Source of the DNA: Thermoanaerobaculia bacterium
Lineage (GTDB): Bacteria; Acidobacteriota; Thermoanaerobaculia; Multivoradales; UBA5704
NCBI GenBank assembly: GCA_044226625.1
Contig: JBGAGQ010000002.1
Location: 96,001-160,000, forward strand
Length of the DNA: 64,000 bases
Direction of reading: 5' to 3'
The position numbers and the translations under genes were made by a program. The notes beneath the pieces are model-generated. The model made no database searches, was not told where the DNA came from, and worked only from the letters and a program-made list of their open reading frames with translations. Below are positions 1-64,000 of this stretch, piece by piece (the stretch's first letter is position 1; each line of letters starts with the position of its first letter).

Positions 1-19
1 GCTTTCGGAAGCCTATGGC

Positions 20-1843
20 GTGCTCGGGAACCGCTCGGGCGTCTGGATTCATCGACTGGCGGCCTTGCGAGGTGCCGTTGCGAGCGGCGACTTCCAGATG
101 CGGCATGCGATCCTCTTCGGACTTGCCGACGAGTTGGCCGAGAGCGGTCGCAGTCGCGCGTCGCGGCCGGTCCTAGCGGAGATGTTTGCCAATGCCAGAG
201 CTTGGGGAGAGCCGGGCGCGGAATCGGAGACATTGCTCCGAAGGATCAACCTTCGACTTGTCGAAGGCAAGACCGACCTCGTGGCGGAGGACATCTCTAC
301 CTTCGAGCGGGTGGTTCGCGACTACCGTCAAGCCGACGATCGATCTCAACTTGTCGCGGAGCTCAGGATTTGCGACGCGGAAAGAAATATCGATGTCCTT
401 TCGGCAAAGGCCCGCGACGATGCGCGGGCGGTCGTTGCCTCTCTCTCGGACATGGGGGAGGGGCTGCTGCTCCCCCGAGCCCTCCTTCTGCTCGCTCGGG
501 CGGAGCTCCGGGCTGGCGATCTCGGCGCGGCGGAGAAGGCATTCCGCCGAACCCTCAAGCTTTACGAGGAGCGCCGCGCCGCTACGGAGGGGGAAAACAG
601 TCAGATCGAGTATTTTGCCACGGCCCAGAAGAGCTTCGACGCCATGATTCGGTTTCAGGCGATCGATCGCAGGGATGCTGTCGCTGCCCTTCGCTATGTC
701 GAGCAGGCGCGCGTTCGTGGGTTGCGAGAGCACCTGTCCCTAGCGGCGAACGCGGCAACCGACTTCGATCCTCGGGCGGTTCTCGACCGTTTGCCTCAGG
801 GGACCGCCGCGATCGAGTTTGCGGTGCTTCCCGATGTTCTTTTGGTCTGGCGGCTCTACGACGGCTCGCTCACTCTCTATAAATTGCCAATCTCCCGAGC
901 CGAGGTCGCACGCAGGGTCAGCCGCCTGCGGTCGGCGCTCCAGGGGGCGCGCACTGAAGTAGAGGAGAAGGAGGCCCGTTCGATGGCGGCCGACGCGTTC
1001 GACCGCGTTCTCGCGCCCGCGTTGACTGGCGTTCCGGCCGGGACTCGGCTCGCGTTCCTGCCTGATCGGGAATTGCATTCGCTTCCATTCGCCGCGCTTT
1101 TCGACGCCCGACGTGGCCGCTACGTGGTGGAGGACTACCCGAGTTGGGTAACGCCCAGCCTCGGGATGCTTACCTCGGCCGATCGGCTCTCGGCCGGGCG
1201 GCTTCGAGACCCGCTTCGTCGCGCCCTGGTCGTCGGTGAGCCGCGGCTCGTTTCTCCGGTGTTCCGGAATCTCTTCGCCCTTCCTTTCGCGAAGAAGGAG
1301 GCCGAGGTGATAGCCGCTTCGTATCCAGAGCGAGCGCTCCTCGCCGGTAGGGACGCGACGCGCTCGCGGATTCTTGCGGCCCTTCCTGGAACACCGATCT
1401 TCCATCTCGCCGCGCACGTTCTAGTCGATGCGCGGCAGCCGCTCCAGTCGCTCGTCGCGACGGCCGATCCCGAAGAAGACGTCCTTCGCGCCTCGGATCT
1501 CGATGCTCGAGCGCTCGCGGGCGTCCAACTAGTCTTCCTTGCGGGCTGCGATACGGCTCCCGGATTTGGCGACGGCGATCGGGAAGGGGTTGCGGGTCTG
1601 GCTCGGGCGATTCTCGGCGCGGGAGTGCCGTCGTTGGTTGCGACACTTTGGCCCATTGACGATCGAGCGATCGAGGGACTCCCACAGAAATTCCACGATC
1701 ACCTTCGCGCGGGAGACTCGCCAGCCGAGGCGTTGCGGCGAGCGCAAATCGGCCTGATGTCTCGTAACTCGTTGCCTCGGCCTTTAGCTTGGGCACCATT
1801 TCAGCTTTACCTTAATAATAGCATGCTAGGAGGGCTTAGGTAA
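20..1843 (+). CDS. TPR + CHAT (caspase-like) domain protease, 5'-truncated by window edge
   Basis: Helical TPR-like N-part, then CHAT motifs FLPDRELHSLPFAAL, IFHLAAH (His), LVFLAGCDT (Cys), LVATLWPIDD, AEALRRAQ, WAPFQLY. Confidence 0.9.
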   Translation: MLGNRSGVWIHRLAALRGAVASGDFQMRHAILFGLADELAESGRSRASRPVLAEMFANARAWGEPGAESETLLRRINLRLVEGKTDLVAEDISTFERVVRDYRQADDRSQLVAELRICDAERNIDVLSAKARDDARAVVASLSDMGEGLLLPRALLLLARAELRAGDLGAAEKAFRRTLKLYEERRAATEGENSQIEYFATAQKSFDAMIRFQAIDRRDAVAALRYVEQARVRGLREHLSLAANAATDFDPRAVLDRLPQGTAAIEFAVLPDVLLVWRLYDGSLTLYKLPISRAEVARRVSRLRSALQGARTEVEEKEARSMAADAFDRVLAPALTGVPAGTRLAFLPDRELHSLPFAALFDARRGRYVVEDYPSWVTPSLGMLTSADRLSAGRLRDPLRRALVVGEPRLVSPVFRNLFALPFAKKEAEVIAASYPERALLAGRDATRSRILAALPGTPIFHLAAHVLVDARQPLQSLVATADPEEDVLRASDLDARALAGVQLVFLAGCDTAPGFGDGDREGVAGLARAILGAGVPSLVATLWPIDDRAIEGLPQKFHDHLRAGDSPAEALRRAQIGLMSRNSLPRPLAWAPFQLYLNNSMLGGLR

Positions 1844-2724
1844 TGAGTGGAATCACCGTGACATTCGCCGGTTTGATGTTGATCTGCTTCACGGGCGACG
1901 AAAATAACTATTGTACGACATCAACCAAAGGAAATAGGGCTTGGATTTTACAAGCGTCAGGTGACGAAGATTGGGAGGGTAGGCGTCCGTGTGGATGGGA
2001 TAGTCTAGGGGATAACAGGACGAAGCTTGTCGTCCGAGTAAAATCCTGTAAATGTGACAATAAATTAACTGGAATCGATTGCAAAAATGATGACGAGGGC
2101 TGTGTTTATACCTTCGCTGAGGCTAATATATGCGTGACCGTGGATGGTCCTCCTGTTCCTAGCAACAAATTCGGAGAGCATTTAAATGATCTGCTCAGTC
2201 TAGACAAGATCGACCCAAGGTTTCGAAAAATTAGAATTGATCAGCTTGGTGGCCGATACGCCCCGTATAGTATTTCGTTCCCGAAAGCTTGTCTGTCGGC
2301 GAGCAACTGGTGGACCTACGAACCAAAGCTGGCGAAGCCTGTGCCAACTAAATGGTATTCTTCAAGTAATATTGAAAAGACATTCTACTTGTCAGATCGA
2401 CTCATGGCATACTATCCAGATGCGAAGAAAGTTACGATTGGGATATGTGGAAAAAAAGATGGGCTAGATTTTCTTCCGGGCAGTGAGCCATTAATAATGA
2501 ATGAAGCGGAGAAGTTGAGCGTTTCACTTGTCGGCGTCAACAAGTGGAGCCTTCCCTACCTGTTGTGGTATTACCGGCTTGCCGACTGGAATACGATTTC
2601 CGGCCTTTGTCCAGATGCCTCATCCTTACTCAGATGTGACGGCGGCGGCGTGACGAACTGCTACGGGACAACGGATGCCAAAACGACATTTTGGCCTGTT
2701 TTACTCCCGGCGCGACCAAAGTGA
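1843..2724 (+). CDS. Cys-rich hypothetical protein (293 aa) on an AT-rich segment, coupled to the CHAT gene
   Basis: ATG overlaps the CHAT stop (TAATG) with a GGAGG SD upstream; 13 Cys; markedly lower GC than flanks. Confidence 0.75.
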   Translation: MSGITVTFAGLMLICFTGDENNYCTTSTKGNRAWILQASGDEDWEGRRPCGWDSLGDNRTKLVVRVKSCKCDNKLTGIDCKNDDEGCVYTFAEANICVTVDGPPVPSNKFGEHLNDLLSLDKIDPRFRKIRIDQLGGRYAPYSISFPKACLSASNWWTYEPKLAKPVPTKWYSSSNIEKTFYLSDRLMAYYPDAKKVTIGICGKKDGLDFLPGSEPLIMNEAEKLSVSLVGVNKWSLPYLLWYYRLADWNTISGLCPDASSLLRCDGGGVTNCYGTTDAKTTFWPVLLPARPK

Positions 2725-2810
2725 GAAAGCAGCAGCAAGACCACTGGGCAGGAGGAAGTCTCCCAAGCAGAGGCGATGAATAAATGGTTCGGAAACTTGA
2801 AGTTGCGCTA

Positions 2811-5800
2811 ATGAAGGTTGTCGTCCTCTGTGTTCTGCTTTTCGTCACTGCGACCCTTGGAGCATCAGGCTTTGCGATACAGGAGCGCCTCGCGCAACAT
2901 CGCAACCTCGGCAAAGCCTTCTACGAAAACCCGACCACCCCATCCGAAGCCGTCACCGAATTCAAAGCCGCCCTCGACCTCGCACCTGGCTCCCCACGCG
3001 AGCGTCTGAACTACGGACTCGCGCTGCTCAAAGCAGGGAAGACCGAGGATGGGATCGCGGAGCTGTTGAAGGTGGAGAAGCAAGCCCCTTCGATTCCGCA
3101 TGCCTGGTTCACCCTGGGCGTGATCTACAAGCGGGACGGGAAGTTCGATCTCGCCGTGGCGCAGCTCGAGCAGATGGCGAAGCTCGTTCCCGACGAGCCG
3201 GTGACGCGGTTCAATTTGGGGGCTCTCTACAAGCTCTCAGGGGAGGGGAATCGGGCGCTCGAACAGTTCGAGTTGGCGGCGCGGCTCGCTCCGGAGCTGG
3301 CGGGGCCGCATTATCAGCTCTACCTCGCGTATCGAAGCGCCGGGCGCGCGGAGGACGCCGAGCGGGAGCTCGCCAGATTCCAGGAGATCCGGGCGAGTCA
3401 GGAGGGGGCGGCGGTACCGGAGGACCTCTCGTGGAGCCGCTATTCGGAGATCCTCGACGACGTGGAACCCGAAGGGGCAGCTCCGGCAACCCTCGAAGCG
3501 GCTTGGAAGACGCAGGAGATCGCGCGGGGGCTTGACCCGACGAGCGCGCGGCTCGTCGTGCTCGATGCCGACGGCGACGGCAAGGCCGACCTGCTCGTCG
3601 CGACGGCGAAGGGGCTTTTGCTCTTTTCGGCGGGAGCCGCTCGGATGGAGCCGAGCGGACTCGAGGCGATCGGAAAGGGCGGGAACGCGGGGGACGACGG
3701 TGTCGGGAATTCCGTCCGCGATGCCGTGCCGGGAGATGTCGACGACGACGGCCGCGCGGATCTGTGCGTGGTCACCGAGCGTGGCGCGGCGCTCTATCGG
3801 AACGCGAACGGCAGGTTCGAGCGGTTTCCGGCGAAGCTCCCTGCCGGCGATTTCCGGACGGCGGTCTGGCTCGACGTCGACCACGACTACGACCTCGACC
3901 TGATTCTCTTGGGGAAGAACGCCGCCTACGTGCGGAACCCGGGTGCCGGCAGCTCCGAGGGGTGGACCGATCGGACGGCCGACTTTCCGTTCGTGCCCGG
4001 TGCGGCCCTCGCCGGGGTGGCGTTCCACGCCGTCTCGGATACGCAGGGGACCGACCTCGCGGTCACCTACTCCGATCGGCCGGGAGTCCTTTACCGCGAC
4101 CGGCTCGGGGGCAAGTACGAGGCCACTTCGTTCGCCGGGCTTTTGGCCGGCACCACCAACGTCGCCGCCGAGGATCTGAACGGCGATGGTTGGATCGACC
4201 TTCGCGCCGACGGCGCCTCGTGGCTCAACCCGGCCGAGAAGGGGACCGAGTGGCTCGCGGCACCTGGAGGGACGGGGCCTGGCCACGTCGCGCCGATCGC
4301 CTTCGTCGATCCGGACAACTCCGGCCGGCGCCTCCTCGTCGCGCCGCCGAGCCCGGGCGCATCGCTCGTGGCGGCGGTAGCGGCCGATTTCGACGGCGAC
4401 GGGAAGATCGATCTCGCCTCGCTCGACGGCGAGGGCGTGCTTCGTCGACACTCGAACGCGACACCTTCGCCCTATCGCTCTCTCTCGGTGAGCCTTTCTG
4501 GCGTCAAGAACCTGAAGCTCGCGGCCGGATCCGAGGTCGAAGTGAAAGCCGGCCGGAGCTACCAGAAACAGACCTACCACGGGGTCCCGCTCGTCTTCGG
4601 CCTCGGCGCACGCGAAAAGGTCGACGCCGTTCGCGTCACGTGGCCGAACGGCCTCATCCAGAACGAAACCGAGCCGAAACTGAACAAGCCCGCGGCGTCG
4701 CTCTCGATCGTCGAGGCGCCCCGTCTCTCGGGGTCGTGCCCGATGATCTTCACCTGGAACGGCTCGCGCTTCGAGTTCGTTTCGGACGTCCTCGGCGTGG
4801 CACCGCTCGGAGCGAGCGCTGGGGACGGCACCTACTTCCCCGTCGACCACGACGAGCACGTGCAGATCCCTCGCGGAGCGCTGGTCGAGGTGGACGGCCG
4901 CTACGAGATCCGGATGACCGAGGAGCTGCGCGAGGTGGCGTTCCTCGATCGCGTGCGGCTGATGGCGGTCGATCATCCGGAGTCGACCGAAATTTTCGTC
5001 AACGACAAATTCCAGGACCCGCCGTTTCCGGACTTCGAGCTCTACGGCATCCGGCGGCGTATCCGACCGATCTCGGCGCGCGACGGCGACGGGCGCGACG
5101 TGCTCGGCAAGGTCCTCGCGCGCGACCGTACGTATCCCGACGCCTTCCCGCGCGATGCCGGGGGGACGGCGCAACGGCATCGGCTCGACCTCGATTTCGG
5201 CGATTTCGGCGAGCGGCCGAAAAACGCCAAGCTCGGCGGGCGCGCGCTCCTCGTCCTGTCCGGTTGGGTCGACTGGGCCGATGGCAGCACGTTCCTCGGC
5301 GCCGCGCAGCGGCCCGGCGGCGGCCTCGAAATGCCGCGTCTCTCGGTTCAAGACGAGGCGGGGAACTGGGTGACCGCGATCCCGAGCATGGGTATCCCGG
5401 CCGGCAAGCCGAAGACGATCGTGGTCGACCTATCCGGCGCGTTCCGCTCCGCCTCGCGCAAGATCCGGATCGAGACGAACCTCTGCGTCTATTGGGACGA
5501 GATCTTCCTCGCCGAAGATTCGCCCGAGCTGCCGAACGCCATCGATTCCGAGCATCTCGCGACGGCGCTCGAGCCCGTGGCAGCGGAGCTGCGCTTCCGC
5601 GGCTTCTCGCGGCCGGTGATCCACCCGGAGCGCAAGCAGCCGGAGAGCTTCGACTACCAGACCTGGATGCCGATTTCGATGTGGAACCCGACGCCGGGTC
5701 TCTACACGCGCTACGGCGACGTCCGGCCGCTGCTCTCGGCGGTCGATGACGGGATGGTCGTGATGGGCTCGGGGGACGAGGTTCGGATGTCTTTCGACGC

Positions 5801-6059
5801 CGCGGCGTTGCCACCGTTGCCCGAGAGCTGGGCGCGGGATTTCCTTCTGGAAGTCGACGGCTGGGCGAAAGACGCCGACGCGAACACCGCCTATGGACAG
5901 AGCGTCGAGCCGCTGCCGTTCCACGCGATGAGCCGCTACCCGTATCCCGAAAGCGAGCGCTATCCGAGCGACCCCGAGCACGAACGCTACCGCCGGACGT
6001 ACAATGTGAGGCCCGCGCTACGCTTGATCGTCCCGCTTCGTGAGGAGGTGTCGCCCTGA
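2811..6059 (+). CDS. Secreted TPR + FG-GAP repeat + ASPIC/UnbV-like protein
   Basis: Signal peptide MKVVVLCVLLF (alternative ATG 2784), TPRs, repeated DxDGDGxxDL motifs, FGLG..VRVTWPNG motif, C-terminal GSCP..WNG domain. Confidence 0.85.
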   Translation: MKVVVLCVLLFVTATLGASGFAIQERLAQHRNLGKAFYENPTTPSEAVTEFKAALDLAPGSPRERLNYGLALLKAGKTEDGIAELLKVEKQAPSIPHAWFTLGVIYKRDGKFDLAVAQLEQMAKLVPDEPVTRFNLGALYKLSGEGNRALEQFELAARLAPELAGPHYQLYLAYRSAGRAEDAERELARFQEIRASQEGAAVPEDLSWSRYSEILDDVEPEGAAPATLEAAWKTQEIARGLDPTSARLVVLDADGDGKADLLVATAKGLLLFSAGAARMEPSGLEAIGKGGNAGDDGVGNSVRDAVPGDVDDDGRADLCVVTERGAALYRNANGRFERFPAKLPAGDFRTAVWLDVDHDYDLDLILLGKNAAYVRNPGAGSSEGWTDRTADFPFVPGAALAGVAFHAVSDTQGTDLAVTYSDRPGVLYRDRLGGKYEATSFAGLLAGTTNVAAEDLNGDGWIDLRADGASWLNPAEKGTEWLAAPGGTGPGHVAPIAFVDPDNSGRRLLVAPPSPGASLVAAVAADFDGDGKIDLASLDGEGVLRRHSNATPSPYRSLSVSLSGVKNLKLAAGSEVEVKAGRSYQKQTYHGVPLVFGLGAREKVDAVRVTWPNGLIQNETEPKLNKPAASLSIVEAPRLSGSCPMIFTWNGSRFEFVSDVLGVAPLGASAGDGTYFPVDHDEHVQIPRGALVEVDGRYEIRMTEELREVAFLDRVRLMAVDHPESTEIFVNDKFQDPPFPDFELYGIRRRIRPISARDGDGRDVLGKVLARDRTYPDAFPRDAGGTAQRHRLDLDFGDFGERPKNAKLGGRALLVLSGWVDWADGSTFLGAAQRPGGGLEMPRLSVQDEAGNWVTAIPSMGIPAGKPKTIVVDLSGAFRSASRKIRIETNLCVYWDEIFLAEDSPELPNAIDSEHLATALEPVAAELRFRGFSRPVIHPERKQPESFDYQTWMPISMWNPTPGLYTRYGDVRPLLSAVDDGMVVMGSGDEVRMSFDAAALPPLPESWARDFLLEVDGWAKDADANTAYGQSVEPLPFHAMSRYPYPESERYPSDPEHERYRRTYNVRPALRLIVPLREEVSP

Positions 6060-8950
6060 GCCCCGAGGCCCGATCGTCGAGACTTCTTCCCCGCGCCGCC
6101 GCGCTCGTCCTCCTTCTGCTATTGGTCAATACCGCCTACGTCGCGGCGTTCGCCGAGGCGACGATCTTCTACATGGGGAACGCCGCCCTCCACCTGGGGC
6201 TGGGGCTGCTGTTCGTGGGGCTCGGAGCGCTCCTGGTCTGGCGGCGGCCGGCGCTGCGCCGCCCTTTCGCCCCGGCGGTGGTCCTCTTCGTCGCCGCGCT
6301 TCTCTCGGCGCTCTACCTCGTTAAGTTCTACAACCTGCGCGAGAACCGCTGGGCGCTCTGGCTGCACGTCGGCTCTGCGGCGCTCGGCGTGCTGGCGATC
6401 CTTTGGGCGCTCTGCCGTGGGCTGCGCCTCGGAACCGATCGCGAAGCGAGTGCTCCGCTCGTCGGCGGAATCGGCTTCCGCCGGGCGCTCGCCGCGGCGG
6501 CTCTCCTCGCGCTGCTGCTGCCGGCGGGAACGGCGCTCTACCGGCGGTTCCATCCCGATCCGTCGCTCCGGATCGTGAACCCCGAGATCGTACCCGCGCG
6601 GATGGAGGAAGAGGGGGGAGGCCCGCACTCGCCGTTCTTCCCGTCCTCGGCGCGGACGAACGTCGGCGGCATCATCCCGTCGAACTTCTTCATGGATTCG
6701 GCCACCTGCGGACGCTGCCACGTGGACATCTACAAGCAGTGGCAGAGCTCGGCCCATCGCTTCGGCTCGTTCAACAACCAGTTCTACCGGAAGTCGATCG
6801 AGTACATGCAGGACGTGGTCGGGACCAAGCCGAGCAAGTGGTGCGCCGGTTGCCACGATCACGCGGTCTTCTTCAACGGGCGGTTCGATCGGCCGATCAA
6901 GGAGCAGATCGATACCCCCGAGGCGCACGCCGGCCTCGGCTGCATGTCGTGCCACGCGATCGTCCATGTCGGAAGCTCGATGGGGAACGGCGATTTCACG
7001 ATCGAATACCCGCCGCTCCACGAGCTCGCGAGCAGCAAGGACCCGACGATCCGGCGGATCGACAAGTTCCTCACTTATCTCGATCCCGAGCCCCACCGGA
7101 AGACGTTCATGAAGCCGTTCATGCGCCAGGATCAGGCCGAGTTCTGTGCCGCCTGCCACAAGGTGCACCTCGACGTGCCGGTCAACTCGTACCGCTGGAT
7201 GCGCGGCTTCAACGACTACGACAACTGGCAGGCGAGCGGCGTCTCGGGCCAAGGGGCGCGGTCGTTCTACTACCCGCCGGAATCGAAAACGTGCGGCGGC
7301 TGCCACATGCCGCTGGTCGATTCGCACGACCCGGGGAACCGCAACGGCAAAGTCCACTCGCATCGCTTCCCTGCGGCGAACACGGCCCTGCCGTACGTCA
7401 ACCGCGACGCCGAGCAGCTCGACGTGGTCACGAAGTTTCTGCAATCGGGGTTCATCACGGTCGACCTGTTCGCGATCGCCCCGGCCGCCGCGCCCGTCGC
7501 CGGCGAGGGGATGGTGCGCCGAAGTGGCGAGGCACCGCGGGCGATGTCGACGTTCGCGGTGGGGGAAGAGGCGGAGTCCGCGGGCGAGGGGACGATCCGC
7601 GAGCTGACCGATTTCGCGGCGCCGCTCGAATCGGCCGGCGTGCAGCTGGTGCCCGGGTCGACGGTCCGGATCGACGTGGTCGTCCGCACGCGCGGTATCG
7701 GCCATTTCTTCCCCGGTGGCACGGTCGACGCCTTCGACGTCTGGCTGGAGCTCGAAGCGAAGGACGCGACCGGCCGGGTGATCTTCACGAGCGGCGCGGT
7801 CGAGGACGGTGGGCGTGGTCCGGTCGAGAAGGGCGCCCATTTCTATCGCTCGTTCGCGCTCGACGCCGAAGGGAACCCGATCGACAAACGAAATGCCTGG
7901 CAAGCGCGAAGCCTGCTCTATGCGCGGCTGATTCCACCGGGCGCGGCCGACACCGTCCACTTCCGCCTCCACGTGCCGGAGGACGCCAAGGGGCCGATCA
8001 CGCTCACCGCGAAGCTCAATCATCGAAAGTTCTCCCGCTACTACACGGAGTTTTCCTACGCGGGGAAACCGAAGGCCGGGCAGGCGACCCACTTGCTGTC
8101 GGCGCATTTCAACTCGCTCGAGTACTCGTTCGACCCGAAGGACGTGCCGAAGAACGTCTCCGGGCAGATCAAGGGGGCGATCCCTGACCTGCCGATCACC
8201 GAGCTGGCGCGCGACGAGGTGACGCTCCCGCTCGCAGGAGCGGGCTCCGTTCCCCGGTTCGCTGCGAAGCCGCTTCTCGAAGACCGCGAGCGGTGGAACG
8301 ACTGGGGGATCGGCCTGCTGCTCCAGGGGGACTTGAAAGGTGCCGAACGGGCGTTCCGCACGGTGACCGAGGTCGAGCCCGAATATGCCGATGGGTGGGT
8401 GAACGTCGCGCGGGCGCTGATCCGCGAAGGGGAGACCGAAGCGGCGCGGCCGTTCGTCGAGCGCGCCCTCAAGGTGAAGCCGCAGCTCGGACGGGCGCTC
8501 TTCTTCCGCTCGATGATCGAGAAGGCTGCCGGGGATTACACGGCGGCTGAGGCTTCGCTGCGCGCGGTGGCCGATCAATATCCCCGCGACCGCGTGGTGT
8601 TGAACCAGCTCGCCCGCGTCCTCTTCCTCGAGCGGAAGCACGCCGAGGCCTTGCGGGTGCTGGATCGGGTGCGGTCGGTGGATCCGGAGGACGTCCAGAT
8701 GCACTACACGGCGATGCTCGCCGCGCGCGCCCTGGGCGATGGCCCGAGGGCCGAGCGGGAGGCTGCGCTGTTCCGCCGCTTCAAGGCGGAGGAGGCGTCA
8801 CAGGCGATCACCGGCGCGCGGCGGCGCCTTTCGCCCGAGGACAACAACGAGCGGCAGATGATCCACGAGCACGAGAGCGCGCCGTTGCCCGTGCCTCCGC
8901 CGCGGGATACGGCGGCTTCGCCGACCGTCGCGGCCGGGGCGGGAGGGTAG
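6056..8950 (+). CDS. Membrane-anchored multiheme (5 CxxCH) cytochrome c with C-terminal TPRs
   Basis: N-terminal TM helices; CGRCH, CAGCH, CMSCH, CAACH, CGGCH; TPR tail. Start is either CTG 6056 (after SD GAGGAGG) or TTG 6122. Confidence 0.85.
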   Translation: MSPEARSSRLLPRAAALVLLLLLVNTAYVAAFAEATIFYMGNAALHLGLGLLFVGLGALLVWRRPALRRPFAPAVVLFVAALLSALYLVKFYNLRENRWALWLHVGSAALGVLAILWALCRGLRLGTDREASAPLVGGIGFRRALAAAALLALLLPAGTALYRRFHPDPSLRIVNPEIVPARMEEEGGGPHSPFFPSSARTNVGGIIPSNFFMDSATCGRCHVDIYKQWQSSAHRFGSFNNQFYRKSIEYMQDVVGTKPSKWCAGCHDHAVFFNGRFDRPIKEQIDTPEAHAGLGCMSCHAIVHVGSSMGNGDFTIEYPPLHELASSKDPTIRRIDKFLTYLDPEPHRKTFMKPFMRQDQAEFCAACHKVHLDVPVNSYRWMRGFNDYDNWQASGVSGQGARSFYYPPESKTCGGCHMPLVDSHDPGNRNGKVHSHRFPAANTALPYVNRDAEQLDVVTKFLQSGFITVDLFAIAPAAAPVAGEGMVRRSGEAPRAMSTFAVGEEAESAGEGTIRELTDFAAPLESAGVQLVPGSTVRIDVVVRTRGIGHFFPGGTVDAFDVWLELEAKDATGRVIFTSGAVEDGGRGPVEKGAHFYRSFALDAEGNPIDKRNAWQARSLLYARLIPPGAADTVHFRLHVPEDAKGPITLTAKLNHRKFSRYYTEFSYAGKPKAGQATHLLSAHFNSLEYSFDPKDVPKNVSGQIKGAIPDLPITELARDEVTLPLAGAGSVPRFAAKPLLEDRERWNDWGIGLLLQGDLKGAERAFRTVTEVEPEYADGWVNVARALIREGETEAARPFVERALKVKPQLGRALFFRSMIEKAAGDYTAAEASLRAVADQYPRDRVVLNQLARVLFLERKHAEALRVLDRVRSVDPEDVQMHYTAMLAARALGDGPRAEREAALFRRFKAEEASQAITGARRRLSPEDNNERQMIHEHESAPLPVPPPRDTAASPTVAAGAGG

Positions 8951-8954
8951 AGCC

Positions 8955-10658
8955 ATGGGGCTCACATCTCCGTGGCTCCGCCTCGGGCTCGGTTTCGCGC
9001 TGGGCCTCCCGTTTGTCGCGTGGGAGGCCGGCGCGGGCGCCGCGCCGCCGAAGCCCGCGGCTCCGGCCCCGGTGGTTCGGTTCACCGATGCGACCGCGGC
9101 GGCGGGCCTTCACTTCGTCCATGAGAGCGGGCGCGCGGGGAAGAAGTGGCTTCCCGAGACCCTCGGCTCCGGCGTGGCGGTGCTCGACGCGGACGGCGAT
9201 GGCTGGCCCGACCTCTTCTTCGCGAACGGCCGCAAGTGGACGAAGGCGAAAGGCGCGAAAGCGTCCCTTCCCGCCCTCTATCTCAATCAGAAAAACGGCA
9301 CGTTCCGCGACGCGACGGCAAAGAGCGGCCTCGACGTCGAGCTCTACGCGCTCGGTGTGGCGGCGGGCGACTACGACAACGACGGTAGGACCGACCTCTA
9401 CGTCACCGCGCTCGAAGGGGACCGCCTGTTCCACAACGAGGGAGCGGGGAAGTTCAAGGACGCGACGGCGGCCTCCGGTATCCGGAACGCGAGCTTCGGC
9501 ACGAGCGCCGCGTGGCTCGACTACGACAAGGACGGCAAGATCGACCTCTTCGTCGCGAACTACGTCCAGTGGACGCCGGAAACCGATCTTCGCTGCTCGC
9601 TCGACGGCACGTCGAAGTCCTATTGCACGCCCGAGTCGTACAAAGGGACGTCTTCGAAGCTCTATCGGAATCTTGGCGGCGGAAAATTCGAGGACGTGAG
9701 CCGGAAAGCCGGTGTCGGCGATCCCACCGCGAAATCGCTCGGCGTCGCGGTCCTCGATTTCGACAACGACGGCTGGAGCGACCTCTTCGTCGCGAACGAC
9801 ACGCAGCCGAACAAGCTCTATCGGAACCGCGGGAACGGTACGTTCGTCGATCAGGGGCTCGAAGCCGGAGTCGCCTTCGCCGAAGACGGCACGGCGCGCG
9901 GCGCGATGGGCGTGGACGCCGCCGACTACGACCGCTCCGGCCGGCCGCACCTCCTGGTCGGCAACTTTTCGAACGAGATGCTCGCGCTCTACCACAACGA
10001 AGGGAAGGGGCTGTTCATCGACCAGGCCCCCGCGTCCGCCGTCGGCCGCGCAAGCCTGCTGACGCTCACCTTCGGCGTCTTCTTTTTCGACTACGACCTC
10101 GACGGCCTGCCAGACATCTTCGCCGCGAACGGCCACATCGAAGAGGAGATCGCCCGCGTCCAGCCGAAAGTGACCTACCGCCAGCCGCCGCTCCTCTTCC
10201 GAAACCTCGGCCAAGGACGTTTCGAGCCGGTCGGTCCGGCGATGGGAAAAGACTTCAATCGCCCGATCGTGGCCCGCGGTGCGGCCTATCTCGACTACGA
10301 CCGCGACGGCGATCTGGACGTGGCGATCTCGACCAACCACGGCGCGGCGGTCCTACTGAAGAACGATGGCGGCGGCAGCAACCACTGGCTACGGGTCCGC
10401 ACCGCCGGAACCCGCTCCAACCGCGACGGCCTCGGCGCAGTCGTCAAGGTCACGACGGCGTCCGGTATGCAGTGGCAGACGGTACACAGCGGCTCCTCCT
10501 ACTGCTCCCAGAGCGACCTCGCCCTCACTTTCGGGCTCGGGAAGGACACCAAGATCCAATCGCTCGAGGTGACCTGGCCGAGCGGTACGAAGCAGAAGCT
10601 CGGCGCGATCGGAGTGGATCGGGAGATCGTGGTGGTGGAGGGGCAGGGGATTCAGTAG
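8955..10658 (+). CDS. CRTAC1-family FG-GAP/ASPIC-UnbV protein
   Basis: Signal peptide, ETLGSGVAVLDADGDG, many DYDNDG repeats, SGSSYCSQ..FGLG..VTWPSG. Confidence 0.9.
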   Translation: MGLTSPWLRLGLGFALGLPFVAWEAGAGAAPPKPAAPAPVVRFTDATAAAGLHFVHESGRAGKKWLPETLGSGVAVLDADGDGWPDLFFANGRKWTKAKGAKASLPALYLNQKNGTFRDATAKSGLDVELYALGVAAGDYDNDGRTDLYVTALEGDRLFHNEGAGKFKDATAASGIRNASFGTSAAWLDYDKDGKIDLFVANYVQWTPETDLRCSLDGTSKSYCTPESYKGTSSKLYRNLGGGKFEDVSRKAGVGDPTAKSLGVAVLDFDNDGWSDLFVANDTQPNKLYRNRGNGTFVDQGLEAGVAFAEDGTARGAMGVDAADYDRSGRPHLLVGNFSNEMLALYHNEGKGLFIDQAPASAVGRASLLTLTFGVFFFDYDLDGLPDIFAANGHIEEEIARVQPKVTYRQPPLLFRNLGQGRFEPVGPAMGKDFNRPIVARGAAYLDYDRDGDLDVAISTNHGAAVLLKNDGGGSNHWLRVRTAGTRSNRDGLGAVVKVTTASGMQWQTVHSGSSYCSQSDLALTFGLGKDTKIQSLEVTWPSGTKQKLGAIGVDREIVVVEGQGIQ

Positions 10659-10832
10659 GCGAGGCTGGCAGAATCCTCCCTGCCCAGCGGTAGCCTTGCT
10701 CGAGTCGGAGACCGGTCCACCCAGGGACCCCTCCCGAAAAGGAGCCGCGAGCGATCCCCGGACGCCGACCACCCACCTCCGATGCCGCTCAATCACGGTC
10801 GTGGGCAAGAGGTCGGTCGGTCCGCTCGACTC

Positions 10833-12119
10833 TCATTGCGTCTCGTGGAGGCCACGCCCTCCGAGCGCATAGACCCCGGGATGGAGCACATCGAGAGTCG
10901 CGACGCCCCGGACAAGGTCGACTTGTGCGCCGGGCTCTCGCTTCCATCCGGAAAGCGTGGCCGAGTACACCCCGAGGCTCGAAGGCTCGAACCCGAGAAG
11001 ATCGTCGGGATGGAAGCGAAGCTCCAAGGAAATCGGGCTCCCATAAAGATTGGTGCTGGTTCGAAGCTCGCGCACCAAGACCATCGCTGCGCCATCGGCA
11101 GCGCGAGCCTGATCCGGCGTAAAGAAGAAATGCAGAGGGACGCCCAGGATCATCACCGTCTCCTCGCCATTGAGAGCGTCCGACGGAACGAAGGCAGTCG
11201 CTTCGTCTCGGCTGACGAGGCAGCCGTCGGTGCCGCAATTTTCGATCGCAGCCCACTCGTACGAGGGGATGAAATAGAAGGGATCCACCGGAGGAAGTGC
11301 TCTTCGGAAGAGCTCCCAGATTCGAGCGTTCAGCATGCAGCGAAACATGTAAAGAAAGTCTTTGGACTCCTGAATCGCGGCTTCGCGAGCGAGCTCGTAC
11401 TTGGTCGCCGTTCCGATCTTGGCTTTGGCTTCCTCGTTCTTGTCGGGCGAATCTTTGGCGAAATCCCCATGAGAATAGGGGTCGTCCTCGGTCCAACCGG
11501 GGTCCGTTCGCCGAGGGCGCTCGGCATCTTCGGCTCCCGGGCTGAAGCTCGTAATCTTGAGTCGGGCCGGTGGCATCCAGGTCGGATCCACCAACGCCCT
11601 TTCGACTTCGTCTTGTTCTTGGCGGGTGAGATCGACGAAATTGGAGTGAGCCTTGAGATCTTGAAGCGCGTGAAGAGCATGACCCAACGCGGTGAGCGCT
11701 TGCTCCATCCGTCCTTGGAACGCCTCGTTCACGGCGAGCAACTTCTGTTCCCGAACATAGGCGGCGCCGTCCTTGAATGCCTGCGCGTGGCTCCTGCCTG
11801 GCCCTCGGTCGAAGTGATGTCTCGCTTGGTACTGAGCGTTCGGAACGGTCCGAGCCAAATCGAAGGGATGCCAGAAGCTGGGGGACCAGGAGGACTCGTT
11901 CCAATCGACCTGTCGCACCTCGTACATCAACCGCTGGGTCATTTCTTCGTTGAATCGCCAACACCGTGCAGCGGTCTGGGTGATCTGGTCGTGAGGAGAG
12001 AGATGGATTGGGCTCCAAGTCGGGTACGAGTCGAATCGAGTTTGCGCGAAACCCGAGCTCGAAATTACGGCGACGACGAGAAGTGAGACGCAAAGCGGAA
12101 TACAGTGCCGAATTCGCAT
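10833..12119 (-). CDS. Secreted HET-C/VWA7-like (Zn-dependent phospholipase C/P1 fold) domain protein
   Basis: Signal peptide; HHFD and LGHALHALQDLKAHSNFVD motifs; beta-rich C-terminal domain. Confidence 0.65.
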   Translation of the reverse strand: MRIRHCIPLCVSLLVVAVISSSGFAQTRFDSYPTWSPIHLSPHDQITQTAARCWRFNEEMTQRLMYEVRQVDWNESSWSPSFWHPFDLARTVPNAQYQARHHFDRGPGRSHAQAFKDGAAYVREQKLLAVNEAFQGRMEQALTALGHALHALQDLKAHSNFVDLTRQEQDEVERALVDPTWMPPARLKITSFSPGAEDAERPRRTDPGWTEDDPYSHGDFAKDSPDKNEEAKAKIGTATKYELAREAAIQESKDFLYMFRCMLNARIWELFRRALPPVDPFYFIPSYEWAAIENCGTDGCLVSRDEATAFVPSDALNGEETVMILGVPLHFFFTPDQARAADGAAMVLVRELRTSTNLYGSPISLELRFHPDDLLGFEPSSLGVYSATLSGWKREPGAQVDLVRGVATLDVLHPGVYALGGRGLHETQ

Positions 12120-12229
12120 CGCTGCGCTCCTTTGTGCGCAATCTTTCTGCGCGCCGGGCGACCATCTATTATGATGAATTTAAGAATAGGAAAAATAATT
12201 GGTGCATGTCAACTCCGCGGCCACCACGC

Positions 12230-12410
12230 ATCAGCCCAGGCGCTGCTGGATGCCTTCAACCGCGCTTGTGAAGACGTACCGGCTCAGGAGGAACGGGATC
12301 TGGTGCGCAGGATGGGACGAAAGCAGCGGGAGTTACTGAAGGGCGAGTGGTGATCCGTCAGGACGTTGTCTTCTGGGTCGACCCTGGAAGTTCCGCCGGC
12401 TCGGGGGCGC
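12230..12410 (+). pseudogene. Relic of a ChpI/MazE-type antitoxin C-terminus and PemK/MazF toxin N-terminus
   Basis: ..LLDAFNRACEDVPAQEERDLVRRMGRKQRELLKGEW* overlaps MVIRQDVVFWVDPGSSAGS, which resembles the MazF start MVIRQGDVFWVDLGEPxGS; similarity then ends. Confidence 0.6.
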
Positions 12411-12445
12411 AAAACGCGATCTGGCGCGCAGAGGGTGGCTCCGCC

Positions 12446-14041
12446 CTACGGACGGCAAGGAGCTCCCTTGGCGTAGACCTCGAGCTTCCCGGTCAACTCG
12501 TTCACCCGCGCGTCGTTTCCTTCCGCTTTCGCGGCATCGATCGCCTTACGCTGCCATTCCGCGGCTTGATCGCATTGGCCCGTCTCGGCGAGAGCGAGGG
12601 CGAGGGTTTCGGCGTGGAGGCCGGACGGTTGGGCGTTCCAGACGGCGACGGCTAATGCGAGCGCACGCTTGCCGTCGCGGACGGGCAGATCGGGACAGGC
12701 CGCGAGCAGGCGGGCAAGGGCGTGGGTGAGCTGACCGCTGTCGGGGATCTGGCTCAGGGACTCGTCGAGCTTTTTTCGCGCTTCGGTGTAGCGGGCTAGA
12801 CGGACGAGGGTCTCCGCCTCTCCGAGGCGCGCCGCTTCGTCTTGCGGCGCCTGCTGGACCGCCCGGGCGTAGTCGGCGAGCGCTTCTTCGAGGCGGCCCG
12901 CGTCGCGGAGGAGCTGGGCGCGAAAACGGCGCGCCTCGGCGTCGTCCGGACGCGCGGCCAGAGCGGCTTCGAGGTGGGCGAGCGCCTCTTGCCGATCGGG
13001 TCCCCCGGCGAGCAGGGCGGCGAGGTTGAAGTGAGCGGTCGCGTTTCGCGGGTCGCGTTTTAGCACCTCGCGGAACTGTTCGATCGCCTCCGGGCGATCG
13101 CCGAGGCTCGCGAGCATGGAACCGAGGTTCACGCGCGCCTCGACGCTTCCGGGATTCGCGGCGAGGGCCCGGCGGAACTGTTCCGCCGCATCGGCATACC
13201 TTCCGGCGCGGGCCGCCGTCCTTCCGCTGGTCATCGCGAGGCGCTCCCCGGTCCGGAGCGCGGCGACGCCGTCGAGAAGGGGATCGGGAGGCCTGAGCCC
13301 GACTTGACCGGCGAGCGCGAGATGCTCCTCGGCCTTTTTGAGATCTCCCGCCCCGCGGTAGGCGAGAGCGAGCGTCCGGTGCAGCCGATTGGCATCGGGC
13401 ACCGCGGCGAGCGCCGCTTCGAGGTGCTCGACCGCGGCGGGGTAGAGCCTGCGAGCGAGCGCCGCCTGGCCCAAGAGCGAATGGGCGGAGGGTGAGAGCG
13501 CTGAGATCCTGAGGAGCGGCGACAGGATCGCCTCGGCCTCCTCGGGTTTGCCCTGGAGCAGGCGGATTTCGGCAAGGTGGATTGCCGCGACTTTCGCTTC
13601 GGGAAACTGGAACGCGCGTCCGAACGCCTCGGCCGCGGCGTCGAGGCGACCGGCGGCCTGCTCGGCGGCCCCGAACAGGTAGGGCCAATCGACGCTCTTG
13701 CCGTCGAGCCGCTCCGCCCGTTCAAAGCAGTCGGCCGCTCCTTCGTTGAAACCGTAGGCGAGGTAGACCTCTCCCAGCTCGCCGTACGCGGCGGCGGTTT
13801 CTCGGAGGTCCGGGCTGGACTTCGCGAGCTGGTCGTCGAGCGACTTGCGAACCTCGCCGATCTGTTGGGCGACGACCGGCTCGAGGCCGGTGAGGTCCGG
13901 ATGGCGGACGGCGCGTGGCTCTGCGGCGGAGAGGCGAAGGCCGACGAAGAGAAACACAACGAAGGAAAAGACGGAAAGGACGGCGGCGAGCCGACGCATC
14001 TTGGCTTGCGATCGCGCGGGGGAAGAACGGAAGAGGCTCAT
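12446..14041 (-). CDS. Exported tetratricopeptide repeat protein
   Basis: N-terminal hydrophobic segment, multiple TPRs, ARLLAACPDxxVRDGxRAL tail. Confidence 0.85.
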   Translation of the reverse strand: MSLFRSSPARSQAKMRRLAAVLSVFSFVVFLFVGLRLSAAEPRAVRHPDLTGLEPVVAQQIGEVRKSLDDQLAKSSPDLRETAAAYGELGEVYLAYGFNEGAADCFERAERLDGKSVDWPYLFGAAEQAAGRLDAAAEAFGRAFQFPEAKVAAIHLAEIRLLQGKPEEAEAILSPLLRISALSPSAHSLLGQAALARRLYPAAVEHLEAALAAVPDANRLHRTLALAYRGAGDLKKAEEHLALAGQVGLRPPDPLLDGVAALRTGERLAMTSGRTAARAGRYADAAEQFRRALAANPGSVEARVNLGSMLASLGDRPEAIEQFREVLKRDPRNATAHFNLAALLAGGPDRQEALAHLEAALAARPDDAEARRFRAQLLRDAGRLEEALADYARAVQQAPQDEAARLGEAETLVRLARYTEARKKLDESLSQIPDSGQLTHALARLLAACPDLPVRDGKRALALAVAVWNAQPSGLHAETLALALAETGQCDQAAEWQRKAIDAAKAEGNDARVNELTGKLEVYAKGAPCRP

Positions 14042-14110
14042 CGGCCCCGGCAGTCTAACCCCTTCCCCGGCGCCGGCTCGAGAAGGTCTCCCTTCTGGCG
14101 ATCGATCGGT

Positions 14111-15889
14111 TCACCGAGGCGCGCCATCTCCGTCGGGCGCCTTCGGAACTGCCTTGCCGCTACCGCGGACCAAGGTCGTGTAGGCCCGAAGCGGCGGCGG
14201 AGCGAACGTCTCGACCAGGCCGTCGGGCCAGGTGACGCGGACCTCCGTCACCTCGGGACCGTCGCCGAGGCCGACGAGGACGCGGGGATCGTTCGCCGAG
14301 GCGTAGCTGCCGTCGGCCGCCGAGCGTCGGACGAGCGGCGCCGCTCCTTTCCTCATCACCTCGACGCGCGATCCGGTGAGGTCGCGCGGCGTCAGTGTGG
14401 TGGCCGGAGCGCCCACGAGGCGGAGGCCCAACCAGGGATTGCGTTGGCCGACCTCGTTGATCAGGAGGCGCATGGGACTTTCCGCGTCGACGACCAGCAG
14501 ATCGGTATCGCCGTCGTCATCGACGTCTCCGAACGCGGTGCCGCGCGAGATTCTCGGCGTGGTCACGGCCGAACCGGCCTCGGCGCTCACGTCCGCGAAC
14601 TTGCCGTTGCCGAGGTTCCGGAACAGTTGGTCGGGCTGGGCGTAGGGGGCGAGGCCGGAGCCCTGGCCCATCGCTCCAGAGAGATTGACGGCGCCGTTGG
14701 CGGAGAAAACATCGAGCCGGCCGTCGTTGTCGAAGTCGAAGAACCAGGTTCCGAAGCCGGTCATGGGCAGGCTCGGAGGTCCAAGGCCGGTCTTCGCGGT
14801 CGCGTCCTCGAAGAAGCCGTGGCCCAAGTTTTCGTAGAAGGTGTTCGTTTCGCCGGTCAGGTGGGTAATGAACAGGTCGAAGTCGCCGTCGCCATCCCCG
14901 TCACCGTAGGCGATCCCCATGCCGGCCTCGGGGCGGCCGGCGGCGTTGACGGCGACCCCGGCGAGGAGCCCTTCTTCGCGAAAGGTCATCGCCCCGAGGT
15001 TTCGCCAGAGAAAGCCGTCCGATCCGTCGTTCGCGACGAAGAGGTCGGTCCGGCCGTCGCCGTCGAGATCGCCCGCAACGACGCCGAGGCCGGGGCCCGC
15101 TTTCCTACCGATCCCGGACGGGATCGAGACGTCCTCGGAGGTTCCGTCGCCGCGGTTTCTGAACAGGCGACTGGTCGTGGGGGCGAACGCCGCCGGGCCG
15201 CAATAGTCCTTCTTGCTGCTGGGGCTGAAGCAGGCGGCGTTTCGCGCGACGGCGAAGTCGACGTAGTTGAGCACGAAGAGGTCGAGCCGGCCGTCGCCGT
15301 CGAAATCGGCGAAGGTGGCACCGGTGGTCCAGCGCGGATCGTCGACGCCGGCTTTCGCCGTCGCGTCGGTGAACGTTCCGTTCCCTTCGTTGTGCCAGAG
15401 CTGGTTCGGGCCGAAATTCGCCAGGTACAGATCGACGCGGCCGTCGCCGTCGTAGTCGCCGGCCGCGGCCCCCATGCCGTAGCCGGTCGCGCGGAGGCCG
15501 CTCGCCTCCGTGACGTCGACGAAACGGGGGACGGGATTCCGTCCTTTGGGCGTGACCAGGTCGTTGCGGAACAGGCGCCCCCAGCCGGCGGGGCCCGGAT
15601 CGGGCGAGCCGGGCTTGAGCGGATGGCCTTGGACCACGAACGCGTCGAGGTCTCCGTCGCCGTCGTAGTCGAACAGCGCCGCGCCGCCGCCCATGATCTC
15701 GGGCATGTACAGCTCGCCCGAGGCACCGGTCGTGTACGTGAAGCCGAGCCCCCATTCGGTAGCCCGGTCGACGAAGAGAGGGACTTTCGTTTCCGCGGCG
15801 AGAGCCGGAGCGGCGGCCGTGAGAGCGCCGACGAGGCCCAGAGCCCGGGCGGCTCTCGAGGGTGACAAGGGGTTCGAAGATCTCGGCAT
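14111..15889 (-). CDS. CRTAC1-family FG-GAP/ASPIC-UnbV protein
   Basis: Start MPRSS at 15889; MPEIMGGGAALFDYDGDG, FG-GAP repeats, DGSYASANDPR..GLG..VTWPDG. Confidence 0.9.
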   Translation of the reverse strand: MPRSSNPLSPSRAARALGLVGALTAAAPALAAETKVPLFVDRATEWGLGFTYTTGASGELYMPEIMGGGAALFDYDGDGDLDAFVVQGHPLKPGSPDPGPAGWGRLFRNDLVTPKGRNPVPRFVDVTEASGLRATGYGMGAAAGDYDGDGRVDLYLANFGPNQLWHNEGNGTFTDATAKAGVDDPRWTTGATFADFDGDGRLDLFVLNYVDFAVARNAACFSPSSKKDYCGPAAFAPTTSRLFRNRGDGTSEDVSIPSGIGRKAGPGLGVVAGDLDGDGRTDLFVANDGSDGFLWRNLGAMTFREEGLLAGVAVNAAGRPEAGMGIAYGDGDGDGDFDLFITHLTGETNTFYENLGHGFFEDATAKTGLGPPSLPMTGFGTWFFDFDNDGRLDVFSANGAVNLSGAMGQGSGLAPYAQPDQLFRNLGNGKFADVSAEAGSAVTTPRISRGTAFGDVDDDGDTDLLVVDAESPMRLLINEVGQRNPWLGLRLVGAPATTLTPRDLTGSRVEVMRKGAAPLVRRSAADGSYASANDPRVLVGLGDGPEVTEVRVTWPDGLVETFAPPPLRAYTTLVRGSGKAVPKAPDGDGAPR

Positions 15890-16090
15890 GGACCTCGTCG
15901 AGTCTATCGCCGACGTGTCGGCGACGCGTCGGCGAAGGCGTTCCGACGCGTCGGATCGAGCGGGGCACCGGAATCTCCCCGGGAGAACGGGATGGCACGT
16001 CGCTTGCGCTTTTGCCGTTCGATACCGAGAGGGGCGGAGGGCGGACACGGGATCGCGGCATGCCGCGATCCACTTTCGAGGAGAACCCCC

Positions 16091-16957
16091 ATGCATACGT
16101 CGAAGCTCGGCTCCCCGGGTCGTTTCGTCCTGCTTTGGCTCGGAACCTTCGCGTTCGCCTCCGGCGCTTCGGCGATGAGCACCCTCGACTGGTCGACGCT
16201 GCCTTGGAGTCCTGGGGACATGGTTCACACCTATTCGTTTCCGGCCGACGGAGTCGACCTCACGATTCGTGTGTCGACCTCGCCGCTCGGGCAGCCGCCC
16301 CCGACGATCGCGCCGACCTTCGAGTCGTGGGACGGCTTGTCGCCGTTCGAGGAGTGCAACCCGGTCGTCTCCCCGAACAAGGACGGTGCGGGTGACCCTT
16401 CGAACCGGTTCGGGACGCAACGCGACCTGGGCATCGTCTTCGACCCGACCGCGAGCCGCGATCAGACGGTCTGGATCGACCTCAGATTCACCGAGCTGGG
16501 TACGGGGGAGAACGGCCCGAGAAAGCCTGTCGCCACGTTCAAGTTCCAAGTCTCGGACATCGACTACTCGCCTGGGGGCGTCGACTGCTTCCAGCAGCTG
16601 GGCCAGGGGTTTCGCAGGGATCAGGTGGTGATTTCGGCGACGAACGGGGCTAACCCGGTGACCGCCTTCGACCTTTCGGCGCTGATCGCGAACAATCCGG
16701 CGGGCACGTTCACCATCGATCAGACGACGAAATCGGCGACGGCGATCTTCGGTCAGCAGTCGAGCGTGAACTCGCTCGACGACAACGGCACCCTCGTGGT
16801 GGATTTCGGCCCAACCTTCGTTACCGACGTCCGGATCTCCTATAACGAGGCGGGGTACGACTTGAACACCAACAACAACCCCGGCTACCGCGGTATCGGG
16901 ATTCTGGGCGGAACGACCTCGCTGCCCGTGACCTTGACCGACTTTTCGGTCGAATAG
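16091..16957 (+). CDS. Secreted hypothetical protein ending in LPVTLTDFSVE
   Basis: GAGGAG SD before ATG 16091, signal peptide, beta-rich Thr/Ser/Asp/Asn composition. Confidence 0.75.
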   Translation: MHTSKLGSPGRFVLLWLGTFAFASGASAMSTLDWSTLPWSPGDMVHTYSFPADGVDLTIRVSTSPLGQPPPTIAPTFESWDGLSPFEECNPVVSPNKDGAGDPSNRFGTQRDLGIVFDPTASRDQTVWIDLRFTELGTGENGPRKPVATFKFQVSDIDYSPGGVDCFQQLGQGFRRDQVVISATNGANPVTAFDLSALIANNPAGTFTIDQTTKSATAIFGQQSSVNSLDDNGTLVVDFGPTFVTDVRISYNEAGYDLNTNNNPGYRGIGILGGTTSLPVTLTDFSVE

Positions 16958-16972
16958 ACGGCGAGAGCTCGG

Positions 16973-17869
16973 TCAGAGACTCGGCTCGTGCCCTACGACC
17001 CGCCGGAACGCCTCGAGGTAGCGCTCGCGCGTTCCGGCGACCACCGGGTCCGGAAGACGCGGGGGAGGGCTCTGGTGGTCCCATCCGGAGGCGTCCAGCC
17101 AATTGCGGACGAACTGCTTGTCGAACGAGGCGGGCTCCGATCCAGGGCTCCAGGTCGCGGCGTCCCAGTAGCGGGAGGAGTCGGGGGTGAGCGCCTCGTC
17201 GATCCAGAGGATCTCCCCACTTTCGTCGAGACCGAACTCGAATTTCGTGTCGGCGAGGATCAGTCCGACGCTCGCCGCATGTCGGGCGGCTTCGCGATAG
17301 AGGGCAAGCGTCAATTCCCGGAGCCGCTCGGCTCTCTGCGTTCCAAGCTCGGCCGCCATTTGCTCGAACGTGACGTTCTCGTCGTGCCCCTCCTCAGCCT
17401 TCGTCGCAGGGGTGAAGATGGGCTCCGGAAGCCGGCTTGCCCGGGAGAGCCCCGGCGGCAGCGGCAGGCCGCAGACCGTGCCGCTCGCGACGTACTCGCG
17501 ATAACCGCTTCCCGCGAGATAGCCGCGGGCGACGCATTCGAACGGGATCACACGAGCTTTCTGGACCACGGCCGACCGGCCGGCGAGCAGCGTGCGGTGC
17601 GGTTCGAGCTCCGGCGGCAGGTCCCCGCCGAGCAGGTGATGGGGAACGACTTGCGCCAGCCGCTCGAACCAGAAGACCGACATCTGGTGCAGGATCTTCC
17701 CCTTGTCCGGAATTCCCGGCGAGAGGACGAAGTCGTAGGCCGAGAGTCGGTCGGTCGCGACGATCAGCAGGCGATCGCCGAGGTCGTAAACGTCGCGCAC
17801 CTTGCCGCGCTTCGGCGGGGGCAAGCCGGCAAGAGCGGTCTCGACGATGGGGGAGGAGGGTGATGCCAT
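16973..17869 (-). CDS. purC: SAICAR synthetase
   Basis: GKVRDVY, ATDRLSAYD, ECVARGYLAGSG, FTPATKA, ADTKFEFG, DEALTPDSSRYW, SFDKQFVR. Confidence 0.97.
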   Translation of the reverse strand: MASPSSPIVETALAGLPPPKRGKVRDVYDLGDRLLIVATDRLSAYDFVLSPGIPDKGKILHQMSVFWFERLAQVVPHHLLGGDLPPELEPHRTLLAGRSAVVQKARVIPFECVARGYLAGSGYREYVASGTVCGLPLPPGLSRASRLPEPIFTPATKAEEGHDENVTFEQMAAELGTQRAERLRELTLALYREAARHAASVGLILADTKFEFGLDESGEILWIDEALTPDSSRYWDAATWSPGSEPASFDKQFVRNWLDASGWDHQSPPPRLPDPVVAGTRERYLEAFRRVVGHEPSL

Positions 17870-17889
17870 AGCGGGATCTCCGGCGGAAC

Positions 17890-19908
17890 CTATCGCGTGC
17901 CCGGCCGGCGGAGCTCCCGGTCGAGCGTCACGAGCAGGTCCCCCTTGGGGAGCGGCAGCCAGGCGGCGGCGGAGAGAGGCGCGGCGTCGATCACTTCGAA
18001 GATCGTCAGGGCGTCGAGCCCTTTGAGCTGCGCCTGACCCAGCGGCCGGAAACCCACGGGCAGTCGTTCGGCGCCGTCCTCGAGCGTGACCACGCAATAG
18101 ATGCGCTCGCCCTCGCTCGCCCTCCAGATCTCGCGCTCGCCGCGCTCCCGGGAGAGCTTGGCGACGTACGCCTGGGTGGCGACGATGCCCTGGTTGATCA
18201 GGCTGCCGTTGCGGTCGAGATAGGCGTAGAACGGACGAGCCTCCTCGGTCTTGTCGACCACCTCGACGTCGCGACGCTGGAGCGGCTCGAAGAAGCGCTC
18301 GACCGCGTGGGCCGGATATCCGAAGTGGAGGAGAAGGTTTTTGATCTCCTCGACCTCGCGTGTGGTCTTGCCCGTCACTAGACGAGAGAGCTCGACCAGG
18401 CCCGGGCCGAAGAACTCGTAGCGTTCCCCTCCTTGGGGGCCGCTGCTGCCCATCGGTATCAGTCGGTAGTGGCCGTGGTTCAAAGCGATCCGCAGCCCCT
18501 GATCGAAGGGGAACCCTTCGGCGACGGCGTGGGCATAGGCGCGTTGGATGTGAATCGCGGAAATCAGTGGCCGGAGGGCCTCGCGGCTCGAGTAGAACGC
18601 ACCGTCGCCGAGGTATTTTTCGAGCTTCACCCGGCGCGACTGGGCGAAACGGTTCACCCGGCGCTGGAGGCGGAACATCATCCGGAACGCTTCGTCTTGG
18701 GATCCCTCGCCCGAGCGCTGGAGCAGGGAAACGGTCTGCGAGAAGTCGCTGATGTCGTAGATCAATCCGAAACGCTCGACCCGCGGATCGACCACCCACG
18801 GCTCGAGGAAGTCGAGCGGCCGGGTGGCGGGAGAGAGCGCGACGGTTTCTCCCGCCGGCGCGGCGGCGCGGGCCGGGCCGGGATCCTTGGCGACCAGGCG
18901 TCCGCCCTGGGCCTCGACGGAGATGAAGGCCCGCCGCAGCGCGTGGAGCAGCTCGAACTCCTTGAGCTTCTCGAGCAGGTTCTCCCAAACCTGGACGCCC
19001 TCCGCGGCGAACAGGCGCGTCGGGTTCCATGCCTTGCGGGTGGCGAGGAACGTGACATACCCCGGTCGGGTCAGCAGATCTCGCGCGGCGCCCCGCTCGG
19101 CGACCGCCGCTTCGCCCGCGATGTGGCAGGCGGTGGCGAACAGCTCGCGATCGCTCGCGAGCTGTTCCTCGTGCCAGCGAATCAGCTCTTCATAGCGTTG
19201 CCGGAATTCGCGGCCGTCGAGGCGCAAGCAGGCAGAAAAATAGGCTGAGAGCTCGGCGAAATCGCGCGAGATGTGGTCCTCGGTGAAGATCAGCACGTTG
19301 TCGCGCATACGAGTGAGTAGGCGGGGGAACAGCTCTTCCTCCACCTCCTCGGTCGCGGCGGCGACCTTTTGGACCACCTCGTAGGAGGTCTCCAGGACCC
19401 GGTCGAGATAGCGGTCGAGCACCCGGTAGCGGATCTGGTCGCCGTAGCGCCGGCCCAGCTCGGAATCCTGGCGGAGAACGCGGCGCGGCGTCTCCTTCAA
19501 GAAGCGGGCGATGTCGAGCGAGTGGTGGAGCCAGAACGCGCTCGTGAAATGGCGGCCGAACGACGAGATGGTCGCGTTTTCGAGCGCGCGGGAGAGGAGC
19601 GACCGATAGCGCTCCCAGCTTTGGGTATGGACCTTGCGGTCGAGCGTCGCGCGCGCGAGGACCGCCACCTGGACGGCCTCCTCGGCGGCGAGGAAGTGAC
19701 GAAGGGCCGAGCGGAGGACCTCCATCCGTTCGGAGGCGGCGACGGCGAGGCCGAGGACAGGGGTTGCCCCCTCGTCTTCGAGATAGACCGGCCGAGGAAT
19801 CGGCAGCGTCCGCTCGTGGTCCGGGGCGATCCGCCGCAGCTCCTCGGCTTCGATCCGGAGGAAGTTGAACGGCCCCGGCAGGAGCTGGAGGAAACCGAGC
19901 GCGTTCAT
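17890..19908 (-). CDS. Hypothetical protein with a class III nucleotidyl cyclase-like domain
   Basis: YDISDFS, EKYLGDG, LRIALNHG, YEFFGPGLVELSRL match cyclase motif order. Confidence 0.65.
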   Translation of the reverse strand: MNALGFLQLLPGPFNFLRIEAEELRRIAPDHERTLPIPRPVYLEDEGATPVLGLAVAASERMEVLRSALRHFLAAEEAVQVAVLARATLDRKVHTQSWERYRSLLSRALENATISSFGRHFTSAFWLHHSLDIARFLKETPRRVLRQDSELGRRYGDQIRYRVLDRYLDRVLETSYEVVQKVAAATEEVEEELFPRLLTRMRDNVLIFTEDHISRDFAELSAYFSACLRLDGREFRQRYEELIRWHEEQLASDRELFATACHIAGEAAVAERGAARDLLTRPGYVTFLATRKAWNPTRLFAAEGVQVWENLLEKLKEFELLHALRRAFISVEAQGGRLVAKDPGPARAAAPAGETVALSPATRPLDFLEPWVVDPRVERFGLIYDISDFSQTVSLLQRSGEGSQDEAFRMMFRLQRRVNRFAQSRRVKLEKYLGDGAFYSSREALRPLISAIHIQRAYAHAVAEGFPFDQGLRIALNHGHYRLIPMGSSGPQGGERYEFFGPGLVELSRLVTGKTTREVEEIKNLLLHFGYPAHAVERFFEPLQRRDVEVVDKTEEARPFYAYLDRNGSLINQGIVATQAYVAKLSRERGEREIWRASEGERIYCVVTLEDGAERLPVGFRPLGQAQLKGLDALTIFEVIDAAPLSAAAWLPLPKGDLLVTLDRELRRPGTR

Positions 19909-20282
19909 GGACGACGCCCCGAGACGGCCGCGCGAGGGCGGTCGGAGAGCGGCAAGCGGGGAGCTCTAGTGCGGCGCAAACGCATCGGAGAAGGCGATTA
20001 CGTATAGCATACCGCCTCCGTTTCCGGGTTTCTCCCGAACCGGTTCGCGGGCGCGTTCCCGCGTCGAATCCCGGCACCGACGTGACCGCCTGCCCAGGCG
20101 CCGCCCGCCTTCGATCCGACGAGGTCACGCCAGCCGGCCGGGTCGAGCGAGGCGCCCGCATCGCTTCGGCCCGCTCGGGCCGAGCCGTGACACATCGAGC
20201 GACGAGGGAGGAGCTGGCCGGAACGACCGGTCGCCAGCAAGGTCGAAACATGGCAGACAACGGTTCGATGGAAGGCCAACCC

Positions 20283-21791
20283 ATGGAGTCCCCCGCGGCG
20301 ACCGTCCTGCTGTCGCGGCTCGAGGTCCGGAGCGCGTCGAGCGTGCCGCCGATCGATTGGCTGGTAGCGGGGACGTTCGAAGGCGAAACCCTGACGCACC
20401 CCGAGTTGCCGTCCGCTCTGCGGGAGGCCTTCGACCGGCTGGGCCGGCGTCCCGGTTTTCGCGGCGCCGACGAGCAGCGCGCCGAGGCCGACGTGACGAT
20501 CGAGGATCGCCGGCTGGTCCTCTCGCTGGACGGGCTCGGACCGCGGGCGGACCTCTCCGATCGCTCGTTCTCCTGCTGGCTGGTGCGGGTGGTCGAGGCG
20601 GCTCGCCTCGCCGGCGCCCGTTCGCTCGGCGTGCTGATCCCGGACCACGCCTCGATCCAAGGGCCGGCCGCCGCGGAACGCTCGTTGGTCGCCCTTATCC
20701 TTGCTGGCTATCGCTACGAGCGCTACCTCGCTCGCGACTCGCGGAAGCCGCCCCTCGAAACGATCGTCGTCTTTCCGGCCGCGGCGCAAGAAGAGGCGTT
20801 TCGAGCGGCGTTGCCGGTCGCGGTCGCGGTGGCGAGCGCGAACGCCTACGTTCGCGACCTCGCGAACTCGCCGCCGAACGAGGCCGGGCCGGCATGGTTC
20901 GAAGAGCGGGCTCATGCGCTCGCCGCGGATTGCGGCCTACGGATCGAGGTTTTCGGCCGCGACGAGCTGGAGCGGCGGGGGATGGGGGGACTCCTTTCGG
21001 TGGGTGCGGGCGGCAGCGAGGCGCCGCGATTGATCCGTTTGGAGGTGGGCACGGAAGGTCCGATCGTCGCCCTGGTCGGCAAGGGGGTGACCTTCGATTC
21101 GGGCGGCATCTCGATCAAGCCGGCCGCCGATATGGACGAGATGAAGTTCGACAAGTCGGGGGCCTGCGCGGTGCTGGGCACGCTCCAGGCGGCCGCCAAG
21201 CTGGGTCTCCCGATCCGCTTGCGGGGCTATCTGGCGGTCGCGGAGAACCTTCTCGACAGCGCTGCCTACCGGCCGGGCGACATCGTCCGCTTCGGCAACG
21301 GCAAGACGGCCGAGATCACCAACACGGACGCGGAAGGGCGCCTGATCCTCGCCGACGCCCTGGGGCTCGCGGCGTCCGAGGGGCCGGACGTGCTGGTCGA
21401 GCTGTCGACGCTCACGGGGGGCTGCATGGTCGCCCTGGGACCTCACCATGCCGGCCTCTTCACGCCCGACGATTCGCTCGCGACGGAGCTCCTCGCCGCG
21501 GGCGCGGCCTCCGGCGAGCGGCTCTGGCGCCTGCCCGTCGGTCCCGAATATCTTGAGGAGATGCGCGGCCAGCACGCCGACCTGCGCAACTCGGCGGGCC
21601 GCTGGGGTTCGGCCTGTACCGCGGCCGCGTTCCTCTCCCAGTTCATGGGCGGGGTCTCGCGCTGGGCGCACCTCGACATCGCGGGCGTGGTCAACAAGAG
21701 CTCGGAGGAACAGCCGCAAAAAGGTGCGACCGGTTTCGGGGTCGCCCTGCTGATCCGCTGGCTGCGCGATCGTTTCGTCCCCGCCTCCTGA
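20283..21791 (+). CDS. pepA: Leucyl aminopeptidase (M17)
   Basis: VGKGVTFDSGGISIK, MKFDKSG, NTDAEGRLILAD, WAHLDIAG; start uncertain (20250/20268/20283). Confidence 0.93.
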   Translation: MESPAATVLLSRLEVRSASSVPPIDWLVAGTFEGETLTHPELPSALREAFDRLGRRPGFRGADEQRAEADVTIEDRRLVLSLDGLGPRADLSDRSFSCWLVRVVEAARLAGARSLGVLIPDHASIQGPAAAERSLVALILAGYRYERYLARDSRKPPLETIVVFPAAAQEEAFRAALPVAVAVASANAYVRDLANSPPNEAGPAWFEERAHALAADCGLRIEVFGRDELERRGMGGLLSVGAGGSEAPRLIRLEVGTEGPIVALVGKGVTFDSGGISIKPAADMDEMKFDKSGACAVLGTLQAAAKLGLPIRLRGYLAVAENLLDSAAYRPGDIVRFGNGKTAEITNTDAEGRLILADALGLAASEGPDVLVELSTLTGGCMVALGPHHAGLFTPDDSLATELLAAGAASGERLWRLPVGPEYLEEMRGQHADLRNSAGRWGSACTAAAFLSQFMGGVSRWAHLDIAGVVNKSSEEQPQKGATGFGVALLIRWLRDRFVPAS

Positions 21792-21831
21792 CGGCGAGGA
21801 GCGCGTTCGAGCTTTCGCGACGAACCGGGCG

Positions 21832-23859
21832 ATGTCTCGACCGACAGACGATCCGGGGAAGGACCGGAGGGAAGACCCGATCGCAGATCCGAGCGAAGGA
21901 CCTGAACGAGGTCTCCATAGCCCCCCCAAGGTAGGTCGGGCCGGGGCGCCGACGCTCGAGGTCCGCGACCTCGCGATCGAATTTCCGGTCGGAGGCGAGA
22001 TGCGCCGGGTGGTCGACGGCGTGTCGTTCTCTCTGCGCGCGGGAGAGGTGGTAGGTCTCGTCGGTTCGTCGGGCAGCGGCAAGACGATGATCGCGCTGTC
22101 CCTCCTGCGCATGGTCCCTCCGCCCGGGCGGATCGCCGCGGGGCGCGTGGAGATCTCCGGCGAGGATCTGTTCGAGCTCTCCGGCGAAGCGCTGCGGCGC
22201 CTGCGCGGCGGACGGATCGCGCTGGTCGCGCAGGACCCCTCCGCCGCGCTCGATCCGCTGTTCCGCGTCGGCGAGCAGGTCGCCGAGGTGGCGCGGGCGC
22301 ACGGGATGTCCCGCACCCAGGCGCGCGAGGAGGCTCGCCGTCGTCTGGCCCAGATGGACCTAGCACCGACCACCGCCGCCTCGTACCCGTTCGACCTGTC
22401 CGGAGGCCAGCGGCAACGCGCCTCGATCGCCGCGGCGCTCGCCGGGCGACCGAGCTTCCTGGTCGCCGACGAGGCGACGAGCGCCCTCGACGCAACGCTT
22501 CAAGGCCAAGTGCTCGCCCGGCTCGCCCGGCTCGCCGAGGAAGGGCTGGGTGTCCTCTTGATCACCCACGATCTCGCCTTGGTCGCCTCGTATTGCGCGC
22601 GCGTTCTCGTGCTCTCGAAAGGGCGCCTGGTCGAATCGGGACCTTCGTCCGAGGTGCTCGGCGCCGCTCGAGACCCCGCCACCCGCGATCTCTTGGACGC
22701 CGTGCCGCGGCTGGGAGGGGCGGGGCGACGAGAAGAACCACCGGGGGAGGGCGCGCTTCCTCCACCGGAGCGCCGTCCGATCCTGCTCGAAGGCCGCTCG
22801 CTGCGCCGGATCTTTCCCCTCCGCCGGGGGCTGTTCGGAGCCCGCGTCGGCGAGGTCCGGGCGGTCGACGGGGCGGATTTCGAGATCGCCGCCGGCGAAG
22901 CGGTCGGCCTGGTCGGCGAATCCGGCAGCGGCAAGACCACGATCGGCCGTCTGCTAGTCGGCCTCGATCGGCCGACCGAGGGGTCGGTGGCCTACCGCGG
23001 CACGGAGCTCCGGTCGCTGCCGCGTCGAGACCGGGCCCGGGCGCGCCTGCGTCTGCCGATGATCTTTCAAGATCCCTGGGGTGCCCTCGATCCGCGCTCG
23101 ACGGTCGAAGAGTCGGTCGGAGAGGCGCTTCGCGCTCGCGGCCTGCCCCGCGGCGCCCGACGGGAGGCGGCGCTCGGCCTCCTCGACCGGGTCGGCCTGC
23201 CGGCCGATCTGCTGCGGCGTTACCCGCACGAGCTCTCCGGGGGACAGCGGCAGCGCGCCTCGATCGCCCGGGCGCTCGGTTGCGAACCGGAGCTGATCGT
23301 CGCTGACGAGCCGACCTCGGCTCTCGACACGGTCAGCCGGGCGCAGATCCTGGCTCTCCTCGCGGACCTTCACCGAACGCGTGGCCTGTCGTTCCTGCTG
23401 ATCTCCCATGACCTCGCGGCGGTCGAGCAGATCGCCGAGCGGATCTACGTGCTCTACGCGGGAAAGGTCGTCGAATCCGGCCCGGCCCGCGAGCTGATCG
23501 CCCGGCCCCTCCATCCGTATACCGAAGCGCTGGTCGCGGCGGTTCCCTCGGTCGATCCGATCCAAAAGGAAGGCGCCCAGGTTTCTGGGCCCGAAGCTCG
23601 CGGCGAGATTCTCGACCCTCGCGACGCCAAGGAGCCCCTTGGCGGGGAGAGCGTCGCGGCCGACGGCTGCCCTTACCGGCTGCGCTGTCCGATCGCGCGC
23701 CCTGCCTGTGCCGAACGGGTGCCGGAGCTCTCGGCTGTCGCGGAGAGCCGGGCGGTCGCCTGCTTCTTTCCAGGGGAAGCCGGTTTGGTCGGGGAGGGGG
23801 ACTTGAGTAAGCTTGTTCGCGCCCGGAACATTTCGGGACGTGAACCGTACATGTCTTGA
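21832..23859 (+). CDS. Fused double-domain oligopeptide/dipeptide ABC ATPase (OppD/OppF-like)
   Basis: Two Walker A motifs (GSSGSGKT, GESGSGKT), two [12 protein letters not shown] and GCPYRLRC..C..ACF tail. Confidence 0.92.
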   Translation: MSRPTDDPGKDRREDPIADPSEGPERGLHSPPKVGRAGAPTLEVRDLAIEFPVGGEMRRVVDGVSFSLRAGEVVGLVGSSGSGKTMIALSLLRMVPPPGRIAAGRVEISGEDLFELSGEALRRLRGGRIALVAQDPSAALDPLFRVGEQVAEVARAHGMSRTQAREEARRRLAQMDLAPTTAASYPFDLSGGQRQRASIAAALAGRPSFLVADEATSALDATLQGQVLARLARLAEEGLGVLLITHDLALVASYCARVLVLSKGRLVESGPSSEVLGAARDPATRDLLDAVPRLGGAGRREEPPGEGALPPPERRPILLEGRSLRRIFPLRRGLFGARVGEVRAVDGADFEIAAGEAVGLVGESGSGKTTIGRLLVGLDRPTEGSVAYRGTELRSLPRRDRARARLRLPMIFQDPWGALDPRSTVEESVGEALRARGLPRGARREAALGLLDRVGLPADLLRRYPHELSGGQRQRASIARALGCEPELIVADEPTSALDTVSRAQILALLADLHRTRGLSFLLISHDLAAVEQIAERIYVLYAGKVVESGPARELIARPLHPYTEALVAAVPSVDPIQKEGAQVSGPEARGEILDPRDAKEPLGGESVAADGCPYRLRCPIARPACAERVPELSAVAESRAVACFFPGEAGLVGEGDLSKLVRARNISGREPYMS

Positions 23860-23915
23860 GGCGGCCGCCGAAGGTCTTCATGGTCGCCTGTTACCTTGAG
23901 CGAACGAGGAATTCT

Positions 23916-25721
23916 ATGTTCCAAGCGCTGGATCAGCGGACTAGGCAAGGAATCAAGGTGGATTGTGGGCTCCAGGGGAAGGGGTGGACCGCCGGGTGCC
24001 GGCGTGCCGCATCGGCGATCGCCGCCCTGACTCTGCTTTCGGCGTTGCCCGGCTCCGCCCAAGTGACGCCCCAGCCGGCGAAGATCGCCGTCGCGGCGAC
24101 GGTCGGCACGCTGCCGCCCGATCCCAATCTTCCGATCGTCGACGGCAAGCTCGAGCTGTCGCTCGACCAGGCGCTCGCGTTGGCGCTCGAGCGGAACCTC
24201 GGCCTTCAGGTCGAGCGTTACAACCGGACCCAGAACTGGTACGGCATCCTCCAGATCAAAGGGATCTACGACCTGAACGTCAACGGCGTCTTCTCGACGC
24301 TCGACAACACCTCGGCGCAGGTGTCGCGGCTCCAGGCTTCGAGCTTCAAGCAGCAGCAGTGGAACCTCGGCCTCACGCAGCTCGTCGCGGCGACCAACGG
24401 CCGCGCCCGGCTCGATTTCGACAGCTCCCGCTCGGAAAGCGACGTCGTGTTCAACGCCTTGAACCCGAGCTATGACTCCTCGTTCCGACTCGGCTTCACT
24501 CAACCCCTGCTGCGCAACTTCGGACCGGCTCCTGCCACCCGGGCCTTGCGCGTCGCGCGCGCCAACGACAAGTCGACGGCGAGCGAGTTCGAGCGCCAGG
24601 TCAACGCCGCGATCCAGAACGTCGATTTCGCCTACTGGAACCTGGTCGCCGCGCGCGAGCAGCTCTACGTTTCCCAGGAGAGCCTCGCGCTCGCCCGCGA
24701 GCTCCACTCGCGCAACAAGATCCAGGTCGACGTCGGCACGCTGGCCCCGCTCGAGCTCGTGCAGAGCGAGGCGGCGATCGCCACCCGGGAAGAGGACATC
24801 ATCCGCGCCGAGGCGGCGGTAGGCGACGCCGCCGACCAACTTCGGCAGCTGCTCGATCTGCCGCCGGGCGACGTCTGGTCGGCCGAGATCATCCCGACCA
24901 CGAAGCCGGAGACCGACCGCCTGACGATCGACGTCGAAGATGCGATCCAGACCGCGCTCGCTTCGCGCCCGGAGATCCGCGCCCAGGAAGGGCAGCTCGA
25001 GCGGTTGGCGATCGACGCCGTGTTCTTCCACGACCAGTTGAAACCGACTCTGGACCTCGATCTCGGCTATCGCCTGAACGGTACGGGCGGCACCCTCGCT
25101 CGCGATCCCGTCACCGGCGATCCGCTGCCGCGGCCGATCCGCGGCGGCTACGGCGACGCCCTCGACCAGATCCGCAACCGCGATTTCGACGGTTGGTCGG
25201 CGACCTTGACGCTCGGTATTCCGATCCAGAATCGGGCCGCCAAGGCGGGCGACATCATCGCCAAGCTCGACCTCCAGCGGGGCCAGGTGGCGCTCGAACA
25301 GATCAAGCTTCAGGTCGAGACGCAGGTCCGTACGGCGGCCCGTGCGGTCGCCACCGCGGCCAAGCAGATCGACGCCGCGCGGATCTCGGTCAAGTTCCAG
25401 GAGCGGAACCTCGACGCCGAAAAGAAGCGCTATGAGAACGGCATGTCGACGAGCTTCCGGATCAACCAGGTGCAGGACGATCTCACCCAGGCGCGCAGTC
25501 GCGAGGTCGCCGCGGTGGTCAATTACCGCACCTCGCTCGCGAACTTCTACAGCGTGACGGGAACCCTCCTCGATCGCGAGAACGTCGAGATCGACGGCCC
25601 GGTGGGCGATCCGACCTCCTGCCGGTGTGAGGAGAAGAACGTCAACGTCACGCACACGGCTACGGCGCCCGCCACGCCGGCCGACGCGGCGACCCCGCCC
25701 GCGACGGAAGGCGGACGTTGA
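23916..25721 (+). CDS. TolC-family outer membrane efflux protein
   Basis: GAGGA SD before ATG 23916; ALERN, TQPLLRNFG, YWNLVAARE, EKKRYENG motifs. Confidence 0.9.
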   Translation: MFQALDQRTRQGIKVDCGLQGKGWTAGCRRAASAIAALTLLSALPGSAQVTPQPAKIAVAATVGTLPPDPNLPIVDGKLELSLDQALALALERNLGLQVERYNRTQNWYGILQIKGIYDLNVNGVFSTLDNTSAQVSRLQASSFKQQQWNLGLTQLVAATNGRARLDFDSSRSESDVVFNALNPSYDSSFRLGFTQPLLRNFGPAPATRALRVARANDKSTASEFERQVNAAIQNVDFAYWNLVAAREQLYVSQESLALARELHSRNKIQVDVGTLAPLELVQSEAAIATREEDIIRAEAAVGDAADQLRQLLDLPPGDVWSAEIIPTTKPETDRLTIDVEDAIQTALASRPEIRAQEGQLERLAIDAVFFHDQLKPTLDLDLGYRLNGTGGTLARDPVTGDPLPRPIRGGYGDALDQIRNRDFDGWSATLTLGIPIQNRAAKAGDIIAKLDLQRGQVALEQIKLQVETQVRTAARAVATAAKQIDAARISVKFQERNLDAEKKRYENGMSTSFRINQVQDDLTQARSREVAAVVNYRTSLANFYSVTGTLLDRENVEIDGPVGDPTSCRCEEKNVNVTHTATAPATPADAATPPATEGGR

Positions 25722-26407
25722 TGGAACAGGCCGGCCGTCTGATCCGGGTGTTCGTCGCCCCGGGTGAGGTCTTCCGCGAGCTGCGCGAGAAGCCCACCTG
25801 GGTGCTCGGATTCCTGATCTATTGGGCGCTCGCCTCGACGACGGCTTTCCTGCTCACCTCGAGGGTCGATTTCATCGAGGGCATCGAGGCCCAGATGGCC
25901 GCCCAGGGGCAGAACGCGCCGCCGAACCTCGACCAGGCGGCGGGGATGATCCGCGGCTGCTCGACGGTCGGCGGCATTCTCGGCCCCCCGATCGTCTGCC
26001 TGTTGCTCGCCCTGATCTTCCTCGGTTTCCGCCTCTTCGGGGGCGACCTCGACTACCGCCGAAGCTTGGCGATCACCGTGCACGGCCTGATGCCGCGCAC
26101 GGCGGCGGCGCTCGCGTCGATTCCGGTCATCCTGTCGCGCGAGAGCTTCTCGATGCAGGAGATGAAGTCGGCGTCGTTTCTGTTCTCGAACCTGAGCTTC
26201 CTCGCTTCGGACACCACCCCGGAGGCGCTCAAGGTCCTGTACGGCAACCTGGACGTCTTCACGATCGCCACCCTCGTGCTGTTGGCGATGGGCTTTCGGA
26301 TCGCCGGCAACGTACCCGGCAAGCGCTCGTACGTCGTGGTGTTCGGTCTTTGGTTGTTGTTCGTCGGGGGGCTCGTGGGCGTGACCGCCCTTTCGAGCCT
26401 CCGATAG
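25721..26407 (+). CDS. Yip1-domain membrane protein
   Basis: VFVAPGEVFRELREKPTW start, about 5 TM segments, overlaps the TolC stop. Confidence 0.8.
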   Translation: MEQAGRLIRVFVAPGEVFRELREKPTWVLGFLIYWALASTTAFLLTSRVDFIEGIEAQMAAQGQNAPPNLDQAAGMIRGCSTVGGILGPPIVCLLLALIFLGFRLFGGDLDYRRSLAITVHGLMPRTAAALASIPVILSRESFSMQEMKSASFLFSNLSFLASDTTPEALKVLYGNLDVFTIATLVLLAMGFRIAGNVPGKRSYVVVFGLWLLFVGGLVGVTALSSLR

Positions 26408-26426
26408 CCTCCAGAGGGAGAAGTCG

Positions 26427-27692
26427 ATGAAGCGGGTTCTGATCGGCTTGGTGGTGGTCTTCGCCCTCGGCGGGATCATCTTCGCAAGCCTGCGTGCGAA
26501 TAAGGGAAAGCAGGGGCAGAAGGTCTACGTCGAGGAGGCGAAGCGGCGCGAGATCGTTCAGGTGGTCAAAGCCACCGGCGCCATCGATCCGAAGGAGAAG
26601 GTGAACCTCTCCTCCCACGTCGTGGGCAAGATCGAGAAGCTGTACGTGCGCGAAGGGGACACGATCCGCGCCGGGCAGCCGTTCCTCGACCTGGAAAAGG
26701 ACACCTATCTTTCGTCGCGCGATCGCTTCGCCGCCCAGCTCGCGAGCGCGAAGACGGCCGCCCACAAGGCGGAGGTGAACCTCGCCGACAGCCGTCTGCG
26801 CCTCGAGCGGGCAAAGCGCCTCGCCGGCGAAGGCGTCGTCTCGCAGGAGCAGCTCGAGGCCGCCCAGCTCGCCGAGTCCTCGGCGCGTTTGACCCTGGAC
26901 GAGGCGCGGGAAGCCATCGCCCAGGCGAGCGCGAGCCTCGCGCAGGCGAGGACCGACCTCGAAAAGACGACGATCTACGCGCCGATCAGCGGCCGGGTCG
27001 TGCGCCTCGACGCCGAGCAGGGAGAGGTCGTGGTCTTCGGGACGATGAACAATCCCGCCTCGATCATCGGCGTGATCGCCGACCTCTCGGAGATCCTCGC
27101 GCGGGTCGACGTCGACGAGACCGAGGTGGTGAACGTCCATCCAGGCCAAAGCGCGACCCTCAAGGTGGATGCCGTCGCGGCTCGCGAGTACCATGGGCAC
27201 GTGGTGGAGGTGGGAAGCTCCGGCTCTTCGCGCCCGCAGCAGCCCGACGTCACGTTCTTCGAGGTGAAGATCCTCCTCGACGACGCCGACGACGCGCTGC
27301 GTCCGGGCATGTCGGTGCGCGCCTCGATCCGCGCCGAGGCGCACCCGAACGCCCTCGTCGTGCCGATCCAGTCGATCGTCGAGCGGACGCCGCTCGACGC
27401 CGCCGGCAAGCCGCTCGAAGGGCCGGCCGGCAACGAAGAGGTGAAGGTCGCCTTCGTGGTCGAGAACGGCAAGGCGCGCCAGCGCCCGGTCACCGTCGGT
27501 CTATCGGATGAGACCCATGTCGAGATCCTCAAGGGGCTCGACGCCGGGGCGAAGACGATCACCGGCCCCTATCGCATCCTGCGCGACCTGAAGGACGGCG
27601 ACGCGGTGCAGGTGAGCGCGACGTCGGAAGCCGAGGACCGGCGCAAAGCGCGCGAGAAGGAACGGGCGAAGAAAGACAAGGACGAGGATTAG
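26427..27692 (+). CDS. MacA-like efflux periplasmic adaptor subunit
   Basis: N-terminal anchor, VREGD, coiled coil, IYAPISG, VDETEV, LRPGMS. Confidence 0.92.
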
Positions 27693-27697
27693 ACGCG

Positions 27698-28399
27698 ATG
27701 GCCCTGATCGAGCTGCACGACGTTTTCAAAATCTACGACATGGGCGCCGAGAAGGTGCGCGCTTTGAACGGCGTCAACCTGGCGATCGAGCGCGGCGAAT
27801 ACATCGCGATCATGGGCTCTTCGGGAAGCGGCAAGTCGACGCTCATGAACCTGCTCGGCTGCCTCGACACGCCGAGCGACGGGCATTACGTGCTCAACGG
27901 CACGGCGGTCGAGGACCTCGACGACAGCCAGCTGGCCGCGATCCGCAACAAGGAGATCGGCTTCGTCTTCCAGACGTTCAACCTGCTCGCCCGCACCGAC
28001 GCGCTCCACAACGTCGAGCTGCCGTTGATCTACGCCGGTCTACCGCGAGCCGAGCGCCGCGAGCGGGCGAAGAAGGCCCTCGAGCGCGTGGGACTCTCCG
28101 AGCGCATGCATCACCAGCCCAACGAGCTGTCCGGCGGCCAGCGCCAACGCGTGGCGATCGCCCGCGCCCTGGTCAACGAGCCGTCGATCCTCCTCGCCGA
28201 CGAGCCGACCGGAAACCTCGACTCGGCGACCTCGAAGGAGATCATGGACCTGTTCGATCAGCTCCATCGGGCGGGAAATACCGTGATTCTGGTCACCCAC
28301 GAGCCCGACATCGCCGAGCATGCGCACCGGCAGGTCGTCCTGCGCGACGGCAAGATCGTCGGCGACCAGGCTTCGGCGCACCATCCGGCTTCGGCCTGA
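27698..28399 (+). CDS. MacB/LolD-type ABC ATP-binding protein
   Basis: [36 protein letters not shown]. Confidence 0.95.
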
Positions 28400-28439
28400 A
28401 CGACCGATCGAGCCCACCGGCCACGCGGCAGGGTCCCCC

Positions 28440-29672
<1,233 letters not shown>

Positions 29673-29676
29673 CCTC

Positions 29677-30900
<1,224 letters not shown>

Positions 30901-30904
30901 GTCA

Positions 30905-31330
30905 AGAATCTCCTGGCCGCACCTCAAATCTCCTGGCCGCGCGTCCTATCGGCTGGCCGTACTCCAGATTTGCTGGCTGCGCTGGAGAATTCGCTGGCGG
31001 CGGTCAGAAACTTGCTGGCGGTGCTTGAAGTCGGCCATTCCGGCTTGAAATAGCCGGGCAGCACTCCAAGAATGGCTGGCGGGACTCCGAATCTCCTGGC
31101 CGCAGGATCGCCCGGCGATTTGGGCTCCAGCCAGCCGATTTCCAGCTCCACCAGCATCTTTGGAGTGCGACCCGGAGATTCAGAGCTCGACCGGCGAACC
31201 GGAGCACGCGGCCGGGAGATTCCGGCGCCGGGCAGGAGATTCGGCGTCGGACCGGCGATCTCGGGCGCGTCGCCGTTCGCCGCCGATCGACTCCCAGCAG
31301 ATCGGCCTGATCTCGGGACAGTGCGCTACC
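30905..31330. repeat. Degenerate ~20-bp periodic repeat array with direct then inverted units
   Basis: AATCTCCTGGCCGC exact at 30907, 30927 and 31090; CTGG cores at 30913/33/53/73/94, 31015, 31076, 31096; inverted 13/14 copy at 31208-31221. Confidence 0.75.
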
Positions 31331-31345
31331 CGGCCGAGCCCTCCG

Positions 31346-31783
31346 CTACTTTCGGCTGATCGTGAATTTTCCGAAGCTCACGCCGAGCTCGACGCCGGTG
31401 CCGTTGCCGGCGAGGGCGAGCGAGACCTCCCCCTTGGTCACGATCTGGGACTCGGCCGACTTGCCGGCTCCCGCGGCGGCGCCGCCGGAGACGTAGGTTC
31501 CGAATAGCTCGGAGATGTCGGCGACCTCGGAGAATTTGCCGAAACCGTCGCGGACCTTGGAGCGGCCGGCGGTCAGGCCGCCTCCCTTGCCCTCCAACCG
31601 CACGTTCGCCGACTGGCCGTTGCCGCAGGTGATCGTGCCGCTTCCACGGCTCGCCTTGTAAAAGATCGACCAGCTGGTCAGGTTGAACTTCATGGTGCAA
31701 TCGGTCGCCGCCTGAGCTGCCGGAGCGAACAGGCAGGCGAGGAAGGCTGCGAGGGCGAGGGGGGTGAGGACGGTGCGTTTCAT
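31346..31783 (-). CDS. Small secreted beta-rich protein (DUF1134/EipA-like)
   Basis: GAGGAG SD, signal peptide, Cys pair, GSGTITC..GGGLTAG..LFGTY motifs. Confidence 0.7.
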   Translation of the reverse strand: MKRTVLTPLALAAFLACLFAPAAQAATDCTMKFNLTSWSIFYKASRGSGTITCGNGQSANVRLEGKGGGLTAGRSKVRDGFGKFSEVADISELFGTYVSGGAAAGAGKSAESQIVTKGEVSLALAGNGTGVELGVSFGKFTISRK

Positions 31784-31964
31784 TCCGAATGTCTCCTCGA
31801 AAGTTCCGATCTTGGGTGCCATGTGCGACCTTAGGGTGGCAAGACGTTCCGGCGAGTGTGGCCGGAACGCGGCGTGCCGACCCTTACTGCAAACCGCTAC
31901 TGCAAACCGCGGGCCCCGGCGGTTTCGCTCGATCCGTTAGGCCGCTCTCCGGAGCCTCGCCTTC

Positions 31965-34394
31965 TCACAGCCGCAGCGCGTCGCACGGATCGACTGCGGC
32001 GGCTCGGTTCGCCGGCTCGAGGCTTGCCAACGAGGCGACAGCGGCCAGGGCGAAAACCACCGACGGGATCGCTGCGGCCGAGACCGGAACCGCTCCTGGC
32101 AGCAATCCGACGAGCGCGCGCCAGGCGAGCCAGACTCCAGGGGCGCCGCTAAGGAGGCCGAGCGCGGTCAAGGCGAGGCCGCGTCGTGCCACGAGAGTGA
32201 CGACCTTCCGGCGATCGGCGCCGAGCGCCATCCGGATGCCCAGCTCGCGAGTGCGCCGGACCACCGAATAGGACATCATGCCGTATACCCCGACCGCCGC
32301 GAGGAGCAGCGCCACCAACGAGAATCCCCCCATCAGCGCCACGATCACGCTTTCTCCCTCGAATTGTCGATCGACATGCGATCGAAACGATTGGAGGTCG
32401 GCGACGACGAGGTCTCCATCGATCTGGCGGATCGCTTCCCGGACCGCCGGACCCAGGGCCGCGGGATCGCCTTCGGTTCGAAGGAGGAAGTGAACCCGGG
32501 CCGAAGGGACCTGGGCGAGAGGTAGGTAGGCGAGCGGCGGTGGGCCACCGCGATCGAGGAGGCGCCCCTGCTGAACGTCGGCGGCGATACCCACCACACG
32601 AACTGGGTGCCCGGCGATCCGGATGCGACGTTCCGGCACGTCGGTGAGAGGAAGTGAAGCGAACAGCCGGTGCGAGGCCTCGCGGCTGAGCACGGCGGCG
32701 GGTTCGGATCCTTGCCGATCTTCGAGGGAGAGATCGCGCCCGGCGAGAAGCGGCACCCCGAGGCTCGCGAAGTAGCCCGGCGGAATCGAGACCACGTTGA
32801 CGGTCATTCGGTCGCCTTCCTTTTCGCGGGTGGCTCGTCCCCTCTCGCCGCCGATGGCGACGGGCATCTCGTTTCCCTCGCGGCTTCGCGGCAGGATCGA
32901 CGTCGCCGTCGCCCCCTGGACGCCGGGAATCGAGCGAAGGGTGGCGAGCGTCTTTTCGAGCAGCCTCGCCGACTCGCCCGGCGCGCCGTAGCGGGCGGCC
33001 GGAGGGGTGAGGCGGAACGTCAGGAGGCGGTCGGGTTCGAATCCCGGCGAGAGGGTCCGCAGGTCGATCATCCCCTTGAGCAGCAGCGCTGTGCCGGAGA
33101 GCATCGTGAGGGCGAAGGCGAGCTCGCAAACCACCAGGCCGTGGGCGATCCAGCGCCTTTTCCGCTCATGAGTCGCCGAACGAGATCCGGCCGCGAGCCA
33201 CGAGGCGAGGTTGGGATTCGTCGCGGCGAGAGCCGGAACGAGGCCGAACAGGAGGCCAGCTCCGAGCGAAGCGGCCACACCGAAAAGGACGACCCTCCCG
33301 CTTGCCGCCGGGGCGAATCGCGCGGGAAGTTGGTCGGCGAGCAGACGGGTGAGGCAATCGATCGCGCCGCGGGCGATCAACAGCCCCAGGAATCCTCCAG
33401 CCAATGCGAGAAGCATGCTTTCGGTGAGGAGTTGGCGCGCTACCCTCCAGCGCCCTGCACCGAGCGCGGTGCGCACGGCGAGCTCACCTCGACGGTCTTC
33501 CCCCCGGGCGAGGAGCACGTTCGCCACGTTGGCGCACGCGATCAGGAGGACGAGCAGCATGGCCGACTGGAGCAGGGCGTAGAGCCGGCGGTCGCTCTTG
33601 GCGGGAATCTGCTCGCGCAGCGTTTTGGCCTGGGCGGTGTAACCGCGATCCGCTTCCGGGTGCTCCCGTGCGAGAGAGGAAGTGATCGCGCTGAGCTCGA
33701 GGCGCGCGCTCTCGATCGAGACTCCGGGGGCGAGCCGGGCCATCGCGATCAGGTCGCGCCGGTCGCGCGCGGCCTCTTCGCGGTCGAGAACGAGCGGCAC
33801 CCACACCTGGACGTGTGGCTGGAGGAACTCGAAGCTCTCGGGCAGCACGCCGACGACGGCATGCGGCCGACCGTCGAGCCGAATCGTCGATCCGAGGATC
33901 TTCGGGTCACCGCCGAAACGGCGGCGCCAGAGCTCGTGGGAAAGGACGGCGACCGGCGAGTGGCCGGTGACACCGTCGGCCGTCTCGAACGGCCGCCCCC
34001 GCTCCATCGTCACTCCGAGAAGCGGCAGGAGTCCCGGAGTCGCGACGATCGTCGCCAACTCTTCCGGCGCGTAGCCGCCCGCGAGCGTGAGCGTTCCCGG
34101 TCGAAACGCCTCCAGAGCTGAGAAGCTCCGGCTGCGTGCCCGCCAATCGAGGAAGTTGGCGGGTGAAACGAGCGATTCGTCGTCCGGAACGTCGCGTCGA
34201 CTTTCCAGGAGGACGGCCAAGCGATCGACGTCCGGGTAGGGGAGAGGGCGGAACAGCGCGGCTTCGATCAGGCTGAAGACGGTCGTATTGCCGGCGATCG
34301 CCAGCCCGACCGACAGCAACATCACCGCCGTCGTGCCGCGGTATTGACCCAGCATCCGGACTGCATGACGGAGATCGGTCGCAAGCGTGCCCAT
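31965..34394 (-). CDS. ADOP-type duplicated ABC permease (MacB-like)
   Basis: [60 protein letters not shown]. Confidence 0.92.
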
Positions 34395-34523
34395 GGCGGC
34401 CCTCCGGGTCCTGGCATTCGGAGAAGGGTACGGTATGCGGGCGGTGAAGTTTCCGATGCGATAGATTCCGTCGGAATCCTCGCATTACGGTATTCCCCTA
34501 CCAACCATCCGCCTGGAGGGAGC

Positions 34524-36197
34524 ATGGCGTCGGACATCGAAATCGCACAGCAGGCCCGGCTCACGCGCGTCTCGACCATCGCCCAGGAGCGTCTCGGCAT
34601 CGCCGAGGAGCACCTGGAGCCGTACGGCCATTACAAGGCGAAGATCTCGCTCGAATATCTCGCCGGCTTGAGCGACCGGCCGGACGGCAAGTTGATCCTG
34701 GTGACGGCGATGACGCCGACTCCCGCGGGCGAGGGCAAGACGACTACCTCCGTGGGCCTCGGCGACGCGCTCAACAAGATCGGCAAGAAAGCGTTGATCT
34801 GCCTGCGCGAGCCGAGCCTGGGACCGGTGTTCGGAATGAAGGGCGGAGCGGCGGGGGGCGGCTACGCTCAGGTCGTGCCCATGGAGGACATCAACCTCCA
34901 CTTCACCGGCGACTTCAACGCCATCGGCCTTGCCAACAACCTCCTCGCCGCGATGGTCGACAACCACATCCACCACGGCAACGAGCTGGGCATCGACGTC
35001 CGGCGCGTCACCTGGAAGCGCGTGGTCGACATGAACGACCGGGCGCTGCGCGAGATCGTCGTCTCGCTGGGCGGTTTCGGCAACGGCTATCCGCGCCAGG
35101 ACGGCTTCGACATCGTGGTCGCTTCCGAGGTGATGGCGATCTTCTGCCTCTCGACCTCGCTCGCCGATCTGAAGGAGCGCCTGGGCAACATCGTCGTCGG
35201 CTACACCCGCGACCGGAAACCGGTGCGCGCCCGCGACCTCAAAGCTCACGGGGCGATGACCGTCCTCTTGAAGGACGCTCTCCAACCGAACCTCGTGCAG
35301 ACGCTCGAAAACAACCCGGCGATCCTGCACGGCGGGCCGTTCGCCAACATCGCCCACGGCTGCAACTCGGTGATCGCGACCAAGGCGGCGCTGAAGCTCG
35401 CCGATTACGTGGTGACCGAGGCGGGCTTCGGCGCGGACCTGGGAGCGGAGAAGTTCGTCGACATCAAGTGCCGCAAATCGGGGCTCCGCCCGTCGGCCGC
35501 GGTGGTCGTCGCGACGATCCGCGCGCTCAAGTACCACGGTGGCGCCGACTTGAAGACGCTCACCACGGAGAACCTCGACGCGCTCGAAAAGGGGCTGGTC
35601 AACCTCGAGCGCCACGTCGAGAACGTCCAGAACGGTTACGGCTTGCCGGTCGCCGTGGCGATCAACCGCTTCTCCTCCGATACCGACGCCGAGATCGCGC
35701 TCGTCGAGGCGAAGATGGCGAAGCTCGGCGTCAAGGTCGCCCTCGCGACCCACTGGGCGAACGGCGGCGCCGGAGCCACGGACCTCGCGCATCTCGTCGT
35801 CGAGCTGTGCGAACGGCCGTCGACGTTCCGATTCGTCTACGAGGACTCCGACACCCTCTGGGAAAAGCTCGAAAAGATCGCCAAGACCATCTACCGCGCC
35901 GACGGTGTCACGGCCGACTCCAAGGCGAAGACCCAACTCGATCGCCTCCAGGCGGACGGCTACGGCCACTATCCGGTCTGCGTCGCGAAGACCCAATACT
36001 CCTTCTCGACCGACGCCTCGCGCCGCGCGGCGCCCAGCGGATACGAGCTCGACGTCCGGGAGGTCCGCCTCGCGGCCGGCGCCGAGTTCGTGGTGGCGGT
36101 CTGCGGCGAAATCATGACCATGCCCGGGCTCCCGAAGGTCCCCTCCGCCCAGGCGATCGACCTTGACGAGAACGGCAAGGTGGTCGGGTTGTTCTAG
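34524..36197 (+). CDS. fhs: Formate--tetrahydrofolate ligase
   Basis: [63 protein letters not shown]. Confidence 0.98.
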
Positions 36198-36328
36198 GAG
36201 GGGCCAGGTCCGACCTCGCGGGCTTCCTTTCGGCGGCTCGTGAGGCGCGATAGCCGAATGCTGCAGCACCCACCGGGGCTTTGCTATCTTTCTCGGATGC
36301 GGCCCCACGTGCCCAAGGGAAGTGTGCT

Positions 36329-36667
36329 TTGACGGTCAACGTCTCGGATTCCATGTTGGCGCAAATGGCTCAGGTCATCGTGGATGAATGCGAGCCGGAG
36401 AGGATCATCCTCTTCGGTTCGCACGCTCGCGGCGACGCCCGGCCCGATTCGGACGTCGACCTTCTGGTTATCGAGAGGGAGGGATTCAGCAAGGAGCGAA
36501 GCCGGCGCCGCGAAGCGGCGCTTCTCTGGCGCGCTCTCGCACGGTTTCCCGTACCGAAGGACATCCTGGTCTATAGCGCCGAAGAGGCTGCCCAGTGGAA
36601 GAGCCTTCCTGGTCACCTCTTGGCTCAAGCGCTCAGCGAAGGTCGCGTTCTGTATGAGCGAGTATGA
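36329..36667 (+). CDS. Minimal nucleotidyltransferase (MNT) antitoxin-like protein
   Basis: ILFGSHARGDARPDSDVDLLVI; TTG start after AAGGGA. Confidence 0.88.
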   Translation: MTVNVSDSMLAQMAQVIVDECEPERIILFGSHARGDARPDSDVDLLVIEREGFSKERSRRREAALLWRALARFPVPKDILVYSAEEAAQWKSLPGHLLAQALSEGRVLYERV

Positions 36668-37097
36668 TCTTCCCTCGAAGCTGATCGAACTGGCGCGGCG
36701 GGACCTCCGCGCCGCCGAAATACTTCGCGATCAGCCGGAAGTTGGAGACGGGATCGTCGGCTTCCATGCTCAGCAGGCCGCCGAGAAGGCGCTCAAAGCC
36801 TGGCTGACGATCCTCGGCATCGATTTTCCGAGGACGCATGATCTCAGCCTTCTGATCCAAAAGTTATCCGGGGCCGGCGTCGAGGTGCTGGCCCTCTGGG
36901 ATCTTCTCGATCTCAATCCTTTTGCGGTCCAACTTCGGTACGAGATTCTCGAAGGCGAGTCGTTCGATCACGCCTCGAGCCTCGAACAGGTGGCGGCACT
37001 TCTCGACGGCGTCGAGATGCTGTTAGCTGCCCCGGGCGCTGGACCTGAAACCCCCGGAGAACCCGAAAAGCCAGAAGGAAGCGGAACTGGCGCCTGA
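36654..37097 (+). CDS. HEPN domain protein (MNT-HEPN pair)
   Basis: ARRDLRAA, FHAQQAAEKALKA, PRTHDL, LRYE; overlaps the MNT gene. Confidence 0.88.
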   Translation: MSEYDLPSKLIELARRDLRAAEILRDQPEVGDGIVGFHAQQAAEKALKAWLTILGIDFPRTHDLSLLIQKLSGAGVEVLALWDLLDLNPFAVQLRYEILEGESFDHASSLEQVAALLDGVEMLLAAPGAGPETPGEPEKPEGSGTGA

Positions 37098-37160
37098 CGG
37101 CGGCAACCAGGTTCATCGAGCGGTCAGCACCCGGCCCGACCTATCAGACGCCTGCCCGCG

Positions 37161-39158
37161 CTACTCCTCGCTCAAATCCAGCCGGTACACCCCCAAAGCT
37201 GTTGCGGAATAGAGATGATTGGGGTTCTGCGGGTCTAGCGCGAGATTCCCCCGAGCCCCGAGCGGCAATCCCATGTTTAGGGGCATCCAGCGCTGGGCTG
37301 CCGCGTTCCAAATGAAGACGCCTCGCCCGTCGACTCCGGCATAGAGCTTCGTCGGGTCCTCGGGATCGACGACGATCGCCCCGATCGCGGCGGTTTCGAG
37401 ACCTCGGTTCATCGGCCGGAAAGTCCGTCCGGAGTCGCCACTCGTGAAGACCCCGCGATTCCGGGTCCCGACGTAGAGCTTCGCCGGATCGGCCGGATCG
37501 CGTGTCATCACCGGGAGCGATTCATCGTCGGGGCATAGCGAGTCGGGGAGGCCGCGTCCTTCGCTCAGCCAATGCTCGCCCCCGTCGGTGCTCTTCCGGA
37601 GGCCGTCGCAGGTGATGCCGAGAAGCGTGCCGGCGCGTCGAGGATCGGCCAGCACCGCACCCAGCCGGTGGAGCGGCGCGAGCGTGTCGTAGGTGGCGAA
37701 TCCGTCGTCGCTCTTCAGGAGGAAGTCCCCCATCCCGCTAAGATGGAAGAAGTAGTGCCCTGCGACGTAGACCGCGTCCGGGTTGCGCGGATCCAGGCCG
37801 ACCACGTGCATGTCGACGTCGCAGATCGAGCTGCCGCCATTGCAGTTGAACGGTACCGGAAGGATCGACCAGTCCCGTCCACCGTTCGTGCTGCGGGTCA
37901 GGAACGTCGCGACGCCGTCGAAGCCTGTGGCGTAGAGCGTGGTCGGCGACTCGGGAGGGATCGCCTCGAGGTGGGCTGGGGCTTCGCCGGGTCGCTCGAG
38001 AGCTCGTAGCGTCCAGCTTTGCCCGGAGTCGAGGCTTCGGAACACCGCCCTGTCGGTCGTCGCGTAGATCGCGGAAGGCCCCGTCGGAGCGGCTGCGATC
38101 GAGGCGATCCCCTGCGCGAAGATCCCCTGGTTCGACGCGGTCCAGGCCGCCCCGGCATTCGGAGAGAACCAAAAGCCGGTCGCGCCGGCCGCGAGCACCT
38201 TCTCGGGAACCCGAGACGGCGCGAGCTGCGTCAGCGTATCGCGCGGCTGGGAGGGAACGGTCGGGGCCGTCGGCAGCGGGGGCTGCCAGGAGAGCCCGCC
38301 GTCGAGGCTCCTCGAAGTGCCGAACGGGCCGGCGCCGACCAGCTTCCCCCCGGTCGTCGCGACCAGGTCGACGAGACCGAGGTTCGGCGCGAACGAGGTC
38401 CAGGTGGCGCCGGCATCGCTCGTGCGGAAGATCGGGTCGAGACGCTCGCCGGCCGTGAAGGCTACGTAGAGCGTTCCCGGATGGTCGGGATCGAAGACGA
38501 TCCGCGGGAGCTTGCCTTCGAAGGAGGTTGGCGTGACCTGCAGTCCCGTGTCGGACCAGTTTTGCCCCTCATCGAGACTTTTCCAGACGGTCCAAGACGA
38601 CGGTTCTCCCGGCTTGTAGACGATCGCATAGAGCGTCGACGGCGCGTGCGGATCGATCCCGACGGCGGCCACGAGGCGGCCGGAAAACGCCAAGGGGACG
38701 AAGCTGTCGGCGTGGTCCAACGAGAGGAAGAGCCCTTGTGCGTTTCCGGCGTAGACGACGCCGAAGCGCGCGGGATCGAGCGCCAGGGAGGCGGTGGCCC
38801 CGAGGTCCTTCCAGGTATGGCCGCCGTTGGTCGAACGAAACAGCCTTTGCGAACCCCGCGCGTAGACCCTGAAAAAGTTCTGGGGCGAGACGTAGAGCGC
38901 GTCGACTCCGAGCGGCAGGAGGGCACGACGCAGCCACGTGCTGCCGTTGCTCATGCTGCGGTAGACCCGGCCGTTCTGGGCTACGGCATAGAGCACATTG
39001 GGAGCCGACGGCGCCTCGGCGACGGCGGCCAGCGGTCCACCGGGCGGTGTGGCTCGCTGCCAAACGGGCGCGGCGTGAGCGGAGGGGTTCGAGGAGAAGG
39101 AGACGGCCAGCGCGAAGGCCGCGGCGCAGGCAAGAGATCGGATGGGTCGTTGGGGCAT
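37161..39158 (-). CDS. Secreted BNR/Asp-box beta-propeller (YCF48/sortilin-like) protein
   Basis: GGAGG SD, signal peptide, many SxDGGxxW Asp-box repeats. Confidence 0.88.
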   Translation of the reverse strand: MPQRPIRSLACAAAFALAVSFSSNPSAHAAPVWQRATPPGGPLAAVAEAPSAPNVLYAVAQNGRVYRSMSNGSTWLRRALLPLGVDALYVSPQNFFRVYARGSQRLFRSTNGGHTWKDLGATASLALDPARFGVVYAGNAQGLFLSLDHADSFVPLAFSGRLVAAVGIDPHAPSTLYAIVYKPGEPSSWTVWKSLDEGQNWSDTGLQVTPTSFEGKLPRIVFDPDHPGTLYVAFTAGERLDPIFRTSDAGATWTSFAPNLGLVDLVATTGGKLVGAGPFGTSRSLDGGLSWQPPLPTAPTVPSQPRDTLTQLAPSRVPEKVLAAGATGFWFSPNAGAAWTASNQGIFAQGIASIAAAPTGPSAIYATTDRAVFRSLDSGQSWTLRALERPGEAPAHLEAIPPESPTTLYATGFDGVATFLTRSTNGGRDWSILPVPFNCNGGSSICDVDMHVVGLDPRNPDAVYVAGHYFFHLSGMGDFLLKSDDGFATYDTLAPLHRLGAVLADPRRAGTLLGITCDGLRKSTDGGEHWLSEGRGLPDSLCPDDESLPVMTRDPADPAKLYVGTRNRGVFTSGDSGRTFRPMNRGLETAAIGAIVVDPEDPTKLYAGVDGRGVFIWNAAAQRWMPLNMGLPLGARGNLALDPQNPNHLYSATALGVYRLDLSEE

Positions 39159-39205
39159 GACGGAGCCTCCTGTTTCGGAAAGGCGACGACCGAGGCGAAA
39201 ACCGC

Positions 39206-40666
39206 TCATGCCTCCCTTCCGGCGACGAGGTGATTGAACAGACGTACGTAACCGGCCCCCACCGCGTCCCAGGAGAAGTTCTGGGACATGCCGTTGCGGA
39301 TCAAGAGGTCCCAGGCCGGCCGGTTGTGGAAGAGATCGAGCGCCTGACCGAGCGCCCAGGCGAAACCCTCCGGGGTGAAATGCTCGAAGACGAACCCGTC
39401 ACCCCCGCCCGACGGATCGGAGAACGGGATCACCGTGTCGGCGAGCCCTCCCGTCTTGTGCACGATCGGCGGCGTGCCGTATCGCAGGCTGTACATTTGG
39501 TTCAGCCCGCAGGGCTCGAACTTCGAGGGCATCAGGAAAATGTCGGCGGCGGATTCGATCCGGTGGGCGAGCGGATTGTTGAAGCCACGGTAGAACCAGA
39601 CCTTGCCCGGGAACCGCTCTGCGAGCGCGGAGAAGAACTCTTCGTAACGCGGCTCGCCGCTGCCGAGGGCGACCAGCCGGACTTCGGCGTGGGCGAGGAA
39701 GACGGGCAGGGTCGAAAAGAGGAGATCGAAGCCCTTCTGAGGTGTCAGGCGGGAGACGACGCCGAGGAGCGGCACGTCGAGCCGCGACCCGTCGGGATCG
39801 AGGCCCGTGTCGCGGAGGAGCGCCCGCTTGTTCGCTTCTTTTCCGGCCATGTCCTCGAGCGAGAAATGCGCCGGCAGGTGCGGATCGCTCGCCGGATCCC
39901 ATTCCCCGTAATCGACGCCGTTGACCAGCCCGATCACGCCGCGGGCGCGGAGCCAGGGCTCGAGGCCGTAGCCGAGGTTCTCCTGGATCTCCCGGGCATA
40001 GGTGGGGGAGACCGCGGTCACTGCGTCGGCGTGGAGAATGCCTTGTTTCAGATGGTTCACGTGCCCCGAGAGGAGGTCGTCCTGGTGGAACAGGTAGGCC
40101 CACCGGCCGAGGCCGAGGTCCTCGACCAGACGCCGGTCGACCATCCCCTGATAGCCCGCGTTGTGGATGGTGAGGACCGTCTTGGTCCGAGCGAACAGGC
40201 GGTCCCAGGCGAAATGGCTCTTCAAGAAGATCGGCGCGAGCGAGGTGTGCCAGTCGTGGACGTGGACGAGATCGGGTCCCCATCCCATCCGTTGGCAGGC
40301 TTCGAACGCGGCAAGCGTGAGCACGGCGAAGCGGCGCGCGTCGGCCCAGTCGCCTTGATAGATCCCCTCGGCGCCGAACAGGTCGGGGCAATCGACGAAA
40401 TAGACGTCGACCTCGCTGCCTGGGAGCTTCGCGGTCCGTAGGCCGTAGGTGAAGCGAAGCTCGCCGAGCTGGAGAGGCACGTTCTGGATGAAATCGACGA
40501 GCGGAAATTTCTCGGGAGTCCGCGCGAGACTCGCGTAGTAGGGGACGAAAATCCGAACGTCCGCTCCCTCTCGGGCGAGGAACGCGGAGAGGCCGGAGAC
40601 GACGTCGCCCAGGCCCCCGGTCTTCGCGAACGGCGAGAGCTCGGCCGCGATCTGACAGACCTTCAT
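39206..40666 (-). CDS. glgA: Glycogen synthase
   Basis: PFAKTGGLGDV, HVHDWH, VSRLTPQKG, MPSKFEPCGLNQMYSLRYG. Confidence 0.96.
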   Translation of the reverse strand: MKVCQIAAELSPFAKTGGLGDVVSGLSAFLAREGADVRIFVPYYASLARTPEKFPLVDFIQNVPLQLGELRFTYGLRTAKLPGSEVDVYFVDCPDLFGAEGIYQGDWADARRFAVLTLAAFEACQRMGWGPDLVHVHDWHTSLAPIFLKSHFAWDRLFARTKTVLTIHNAGYQGMVDRRLVEDLGLGRWAYLFHQDDLLSGHVNHLKQGILHADAVTAVSPTYAREIQENLGYGLEPWLRARGVIGLVNGVDYGEWDPASDPHLPAHFSLEDMAGKEANKRALLRDTGLDPDGSRLDVPLLGVVSRLTPQKGFDLLFSTLPVFLAHAEVRLVALGSGEPRYEEFFSALAERFPGKVWFYRGFNNPLAHRIESAADIFLMPSKFEPCGLNQMYSLRYGTPPIVHKTGGLADTVIPFSDPSGGGDGFVFEHFTPEGFAWALGQALDLFHNRPAWDLLIRNGMSQNFSWDAVGAGYVRLFNHLVAGREA

Positions 40667-40668
40667 GC

Positions 40669-41806
40669 TCAAACGTAGGTCCCCGGCGGAATCACCGCGT
40701 TCTTCGGCACGACGATGATGCCGTCGCGAATCGTGTAGTTCGGGGTATCCAGGTTTTGGATCCCGGCCTCGTTCACCAGCTTGCTTCCCTCGCCGATCCG
40801 GGCGTTGAAATCGATGATCGCGTTCTTCACGTGGCAGTCGCGACCGATGCCGAGCGGAAGGTTCCCGCCGTCGGGCTCCGCTTCCCAGAAGTTCGCGCCC
40901 ATCATCACGACGCGTTCGACGACCGATCCCGCCCGGATCACCGAGCGGATGCCGACGATCGAGTCGCTCACCTGACTCCCTTCGAGAATGCTCCCCTCGC
41001 AAAGAACGGAGCAGTGGACGAAGCATTGGTTGATCTTCGTCCCGGTCGTAGGGGTAGGCGCAAACCTTGTAGTTCGAGAGCGCCTGGGGAATGACCTCGC
41101 GACCGAAGTCGATCGTGCCCGTCCCTTCGAGCAGCTCCTTGAGCACCTCGCGGCGGAACATGTAGATGCCCATGTTGGCGAGGTACGAGCCCTGCGGCGC
41201 GGGAAAGCCCAGCGCCCCCTGGGTGACCTCGTCGAGCGCGAGCCCGTCGAGCTGCGACTCCTCTTTGGGCTTCTCGTGGAAGGCGCGGATGCGCCCGGAG
41301 GCGTCGAGCTGGAGGATGCCGAATCCGGGCGCCTCGGCGCGCGTCACGGGCTTGACGGCGATCGTCAGGTCCGCTTCGCGCTCCCGGTGGATCGCCATCA
41401 GCTCGCGAATGTTCATCAGGTACAGTTGGTCGCCCGAAAGGATCAGAATGTCGGTCGGATTGCCCCCGAGAAGGTGGCCGAGGGTCTGGCGGATCGCGTC
41501 CGCCGTCCCTTGGAACCATTCGCGCCGGTCGAGCGTCTGCTCGGCGGCGAGGATGTTGACGAAACCCTGGCTGAACGAGGAGAAGCGGTAGGTCTGGTTG
41601 ATGTGGCGGTGGAGGCTCGCGCTGTTGAACTGGGTGAGGACGTAAATCTTGTCGATCCCGGCGTGGAGGCTGTTGCTGATCGGGATGTCGATCAGCCGAA
41701 ACTTGCCGCCCACGGGAACCGCGGGCTTCGCCCGATCGCGGGTGAGCGGCGACAACCGCGTGCCCTGACCGCCCCCCAGGATGGCCGAAACGATCTTCTC
41801 TTCCAT
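40669..41806 (-). pseudogene. glgC: Glucose-1-phosphate adenylyltransferase with an internal frameshifting deletion near 41044
   Basis: GGGQGTRL, RAKPAVP, WFQGTADA, DFGREVIP..AYPYD, then a jump to another frame GTKINQC..SIVGIRS..PPGTYV*; the YWxDIGT segment is absent. Confidence 0.88.
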
Positions 41807-41896
41807 CGCTGCCCCCTCGCCCTGCCGAGCCCTTGCCGTTTCCTCTTTATCCTAGCCCGAATTGCGCGACGGGTTTCGTCGGAGGAGAATGGCGGG

Positions 41897-42610
41897 ATGA
41901 CGAGCCCGCGGCAAGTCGATTGCGTCCTCATCGACCGCATCCCGTACGCGCGCGCGGTCGAGCTCCAGCTCGCCGCCCGCGAGGGAATCCGTCGCCGGGG
42001 GGAGCGCGAGCGTCTGTTTCTCCTCGAGCACCCCCACGTCTACACGCTCGGACGTAACGCCTCGATCGCCGATCTCTTGGTCGACCCGGGTTGGCTCGCG
42101 GCGCATCAGGTGGAGATCGCCGAGACGGACCGAGGCGGCCAGATGACCTATCACGGTCCGGGGCAGCTGGTGGGCTACCCGATCTTGAACCTCTCGCCCG
42201 ACCGGCGCGACGTGCGCCGCTACGTCCGCGATCTGCAGGAGACGCTGATCCGCACGCTCGCGGTCTTCGACATCTCCGCCGAGCCGCGGGACGGCCAGGC
42301 GTTCGTGGGCGTCTGGGTCGGAGAGGAGAAGATCGCCTCGATCGGGATCCACCTGTCGCGCTGGATCACCACCCACGGCTTCGCGCTCAACGTCACGACC
42401 GATCTCTCGATGTTCGGCGGCATCGTTCCCTGCGGCCTTCGAGGCATCGGGATGACCTCGATCGAGCGCCTGACGGGGGGGAGCCCCGCCGTTCGCGAGG
42501 TGGCGCGGATCTACGCCGGGATCTTCGCCGAGGTGTTCGATCGCGAGCTGATCTCGTCGCCGCCCGAGGGGGCGGAAACACCATGCCCCAGCGTGTCGAT
42601 CTCGGCCTGA
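41897..42610 (+). CDS. lipB: Lipoyl(octanoyl) transferase
   Basis: LLEHPHVYTLG, DRGGQMTYHGPGQLVGYPI, KIASIG, HGFALNV, IVPCG. Confidence 0.96.
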   Translation: MTSPRQVDCVLIDRIPYARAVELQLAAREGIRRRGERERLFLLEHPHVYTLGRNASIADLLVDPGWLAAHQVEIAETDRGGQMTYHGPGQLVGYPILNLSPDRRDVRRYVRDLQETLIRTLAVFDISAEPRDGQAFVGVWVGEEKIASIGIHLSRWITTHGFALNVTTDLSMFGGIVPCGLRGIGMTSIERLTGGSPAVREVARIYAGIFAEVFDRELISSPPEGAETPCPSVSISA

Positions 42611-43557
42611 ACGCGGTCATCGTCGCGGTGACCGAGGAGGTACCGCGCATCCTCGTCGTCCGCCGCGGGCCCGCGGGGCGGAGCGCCCAAGGGGCCGAGG
42701 ACGCATTGCCGTTCGGCCCGCTCGACCCGGAGAGCGATCCGACCCTCGAACGGGGGCTCAGGCGCTGGGTTCACGAGCAGACCGGGCTCGAGCTGGGGTA
42801 CGTCGAGCAGCTCTACACTTTCGGCAATCGTCTGCGCGACCCCGCGGAGGCGGCGACGGGCGGGCGTTCCATTTCGGTCGCCTATCTCGCCCTGGTTCGG
42901 GAGCGCCAGACTCACGGCAGCGGCTCGGCGCGCTGGGAGGACATCTACGGTTACCTCCCGTGGGAGGACTGGCGCGAGGGTCGGCCGGAGATCATCGAAC
43001 GCGCAATTTTGCCCGGGATCGAGCGCTGGATCCGCAGCGGCGACGTCGGGCATCGGAGCGAGCGCCGCGAGCGTGCCGACATCGCCTTCGGACTCTCCGG
43101 CGTCGCCTGGGACGGCGAGCGAGTTCTCGAGCGCTATGAGCTCCTCTACGAAGCCCACCTGGTCGAGGAGGCTCGCCGGGACGGCCAGGAGCCGGAACCC
43201 GGCGGGCCGCCCGAAACCCCCTGGCTCGGCCGCATCGCCGCCCTCGACCACCGCCGGATCCTCGCGAGCGCGCTCGGCCGGCTTCGGGGCAAGCTCAAAT
43301 ACCGACCCGTGGTCTTCGAGCTCCTGCCGCCGCGTTTCACCCTCTTCCAGCTGCAGCGGGTGGTCGAGGCGCTCGCGGGCGTGCGGCTCCACAAGCAGAA
43401 CTTCCGGCGCCTGGTCGAATCCGGGGGCCTGGTCGAGGGAACGGGCCGGCTGACCGAAAAGACCGGCGGCCGGCCCGCGGAGCTGTTCGTCTTCCGGCGC
43501 GAGGTGCTACGGGAACGCCCCGCGCCGGGGGTGGGACTGCCAGGGGTCCGGCGGTAG
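42583..43557 (+). CDS. nadQ: NadQ (Nudix-like, NrtR-related) NAD biosynthesis repressor
   Basis: LNAVIVAV, EQTGLELGYVEQLYTFG, DHRRILA, KYRPVVFELLP, FTLFQLQ, LHKQNFRRL, GRPAELF. Confidence 0.88.
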   Translation: MPQRVDLGLNAVIVAVTEEVPRILVVRRGPAGRSAQGAEDALPFGPLDPESDPTLERGLRRWVHEQTGLELGYVEQLYTFGNRLRDPAEAATGGRSISVAYLALVRERQTHGSGSARWEDIYGYLPWEDWREGRPEIIERAILPGIERWIRSGDVGHRSERRERADIAFGLSGVAWDGERVLERYELLYEAHLVEEARRDGQEPEPGGPPETPWLGRIAALDHRRILASALGRLRGKLKYRPVVFELLPPRFTLFQLQRVVEALAGVRLHKQNFRRLVESGGLVEGTGRLTEKTGGRPAELFVFRREVLRERPAPGVGLPGVRR

Positions 43558-43576
43558 GCGGCGGGCCCTCGAGCTT

Positions 43577-45628
43577 CTACCTTTCCTCGAAGACGTACTC
43601 GTGCTGTGCGTCGCGCAGGGTGAGAGTCCGCTTGGCACCTGCCCCGACGACGAATTCGAATCCCGAAACACCCGGAGCGGTGGTCAGGAACGAAACCGAT
43701 CCATCCGGGTTCTTGCGGGAGGCGACCTCGCTCTTCCATTCGCCGAAATCGAAGACGGTCGCTGCCCCGTCCTTGGTCACCGCGATCTCGCCGAGGGCGG
43801 CGTTCGCGTAGCCGGAAGCGAGCTTGGCCGACTCCGCCGGATCGGCAGGGACGGTGAGGAGCTTGCGGTCGACGGCGACCTGCTCGTAGAAGGCTTTGGC
43901 CGCCGCGGCGACCGAGGCGTCGGCCTCCGGATGACCGTCGAACAGGACCTCGAGGAGCTTGCGCTGGAAGGAGCCGCGGATCAGCCAGCCGAGGTCGGCG
44001 TTGGTGAGCACCACCGCGCCGACGTTCTGCTCGGGCAGCCAGATCATGTCGCTGTGGTACCCGACCATGTCGCCGCCGTGATGAACGACCGGCACGCCGT
44101 AGGTCGAGTCGACCATCAGGCCCATGCCGTAGACGGCGCTTTCGCCGAGCGGCACCTTCTTCTCGCGCCGCTCGAGCAGCGGCTCTTTGCCGATGTAGCG
44201 CGTACCGTCGGGAAGCGTCCCCTGGCGAAGCTCCATCGCCACGTACTTCAACATGTCGTTGACGCTGCTCCAGCCCGCGCCGGCCGGACGAAGGGGGAGG
44301 ACTGAGTAGTCGATGGCGAACACGGCGCGACTCTGTCGGCCGTCGAGGTCGGGAGCGTGCGCCGTGGCGTGGTTGCCCGCGAGCGCCTTGGCGTAGTCGA
44401 AGGTGGTCGAGCTCATGCCGAGGGGATCGAACACCTGTGTCTGCATCGCCTTGTCGTAGGCCGCGCCGAGCTCCAAATCGGGATAGAGCACGTGACCGCC
44501 GATGAATCCGGCCGCCCCGGCGAGCAGGTTCGAGTACTGGAACATCTCGCCGAACTTGCTGGTCGGTTGGACCGTCGCGAGCGTCGACATCGCCCCTTCG
44601 GGCGTCATCCCACCGTACTGGAGCAGCCACTCCATGTCCTGGCGGGGGAGCCCCGTGCAGGCACAGATCAAATGCTCGACGAGCACGCGGCTCGTCGTGT
44701 CGGCGTCGCCGAGCTTGAAGCTCGGGAGGAGTGAGGTCACCGGCGTCGTCCAGGTGAGCTTTCCCTGTTCGACCAGCTTCGCGAGCAGGAGCGTCGTGAG
44801 CCCTTTGGTGTTCGAGGCGATCATGTACAGCGTGTCGGCGTCGACCTTCGTCGGCGTGCCGAGCTCGCGCACGCCGAAGCCGCCCGCGAAGACGACTTTG
44901 CCTTCCTGGACGATGCCGACCGAAACCCCTGGCACACCGGTCGCCTTCTGACCGTCTTCGACGAACTTCGCGAGCGCCGCGAGTCGGGCGGCGTCGAGCC
45001 GGTTCGCCTTCTTGCCGGCGAACGTCTCACGCGTCACACCTTTGGGCAGCAGTTTGCCGAACATCAAACCGAGCTGCGCGGCCCGCTTTTCCTCGACCGC
45101 CTGGTCCATGTCGACGATCACGACGTTCCACGCGCCACCCGCGAAGCGGACCCGCGCCGCGACGTCCCGCTTCTCGTTCGGCGAGGTCTGGTAGACGAAG
45201 ATCCGCTGCTTCGTCCAACCGTCCCGGTCGGGCGCGTCGTGCGTGGCGAGCAGCGGCCATTTCGGTTCCTTGAAAGCGGCCCACGCCGCGGCGAGCGCCG
45301 CTTCCGCGTCCTTCGCCTCGACGTCGACGATCGCGATCCACGAATCCCCTTCTGGAGCTTCGAGGATCGTCGCCGGCCCGCGCACCGAAACGCTCCATCC
45401 CGCCGGTGCGACGAACGGATTGCCGCGCACGGTCGTTTTCGGGGTGTCGGCTGCGAGCCGCTCGGCCGCGGCGGCCGCGGCAGAAGAGGCCGGGTTGGCT
45501 GGCGCCGCATGCGCCGTCTGGGCGGCAGGACAGCAGGTGAAGAGCAGGAGCGCGACAGCGGAAACGTGGGAGGCTGCGCGCAGGGCCATGAGGAGAGTCG
45601 ATGGGTGGGCAGAACGCGGCATCGCCAT
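43577..45628 (-). CDS. Exported serine hydrolase (beta-lactamase class C/AmpC-like family)
   Basis: ASNTK (SxxK), FQYSN, HHGG; N-terminal signal. Confidence 0.9.
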   Translation of the reverse strand: MAMPRSAHPSTLLMALRAASHVSAVALLLFTCCPAAQTAHAAPANPASSAAAAAAERLAADTPKTTVRGNPFVAPAGWSVSVRGPATILEAPEGDSWIAIVDVEAKDAEAALAAAWAAFKEPKWPLLATHDAPDRDGWTKQRIFVYQTSPNEKRDVAARVRFAGGAWNVVIVDMDQAVEEKRAAQLGLMFGKLLPKGVTRETFAGKKANRLDAARLAALAKFVEDGQKATGVPGVSVGIVQEGKVVFAGGFGVRELGTPTKVDADTLYMIASNTKGLTTLLLAKLVEQGKLTWTTPVTSLLPSFKLGDADTTSRVLVEHLICACTGLPRQDMEWLLQYGGMTPEGAMSTLATVQPTSKFGEMFQYSNLLAGAAGFIGGHVLYPDLELGAAYDKAMQTQVFDPLGMSSTTFDYAKALAGNHATAHAPDLDGRQSRAVFAIDYSVLPLRPAGAGWSSVNDMLKYVAMELRQGTLPDGTRYIGKEPLLERREKKVPLGESAVYGMGLMVDSTYGVPVVHHGGDMVGYHSDMIWLPEQNVGAVVLTNADLGWLIRGSFQRKLLEVLFDGHPEADASVAAAAKAFYEQVAVDRKLLTVPADPAESAKLASGYANAALGEIAVTKDGAATVFDFGEWKSEVASRKNPDGSVSFLTTAPGVSGFEFVVGAGAKRTLTLRDAQHEYVFEER

Positions 45629-45793
45629 GGCGTACCCCTATCGTCAAAACTCGGTCCTCTTGAAAAGGACCGGGGAAGGTTTCCGTAAGGATACGAGGAT
45701 GGCGAAGCAGGGTTTTGCGTTTGCTCGAATCTCGGGACGAACGCGCCGCCACCCGGTGCGGCCCCGCGCAGCAGGGTGCGCGAATGCGGCGGG

Positions 45794-46813
45794 TTACGAA
45801 ATCGCGAGCCGGGCCGCCTCGACGAGCGCTGGGATCGCCGAATCGGGAAACGGCGCGACGCTGCTCACGTTGATCTCGCAGAGGGCGTAGCGCTCCTCGT
45901 CGTCCCGCTCCCGCTCGCCGAGCAGGAAATCGGCGTCCCAGAGGAGCGGGAGCTCGCGCGGTGCGAGCCTGAGCCGCTCGCGAATCTGGTCCACCCACTC
46001 CTCGTCGAGCCGACGGCGTAGCTCGGCGAAGCGGAGATCGTCGACACCGCTGTAGAGACGCGGCCCCGGTTCGGGAGCTGGTACTTCGCCTTCCGCGGGA
46101 TAGAGCGCGTTGACCGCCTGATGGCCGAAACCGGCGACCTTGTTGCGCACGAGGTACGCTCGGATCATCCCCTCGCGCAGGCGCGGTTGCCAGCTCTGGT
46201 CGATCATGTGGCCACCGTCGGCGAAGTAGGGGGCCATGGTTTCGAGCAGTTGTTCGAAGGGGACCGTTTGCTCGACCGAACCGCGCTGGGCGTGACGCAA
46301 ACGGACGGTTTCTGAATCGACTCGCTCGACTCTCCAGACTCCGATGCCGCTGTGGCCGCGATGCTGCTTGAGCACGCGGGGCCCCTTGGCGAGTCGAAGC
46401 GGAAGCTCGGATCGCAGCTGGTCTAGGTCGTCGACGCGCTGAGCGTCGCATCCGAACGGAAGGTCGCGGAGCTCGACCAGGGCGTCCTTCGTCCCCATGC
46501 GGAGGATCACCTCGGGATGCGCGCTCACGAACGTCCCGCCCTTCGCCACCCGCCGGAGCATCGCATCCAGCACCTGCCGCGTCCGCCCTTTCTCGATCGG
46601 GTTGTGCCAAACGAGAACGCCCCGCACCTCGCGGAGCTGCGCTTCCACCTCGTCGCAGAATTCGTCGTGATAGATCGCGGGCTCGACGGCGACGCCGGCC
46701 TCCCTAAACGCACGGAAGAGCGCCGCGAACCGACTCGCCGCAGGATCCGACCGGTCTCGGGCGGCGCGATCGCCAGGGTAGAGGAGGGCGAGGCGGGGGG
46801 AGGGGGTGGTCAT
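45794..46813 (-). CDS. Cj0069-family ATP-grasp-like protein
   Basis: GVLVWHNPI, VSAHPEVILRMGTK, RVLKQHRG, EGMIRAY, WDADF, LCEINVSSV. Confidence 0.8.
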   Translation of the reverse strand: MTTPSPRLALLYPGDRAARDRSDPAASRFAALFRAFREAGVAVEPAIYHDEFCDEVEAQLREVRGVLVWHNPIEKGRTRQVLDAMLRRVAKGGTFVSAHPEVILRMGTKDALVELRDLPFGCDAQRVDDLDQLRSELPLRLAKGPRVLKQHRGHSGIGVWRVERVDSETVRLRHAQRGSVEQTVPFEQLLETMAPYFADGGHMIDQSWQPRLREGMIRAYLVRNKVAGFGHQAVNALYPAEGEVPAPEPGPRLYSGVDDLRFAELRRRLDEEWVDQIRERLRLAPRELPLLWDADFLLGERERDDEERYALCEINVSSVAPFPDSAIPALVEAARLAIS

Positions 46814-47013
46814 GAGTCTTTGGTCCTCAGAGGGATGGTCGGATGCTACTCCGGACCGAGGCGGCGCCGTTGACTCTTCCAACGAATCGTGCGAGGTTTT
46901 TCCCGGGCCCCGGACGAGAATTACAGTGGACTGGCTCCGAAGGCCCTCGCCACGCGAGAGAACGCCGACTGGACCGATGGAAGGCGATCCCAATCGCCGT
47001 GAACCTGCGAGCT

Positions 47014-48102
47014 ATGCCCAAGAACAACTTTTCGATTTTTCCACTCGTTCTGTTCCTACTCCTCTTTGCGGACTTCCCTGCTCTCGCCCTCGAACCGGTG
47101 ATCCTGGCGACCAACTGGAAGGCCGAAGCCGAGCACGGCGGGTTCTACCAGGCCATCGCCAAGGGGATCTACAAAAAGCACGGGCTCGAGGTCACGCTTC
47201 GGATGGGCGGACCCCAGGTCAACAACCCGCAGCTTCTCGCGGCCGGGGTGGTGGATTTCAACGTCGGCTCGAGCTCTTTCTCGGCGTTGAACTACGTCAA
47301 GGCGAAGATCCCGATGGTGACCGTCGCGGCGATCTTCCAGAAGGACCCCCAGGTGCTGCTGGCCCACCCGGGCCAAGGGAACGGCTCCCTCGCGGCGATG
47401 AAGGGGAAGCCGATCCTGATCGCGCCGGCCGCGCGGCTCACGTTCTGGAATTTCCTGAAGATTCGCTTCGGCTATACCGACGATCAGATCCGGACCTACA
47501 CTTTCAACATGGCGCCGTTTCTCGCCGACAAGAAGGCGATCCAGGAGGGGTACCTCACGAGCGAGCCGTTCACCCTCCGGAAGGCGGGCTTGAAGCCGGT
47601 CGTCCACGTGCTGGCGGACCATGGGTTCGACAGCTATTCGACGACGATCGAATGCTCTTGGAGGTTGGTGGAGGAGCATCCCGACCGAGTGCAGCGATTC
47701 GTCGACGCGAGCGTCGAGGGCTGGTACGACTATCTCTACGGCGACCCGGGTCCGGGGAATGCCCTGATCAAAAAGGACAATCCGGAGATGACTGACGATC
47801 TGCTCGCCTACGGCCGAGAGGCGATGAAGACGCATGGGGTGGTCGATTCGGGCGATGCGAAGACCCTTGGCATCGGGGCCATGACGGACGCGCGATGGAA
47901 ACGGTTTGCGACGGACATGATCAAAGCAGGCCTTTATCCGGCGAACCTCGACCTCCAGCGGGCTTACACGCTTCGGTTCGTGAATCGTAGGGTCGGCATG
48001 AAACCGGAGGCGCCTCAGGGAAAACCCGGCGTGAAGGCGGGAGGAGCGAAAGGCTCGGGTAAGGGGGGAACTCATGGCAGGGCCGAGCGCGGCCGGAGCT
48101 GA
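47014..48102 (+). CDS. NMT1/THI5-like ABC substrate-binding protein
   Basis: Signal peptide, TNWKAEAEHGGFYQA, GGPQVN, FQKDPQ, GYLTSEP. Confidence 0.9.
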   Translation: MPKNNFSIFPLVLFLLLFADFPALALEPVILATNWKAEAEHGGFYQAIAKGIYKKHGLEVTLRMGGPQVNNPQLLAAGVVDFNVGSSSFSALNYVKAKIPMVTVAAIFQKDPQVLLAHPGQGNGSLAAMKGKPILIAPAARLTFWNFLKIRFGYTDDQIRTYTFNMAPFLADKKAIQEGYLTSEPFTLRKAGLKPVVHVLADHGFDSYSTTIECSWRLVEEHPDRVQRFVDASVEGWYDYLYGDPGPGNALIKKDNPEMTDDLLAYGREAMKTHGVVDSGDAKTLGIGAMTDARWKRFATDMIKAGLYPANLDLQRAYTLRFVNRRVGMKPEAPQGKPGVKAGGAKGSGKGGTHGRAERGRS

Positions 48103-48856
48103 CGCCGAGCCGGTCGTCCGCCTCTCCGGTGTGTCGCAGCGCTTTCCCGGAGGGGTGACCGCGCTCTCCGGCCTCGATCTCGACGTCCGAGCGGGGGAGT
48201 GGCTGAGCCTGCTCGGGCCCTCCGGGTGCGGCAAGAGCACGGCGCTTCGATCGATCGCTGGGCTGCTCGAGCCGTCGGATGGATCGGTCGAGCGTAACCT
48301 TCCCAAACGCCCCGGAAGTTCTTCGATCGGTTTCGTCTTTCAAGAGCCGACGCTCATGCCTTGGGCGACGGTCGAAGGAAACGTCGCCCTACCGCTTCAG
48401 ATTTTGAAGTGGTCGACGGCGGAGATTCGTGCCCGGGTCGGCGAGCTGATCGAGCGCGTGGGGCTTTCCGGTTTCGAGCGCGCTCGGCCGCGCGAGCTTT
48501 CGGGCGGAATGAAGATGCGCGTCTCGATCGCGCGGGCGCTTGCGGCGACGCCGCGGCTGCTGCTGCTCGACGAGCCGTTCGCCGCGCTCGACGAGATCAC
48601 CCGCACGCGGTTGAACGACGAATTGCTCGCGCTCTTTCGCGGGGAGGGCCTAACGGTCGTCTTCGTCACCCACAGTGTGTGGGAGGCGGTCTATCTCTCC
48701 AGCCGGATCGCGATCTTCTCGAATCGTCCGGGACGGGTGGCCGGGGAGGTGGCGATCGATCCCGCGCTGCCACGCGACGCGACGTTTCGAGAGTCGCCCG
48801 AGTACCTCGCGTTCTGTCGAGAGGTTTCGGCAAAGCTCGCTGAGGCGATGGCATGA
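48074..48856 (+). CDS. NitT/TauT-family ABC ATP-binding protein
   Basis: GPSGCGKST, FQEPTLMPW, LSGGMKMR, DEPFAALD. Confidence 0.93.
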   Translation: MAGPSAAGADAEPVVRLSGVSQRFPGGVTALSGLDLDVRAGEWLSLLGPSGCGKSTALRSIAGLLEPSDGSVERNLPKRPGSSSIGFVFQEPTLMPWATVEGNVALPLQILKWSTAEIRARVGELIERVGLSGFERARPRELSGGMKMRVSIARALAATPRLLLLDEPFAALDEITRTRLNDELLALFRGEGLTVVFVTHSVWEAVYLSSRIAIFSNRPGRVAGEVAIDPALPRDATFRESPEYLAFCREVSAKLAEAMA

Positions 48857-49674
48857 GCGAGGTGAAGCGGAGCCGCGACGGACGCGTCGCGATTCGAAGG
48901 ATCCAGGCCCTCGGGCTTCCGCTCCTCGTGATGCTGTCGTTCCTTTCGGCTTGGGAAGGGATCGTGCGCTGGCGTGAGATCCCCGAATACATCCTTCCGG
49001 GGCCGCTCCGGATCGCCACCGCGCTAGGCGAGAGCTGGTCCGTTCTCTATCCCTCGCTCCTCGTCACCCTCGCCGTGACGGGGGAGGCGCTGCTCGCAGC
49101 GGTCGTCCTCGGCGGCGGGCTCGCGGTCCTGCTTGCGCAGTCGCGCTGGATCGAGCGGAGCTTCTATCCTCTCGCGGTCGTCTTGCAGGTGACGCCGATC
49201 GTGGCGATCGCGCCCCTTCTATTGATCTGGATCCACGACGTCCGTACCGCGCTCGTCCTGTGCGCGGCGATCGTCGCGTTTTTCCCCATCGTCGCGAACA
49301 CCACCCTTGGCTTGAATAGCGCGGACCACAACCTACTCGATCTGATGAAGCTCTACGGAGCCTCGCGCTGGCAGACCTTCCGCCGCGTGAGACTGCCGGG
49401 CGCGCTGCCCTATTTTCTCGGTGGCTTGCGGATCAGCGGCGGTCTCGCCCTGGTCGGCGCCGTGGTGGCGGAGTTCGTGGCCGGGAGCGGCGGCGTCGAG
49501 ACGGGCCTCGCCTACCGAATCCTGGAATCTGGATACACGTTGCAGATCCCGCGAATGTTCGCGGCGCTCGGGCTTCTTGCAGGGGCCGGGGTAGCGATTT
49601 GGGCGGCGCTTGCCGGCCTGTCGTCGCTGCTCCTTCGCGGTTGGCACGAGAGCGCGCTCCGGCGAGACGGCTGA
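48853..49674 (+). CDS. NitT/TauT-family ABC permease
   Basis: TPIVAIAPL, LPYFLGGLRI, GAVVAEF; ATGA overlap. Confidence 0.93.
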   Translation: MSEVKRSRDGRVAIRRIQALGLPLLVMLSFLSAWEGIVRWREIPEYILPGPLRIATALGESWSVLYPSLLVTLAVTGEALLAAVVLGGGLAVLLAQSRWIERSFYPLAVVLQVTPIVAIAPLLLIWIHDVRTALVLCAAIVAFFPIVANTTLGLNSADHNLLDLMKLYGASRWQTFRRVRLPGALPYFLGGLRISGGLALVGAVVAEFVAGSGGVETGLAYRILESGYTLQIPRMFAALGLLAGAGVAIWAALAGLSSLLLRGWHESALRRDG

Positions 49675-49734
49675 TTCGGTGCAGGCCCGGGCGTTCTCCA
49701 CTCTTCAAGGCCTGACGCGCAGGGTTTTTCGCGG

Positions 49735-50400
49735 CTTGGCCGAAATTGGACCTTGGCACAGGCCTGGGTGCTTCGGTACGCCGAAATTTCGCCGCCGCGC
49801 TCCGAAATTTGAAGGCGGCACACCGCACCCGAGGGCGGCGCTCCGAAATTCTTGGGCTGCGCCGCGTCATTTCGGCTTGGCATTCCGAATTCTAAGTTCG
49901 CTCTCCGCGTCGCGGCGTTGCGCTGGTGAATTTTTGCTGGGCGGAGCGGTTTACCCGCCTGACTTTGGGGATTGTCACGTCGTGACTGGGCAGTGCAGCG
50001 TGAACTTTTGGGATTTCTGCGTGGTCATCCTGAAATTCCGCGCGACTTTGACCTCTGCCACGCTCCGACGGGGTAGTGGAAGGTAAATTTTTCGGATTCT
50101 CGGGCGGAAATCGGGAAAGCCGCGTGACTCTGGGCGCTGCCGCGCTGTCTCTCCACTGAGGCGACCCGAACTGGGGCCGTGCCCAGGAGCGCTTCCGCGA
50201 GGCAGGCCGACTTTGGGCTCCGCCACGTTCATTTTCCCCGGAGGCAGGCCGAGATGCGGCGGCGAAGAGTTTCTCTTTCGGCGGGCAGGCTTCTCATGCG
50301 CGCCGATTCGCGAAATCTCCTTGGCGCGGAGAGAAATATGCGAGTCCCGAGCCGGTTTGCGAAATGTCCTCAAACAATCCTCCACGGGGAGGTCCGGACT
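49735..50400. repeat. Non-coding region with ~20.5-bp phased GAAATT-type motifs
   Basis: GAAATT/GAATT at 49742, 49783, 49804, 49845, 49887, 49928 and 50032. Confidence 0.55.
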
Positions 50401-50527
50401 TGGGCGACGCCGCATACGCCTCGAAACCCGGGGCGGAGAGCGCGTGTGCTGAGGCTCACGGAACGAGCGGAGGAAGAGGGTAGGCTTTTTGCAAGCGACG
50501 ACAGCGTGGCCGCACCGTATCGTTCGC

Positions 50528-50559
50528 TTGACGCGGAGTTATGCTCACGTCTAGGATAT
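50528..50559 (+). promoter_or_regulatory. Sigma70-like nadA promoter overlapping a weaker NadQ box
   Basis: TTGACG(50528)-18 nt-TAGGAT(50552); TTATGCTCacgtcTAGGATAT at 50539-50559. Confidence 0.7.
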
Positions 50560-50596
50560 CCATGGGCCGGCGCCGCCGGCTTTTTTCGGGTCGTTA

Positions 50597-50617
50597 ATAT
50601 GCTCACGACGAGCATAA
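50597..50617. promoter_or_regulatory. NadQ operator
   Basis: aTATGCTC-acgac-GAGCATAa, perfect 7-bp arms, matching the known NadQ consensus, just upstream of the nadA SD. Confidence 0.85.
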
Positions 50618-50627
50618 TGGAGATTCG

Positions 50628-51689
50628 ATGAACCAAGGTCCGCTCGCCCCGAGCAGCGCCGCAGCAAACTCCTCGCCGCAAACTCTCGCCTACACTCCGG
50701 AGGTCGCCGCCGCGACCGCCGAGATCTTCAGCCGGGCTCGCTCCGTCATCCCGGAGATCGAGTGGCCGGTTCACGCGCCGTACGTCGCGGCGATCCAGGA
50801 ATGGAAGAAGCGGCGGAACGCCGTCATCCTGGCCCACAACTATCAGTCACCTGAGGTCTACTTCGGGGTCGCCGATTTCTGCGGCGACTCGCTCGCTTTG
50901 GCCCAAGAAGGGGCGAAAACCGACGCCGACGTGATCGTCCTCGCCGGGGTGCACTTCATGGCCGAGACGGCGAAGATCCTGTCGCCGGAAAAGACCGTGC
51001 TGATCCCCGACATGCGCGCCGGCTGTTCGCTCGCCGAGTCGATCACGGCCGAGGACGTGCGCCTCCTGCGCCAGAAATACCCCGGAGTGCCGGTCGTCAC
51101 CTACGTGAACACGTCGGCGGCGGTGAAAGCCGAGACCGACATCTGCTGCACCTCGGCGAACGCCGTCGCGGTGGTCGAGTCGCTGGGCGTGCCCCGGGTG
51201 ATCTTCCTACCCGACGAATACCTGGGCCAGCACGTCGCGAGTCAGACCGACGTCGAAGTGATCCTTTGGCGCGGCCACTGCGAGGTGCACGAGCGATTCA
51301 CCGGCGGGCAGATCCGCGACTTGAGGTCGCGATACGGCGAAGGGCTCCAGATCCTGGCGCATCCGGAATGTCCGCAGGAGGTCCTCGCGGAGGCTGATTT
51401 CGTCGGCTCGACGGCGGGGATGATTCGCTTCGTCGGTACCGAAAAGCCGAAACGGGTGGTGATGGTGACCGAGTGCTCGATGGCCGATAACGTCTCGGTC
51501 GAGCATCCGGACGTCGAGTTCGTCCGGCCCTGCAACCTGTGCCCGCACATGAAGAGGATCACCTTGCCGAAGATCCTCCACTCGCTCGAGACGATGACCA
51601 CCGCGGTCGAGGTCGATCCCGAGATCGCCGCGAGGGCGCGCCTCGCGGTCGAGCGGATGCTCGCGGTCGGTCGCCGGGAGAGCCGATGA
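50628..51689 (+). CDS. nadA: Quinolinate synthase
   Basis: [51 protein letters not shown]. Confidence 0.97.
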
Positions 51690-53314
51690 GCGCGGCCGGT
51701 GGTTTCGAGGTCCGAGAGACCGACGTCCTCGTGATCGGCACCGGGATCGCGGGTTTGACCGCGGCGCTCGGCTGCTCGCCGTTGCGCGTCGATCTGATCA
51801 CCAAATCGCGCTTCGGTGCGGGCGGTTCGAGCGCCTGGGCGCAGGGGGGCGTGGCGGTCGCCGTCGGCTCGGACGACGCCCCGGCGCTCCACGCCGCGGA
51901 CACGATCGCCGCGGGCGCGGGTCTGAACGATCCCGACGTGGTGGCGATTCTCACCTCCGAAGGCCCGCGGCGGGTCGAGGCGCTGCTCGCTCTCGGCGCG
52001 CGTTTCGATCGCGACGCCGGAGGGCGCCTCAGTCTCGGGCGCGAGGCGGCGCACAGCCGGCGGCGCATTCTCCACGCCCACGGCGACGCGACCGGCGCCG
52101 AGATGGTGCGGACGCTCTCTCAAGCGGTCGATCAGGCGCCCGAGGTCGACGTGTTCGAGCGGACGTTCGCAGTCGACCTGGCGGTGGTCGACGGCGAGGT
52201 CGCTGGAGTGTTCGCCGAGCATCCGGACGGACGCTTCGTGCTTCATGCCGCGCCGGCGATCGTGCTCGCGACCGGCGGGCTCGGGCGAATCTACTCCCGG
52301 ACCACGAACCCGATCGAATCGACCGGCGACGGCCTCGCCATGGCCGCGCGCGCCGGTGCCCGACTGGTCGACGTCGAGTTCGTCCAGTTTCATCCGACGG
52401 CGCTCGCGGCCGGGGCCGATCCCATGCCGCTGTTGACCGAGGCGCTGCGCGGCGAAGGGGCGATCCTGATCGACGACCGCGGGGAGCGTTTCATGCTGGC
52501 CGAGCACCAGGACGCCGAGCTCGCGCCTCGCGACGTGGTGGCACGGGCGATCTGGCGCCAGCTCGCATCCGGCCGCACGGTCTATCTCGATGCGACGAAG
52601 GCGGTAGGGGAGGCGTTTCCCGAGCGATTCCCCACGGTGTACGAGCTCTGTCGCAAACAGGGCCTGGATCCGCGGCGCGAGCCGATCGCGGTCTCGCCGG
52701 CCGCTCACTACCACATGGGTGGAATCGACGTGGACGCGTCGGGCCGAACGTCGCTCTCGGGACTCTGGGCCTGCGGCGAGGTCTCGGCGACGGGCGCGCA
52801 CGGCGCGAACCGCTTGGCGAGCAACTCCCTCCTCGAAGCCCTCGTCTTCGGCGCGCGCGTGGCGGAAGATCTGCGCCGCCCGCGCGTTGCGAGAACCCGT
52901 CGGCATCCTGGGCTCGATGCCCACGCCGCGACGGTCGACATTCCCCCGGGGATCGGCGAGACGCGAACCGCCGAGGTCGTCGCCGAGGTACGTCGCCTGA
53001 TGTGGGAAAAGGTGGGTCTGGTGCGCGACGAGGCTGGCTTGACCGCGGCGCTCGCTCGACTGGACGAGCTCGCCCTCTCGCTGCCGAATCTCGGCGGCGA
53101 GGCGCGAAACCTTCTGGCCGCTGGCCGGCTGGTCGCTGCCGCGGCGCTCGCCCGCCGCGAAAGCCGGGGGGGACACTATCGCAGCGACTATCCGGAGCCG
53201 GATCCGACCTGGCAGGTTCATCTCGCGACGACGCTGACGCTCGATGGGACCGTTCACGTCGAGGTCGAAGGGCCTCCAACCGCCGGCTTGCAAGCCGCGG
53301 GGAGCGTGCGTTGA
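51686..53314 (+). CDS. nadB: L-aspartate oxidase
   Basis: [66 protein letters not shown]. Confidence 0.96.
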
Positions 53315-54174
53315 GCGGCGACGAGGGGAGGCTAGCCGCCGGTTTGGCGCCGCCCGAGCCCTACTTGCGGGCGCCGCTGCCGCCGCTGCTCTACGAGGGG
53401 CACGTCCGCGCCGCGCTGCTCGAAGACCTCGGACGTGCCGGCGATCTCACCAGCGACGCGGTCCTCCCGGGCGAGGCCCAGGCGGAGGCGCTGCTCGTCG
53501 CCCGCCGCGCGGGCCGGATCGCCGGACTCGCCGTCGGGCTCTCGGCGTTTCGTCTGTTCGACCCGAGCGTTTCGATCGAGATCTCGGGCACCGGCACCTG
53601 GGACGGAGCGGACGCCGAAGCCGGTACGACGCTCGCGATCGTCCGCGGCGCGGGGCGCTCGGTGCTCGCGGCCGAGAGAACCGCGCTCAATTACTTGGGC
53701 CACCTCTCGGGAATCGCGACGGCAACCCGCGATCTCGTGGCGCGGGTGGCGCCCTACGGTGCGCGGATCGCGGTCCGGATGGGGGGCGGAAGCAACCATC
53801 GCTTCGGCCTCGACGACGCGATCTTGATCAAGGACAACCATCGCGCTCTCGCCGGCGGAGTCCGGCCGGCGGTCGAGCGGGCGCGAGCGGCGATTGGCCA
53901 TCTGGTGAAGATCGAGGTCGAGGTGGAGACGCTCGATCAGCTCGACGAAGCGCTCGCCTGCCGAGTGGAAGCGGTGCTGCTCGACAACATGCCTCTACCT
54001 CTGTTGCGAGAGGCGGTCCAGCGCGCGAAGGGGCGTGCGATCACGGAGGCCTCGGGCGGCATCACCCCCGAGACGGCCGCCGAGGTCGCGTCGACCGGCG
54101 TCGATCTCCTGTCGATCGGCTGGATCACCCACAGCGCGCCGAACTTGGACGTCGCTCTCGACGTGACGATGTAG
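53311..54174 (+). pseudogene. nadC: Quinolinate phosphoribosyltransferase with an in-frame deletion of the TRKT motif region
   Basis: EDLGRAGDLT, ERTALN, SGIAT, then GARI|AVRMGGGSNHRFGL, IKDNH, LLDNM, EASGG; the xTRKTxPGxRxxEKY segment is missing at ~53770. Confidence 0.85.
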
Positions 54175-54180
54175 AAATCG

Positions 54181-55395
54181 CTACGGGCCGAACTCGCAGA
54201 GATCGTCGGCGCGAATCGCGCGGTGCGCGACCCAGTAGCCCCCGGCGTTCATCCGCACGCCCACCCAGGCCTGGGCGTGGGTGAGGTTGGCATGCCAGAG
54301 GTCGAGCATGGCCCAGCCGGACGGCGCGTCGGTCGGAAGGGACGCGCCGCCGATGGCGACCTTCTGCACGGCGTTCGGAAAGGCATTGCTCGTGCCGATC
54401 GAGAGGGGGTTCTCCTCCTCGTCGAAGAAAGCGATCTGCGCTTCGCCCAGAGGAGACCATCGAGGTGTGGTGCCGCAAGGCCGCGGCGCGGGGGCAGCCT
54501 CCCGCGTATCCCGCCAGACGACGAGCTCCGTACCGCCGCCGAAACGGCCGGCGTCGAGGCTCCGCGCCTGGAACAGTCCGGACAGCGGCGCCCGGTCGTC
54601 GCGGGTGTCGAAACCGACGTAGCGTCCGTAGAACGTGTAATCCCCGGGGCGGAAGAAGGTCGGGTCGGCGACGATCGAAACGGCGTTTTCGCTCGAGGCG
54701 TAACCGTGGGCACGGTCGACCTCGATCGAATCTCCCCAGAGGACGTTGGCGTCGGCCGCGAGCCCGCGTCCGCCCGCGGAGAAGTAGAGCGGATCGACCG
54801 GCGTGTTTTTCGACGCGAGGACAGAGGGTGGGGAGCAGCGGTTCACCACGTCGACGGTCACGTAGCCGATCGCCACGCCGTCCCCAGGGCTCGCCGCGCA
54901 GGTCGGCGGTTCTGTGAGCGGGATCGGGCGGCCGGTGTGTGCAGCGACCAGGCGGGCGACGTCGATCTCACCGAGATTTGCGGCGTCGAGCTCCTGGCAC
55001 CCCTCTCCGAGCGGCGTATCGCGGGAGAACGGTCCCTTGGGGCTCACACCGGGGCCCGTTTGCGGGAGTTGTCCCTGGAAGAGATCGCGCAGGTTGATGG
55101 ACTGTACGTCGAAGCCGGTGAGGTAGATGTCGAAAGCGAGGGTTGGCACCCCCCAATCCGTCCAGAGCACGACCCGCGCCTGCGCAGCGGAGGAGAACGC
55201 GTTGCCGATCGTGAGCAGCGTGGACGCCCCGTCCGGATGGGCGAGATCGACCCGGAAATAGGGGAAGAGGAGGGTTGCGGCCGGCTGGTCGTCCAACCGG
55301 CAATTGCCGGAATCGAGGACGCCGCCGAAGCTCGGCCGGGCGACCGAAACGCCGGTCGCGAAAACGCAGAGCGCGAAAACGCGAAGAGATCTCAT
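54181..55395 (-). CDS. Secreted Cys-containing hypothetical protein (PAATLLxPYF motif)
   Basis: Signal peptide; CRLDDQPAATLLFPYFRVDL, LWTDWGVPTL, GYVTVDVV..C, NVLWGD. Confidence 0.75.
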   Translation of the reverse strand: MRSLRVFALCVFATGVSVARPSFGGVLDSGNCRLDDQPAATLLFPYFRVDLAHPDGASTLLTIGNAFSSAAQARVVLWTDWGVPTLAFDIYLTGFDVQSINLRDLFQGQLPQTGPGVSPKGPFSRDTPLGEGCQELDAANLGEIDVARLVAAHTGRPIPLTEPPTCAASPGDGVAIGYVTVDVVNRCSPPSVLASKNTPVDPLYFSAGGRGLAADANVLWGDSIEVDRAHGYASSENAVSIVADPTFFRPGDYTFYGRYVGFDTRDDRAPLSGLFQARSLDAGRFGGGTELVVWRDTREAAPAPRPCGTTPRWSPLGEAQIAFFDEEENPLSIGTSNAFPNAVQKVAIGGASLPTDAPSGWAMLDLWHANLTHAQAWVGVRMNAGGYWVAHRAIRADDLCEFGP

Positions 55396-55449
55396 TCGGG
55401 CTGTCGGGGGCGGGATGGGTCGGGCAAGTCCGGATAGAGTAGAGGACTT

Positions 55450-56248
55450 ATGAGCGAGACTCTAGTTCAAATCGGCGGTTCGCTGCGAACCGGGGTGGAA
55501 TCCCGGGGACGGCAAGGTCGGCCAGAGTGGTTGCGCATCCGCTTGGCGGGGCGACGTATGTACCAGGCGCTGCGGATTCTGCGCCGTTACATCGGGACGC
55601 CCGTCTTCGGGCGTGGACGCAGAAGAGCCGGATCACGTCGCCGAGGCGATCGAGGTCATGGGGCTCCGACACTCCGTAATCACCTCCGTCGACCGGGACG
55701 ACCTTCCGGACGGGGGAGCGAGACATTTTGCCGCGGTCATTACGGCGATCCACCGAAGGACGCCCGGTGTGGCGGTAGAGGTTCTTACCCCCGATTTTCG
55801 CGGTGTGCCGGACGCCTTGGACGTCGTGCTCGCCGGCAAGCCGCAAGTCTTTTCGCACAACATGGAGACGGTACCGCGCCTCTACCGTAAGGCGCGTCCG
55901 GGCAGCCGGTACGACCGCTCGCTTGGGCTGCTCGCCGACGCGGCGGACCGGAAAGCCGCGGGGCGCTTCGGGGGATCGATCAAGACCGGCATCATGCTCG
56001 GACTGGGGGAGGATCGAGCCGAGATCGAGGCGACGCTTCGAGACATCCGCTCGGCCGGCGTCGAGGTCATGACTCTCGGCCAATACCTCCAGCCGACTAC
56101 CAAGCACCTGCCGGTCGACCGGTGGGTGACTCCCGAGGAATTTGCCGAGCACCGCCAATTCGCGCTTTCGCTCGGGTTCGGTCACTGCGAATCGGGGCCC
56201 CTGGTTCGGAGCAGCTACCACGCTCACGAGCACGTCGTCGCCGTCTAG
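55450..56248 (+). pseudogene. lipA: Lipoyl synthase with an internal frameshifting deletion near 55549
   Basis: RPEWLRIRLA, then a frame switch to GDVCTRRCGFCAV..ITSVDRDDL..HNMETV..GQYLQP..GPLVRSSYHA; the auxiliary-cluster CxxxxCxxxxxC motif is absent. Confidence 0.88.
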
Positions 56249-56435
56249 ACGTCTCCCGAGAGTCGGTCTCGCCGAGCGCTCAAAACCACGTCCGCCCGGC
56301 GATGTCACGTTCCAAGGGCGGTGCGCACCCAACTAAATGAACTCGCGGTGCGGAGCTTCCTCTCTCCGGTGGGGCCTTCGGGACCCTAGCCGTCTGGGAA
56401 GAGGTGTCGTCTCCGGCGGGTTCCTTGGGGCCGTC

Positions 56436-57398
56436 ATGACGCTTTTACCCATCGAAATCTCTCTTCGAGCTCCACTTCGCCCTCCGGTTCGTCCCTCGTT
56501 GCGCGATGTCGGCGTGCCGACGGATTTTCTCGGTTCGAGCCTCGCGATCCGCCGGCTGGTCGACCACTTGGATCTCGCGAGCCGAGGTCTCGATCCGGTC
56601 TTGATCTGCGGCGAGACCGGTTCGGGAAAGAGCCTTGCGGCGCGCATGCTGTATGAGCTGTGCGGTGCGGATTCCGGTTGGGCCGCGATCTCCGCCGACG
56701 CCTTCGACGAGCGGCTCTGCTCGCGCCTGATGAGCGACCGCCGGGACCTGCCCCCGTCGCTCCTGGCGATCGAGGAGGTGGGCGACCTGTCGGGCGCCGC
56801 GCAACGTCGGTTGCTCCGTCTGCTCTCTTCCCGGGGGCCGCGGGTGATCGCCACGACCAGCCGAGATCTGCATCTCGAGGTACGCCGCGGTCTCTTCCTG
56901 CGCTCCCTCCTCGGCCGCCTGTCGAGCTTCGAGGTCGCCGTGCCGGCCTTGAGGGAGCGGCTGGAGGACCTGCCGGTCTTGGTGGAGCGGATCCTCGTCG
57001 AGCTGTCCACCCGGTATCGCAAAGGGGTTCGGGGGATGAGCGCCGAGGCGATCGACCTACTTCTCGGACACCCCTGGAACGGGAATCTCCGGGAGCTGCG
57101 GCATGAGCTGGCGAGCGCGCTCCTCTTGACGCCCGCCGGAGAGGAGATCCGGCCCTCCGCGCTGTCGCCGGACCTCCACGCCTCGGCGCGCACAGGGCGG
57201 TCGACCTCGAGTCTGCGGCAGCGAGCGCGGGAGATCGAGCGAAGCCTCCTCGCGCGCGTCCTGGACACCAACGGCTGGAATGTCTCGGCCGCGGCGCGAG
57301 AGCTCAAGATCAGCCGAGTGGGGCTCTCGAAGAAACTGCGCGTGCTCGAAATGAAGCGTCCGAAGAGCGCGCCGTCGCTCCCCCTGCGACACGCCTGA
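56436..57398 (+). CDS. Degenerate sigma54-activator-like AAA+ protein with Fis HTH, lacking GAFTGA and a sensor domain
   Basis: GETGSGKS, IEEVGDL, RVIATT, PALRERLED, HPWNGNLREL, WNVSAAARELKISRVGL. Confidence 0.8.
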   Translation: MTLLPIEISLRAPLRPPVRPSLRDVGVPTDFLGSSLAIRRLVDHLDLASRGLDPVLICGETGSGKSLAARMLYELCGADSGWAAISADAFDERLCSRLMSDRRDLPPSLLAIEEVGDLSGAAQRRLLRLLSSRGPRVIATTSRDLHLEVRRGLFLRSLLGRLSSFEVAVPALRERLEDLPVLVERILVELSTRYRKGVRGMSAEAIDLLLGHPWNGNLRELRHELASALLLTPAGEEIRPSALSPDLHASARTGRSTSSLRQRAREIERSLLARVLDTNGWNVSAAARELKISRVGLSKKLRVLEMKRPKSAPSLPLRHA

Positions 57399-57461
57399 GC
57401 GGAATGCGAGAGGCCCCGCCGTAGTCGGCGCGGCCCCAAGGGAATACGGGGTTCCGCATCC

Positions 57462-57490
57462 TAGACAGACCTGCGGCACGATGGTACCCT
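57462..57490 (+). promoter_or_regulatory. Putative promoter of ECF sigma 1
   Basis: TAGACA-17 nt-TACCCT with TGn extended -10. Confidence 0.5.
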
Positions 57491-57521
57491 TCGAATAGCT
57501 CATTCGAGGGTCGCGGCAGCA

Positions 57522-58055
57522 ATGACTTACCTCCAACAACCCGAGCTTCAAGACAGCTTGAACCAGCTCCTGCTCGCGTCGCGGCCACGGCTGGAGCGCG
57601 TCCTTCGGCATTTCGAAATCCCGCCCGAGGACGCCGAGGACATCCTTCAAGACGCGCAGCTGACGCTGCTCTACAAGTGGGAGCAGATCCGTAGCCCGGA
57701 GAGTTGGTTGGTCGGTACTCTCAAGAAAAAGTGCATCATGTATTGGCGCAAGCGCCGGTCGAGCCTCTGCGATGCGGTGGACACCGCCATCCTCGACTTG
57801 GTCGCCACGCCGATCTCTCCGGATCAGGAGAAGGCCGAGCTCAGCTTCGACCTCAACCGGGTGCTGGGCAACCTGTCGGCGCGATGCCGGTCGCTGCTCA
57901 AGCTGCGTTACGGTCTTGGATATGGCCCGAGCGAGGTCGCCGAGCAGATGGGGTACCGGCTTTCGAGCATTCGAAAGGTGACCAACCGATGTCTCGCGGC
58001 GCTCACGCGGCAGCTCGTGGCCGTCGGGTTCAGCCAGGAGCAGACCGATGATTGA
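57522..58055 (+). CDS. ECF-type sigma-70 factor (paralog 1)
   Basis: 177 aa; DAEDILQD, ESWL (region 2); LSARCRSLLKLRY..EVAEQMG (region 4 HTH). Confidence 0.88.
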   Translation: MTYLQQPELQDSLNQLLLASRPRLERVLRHFEIPPEDAEDILQDAQLTLLYKWEQIRSPESWLVGTLKKKCIMYWRKRRSSLCDAVDTAILDLVATPISPDQEKAELSFDLNRVLGNLSARCRSLLKLRYGLGYGPSEVAEQMGYRLSSIRKVTNRCLAALTRQLVAVGFSQEQTDD

Positions 58056-59394
58056 GCGCCACCCTTCGAACGAGCAGCTGGTGAGCTTTGGCCGCGCCAG
58101 GCTCTCGCGCCCTCAGAACCGCGAGGTGGTGCGCCATCTACTGTCCGGTTGTCGCCGCTGTGCCCGCTCTCTTGCGGCCGCATTGCCTCCGGTATTTTCC
58201 GTGGGACGCTCGGAGGTCGCGCCGGCGAATTACGACGGCGCGTTCGACAAGGCGCGCATGGCGTTTCTCGGCGCGCGAGCTGATTTCGAAGTCGAACGAC
58301 GTGAGACTCCGGAGCTCCTGTGTGAGCTCGAGGCGCATCCTTTCGAGCGTCAGCTTCTCCTGCTTACGAACAGCCAGAGATTTTGGACTTGGTCGCTCGC
58401 GTGCGCGCTGCTCGATCGCGCGCAGGACCTCGGGTTCAAGGATCCCGGGCGTAGCCTCGACTTCGCTAAGCTCGGCGTTCGGCTCTCGGAGCACCTGTCC
58501 GTCGGCGCCTATGGTGATGCCCGGGTCGCAGATCTTCGCGCCCGCGCCTGGGGGGTGCTCGCCAATGCTCAGCGGATCGGTTCGGACCTTCGAGCTTCCG
58601 GCCAGAGCTTCCTCCGGGCCGAGCGTTCCCTCAAGAGGGGAACCGGGGATCCCGTCGAGAAGGCGCGTTTACTGCTGTTGAAGGCTTCGCTGTTTGCGGA
58701 CCAGCGCCGTTTTCCCGAAGCGATCAAGACGCTCGATCGTGTCGTCGCGATGGCTCACCGGGTCGAAGACGCGCCGCTGATCGCAAGCGCGGCGGTGAAG
58801 AAGGGAATCGTGCTTGGGACGTCCGGCAGGACGGACGAAGCGATCGAGTGCTTGCGAGAGGGCATCCGCGGGATTGATCCTCGCTCGGATCGGCGGCTTT
58901 TCGTGGCCGCGCACCACAACCTGATCGTATACCTGATCGAAGGGGGGCGGTTGGACGAGGCCGTGGCCCTCCTCGAGGCGACGCGTCCGCTCTACGAGGG
59001 CCTCGGCGATCGCATGAACTTGCTTCGTCTCCGCTGGTTGGAGGCGAAGGTCGCCCAGAATCAGGGTCGACTGACGGAGGCGGAAGCTTTGCTCCGTTCC
59101 GTCGGCGCAGAGCTGGCGGAGCTCGGCCTCGGCTACGACTCTGCTCTGCTCGGATTGGACCTTGCCGGCGTCTACGCGCGCCAAGGGCGAACCGAAGAAA
59201 TGCGTACGCTCGCGGCCGAGATGTTGCCCAGCTTCCAGTCGCGCGAGGTGCATCGCGAGGCGCTCGCCGCGTTGATCGTCTTCCAGAAAGCGGCGAAGAT
59301 GGACCGGGTCACCTTGGGACTGGTGCAGGAGCTTTCTGACTATCTTCGCCAGTGCCGCAAGGATCCCGGGGTCCGCCTCCGCGATTCTCTTTGA
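58048..59394 (+). CDS. Zinc-finger (anti-sigma-like) + TPR protein 1
   Basis: HPS..RHLLSGCRRC N-terminus, TPR-like helices, no TM segment; overlaps sigma 1 by 8 nt. Confidence 0.8.
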   Translation: MIERHPSNEQLVSFGRARLSRPQNREVVRHLLSGCRRCARSLAAALPPVFSVGRSEVAPANYDGAFDKARMAFLGARADFEVERRETPELLCELEAHPFERQLLLLTNSQRFWTWSLACALLDRAQDLGFKDPGRSLDFAKLGVRLSEHLSVGAYGDARVADLRARAWGVLANAQRIGSDLRASGQSFLRAERSLKRGTGDPVEKARLLLLKASLFADQRRFPEAIKTLDRVVAMAHRVEDAPLIASAAVKKGIVLGTSGRTDEAIECLREGIRGIDPRSDRRLFVAAHHNLIVYLIEGGRLDEAVALLEATRPLYEGLGDRMNLLRLRWLEAKVAQNQGRLTEAEALLRSVGAELAELGLGYDSALLGLDLAGVYARQGRTEEMRTLAAEMLPSFQSREVHREALAALIVFQKAAKMDRVTLGLVQELSDYLRQCRKDPGVRLRDSL

Positions 59395-59540
59395 TCGACT
59401 CGTCTCGCCAGTTCTTCTCCAAAGTTCCTTCGCGCACTCCCCGGAGAATCGCGGCGCGCCCTTCCGGCCGGAAGATGCGTGGCGGTCCGACGTACGTTTG
59501 AGACTCTCGGGAATCCCCGGGAGAGGCCCGTCCGATCGCC

Positions 59541-59569
59541 TAGACAAAATGCCCCCCTCCTGATAATGT
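59541..59569 (+). promoter_or_regulatory. Putative promoter of ECF sigma 2
   Basis: TAGACA-17 nt-TAATGT with TGn extended -10. Confidence 0.5.
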
Positions 59570-59598
59570 AACTTTGGTTTACACGCTGTACCTACGCA

Positions 59599-60144
59599 AT
59601 GTCCGGCTCCGAACTCGACTCGCGGTCCGAGGCCGCATTCGAAGAACTCATCGACAAGGTCCGCCCGCGCCTTCGGAAGATTCTCTCCCGCTATCGGATT
59701 CCTCCTCAGGACGCCGATGACCTTATCCAGGAAACCTTCCTGATACTGGTCACCAAATGGGGTAGCGTCTCCAACCCCGAGGCCTGGGTTCTTGCAACTC
59801 TTGCCAACCGTTGCATCATCTACTGGCGCAAGAGTCGGTCTCGCCTTTGGGATCTGGTCGATGGAGTGGTATTGGAGCTCCTGGCAGACGTCCAGCCCTC
59901 CTTACAAGAGGGCATCGACCTGCGCGTCGACCTCCAGGCGCTGGTGGCCAATCTGCCCGACCGGTGCCGAAATCTGCTGCGCCTACGCTACCAGCTCGGA
60001 TGCTCGGCCGCCGAGACCGCCGAACGCACCGGGTATTGTCGCTCGAGCATCCGGAAGGTCACCCGACGTTGTATTTCTGCGCTCGCTTCGCAACTTCTGG
60101 CGCAGCCGCTGGCAGCAACCGTCGAGCTCGGCTCCGAGACCTGA
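59599..60144 (+). CDS. ECF-type sigma-70 factor (paralog 2)
   Basis: RPRL..YRIPPQDADDLIQE, NPEAW, LPDRCRNLLRLRY, SSIRKVTRRC. Confidence 0.87.
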   Translation: MSGSELDSRSEAAFEELIDKVRPRLRKILSRYRIPPQDADDLIQETFLILVTKWGSVSNPEAWVLATLANRCIIYWRKSRSRLWDLVDGVVLELLADVQPSLQEGIDLRVDLQALVANLPDRCRNLLRLRYQLGCSAAETAERTGYCRSSIRKVTRRCISALASQLLAQPLAATVELGSET

Positions 60145-60268
60145 AGAATCGGTCTTTTCGGACCTTTTCGTCACGATTCGCGGCGAAATGTCCCTCTCGA
60201 GCCCCCGAACGGTAACCTAGGTCTTAGAGATCTTTGCGGGCTAATCCGCATTTCCCAAGGAGAACACC

Positions 60269-60562
60269 ATGTCCCGACGTATCGCCCCCTTCGTCACCGC
60301 GCTGGCCCTCGTCTCGACCCTCGCCGTCCCTGCGGTCTCCCAGGCCCAGGCCGCCGCGGGTGTGCGCGAAATCGCCATCGAGTCGTCCTGGCTTTCCGGC
60401 TTGTGGAACCAGCTGATCGACCGCTTGGCGCCTATCGGTGACGCTCTGGGACTGGGTGGCAGGAGACTTGCTTCGCAAACCGGCATCGAACCGATCGCTC
60501 CGAAATCGGAGGCTGGGATCCAAATCGATGCAGACGGAAGGACGGCTCCAGCGAGCAACTAG
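60269..60562 (+). CDS. Small secreted protein / putative signalling pro-peptide (97 aa)
   Basis: Strong AAGGAG SD, Sec signal (MSRR + hydrophobic + AQA), Trp helix WLSGLWNQL, C-terminal GIQIDADG. Confidence 0.75.
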   Translation: MSRRIAPFVTALALVSTLAVPAVSQAQAAAGVREIAIESSWLSGLWNQLIDRLAPIGDALGLGGRRLASQTGIEPIAPKSEAGIQIDADGRTAPASN

Positions 60563-60626
60563 CCGAAAGGCTGGCCTGCCAGCGCCGCGTCGCGCGCGGT
60601 TACGCTCCAAATCCCGGTGTCTCGCC

Positions 60627-60659
60627 TGGACTTTGGCACGGGAAAGGTGTACCTTTCCC
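60627..60659 (+). promoter_or_regulatory. Putative promoter of ECF sigma 3 with overlapping palindromic operator
   Basis: TGGACT-17 nt-TACCTT; GGGAAAGGT-gt-ACCTTTCCC at 60640-60659. Confidence 0.55.
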
Positions 60660-60688
60660 CAGAGTCAGAAATTTGGTGAGCGCTGTCG

Positions 60689-61216
60689 ATGATCGCACTC
60701 GACGAAATTTTTATCGAAACGTCGCTCGAAACGTTTCTCGAAGAAGCACGTCCACGCCTCAAGGTTATCTTCTGTCGTTATCGGATCCCTCCGGACGACA
60801 CCGAAGACATCGTGCAACAGGCCCTCTTGGCCTTGCTCTATCGCCTGGGCTCCGTCCGAGATCCCCAGGCCTGGCTTATCGGTACCGTCAAGAACAAATG
60901 TCTCCTGTATTGGCGCGACCAACGAAGAAGGCTGTATGACTCGGTCGATTCCACCGTGCTCGAATGGATCGCGCAGCCCGCGTCGCCCGAGCAGGAGGAC
61001 CATGACCTCCGGCGGGATCTCTCGGCCGTGATCGAGACCTTGCCCCGACGCTGCCGCGCCCTGCTGAGCTTGCGTTATGGGCTTGGATATGAGCCCCCCG
61101 AAGTCGCTGCACGTTTGGGTTACCGGACCTCGAGCATGAGCAAAATCACGACGCGCTGTCTTTCGCTGCTTACCCGTCAATTACTCATCGCTGGTTTGGG
61201 TCGGAAAAAAATATGA
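60689..61216 (+). CDS. ECF-type sigma-70 factor (paralog 3)
   Basis: RPRL..YRIPPDDTEDIVQQ, DPQAWL, LPRRCRALLSLRYGLGY, SSMSKITTRC. Confidence 0.88.
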   Translation: MIALDEIFIETSLETFLEEARPRLKVIFCRYRIPPDDTEDIVQQALLALLYRLGSVRDPQAWLIGTVKNKCLLYWRDQRRRLYDSVDSTVLEWIAQPASPEQEDHDLRRDLSAVIETLPRRCRALLSLRYGLGYEPPEVAARLGYRTSSMSKITTRCLSLLTRQLLIAGLGRKKI

Positions 61217-62601
61217 ACGAGATTACCGATCATCCGAGCCGAGAGGTTCTGGAGCGGTTCCTCTTGGCGCAGCTTCCAGCCTCCGAAAGCCGTCGTGTTT
61301 TACGGCATCTATTGTCCGGCTGCCTGGAGTGCCAGCGCGAGGCGGGCGCCGCGTGGAAAAACACGCAGCCGAGCACGACCTCGCTGCCCATCGACCCAGC
61401 TCTCGACGCCCGATACGACGAGGTTCTCGATCGAGTCTTTCGGCGGGTGGAGCGGGTGGAGCAGCAGCTTGCCCGCGAGCGAGCGCAAGCGCAGGAGCTG
61501 CTCGCGCAGCTCGAGCCGCATCCCATTCAGCGGCAGCGACTCATGCTGCGCAACAGCTCTAAGTTCAAGAATCGTGCGCTTTGCGAACAGATGATCAAGG
61601 CCAGCCACGACCGAGGCTTCAAGGATCCGGCTCGCTCTCTGGAGCTGGCCGAGCTGGCGATCGAGATTTCGCAGTCGGTGCCCGACGACGCGAAGGACGC
61701 CGACCCCAGGCGCCACCTGGAGAGCCGTGCTTGGGCGCAGGCGGGCAACGCGAACCGAATTCTCGGCAATCACGATGTCGCCGAGCGCTGTTTCGTCAGC
61801 GCCGAAGATCTGCTCGCCGATTCCGCCGGCATTGGCATCTTCGACGAGGCGCGCCTGTTCAGCCTCAAAGCTTCTCTACGCCGCGATCAGCGGAGGTGGA
61901 GCGAGTCGCTGGAGTTGTTCGATCGGTCGATCTCGATCTATCAGAGCCTGGGCCAAAGGCACTTGCTCGGGCGAACCTATGCTCAGAAGGCGACCGTCAT
62001 CTCCGAGGTCGGGGATTTCGTCTCCTCGATCTCCATCTTGCGCCGCGCGCTGGAGCTGCTCGATCCCAAGGAGGAACCGCGCATCTTCCTCGCCGCCCGC
62101 CACAACCTGATCTGGGCGCTCTGCGAAAGCGAGCGCTACCGGGAAGCCTTCGCCTTGCTTTTCCATACCCGCCCGTTCTACCTCCAGGCGGGGGATCGGA
62201 TGAACCTGCTAAGGATGAGGTGGCTCGAGGGGCAGGTTGCCGCGGGCCTTGGCCGTCTGGAGCAAGCCGAGGTAGCGTTTCTCGAAGTTCGCCGCTCGTT
62301 CGCCGAGCTCTCGCTCGACTATGACGGCGCGCTCGTTTCGCTCGATCTAGCCGGCCTGCTCGCGCGCCAGGGCCGCGCGGCCGAAGTCCAGCACATCGCC
62401 GAGGAAGTGCTCACCATCTTCGTCGCTCGGTCGATCCACCGCGAGGCGATCGCGGCCATCGCCTTGCTCAAGCTAGCTGCCGACCAGCAGCGCGCCGAGG
62501 TGGCCTTGGTACGGCAGGTGTCCTCGTTCCTGCGCCGCTCTCGGAGCAACCCCGACTTGGTCTTCGAGGTCGGCGACGAAGCGACGTCCGAGGCGAGCTA
62601 G
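61213..62601 (+). CDS. Zinc-finger (anti-sigma-like) + TPR protein 2
   Basis: HPSREVL..RHLLSGCLEC; shares GFKDP, HNLI, GDRMNLLRxRWLE, LDLAG and HREA motifs with TPR protein 1; ATGA overlap with sigma 3. Confidence 0.8.
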   Translation: MNEITDHPSREVLERFLLAQLPASESRRVLRHLLSGCLECQREAGAAWKNTQPSTTSLPIDPALDARYDEVLDRVFRRVERVEQQLARERAQAQELLAQLEPHPIQRQRLMLRNSSKFKNRALCEQMIKASHDRGFKDPARSLELAELAIEISQSVPDDAKDADPRRHLESRAWAQAGNANRILGNHDVAERCFVSAEDLLADSAGIGIFDEARLFSLKASLRRDQRRWSESLELFDRSISIYQSLGQRHLLGRTYAQKATVISEVGDFVSSISILRRALELLDPKEEPRIFLAARHNLIWALCESERYREAFALLFHTRPFYLQAGDRMNLLRMRWLEGQVAAGLGRLEQAEVAFLEVRRSFAELSLDYDGALVSLDLAGLLARQGRAAEVQHIAEEVLTIFVARSIHREAIAAIALLKLAADQQRAEVALVRQVSSFLRRSRSNPDLVFEVGDEATSEAS

Positions 62602-62682
62602 GACCAGATAGGACCCCGCCCCCCGCGGACATCGCACGGGGGCAAAGCCTGAAGCAGGGTAATCCGGCGTTCGAGCGCCGGA

Positions 62683-64000
62683 TTACGTGCGGACTCCCAG
62701 AAACAGATAGCTCGACAGCAGCGAGAAGAGAGCGCTAGGACTCCAGACCGCGGCGGCAGGCGGGATGGCACCGGCTTCGCCGAGCGTCTTGAAAAAGGCG
62801 AAGACGGCAAGGAAGACGATCCCCAGAACGATGGAGACACCGATCCCATAGAGAGTTCCCTGGCGGCCGATCCGAAAGGCGAAAGGCAGAGCCACGACCG
62901 CCATGATCAAGGAGATCACCGGGAAGGCAAGCTTGTTGTAGAGCTGAACTTCGAGCTCGGGTACGGCTTGGCCACTCCCTTTAAGCTCCCGGATGTACGA
63001 TCGCAGCTCGCCGTAGGTCATCTGCTCGGGCGGCCGAATCTCGGCGTCGAAGTACTCGGGTGTCTCGGGAAAGGCGACGGTCCGCTTGCCCCGGAAGCGG
63101 GTGTAGTTTGCAACGCTGCCGTGCGAGAGGATGCGCGCCCACCCGTTTTCGAAGACCCAATTACCATGGCCGGCGTAGGTCGCGTTCTCGGCATAGAGGC
63201 GCCGGACCATCTCGTGATTCGAGTCGAAGTCGAAGACGTGCAACCGCTGGAGGGTGTGGCTTCGCGGGTCGTAGTAGGAGTAGTTGTAAATGAAGCGCCC
63301 GTGACCGAACAGCCACTGGCGGTCGGCGCGCCGATAGGTTCGCACGGTCTCCTTGCCGTTGATCTTGTCGCGCATTTGGGCCACGCGCTCGTTGGAGGCC
63401 GGAAGGACCTGGGTCTCCAAATAGGCACAAAACGAGGAGATGACCAGCGCCGAGACGATGACCGGCAGGGCCAGCCGATAGAGGCTCACCCCGAGCGCCT
63501 TGGCGGCCGTGACTTCGTTGGTGCGCGACAGGAGGCTGAAGGTCATCAACGTCGTCACCAGGATCACGACGGGTGCGATGTCGTAGAAGATCTGGAGCGA
63601 CATGTACTTGTAGTAGGAGAAGACCAGGCCCTTGGCGATCTTGTTCTTCAGAATCTCGTCGATCCTCTCGGTCAGGTCGGCGATCACGTAGAGCGAGATG
63701 CCGGACGCGGTCACGATCGAGAGCACGATCAGGAAGATTCGGACCACATACCGATCGATCAGGTTTGGGAAGAGCAGGCGAAGGCGGGGAATGCGTAGGA
63801 CCACGCCGCGATCGTCGACGCTCCTCGCGGTGGCCACGCCCGCCCGCCCGCCAAGGGCTTCCTCGGGAAGCAGGGGAGCGGCCGACACCGGGCGCTTTCG
63901 AAGCGAGCGGATACGCAGGATTCCCCCCCAGACGTCACGCCGGATCCAACGATCGAAACGAGAGAACAGCAGGCTCTTGTCGCGGTTCCTGCGGATGAGG
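62683..64000 (-). CDS. lptG: LPS export permease LptG domain, probably the C-terminal half of a fused LptF/LptG; 5' part lies beyond the window
   Basis: LIDRYVVR, RTNEVTAAKALGVSLYRL, KLAFP, AAAVWSP; the frame stays open to the window end. Confidence 0.85.
   Translation of the reverse strand, partial: LIRRNRDKSLLFSRFDRWIRRDVWGGILRIRSLRKRPVSAAPLLPEEALGGRAGVATARSVDDRGVVLRIPRLRLLFPNLIDRYVVRIFLIVLSIVTASGISLYVIADLTERIDEILKNKIAKGLVFSYYKYMSLQIFYDIAPVVILVTTLMTFSLLSRTNEVTAAKALGVSLYRLALPVIVSALVISSFCAYLETQVLPASNERVAQMRDKINGKETVRTYRRADRQWLFGHGRFIYNYSYYDPRSHTLQRLHVFDFDSNHEMVRRLYAENATYAGHGNWVFENGWARILSHGSVANYTRFRGKRTVAFPETPEYFDAEIRPPEQMTYGELRSYIRELKGSGQAVPELEVQLYNKLAFPVISLIMAVVALPFAFRIGRQGTLYGIGVSIVLGIVFLAVFAFFKTLGEAGAIPPAAAVWSPSALFSLLSSYLFLGVRT

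Follow-up and report, generated by a model that had tools for sequence, protein, structure and literature searches.

Gene organization of the ECF sigma/TPR cluster

In the window (the whole 64,000-nt stretch of a Thermoanaerobaculia bacterium contig analyzed here), all 7 predicted ORFs of a gene cluster flanked by MetK and LptF/LptG were found at their expected places on the + strand. The order AAA+/Fis-type regulator, sigma1-TPR1, sigma2, a 97-aa ORF (orf97) and sigma3-TPR2, as given in the initial annotation, agrees with both the ORFs and the Pfam/NCBIfam matches; the cluster start given there, 56436, is an internal ATG of the AAA+/Fis gene, whose ORF begins at 56337. The AAA+/Fis gene (56337..57398) would encode 353 aa from the upstream start or 320 aa from the internal ATG. 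Its product matches Pfam Sigma54_activ_2 (1.2e-19), AAA_lid_14 (1.9e-17) and HTH_8 (2e-10), and its sequence contains Walker A and lacks the GAFTGA loop.

Three ECF sigma factor genes follow, sigma1 (57522..58055, 177 aa; Sigma70_r2 1.1e-10), sigma2 (59599..60144, 181 aa) and sigma3 (60689..61216, 175 aa), all having Pfam Sigma70_r2 and r4 and scoring 61.2, 69.7 and 63.0 bits, respectively, against NCBIfam TIGR02937 (cutoff 42.9), with 43-47% identity among themselves. TPR1 (58048..59394, 448 aa) and TPR2 (61213..62601, 462 aa) are 40% identical and match Pfam TPR_12 at 5.6e-16 and 4.1e-13. As previously noted, both overlap the preceding sigma gene: sigma1/TPR1 by 8 nt and sigma3/TPR2 by 4 nt (ATGA). 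There is no TPR gene adjacent to sigma2; a terminator-like hairpin with a T-run (60151..60174), identified by pattern match only, lies right after the sigma2 stop codon. The small gene orf97 (60269..60562) is located between sigma2 and sigma3, with sigma3 separating it from TPR2.

Sigma70-like promoter candidates were found on the + strand at 57462..57490 for sigma1 (TAGACA-N17-TACCCT with a TG preceding the −10, a consensus match only), 59541..59569 for sigma2 (TAGACA-N17, TGATAATGT) and 60627..60655 for sigma3 (TGGACT-N17-TACCTT with TG), and alignment of 45 upstream regions revealed a conserved TGGACA-N17-TGnTAnnnT before sigma genes. A distinct, non-sigma70 bipartite motif, TGTC(C/T)-N15/16-(G)CGG(N)AAC, precedes orf97 on the same strand (60189..60216), and in 45/45 small ORFs related to orf97, TGTC(C/T)-N15/16-CGGnAAC occurred at a distance of 85-131 nt before the ATG. 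When the genome was scanned with a PWM, the orf97 site came out on top, and among the 40 best sites 4 lay just upstream of orphan TPR genes. orf97 may thus have its own promoter, a candidate of the ECF-dependent type that is matched to no particular sigma factor.

The cluster layout is conserved in an order of Thermoanaerobaculia

Among 76 related loci, 52 show the sigma-sigma arrangement, either as sigma-TPR-sigma-gap-sigma-TPR(-TPR) or in the variant sigma-sigma-gap-sigma-TPR-TPR, and a small-ORF homologue was found in 44/44 loci with a gap of at least 354 nt. In six syntenic loci (L044, L067, L071, L072, L074 and L099), the sigma and TPR genes are kept and the small ORF was undetected anywhere in the locus. 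Being retained in dozens of other genomes, throughout an order of Thermoanaerobaculia, the arrangement is far from what chance would produce, and we read the region as a vertically inherited regulatory module of that order. Metatranscriptome contigs attest to no more than presence in RNA libraries; one of them begins upstream of the proposed orf97 promoter.

The TPR proteins carry an N-terminal module resembling ZAS anti-sigma domains

Both TPR proteins start with H-x24-HLLSGCxxC, i.e. H-x24-H-x4-C-x2-C (H5, H30, C35 and C38 in TPR1; H7, H32, C37 and C40 in TPR2), followed by the TPR superhelix. The four residues, candidate zinc ligands, are invariant in 30 N-termini. The canonical ZAS spacing, with which the initial annotation compared it, is H-x3-C-x2-C, one residue shorter. 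Pfam zf-HC2 gave no score on whole TPR1 and TPR2; among the 30 N-termini it was the commonest sub-threshold Pfam match (7/30, best E 0.051) and never reached the Pfam threshold.

The N-terminal model is a three-helix module (pLDDT 86), for which Foldseek returned weak matches (E 0.85 or more), with ranks 1-10, 14, 16 and 22 being the anti-sigma domains of ChrR, DdvA-Nt, RslA, RsiW, RskA and MucA; ChrR was the best fold match, at 25-30% identity. Anti-sigma domains topped two independent fold searches, at weak scores in both, and both the arrangement of the helices and the placement of the ligands conform to the ASD layout. In addition, 94/116 ZAS-TPR genes come after a sigma gene, and 81 of these 94 share 4 or 8 nt with it, in keeping with the suggested translational coupling. 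The predicted solubility of TPR1 and TPR2 was also borne out, as neither contains a TM-like segment (maximum 19-aa Kyte-Doolittle means 1.09 and 1.31). The proposed anti-sigma role is therefore backed by the invariant ligand candidates and the anti-sigma folds, and tempered by the weak fold scores and the sub-threshold zf-HC2; on our reading, the TPR proteins are probably soluble TPR anti-sigma factors that would bind zinc and a sigma factor.

Compared with ZAS class I anti-sigmas (ChrR, RslA, RsiW and RsrA), they share the three-helix N-terminus with His/His/Cys/Cys at matching positions and a gene directly after, and overlapping, an ECF sigma gene. ChrR is likewise soluble, with a C-terminal sensor domain. 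They differ from this class in the H-x4-C-x2-C spacing and the unreached zf-HC2 threshold, in having a TPR superhelix of ~350 aa as the putative sensor, and in numbering 24 within a single genome, where most have no sigma gene as a neighbor.

orf97 belongs to a new family of small ORFs

The predicted orf97 product has a signal-peptide-like N-terminus, consisting of a hydrophobic stretch at residues 5-23 (19-aa Kyte-Doolittle mean 2.06) and AxA-like sites, followed by an amphipathic segment (SSWLSGLWNQLIDRL) and one intact AGIQIDADG motif with two decayed copies, and is thus a putative exported small-peptide precursor. It had no match in Pfam or NCBIfam. A profile search retrieved 85 database homologues, all annotated as 'hypothetical' save a few whose JGI labels are inconsistent, and all devoid of Pfam domains. 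Family members combine a signal peptide with an amphipathic helix and carry one or more copies of the motif G-[VI]-x-[IL]-D-[PG]-x-G, usually at the extreme C-terminus, helix and motif being the conserved part; 2-3 tandem copies were found in at least 14/45 small ORFs. A conserved AAGGAG ribosome-binding site ahead of the ATG (orf97 included), dN/dS values of 0.26-0.70 in 12 close pairs, the homologues, and the conserved helix and motif together argue for a real gene. Judged by sequence, the small ORFs form a new, undescribed family. Three loci (L058, L061 and L089) have a 27-30-aa version lacking the signal peptide, which fits a cytoplasmic site of action.

Small ORFs are linked to TPR genes rather than to sigma genes

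The suspected linkage of a small secreted ORF to the TPR genes proved to be conserved across both genomes and paralogues. Around orphan TPR genes in other genomes, a small-ORF homologue was directly upstream in 17/19 cases. In this genome, a signal-peptide-plus-motif heuristic was positive in 51/73,163 six-frame segments, and a positive segment occurred within 900 nt of 15/24 TPR paralogues; discounting one false positive among the 15 and counting orf97, shared by both window TPR genes, only once leaves at least 13 small-ORF/TPR cassettes, mostly without an adjacent sigma gene. In 58 of the 76 loci, a TPR gene had a positive segment no farther than 1.5 kb away. The peptide gene hence goes with the TPR protein instead of with the sigma factor. 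Moreover, the peptide gene of each TPR paralogue carries its own motif variant, as cognate peptide/TPR pairs would show. Three paralogues (C13, C46 and C57) lack the His/Cys motif, and each is accompanied by a convergent gene for a Cys-flanked peptide. The TPR family numbers 24 copies in this genome, of which 21 are not beside a sigma gene.

The TPR superhelix and its predicted complex with the orf97 peptide

The TPR1 model (pLDDT 87) has its closest folds among peptide-binding TPRs, namely LGN/Pins, MalT domain III, RapJ-CSF (4gyo; TM 0.53/0.64), phi3T Rap with pheromone, and KLC1. By sequence, RapF, Rap105 and NprR were matched only at E 0.12-0.28 and kinesin light chain at 1e-6. Thus, of the RRNPP likeness anticipated by the initial annotation, Rap structures are indeed among the fold matches, and the resemblance is, by sequence, generic.

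When TPR2 was modeled together with residues 27-97 of orf97, the predicted complex scored 0.59 (runs 0.52, 0.65 and 0.59), and the highest value among 3 controls was 0.01. The mark, which 58/80 solved complexes and 2/110 mismatched pairs attain, was reached only weakly: the score lies in a band (≤0.60, with only 7 of the 80 solved complexes and both mismatched pairs) in which a pass is wrong more often than right if the pairing was not already probable. At least 66% of contacts are common to the runs, with partner pLDDT of at least 46. This weakly suggests that TPR2 may bind the orf97 peptide, and TPR2 is the likeliest partner for orf97; because the mature region was used, the prediction applies equally to binding before and after export.

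Relation to known TPR regulators

The five-point signature of RRNPP systems includes a small exported-propeptide gene by a 250-500-aa cytoplasmic TPR protein (PMC10075063), and some pheromone precursors carry a tandem-duplicated motif (PMC11343458). Like RRNPP(A) systems of Firmicutes (Rap-Phr, NprR-NprX, PlcR-PapR and AimR-AimP), the loci described here have a small exported-propeptide gene adjoining the gene for a cytoplasmic TPR protein, in agreement with that signature, a conserved signal at the propeptide C-terminus with a tandem motif in some precursors, many paralogous cassettes per genome, and Rap structures among the fold matches. Unlike them, they show no detectable receptor sequence homology (E 0.12-0.28), have a ZAS-like output domain instead of an HTH or phosphatase, reside in a diderm Acidobacteriota lineage, and in the window have a sigma gene between the peptide and TPR genes; the peptides all share a D-P-x-G core, and their export, processing and import are predicted only.

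DdvA joins a zinc anti-sigma domain and an extensive TPR region in one protein and partners an ECF sigma (PMC11506125); it is transmembrane, with a periplasmic protease-like TPR-CHAT domain. TPR1 and TPR2 resemble it in their zinc anti-sigma-like domain and TPR region, with DdvA-Nt among the fold matches, and differ from it in lacking a TM segment and a CHAT domain and in their linked peptide gene. In ECF42 (PMC7826278 and PMC8999054), a C-terminal TPR extension fused to the ECF sigma controls it in the cytoplasm with no anti-sigma; here, the TPR protein is separate and has an anti-sigma-like head and a peptide gene.

A proposed peptide-responsive anti-sigma module and its alternatives

Based on these observations, we propose that soluble ZAS-like/TPR anti-sigmas and a cognate exported peptide form an RRNPP-like feedback module controlling ECF sigmas, a reading to which we give about an even chance. 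The three paralogous sigma factors would each be transcribed from a housekeeping-type promoter, with sigma1 and sigma3 translationally coupled to TPR1 and TPR2, whose zinc-binding three-helix N-terminus would hold the sigma and whose C-terminal TPR superhelix would act as the sensor. orf97 would be the exported propeptide, transcribed from its own ECF-type promoter, and the peptide or a processed fragment would be the cognate ligand of the neighboring TPR sensor (TPR2 here), its binding altering, in either direction, how the anti-sigma domain holds its sigma. Should transcription of the peptide gene in turn depend on sigma, the circuit would close into a feedback loop whose logic resembles quorum sensing. 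The peptide-plus-TPR cassette is present in many copies in the genome, as Rap-Phr cassettes are in Bacillus. The layout resembles Gram-positive peptide "pheromone" cassettes, but is wired to sigma factors in a soil-type Acidobacterium. With an export signal on the peptide and a cytoplasmic receptor, the ligand would have to re-enter the cell through two membranes; just a single OppA-family binding protein was detected in this genome.

This topology makes direct sensing awkward and would favor a reading in which the TPRs are anti-sigmas sensing something else and the peptide is only a regulon product (for example a surface or matrix peptide, a bacteriocin-like product, or an effector that is secreted or periplasmic), with linkage reflecting co-regulation. 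The export signal, the peptide gene's own ECF-type promoter-like motif and the six syntenic loci that keep sigmas and TPRs without the small ORF agree with such an output. We nevertheless consider it rather unlikely, as the small ORF tracks the TPR gene without sigma (17/19 orphan loci and the at least 13 cassettes in one genome), motif variants differ by paralogue as in cognate pairs, and at three loci the peptide persists in a form lacking the signal peptide; the complex prediction (0.59 versus 0.01 in the best control) also weakly opposes it. A distinctly unlikely alternative is secretion-coupled partner switching, following the logic of FlgM and ExsC/ExsE, in which the cytoplasmic TPR would bind the unexported precursor in a chaperone-like manner and report export or accumulation instead of cell density. 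Receptor and ligand would then meet in the compartment where both are made, the amphipathic helix is of the kind bound by chaperone-type TPRs, the signal-peptide-less versions at L058, L061 and L089 would act wholly intracellularly, and the complex prediction on the mature region is compatible with pre-export binding. Against this, the tandem short terminal motif of at least 14/45 small ORFs is a trait of processed pheromone precursors (PMC11343458) and not of chaperone substrates. Sec substrates are, furthermore, normally exported quickly, and no dedicated secretion system is present near the cluster, which MetK and LptF/LptG flank.

In RsrA and ChrR, the ZAS domain itself serves as a redox, thiol or zinc sensor. 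If this were so here, with the TPR as a scaffold or for oligomerization and the small ORF unrelated to signal perception, the invariant His/Cys ligands and ChrR as the best fold match would be accounted for, and oxidants commonly disrupt ZASD-sigma complexes (PMC11506125). Such a role is very unlikely, since it would leave unexplained both the strong conservation of ~350 TPR residues and the genome-wide small-ORF/TPR pairing, which extends to the three paralogues without the His/Cys motif. Least probable of all, in our view, is that the TPRs are not anti-sigmas, the N-terminus being a generic zinc ribbon or helical cap, sigma adjacency one of several output contexts, and AAA+/Fis, XRE-type HTH or other regulators the real partners. 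The 21/24 paralogues without an adjacent sigma gene point that way, as do the sub-threshold zf-HC2, three orphan paralogues with a divergent HTH_3 gene, another with a short AAA+/Fis gene, and loci L079 and L080, which combine AAA+/Fis, small ORF and TPR genes without sigma; the overlap of the sigma stop codon by 81/94 sigma-adjacent genes, the anti-sigma domains topping both fold searches and the ASD-like helices and ligand positions all argue against it. As for the AAA+/Fis gene of the window, its assignment to the cluster held only in close relatives (L033-L038 and L040), where it likewise lies upstream, and similar short AAA+/Fis genes adjoin two more small-ORF/TPR cassettes, one on contig C83 of this genome and the other at L079/L080.

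Gene content and conservation of the cluster

Seven plus-strand ORFs were found in 56337-62601, in the layout that the initial annotation had set out: an AAA+/Fis regulator starting at 56337 (353 aa, or 320 aa if the ATG at 56436 is used), the ECF sigma gene sigma1 (57522-58055), TPR1 (58048-59394, 448 aa), a second ECF sigma gene without a TPR partner, sigma2 (59599-60144), the small ORF orf97 (60269-60562, 97 aa), which has no Pfam or NCBIfam match, a third ECF sigma gene, sigma3 (60689-61216), and TPR2 (61213-62601, 462 aa). The overlaps of sigma1 with TPR1 and of sigma3 with TPR2 were also borne out, at 8 and 4 nt, respectively, as was the description of the TPR proteins as lacking a TM helix, with no TM-like segment in either. 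Directly after TPR2, a minus-strand ORF follows (62683-63888), whose counterpart in a related locus (L033) is LptF/LptG.

All three sigma factors (175-181 aa) match Sigma70_r2 plus r4 or r4_2 in Pfam and score 61.2, 69.7, and 63.0 bits against TIGR02937 of NCBIfam (cutoff 42.9); judged by sequence, they qualify as ECF (group 4) sigma-70 factors with only regions 2 and 4 present. They share 43-47% identity among themselves, and TPR1 and TPR2 share 40%, both with TPR_12 matches in Pfam (5.6e-16 and 4.1e-13).

The regulator matches Sigma54_activ_2 (best), AAA_lid_14, and HTH_8 in Pfam, and falls far under the cutoffs of all NCBIfam equivalogs. It has a Walker A motif (GETGSGKS) and no GAFTGA-like motif, and is therefore not a working sigma54 activator. 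Its proposed membership of the cluster holds for the window and its closest relatives; elsewhere the gene does not precede the cluster. In the window's own genome, a second short AAA+/Fis gene of the Sigma54_activ_2 type adjoins another pair of a small ORF and a TPR gene, hereafter a cassette (C83:19273-22002, L013), and in the related loci L079 and L080 (~5240-8395) an AAA+/Fis gene lies directly 5′ of a small-ORF/TPR pair with no sigma gene. Such regulators may be recurrent partners of the cassettes.

Database relatives of the TPR protein number in the hundreds; their annotations go no further than TPR or hypothetical protein, and the named ones all come from Thermoanaerobaculia. Scanning one genome per species, we found 266 relatives and kept 76 loci, 52 of which have two sigma genes without a TPR gene in between, set in the order sigma-TPR-sigma-gap-sigma-TPR(-TPR) or in a variant without the first TPR gene. 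The flanking genes are housekeeping genes, MetK upstream and LptF/LptG downstream, and the cluster sits in a stable chromosomal locus. A quick IQ-TREE tree placed TPR1, TPR2, and a motif-less TPR3 in well-supported separate orthologous clades. TPR3, which has no His/Cys motif, lies 3′ of TPR2 in most distant relatives (e.g. L041:11509-12855 and L049:11468-12808) and does not occur in the window. It lacks a dedicated small ORF: 30 candidates yielded two matches, both of them the small ORF of the cluster itself. At a strict threshold, the family was present in 5 of 301 sampled Acidobacteriota genomes, all within the window's own order. In a library of 1.84 billion proteins, a search with the N-terminal module alone gave at least 2,364 cluster representatives with E values of 0.001 or below, and the full-length proteins behind these matches are mostly 440-500 aa.

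A conserved small ORF between sigma2 and sigma3

Wherever the gap between sigma2 and sigma3 is at least 354 nt, a plus-strand ORF lies within it (44/44 loci), and these ORFs together with that of the window were aligned (n=45, 27-105 aa; orf97, 97 aa). They share a layout in which the N-terminus is basic and hydrophobic and ends AxA-like, and a variable linker leads to an amphipathic segment rich in W/F-x-x-L and to a motif approximating G-[VI]-[RQ]-I-D-[PG]-[DN]-G, usually at the very C-terminus. At least 14 of the 45 have two or three tandem copies of this motif, and orf97 carries one intact copy (AGIQIDADG) and two decayed ones. A strong ribosome-binding site before the ATG is kept across loci, and dN/dS in 12 close pairs was 0.26-0.70. 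A profile search retrieved 85 homologues, none with a Pfam domain and all labeled hypothetical except for a few inconsistent JGI labels. Pfam and NCBIfam searches with eight small ORFs gave no family for orf97 or the seven others, whose matches were at chance level, and a protein-atlas look-up of a typical small ORF returned only unnamed clusters with scores below 0.8. The small ORF is a conserved gene, and its family is new.

The hydropathy heuristic detected a signal-peptide-like pattern in 42 of the 45 small ORFs; in orf97, hydropathy reaches 2.06 at residues 5-23, with basic residues before and AxA-like sites after this segment. The three ORFs without the pattern were L058:5344-5427, L061:8505-8597, and L089:5784-5867, which are just 27-30 aa long, have no signal peptide, and keep the hydrophobic or amphipathic segment and a G-V-R-I-D-P-D-G end, with the promoter-like motif and the ribosome-binding site 5′ of them intact. 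Two other roles for the small ORF were considered and rejected. As a membrane-anchored anti-sigma factor for sigma2, orf97 would need an anti-sigma domain before its hydrophobic segment, and only about four residues precede it, leaving no room for one. For a RiPP precursor, no modifying enzymes are conserved nearby, the flanks being MetK and LptF/LptG.

In eight loci, the sigma2-sigma3 gap is at most 202 nt and contains no ORF. A related small ORF lies instead upstream of sigma1 in two of these short-gap loci (L045 and L065) and in L081, and no small ORF was detected in six loci (L044, L067, L071, L072, L074, and L099).

The small ORF is paired with the TPR gene

The most telling result of the analysis is that the small ORF is linked to the TPR gene and not to the sigma gene. 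The initial annotation had staked its proposal on a linkage of small secreted ORFs to these TPR genes in other genomes, and the gene-neighbourhood survey found it: at orphan TPR genes of other genomes, which have no adjacent sigma gene, the small-ORF profile matched the ORF directly upstream in 17 of 19 cases, and the peptides there have ends such as ...GGAMDPNG. The window's own genome contains 24 TPR paralogues, of which 18 have the His/Cys motif and only three adjoin a sigma gene. Of 73,163 six-frame segments of this genome, 51 were positive for a hydrophobic 14-mer with [ILVMT]-D-[PGSAD]-[DNHSE]-G after it, and 15 of the 24 paralogues had such a segment no more than 900 nt away. After one false positive (a MauE-like membrane protein) was removed and orf97 was counted once for both window genes, at least 13 cassettes were obtained, all with a D-P-x-G core whose flanking residues differ from cassette to cassette. 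Likewise, 58 of the 76 related loci have a positive segment within 1.5 kb of a TPR gene. The pairing of the small-protein family with the TPR family is strict, and the small-protein family is undescribed, with no Pfam domain and no useful name; both are new descriptive results whatever the mechanism.

Most commonly, the small ORF lies on the same strand upstream of the TPR gene. At C83 it lies on the same strand downstream of the TPR gene, which is the rap-phr order, and in three cassettes elsewhere in the window's own genome, C13:10600-11667 (minus strand), C46:19419-20072 (minus strand), and C57:2-559 (plus strand), it is convergent and encodes two to three repeats of a Cys-flanked motif, G-C-x-L-D-P-x-G-x-C. 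The TPR paralogues of these three cassettes lack the His/Cys motif and form one clade together with that of C5. The flanking cysteines suggest disulfide-closed loops, and these genes a distinct sub-family.

The neighbourhoods of the orphan paralogues were annotated with a crude GC3-based gene caller, which missed or mis-called some genes, so that this annotation is incomplete. Three orphan paralogues (contigs C11, C76, and C124) have a divergent XRE-type HTH_3 gene, at L019:6594-7142, L022:7341-7703, and L027:7016-7426, all on the plus strand, which recalls the PlcR- and NprR-type receptors, in which the HTH is fused to the TPR domain.

The N-terminal head and the TPR domain

The zinc-binding anti-sigma (ZAS) motif is canonically H-x3-C-x2-C, preceded by one more His or Cys ligand. 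The TPR proteins of the window and most relatives have H-x4-C-x2-C, one residue longer than the canonical spacing, and all 30 of the divergent N-termini compared retain the candidate ligands H5, H30, C35, and C38. Searches with whole TPR1 and TPR2 gave no zf-HC2 match in Pfam at E 0.1 or better; with 30 N-terminal fragments, zf-HC2 was the commonest sub-threshold match (7/30, best E 0.051). In the TPR1 model (pLDDT 87), three short helices span residues 8-45, and a disordered linker joins them to a long helix at 63-95 and a TPR superhelix. Modeled alone, the N-terminal 105 residues (pLDDT 86) had no statistically strong Foldseek match, and at the top of the list, with weak scores, stood anti-sigma domains, namely ChrR (25-30% identity) and then DdvA-Nt, RslA, RsiW, RskA, and MucA. 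In addition, 94 of 116 such TPR genes in the relatives follow a sigma gene, and 81 of these 94 overlap it by 4 or 8 nt. By analogy, the TPR proteins may work like ZAS anti-sigma factors, but they depart from the canonical spacing and stay below the Pfam threshold. The nearest described anti-sigma factor joining a zinc anti-sigma domain to TPRs is DdvA, according to the account in PMC11506125.

The whole TPR1 model is closest to peptide-binding TPR proteins, namely LGN/Pins, MalT domain III, several Rap receptors, including peptide-bound forms, and kinesin light chain. A comparison with RRNPP receptor structures, as had been suggested, did bring up Rap receptors among the fold matches, at a likeness of generic TPR grade. 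In a profile search of PDB sequences, RapF, Rap105, and NprR reached only E 0.12-0.28, with kinesin light chain the best match (1.4e-6).

The complex of TPR2 with residues 27-97 of orf97 was also predicted, from alignments of 28 and 29 sequences, respectively. It scored 0.59 (0.52, 0.65, and 0.59 in the individual runs), compared with 0.01 for the best of three controls; the runs have at least 66% of their contacts in common, the partner pLDDT is at least 46, and the output named no interface. In calibration, 58 of 80 solved complexes passed the mark, as did 2 of 110 mismatched pairs, and passes at 0.60 or under came from only 7 of the 80 complexes and from both mismatches; the tool rates a pass at such a score as wrong more often than correct, except where the guess already had prior likelihood. 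Since the cassettes make the pairing likely beforehand, the score adds a modest increment. The prediction, a check that the initial annotation had proposed, lends weak support to binding of the orf97 mature region by TPR2, with a score clearly apart from the controls and in a low band of the calibration.

Promoter-like motifs and RNA

Cross-genome alignment revealed a conserved sigma70-like element, TGGACA-N17-TGnTAnnnT, 5′ of each sigma gene, at 57462-57490 before sigma1, 59541-59569 before sigma2, and ~60627-60655 before sigma3; a generic sigma70 promoter scan returned no site, and these candidates rest on the alignment instead. Directly after sigma2, a terminator-like hairpin was found by pattern matching.

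A different, bipartite motif, TGTC(C/T)-N15/16-(G)CGGnAAC, lies 85-131 nt 5′ of the small-ORF ATG in all 45 cases, and the window copy is at 60189-60216. A loose regular expression gave 68 genome matches, mostly by chance, and we therefore relied on rank in a PWM scan and on position before TPR genes: the window copy ranks first among 1,002 genome candidates, and four of the top 40 sites are just upstream of the orphan TPR genes C4, C46, C83, and C10. From its position and conservation, the bipartite motif is read as a candidate ECF-type promoter. The next-best genome matches to it are C81:93796 (minus strand, 22.9 bits) and C13:53441 (plus strand, 22.1 bits), which may mark further regulon members; the ORF after the C13 site opens with a segment resembling the anti-sigma-like head without the His/Cys ligands.

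In the leader of the peptide gene (60217-60268), aligned in 45 loci, the stretch from this motif to the ribosome-binding site contains a conserved c-T-T-n-G-A-G followed by a GC-rich hairpin, the sequence of which varies between clades, and an Rfam search over 56000-63000 found no match at E 1 or better. Two metatranscriptome runs of one study contain contigs 95-99% alike to parts of sigma1, TPR1, the orf97 region, sigma3, and the TPR2 5′ end. One of the contigs (60061-60266) begins upstream of the proposed orf97 promoter; because starts and strands cannot be read from such contigs and DNA carry-over is possible, they were taken as presence only.

A possible peptide-sensing mechanism and its relation to known systems

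In the mechanism that we propose, the ZAS-like head would bind zinc and sequester the adjacent sigma factor, and the TPR domain would bind either the peptide or a fragment processed from it that has the D-P-x-G motif within it or at its end, and this binding would alter retention of the sigma factor. Once freed, the sigma factor would transcribe the peptide gene along with some of the orphan TPR genes, which would close a feedback loop. The ligand could be either a re-imported extracellular peptide, which would make this true quorum sensing, or an unexported precursor; the window's own genome has one OppA-family gene.

By the description in PMC10075063, an RRNPP cassette combines a propeptide of 10-100 aa, secreted via Sec (SignalP), with a TPR-containing receptor of 250-500 aa encoded by a direct neighbour. 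Propeptide size, receptor size, and TPRs of this kind are all found in orf97 and TPR1/TPR2 (97, 448, and 462 aa), and the putative export signal of orf97 was seen by the heuristic only. Direct neighbourhood is found only in the orphan cassettes (17/19 loci and most of the own-genome cassettes); the window departs from it because sigma3 lies between orf97 and TPR2. The module may work like an RRNPP cassette by analogy, the TPR proteins not being demonstrable homologues of the receptors Rap, NprR, PlcR, PrgX, Rgg, and AimR. We file the cluster as one that joins two known kinds of system.

Soluble anti-sigma control of ECF sigma factors is known for redox or light stress and, to our knowledge, not for peptides. 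Casas-Pastor et al. state that recognizable soluble anti-sigma factors occur in only 10 ECF groups and that others probably exist (PMC7826278), and RRNPP-type cytoplasmic peptide sensing is described in PMC10075063 and PMC9765709 for Firmicutes and their mobile elements. Our literature searches combining ECF, anti-sigma, TPR, and Acidobacteria, and those on RRNPP, gave no description of such a system; the group tables of Casas-Pastor et al. may list this sigma group and a TPR neighbour. Searches for RRNPP in Acidobacteria found nothing, those joining RRNPP and anti-sigma only unrelated work, and among the matches listed for anti-sigma, tetratricopeptide, signaling peptide, and quorum, nearly all were Gram-positive and RRNPP-type, and none had this layout.

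The observation of the initial annotation is confirmed, and its interpretation is partly supported. [quoted passage not shown] If true, this would bring peptide signaling to Acidobacteriota, a soil phylum that is abundant and largely uncultured, and would give ECF signaling a new class of input; the system would be directly testable with synthetic peptides of short length, a pair of small proteins, and a single promoter.

For the 21 TPR paralogues without an adjacent sigma gene, candidate partners are sigma2, the recurrent AAA+/Fis genes, and the three divergent XRE-type HTH genes. Elsewhere in the same genome, at C20:50334-52323 (minus strand), an ORF for a 326-aa sigma-like protein overlaps by 8 nt that of a 338-aa distant TPR relative without the His/Cys motif, and may represent a degenerate or divergent sigma-TPR pair.
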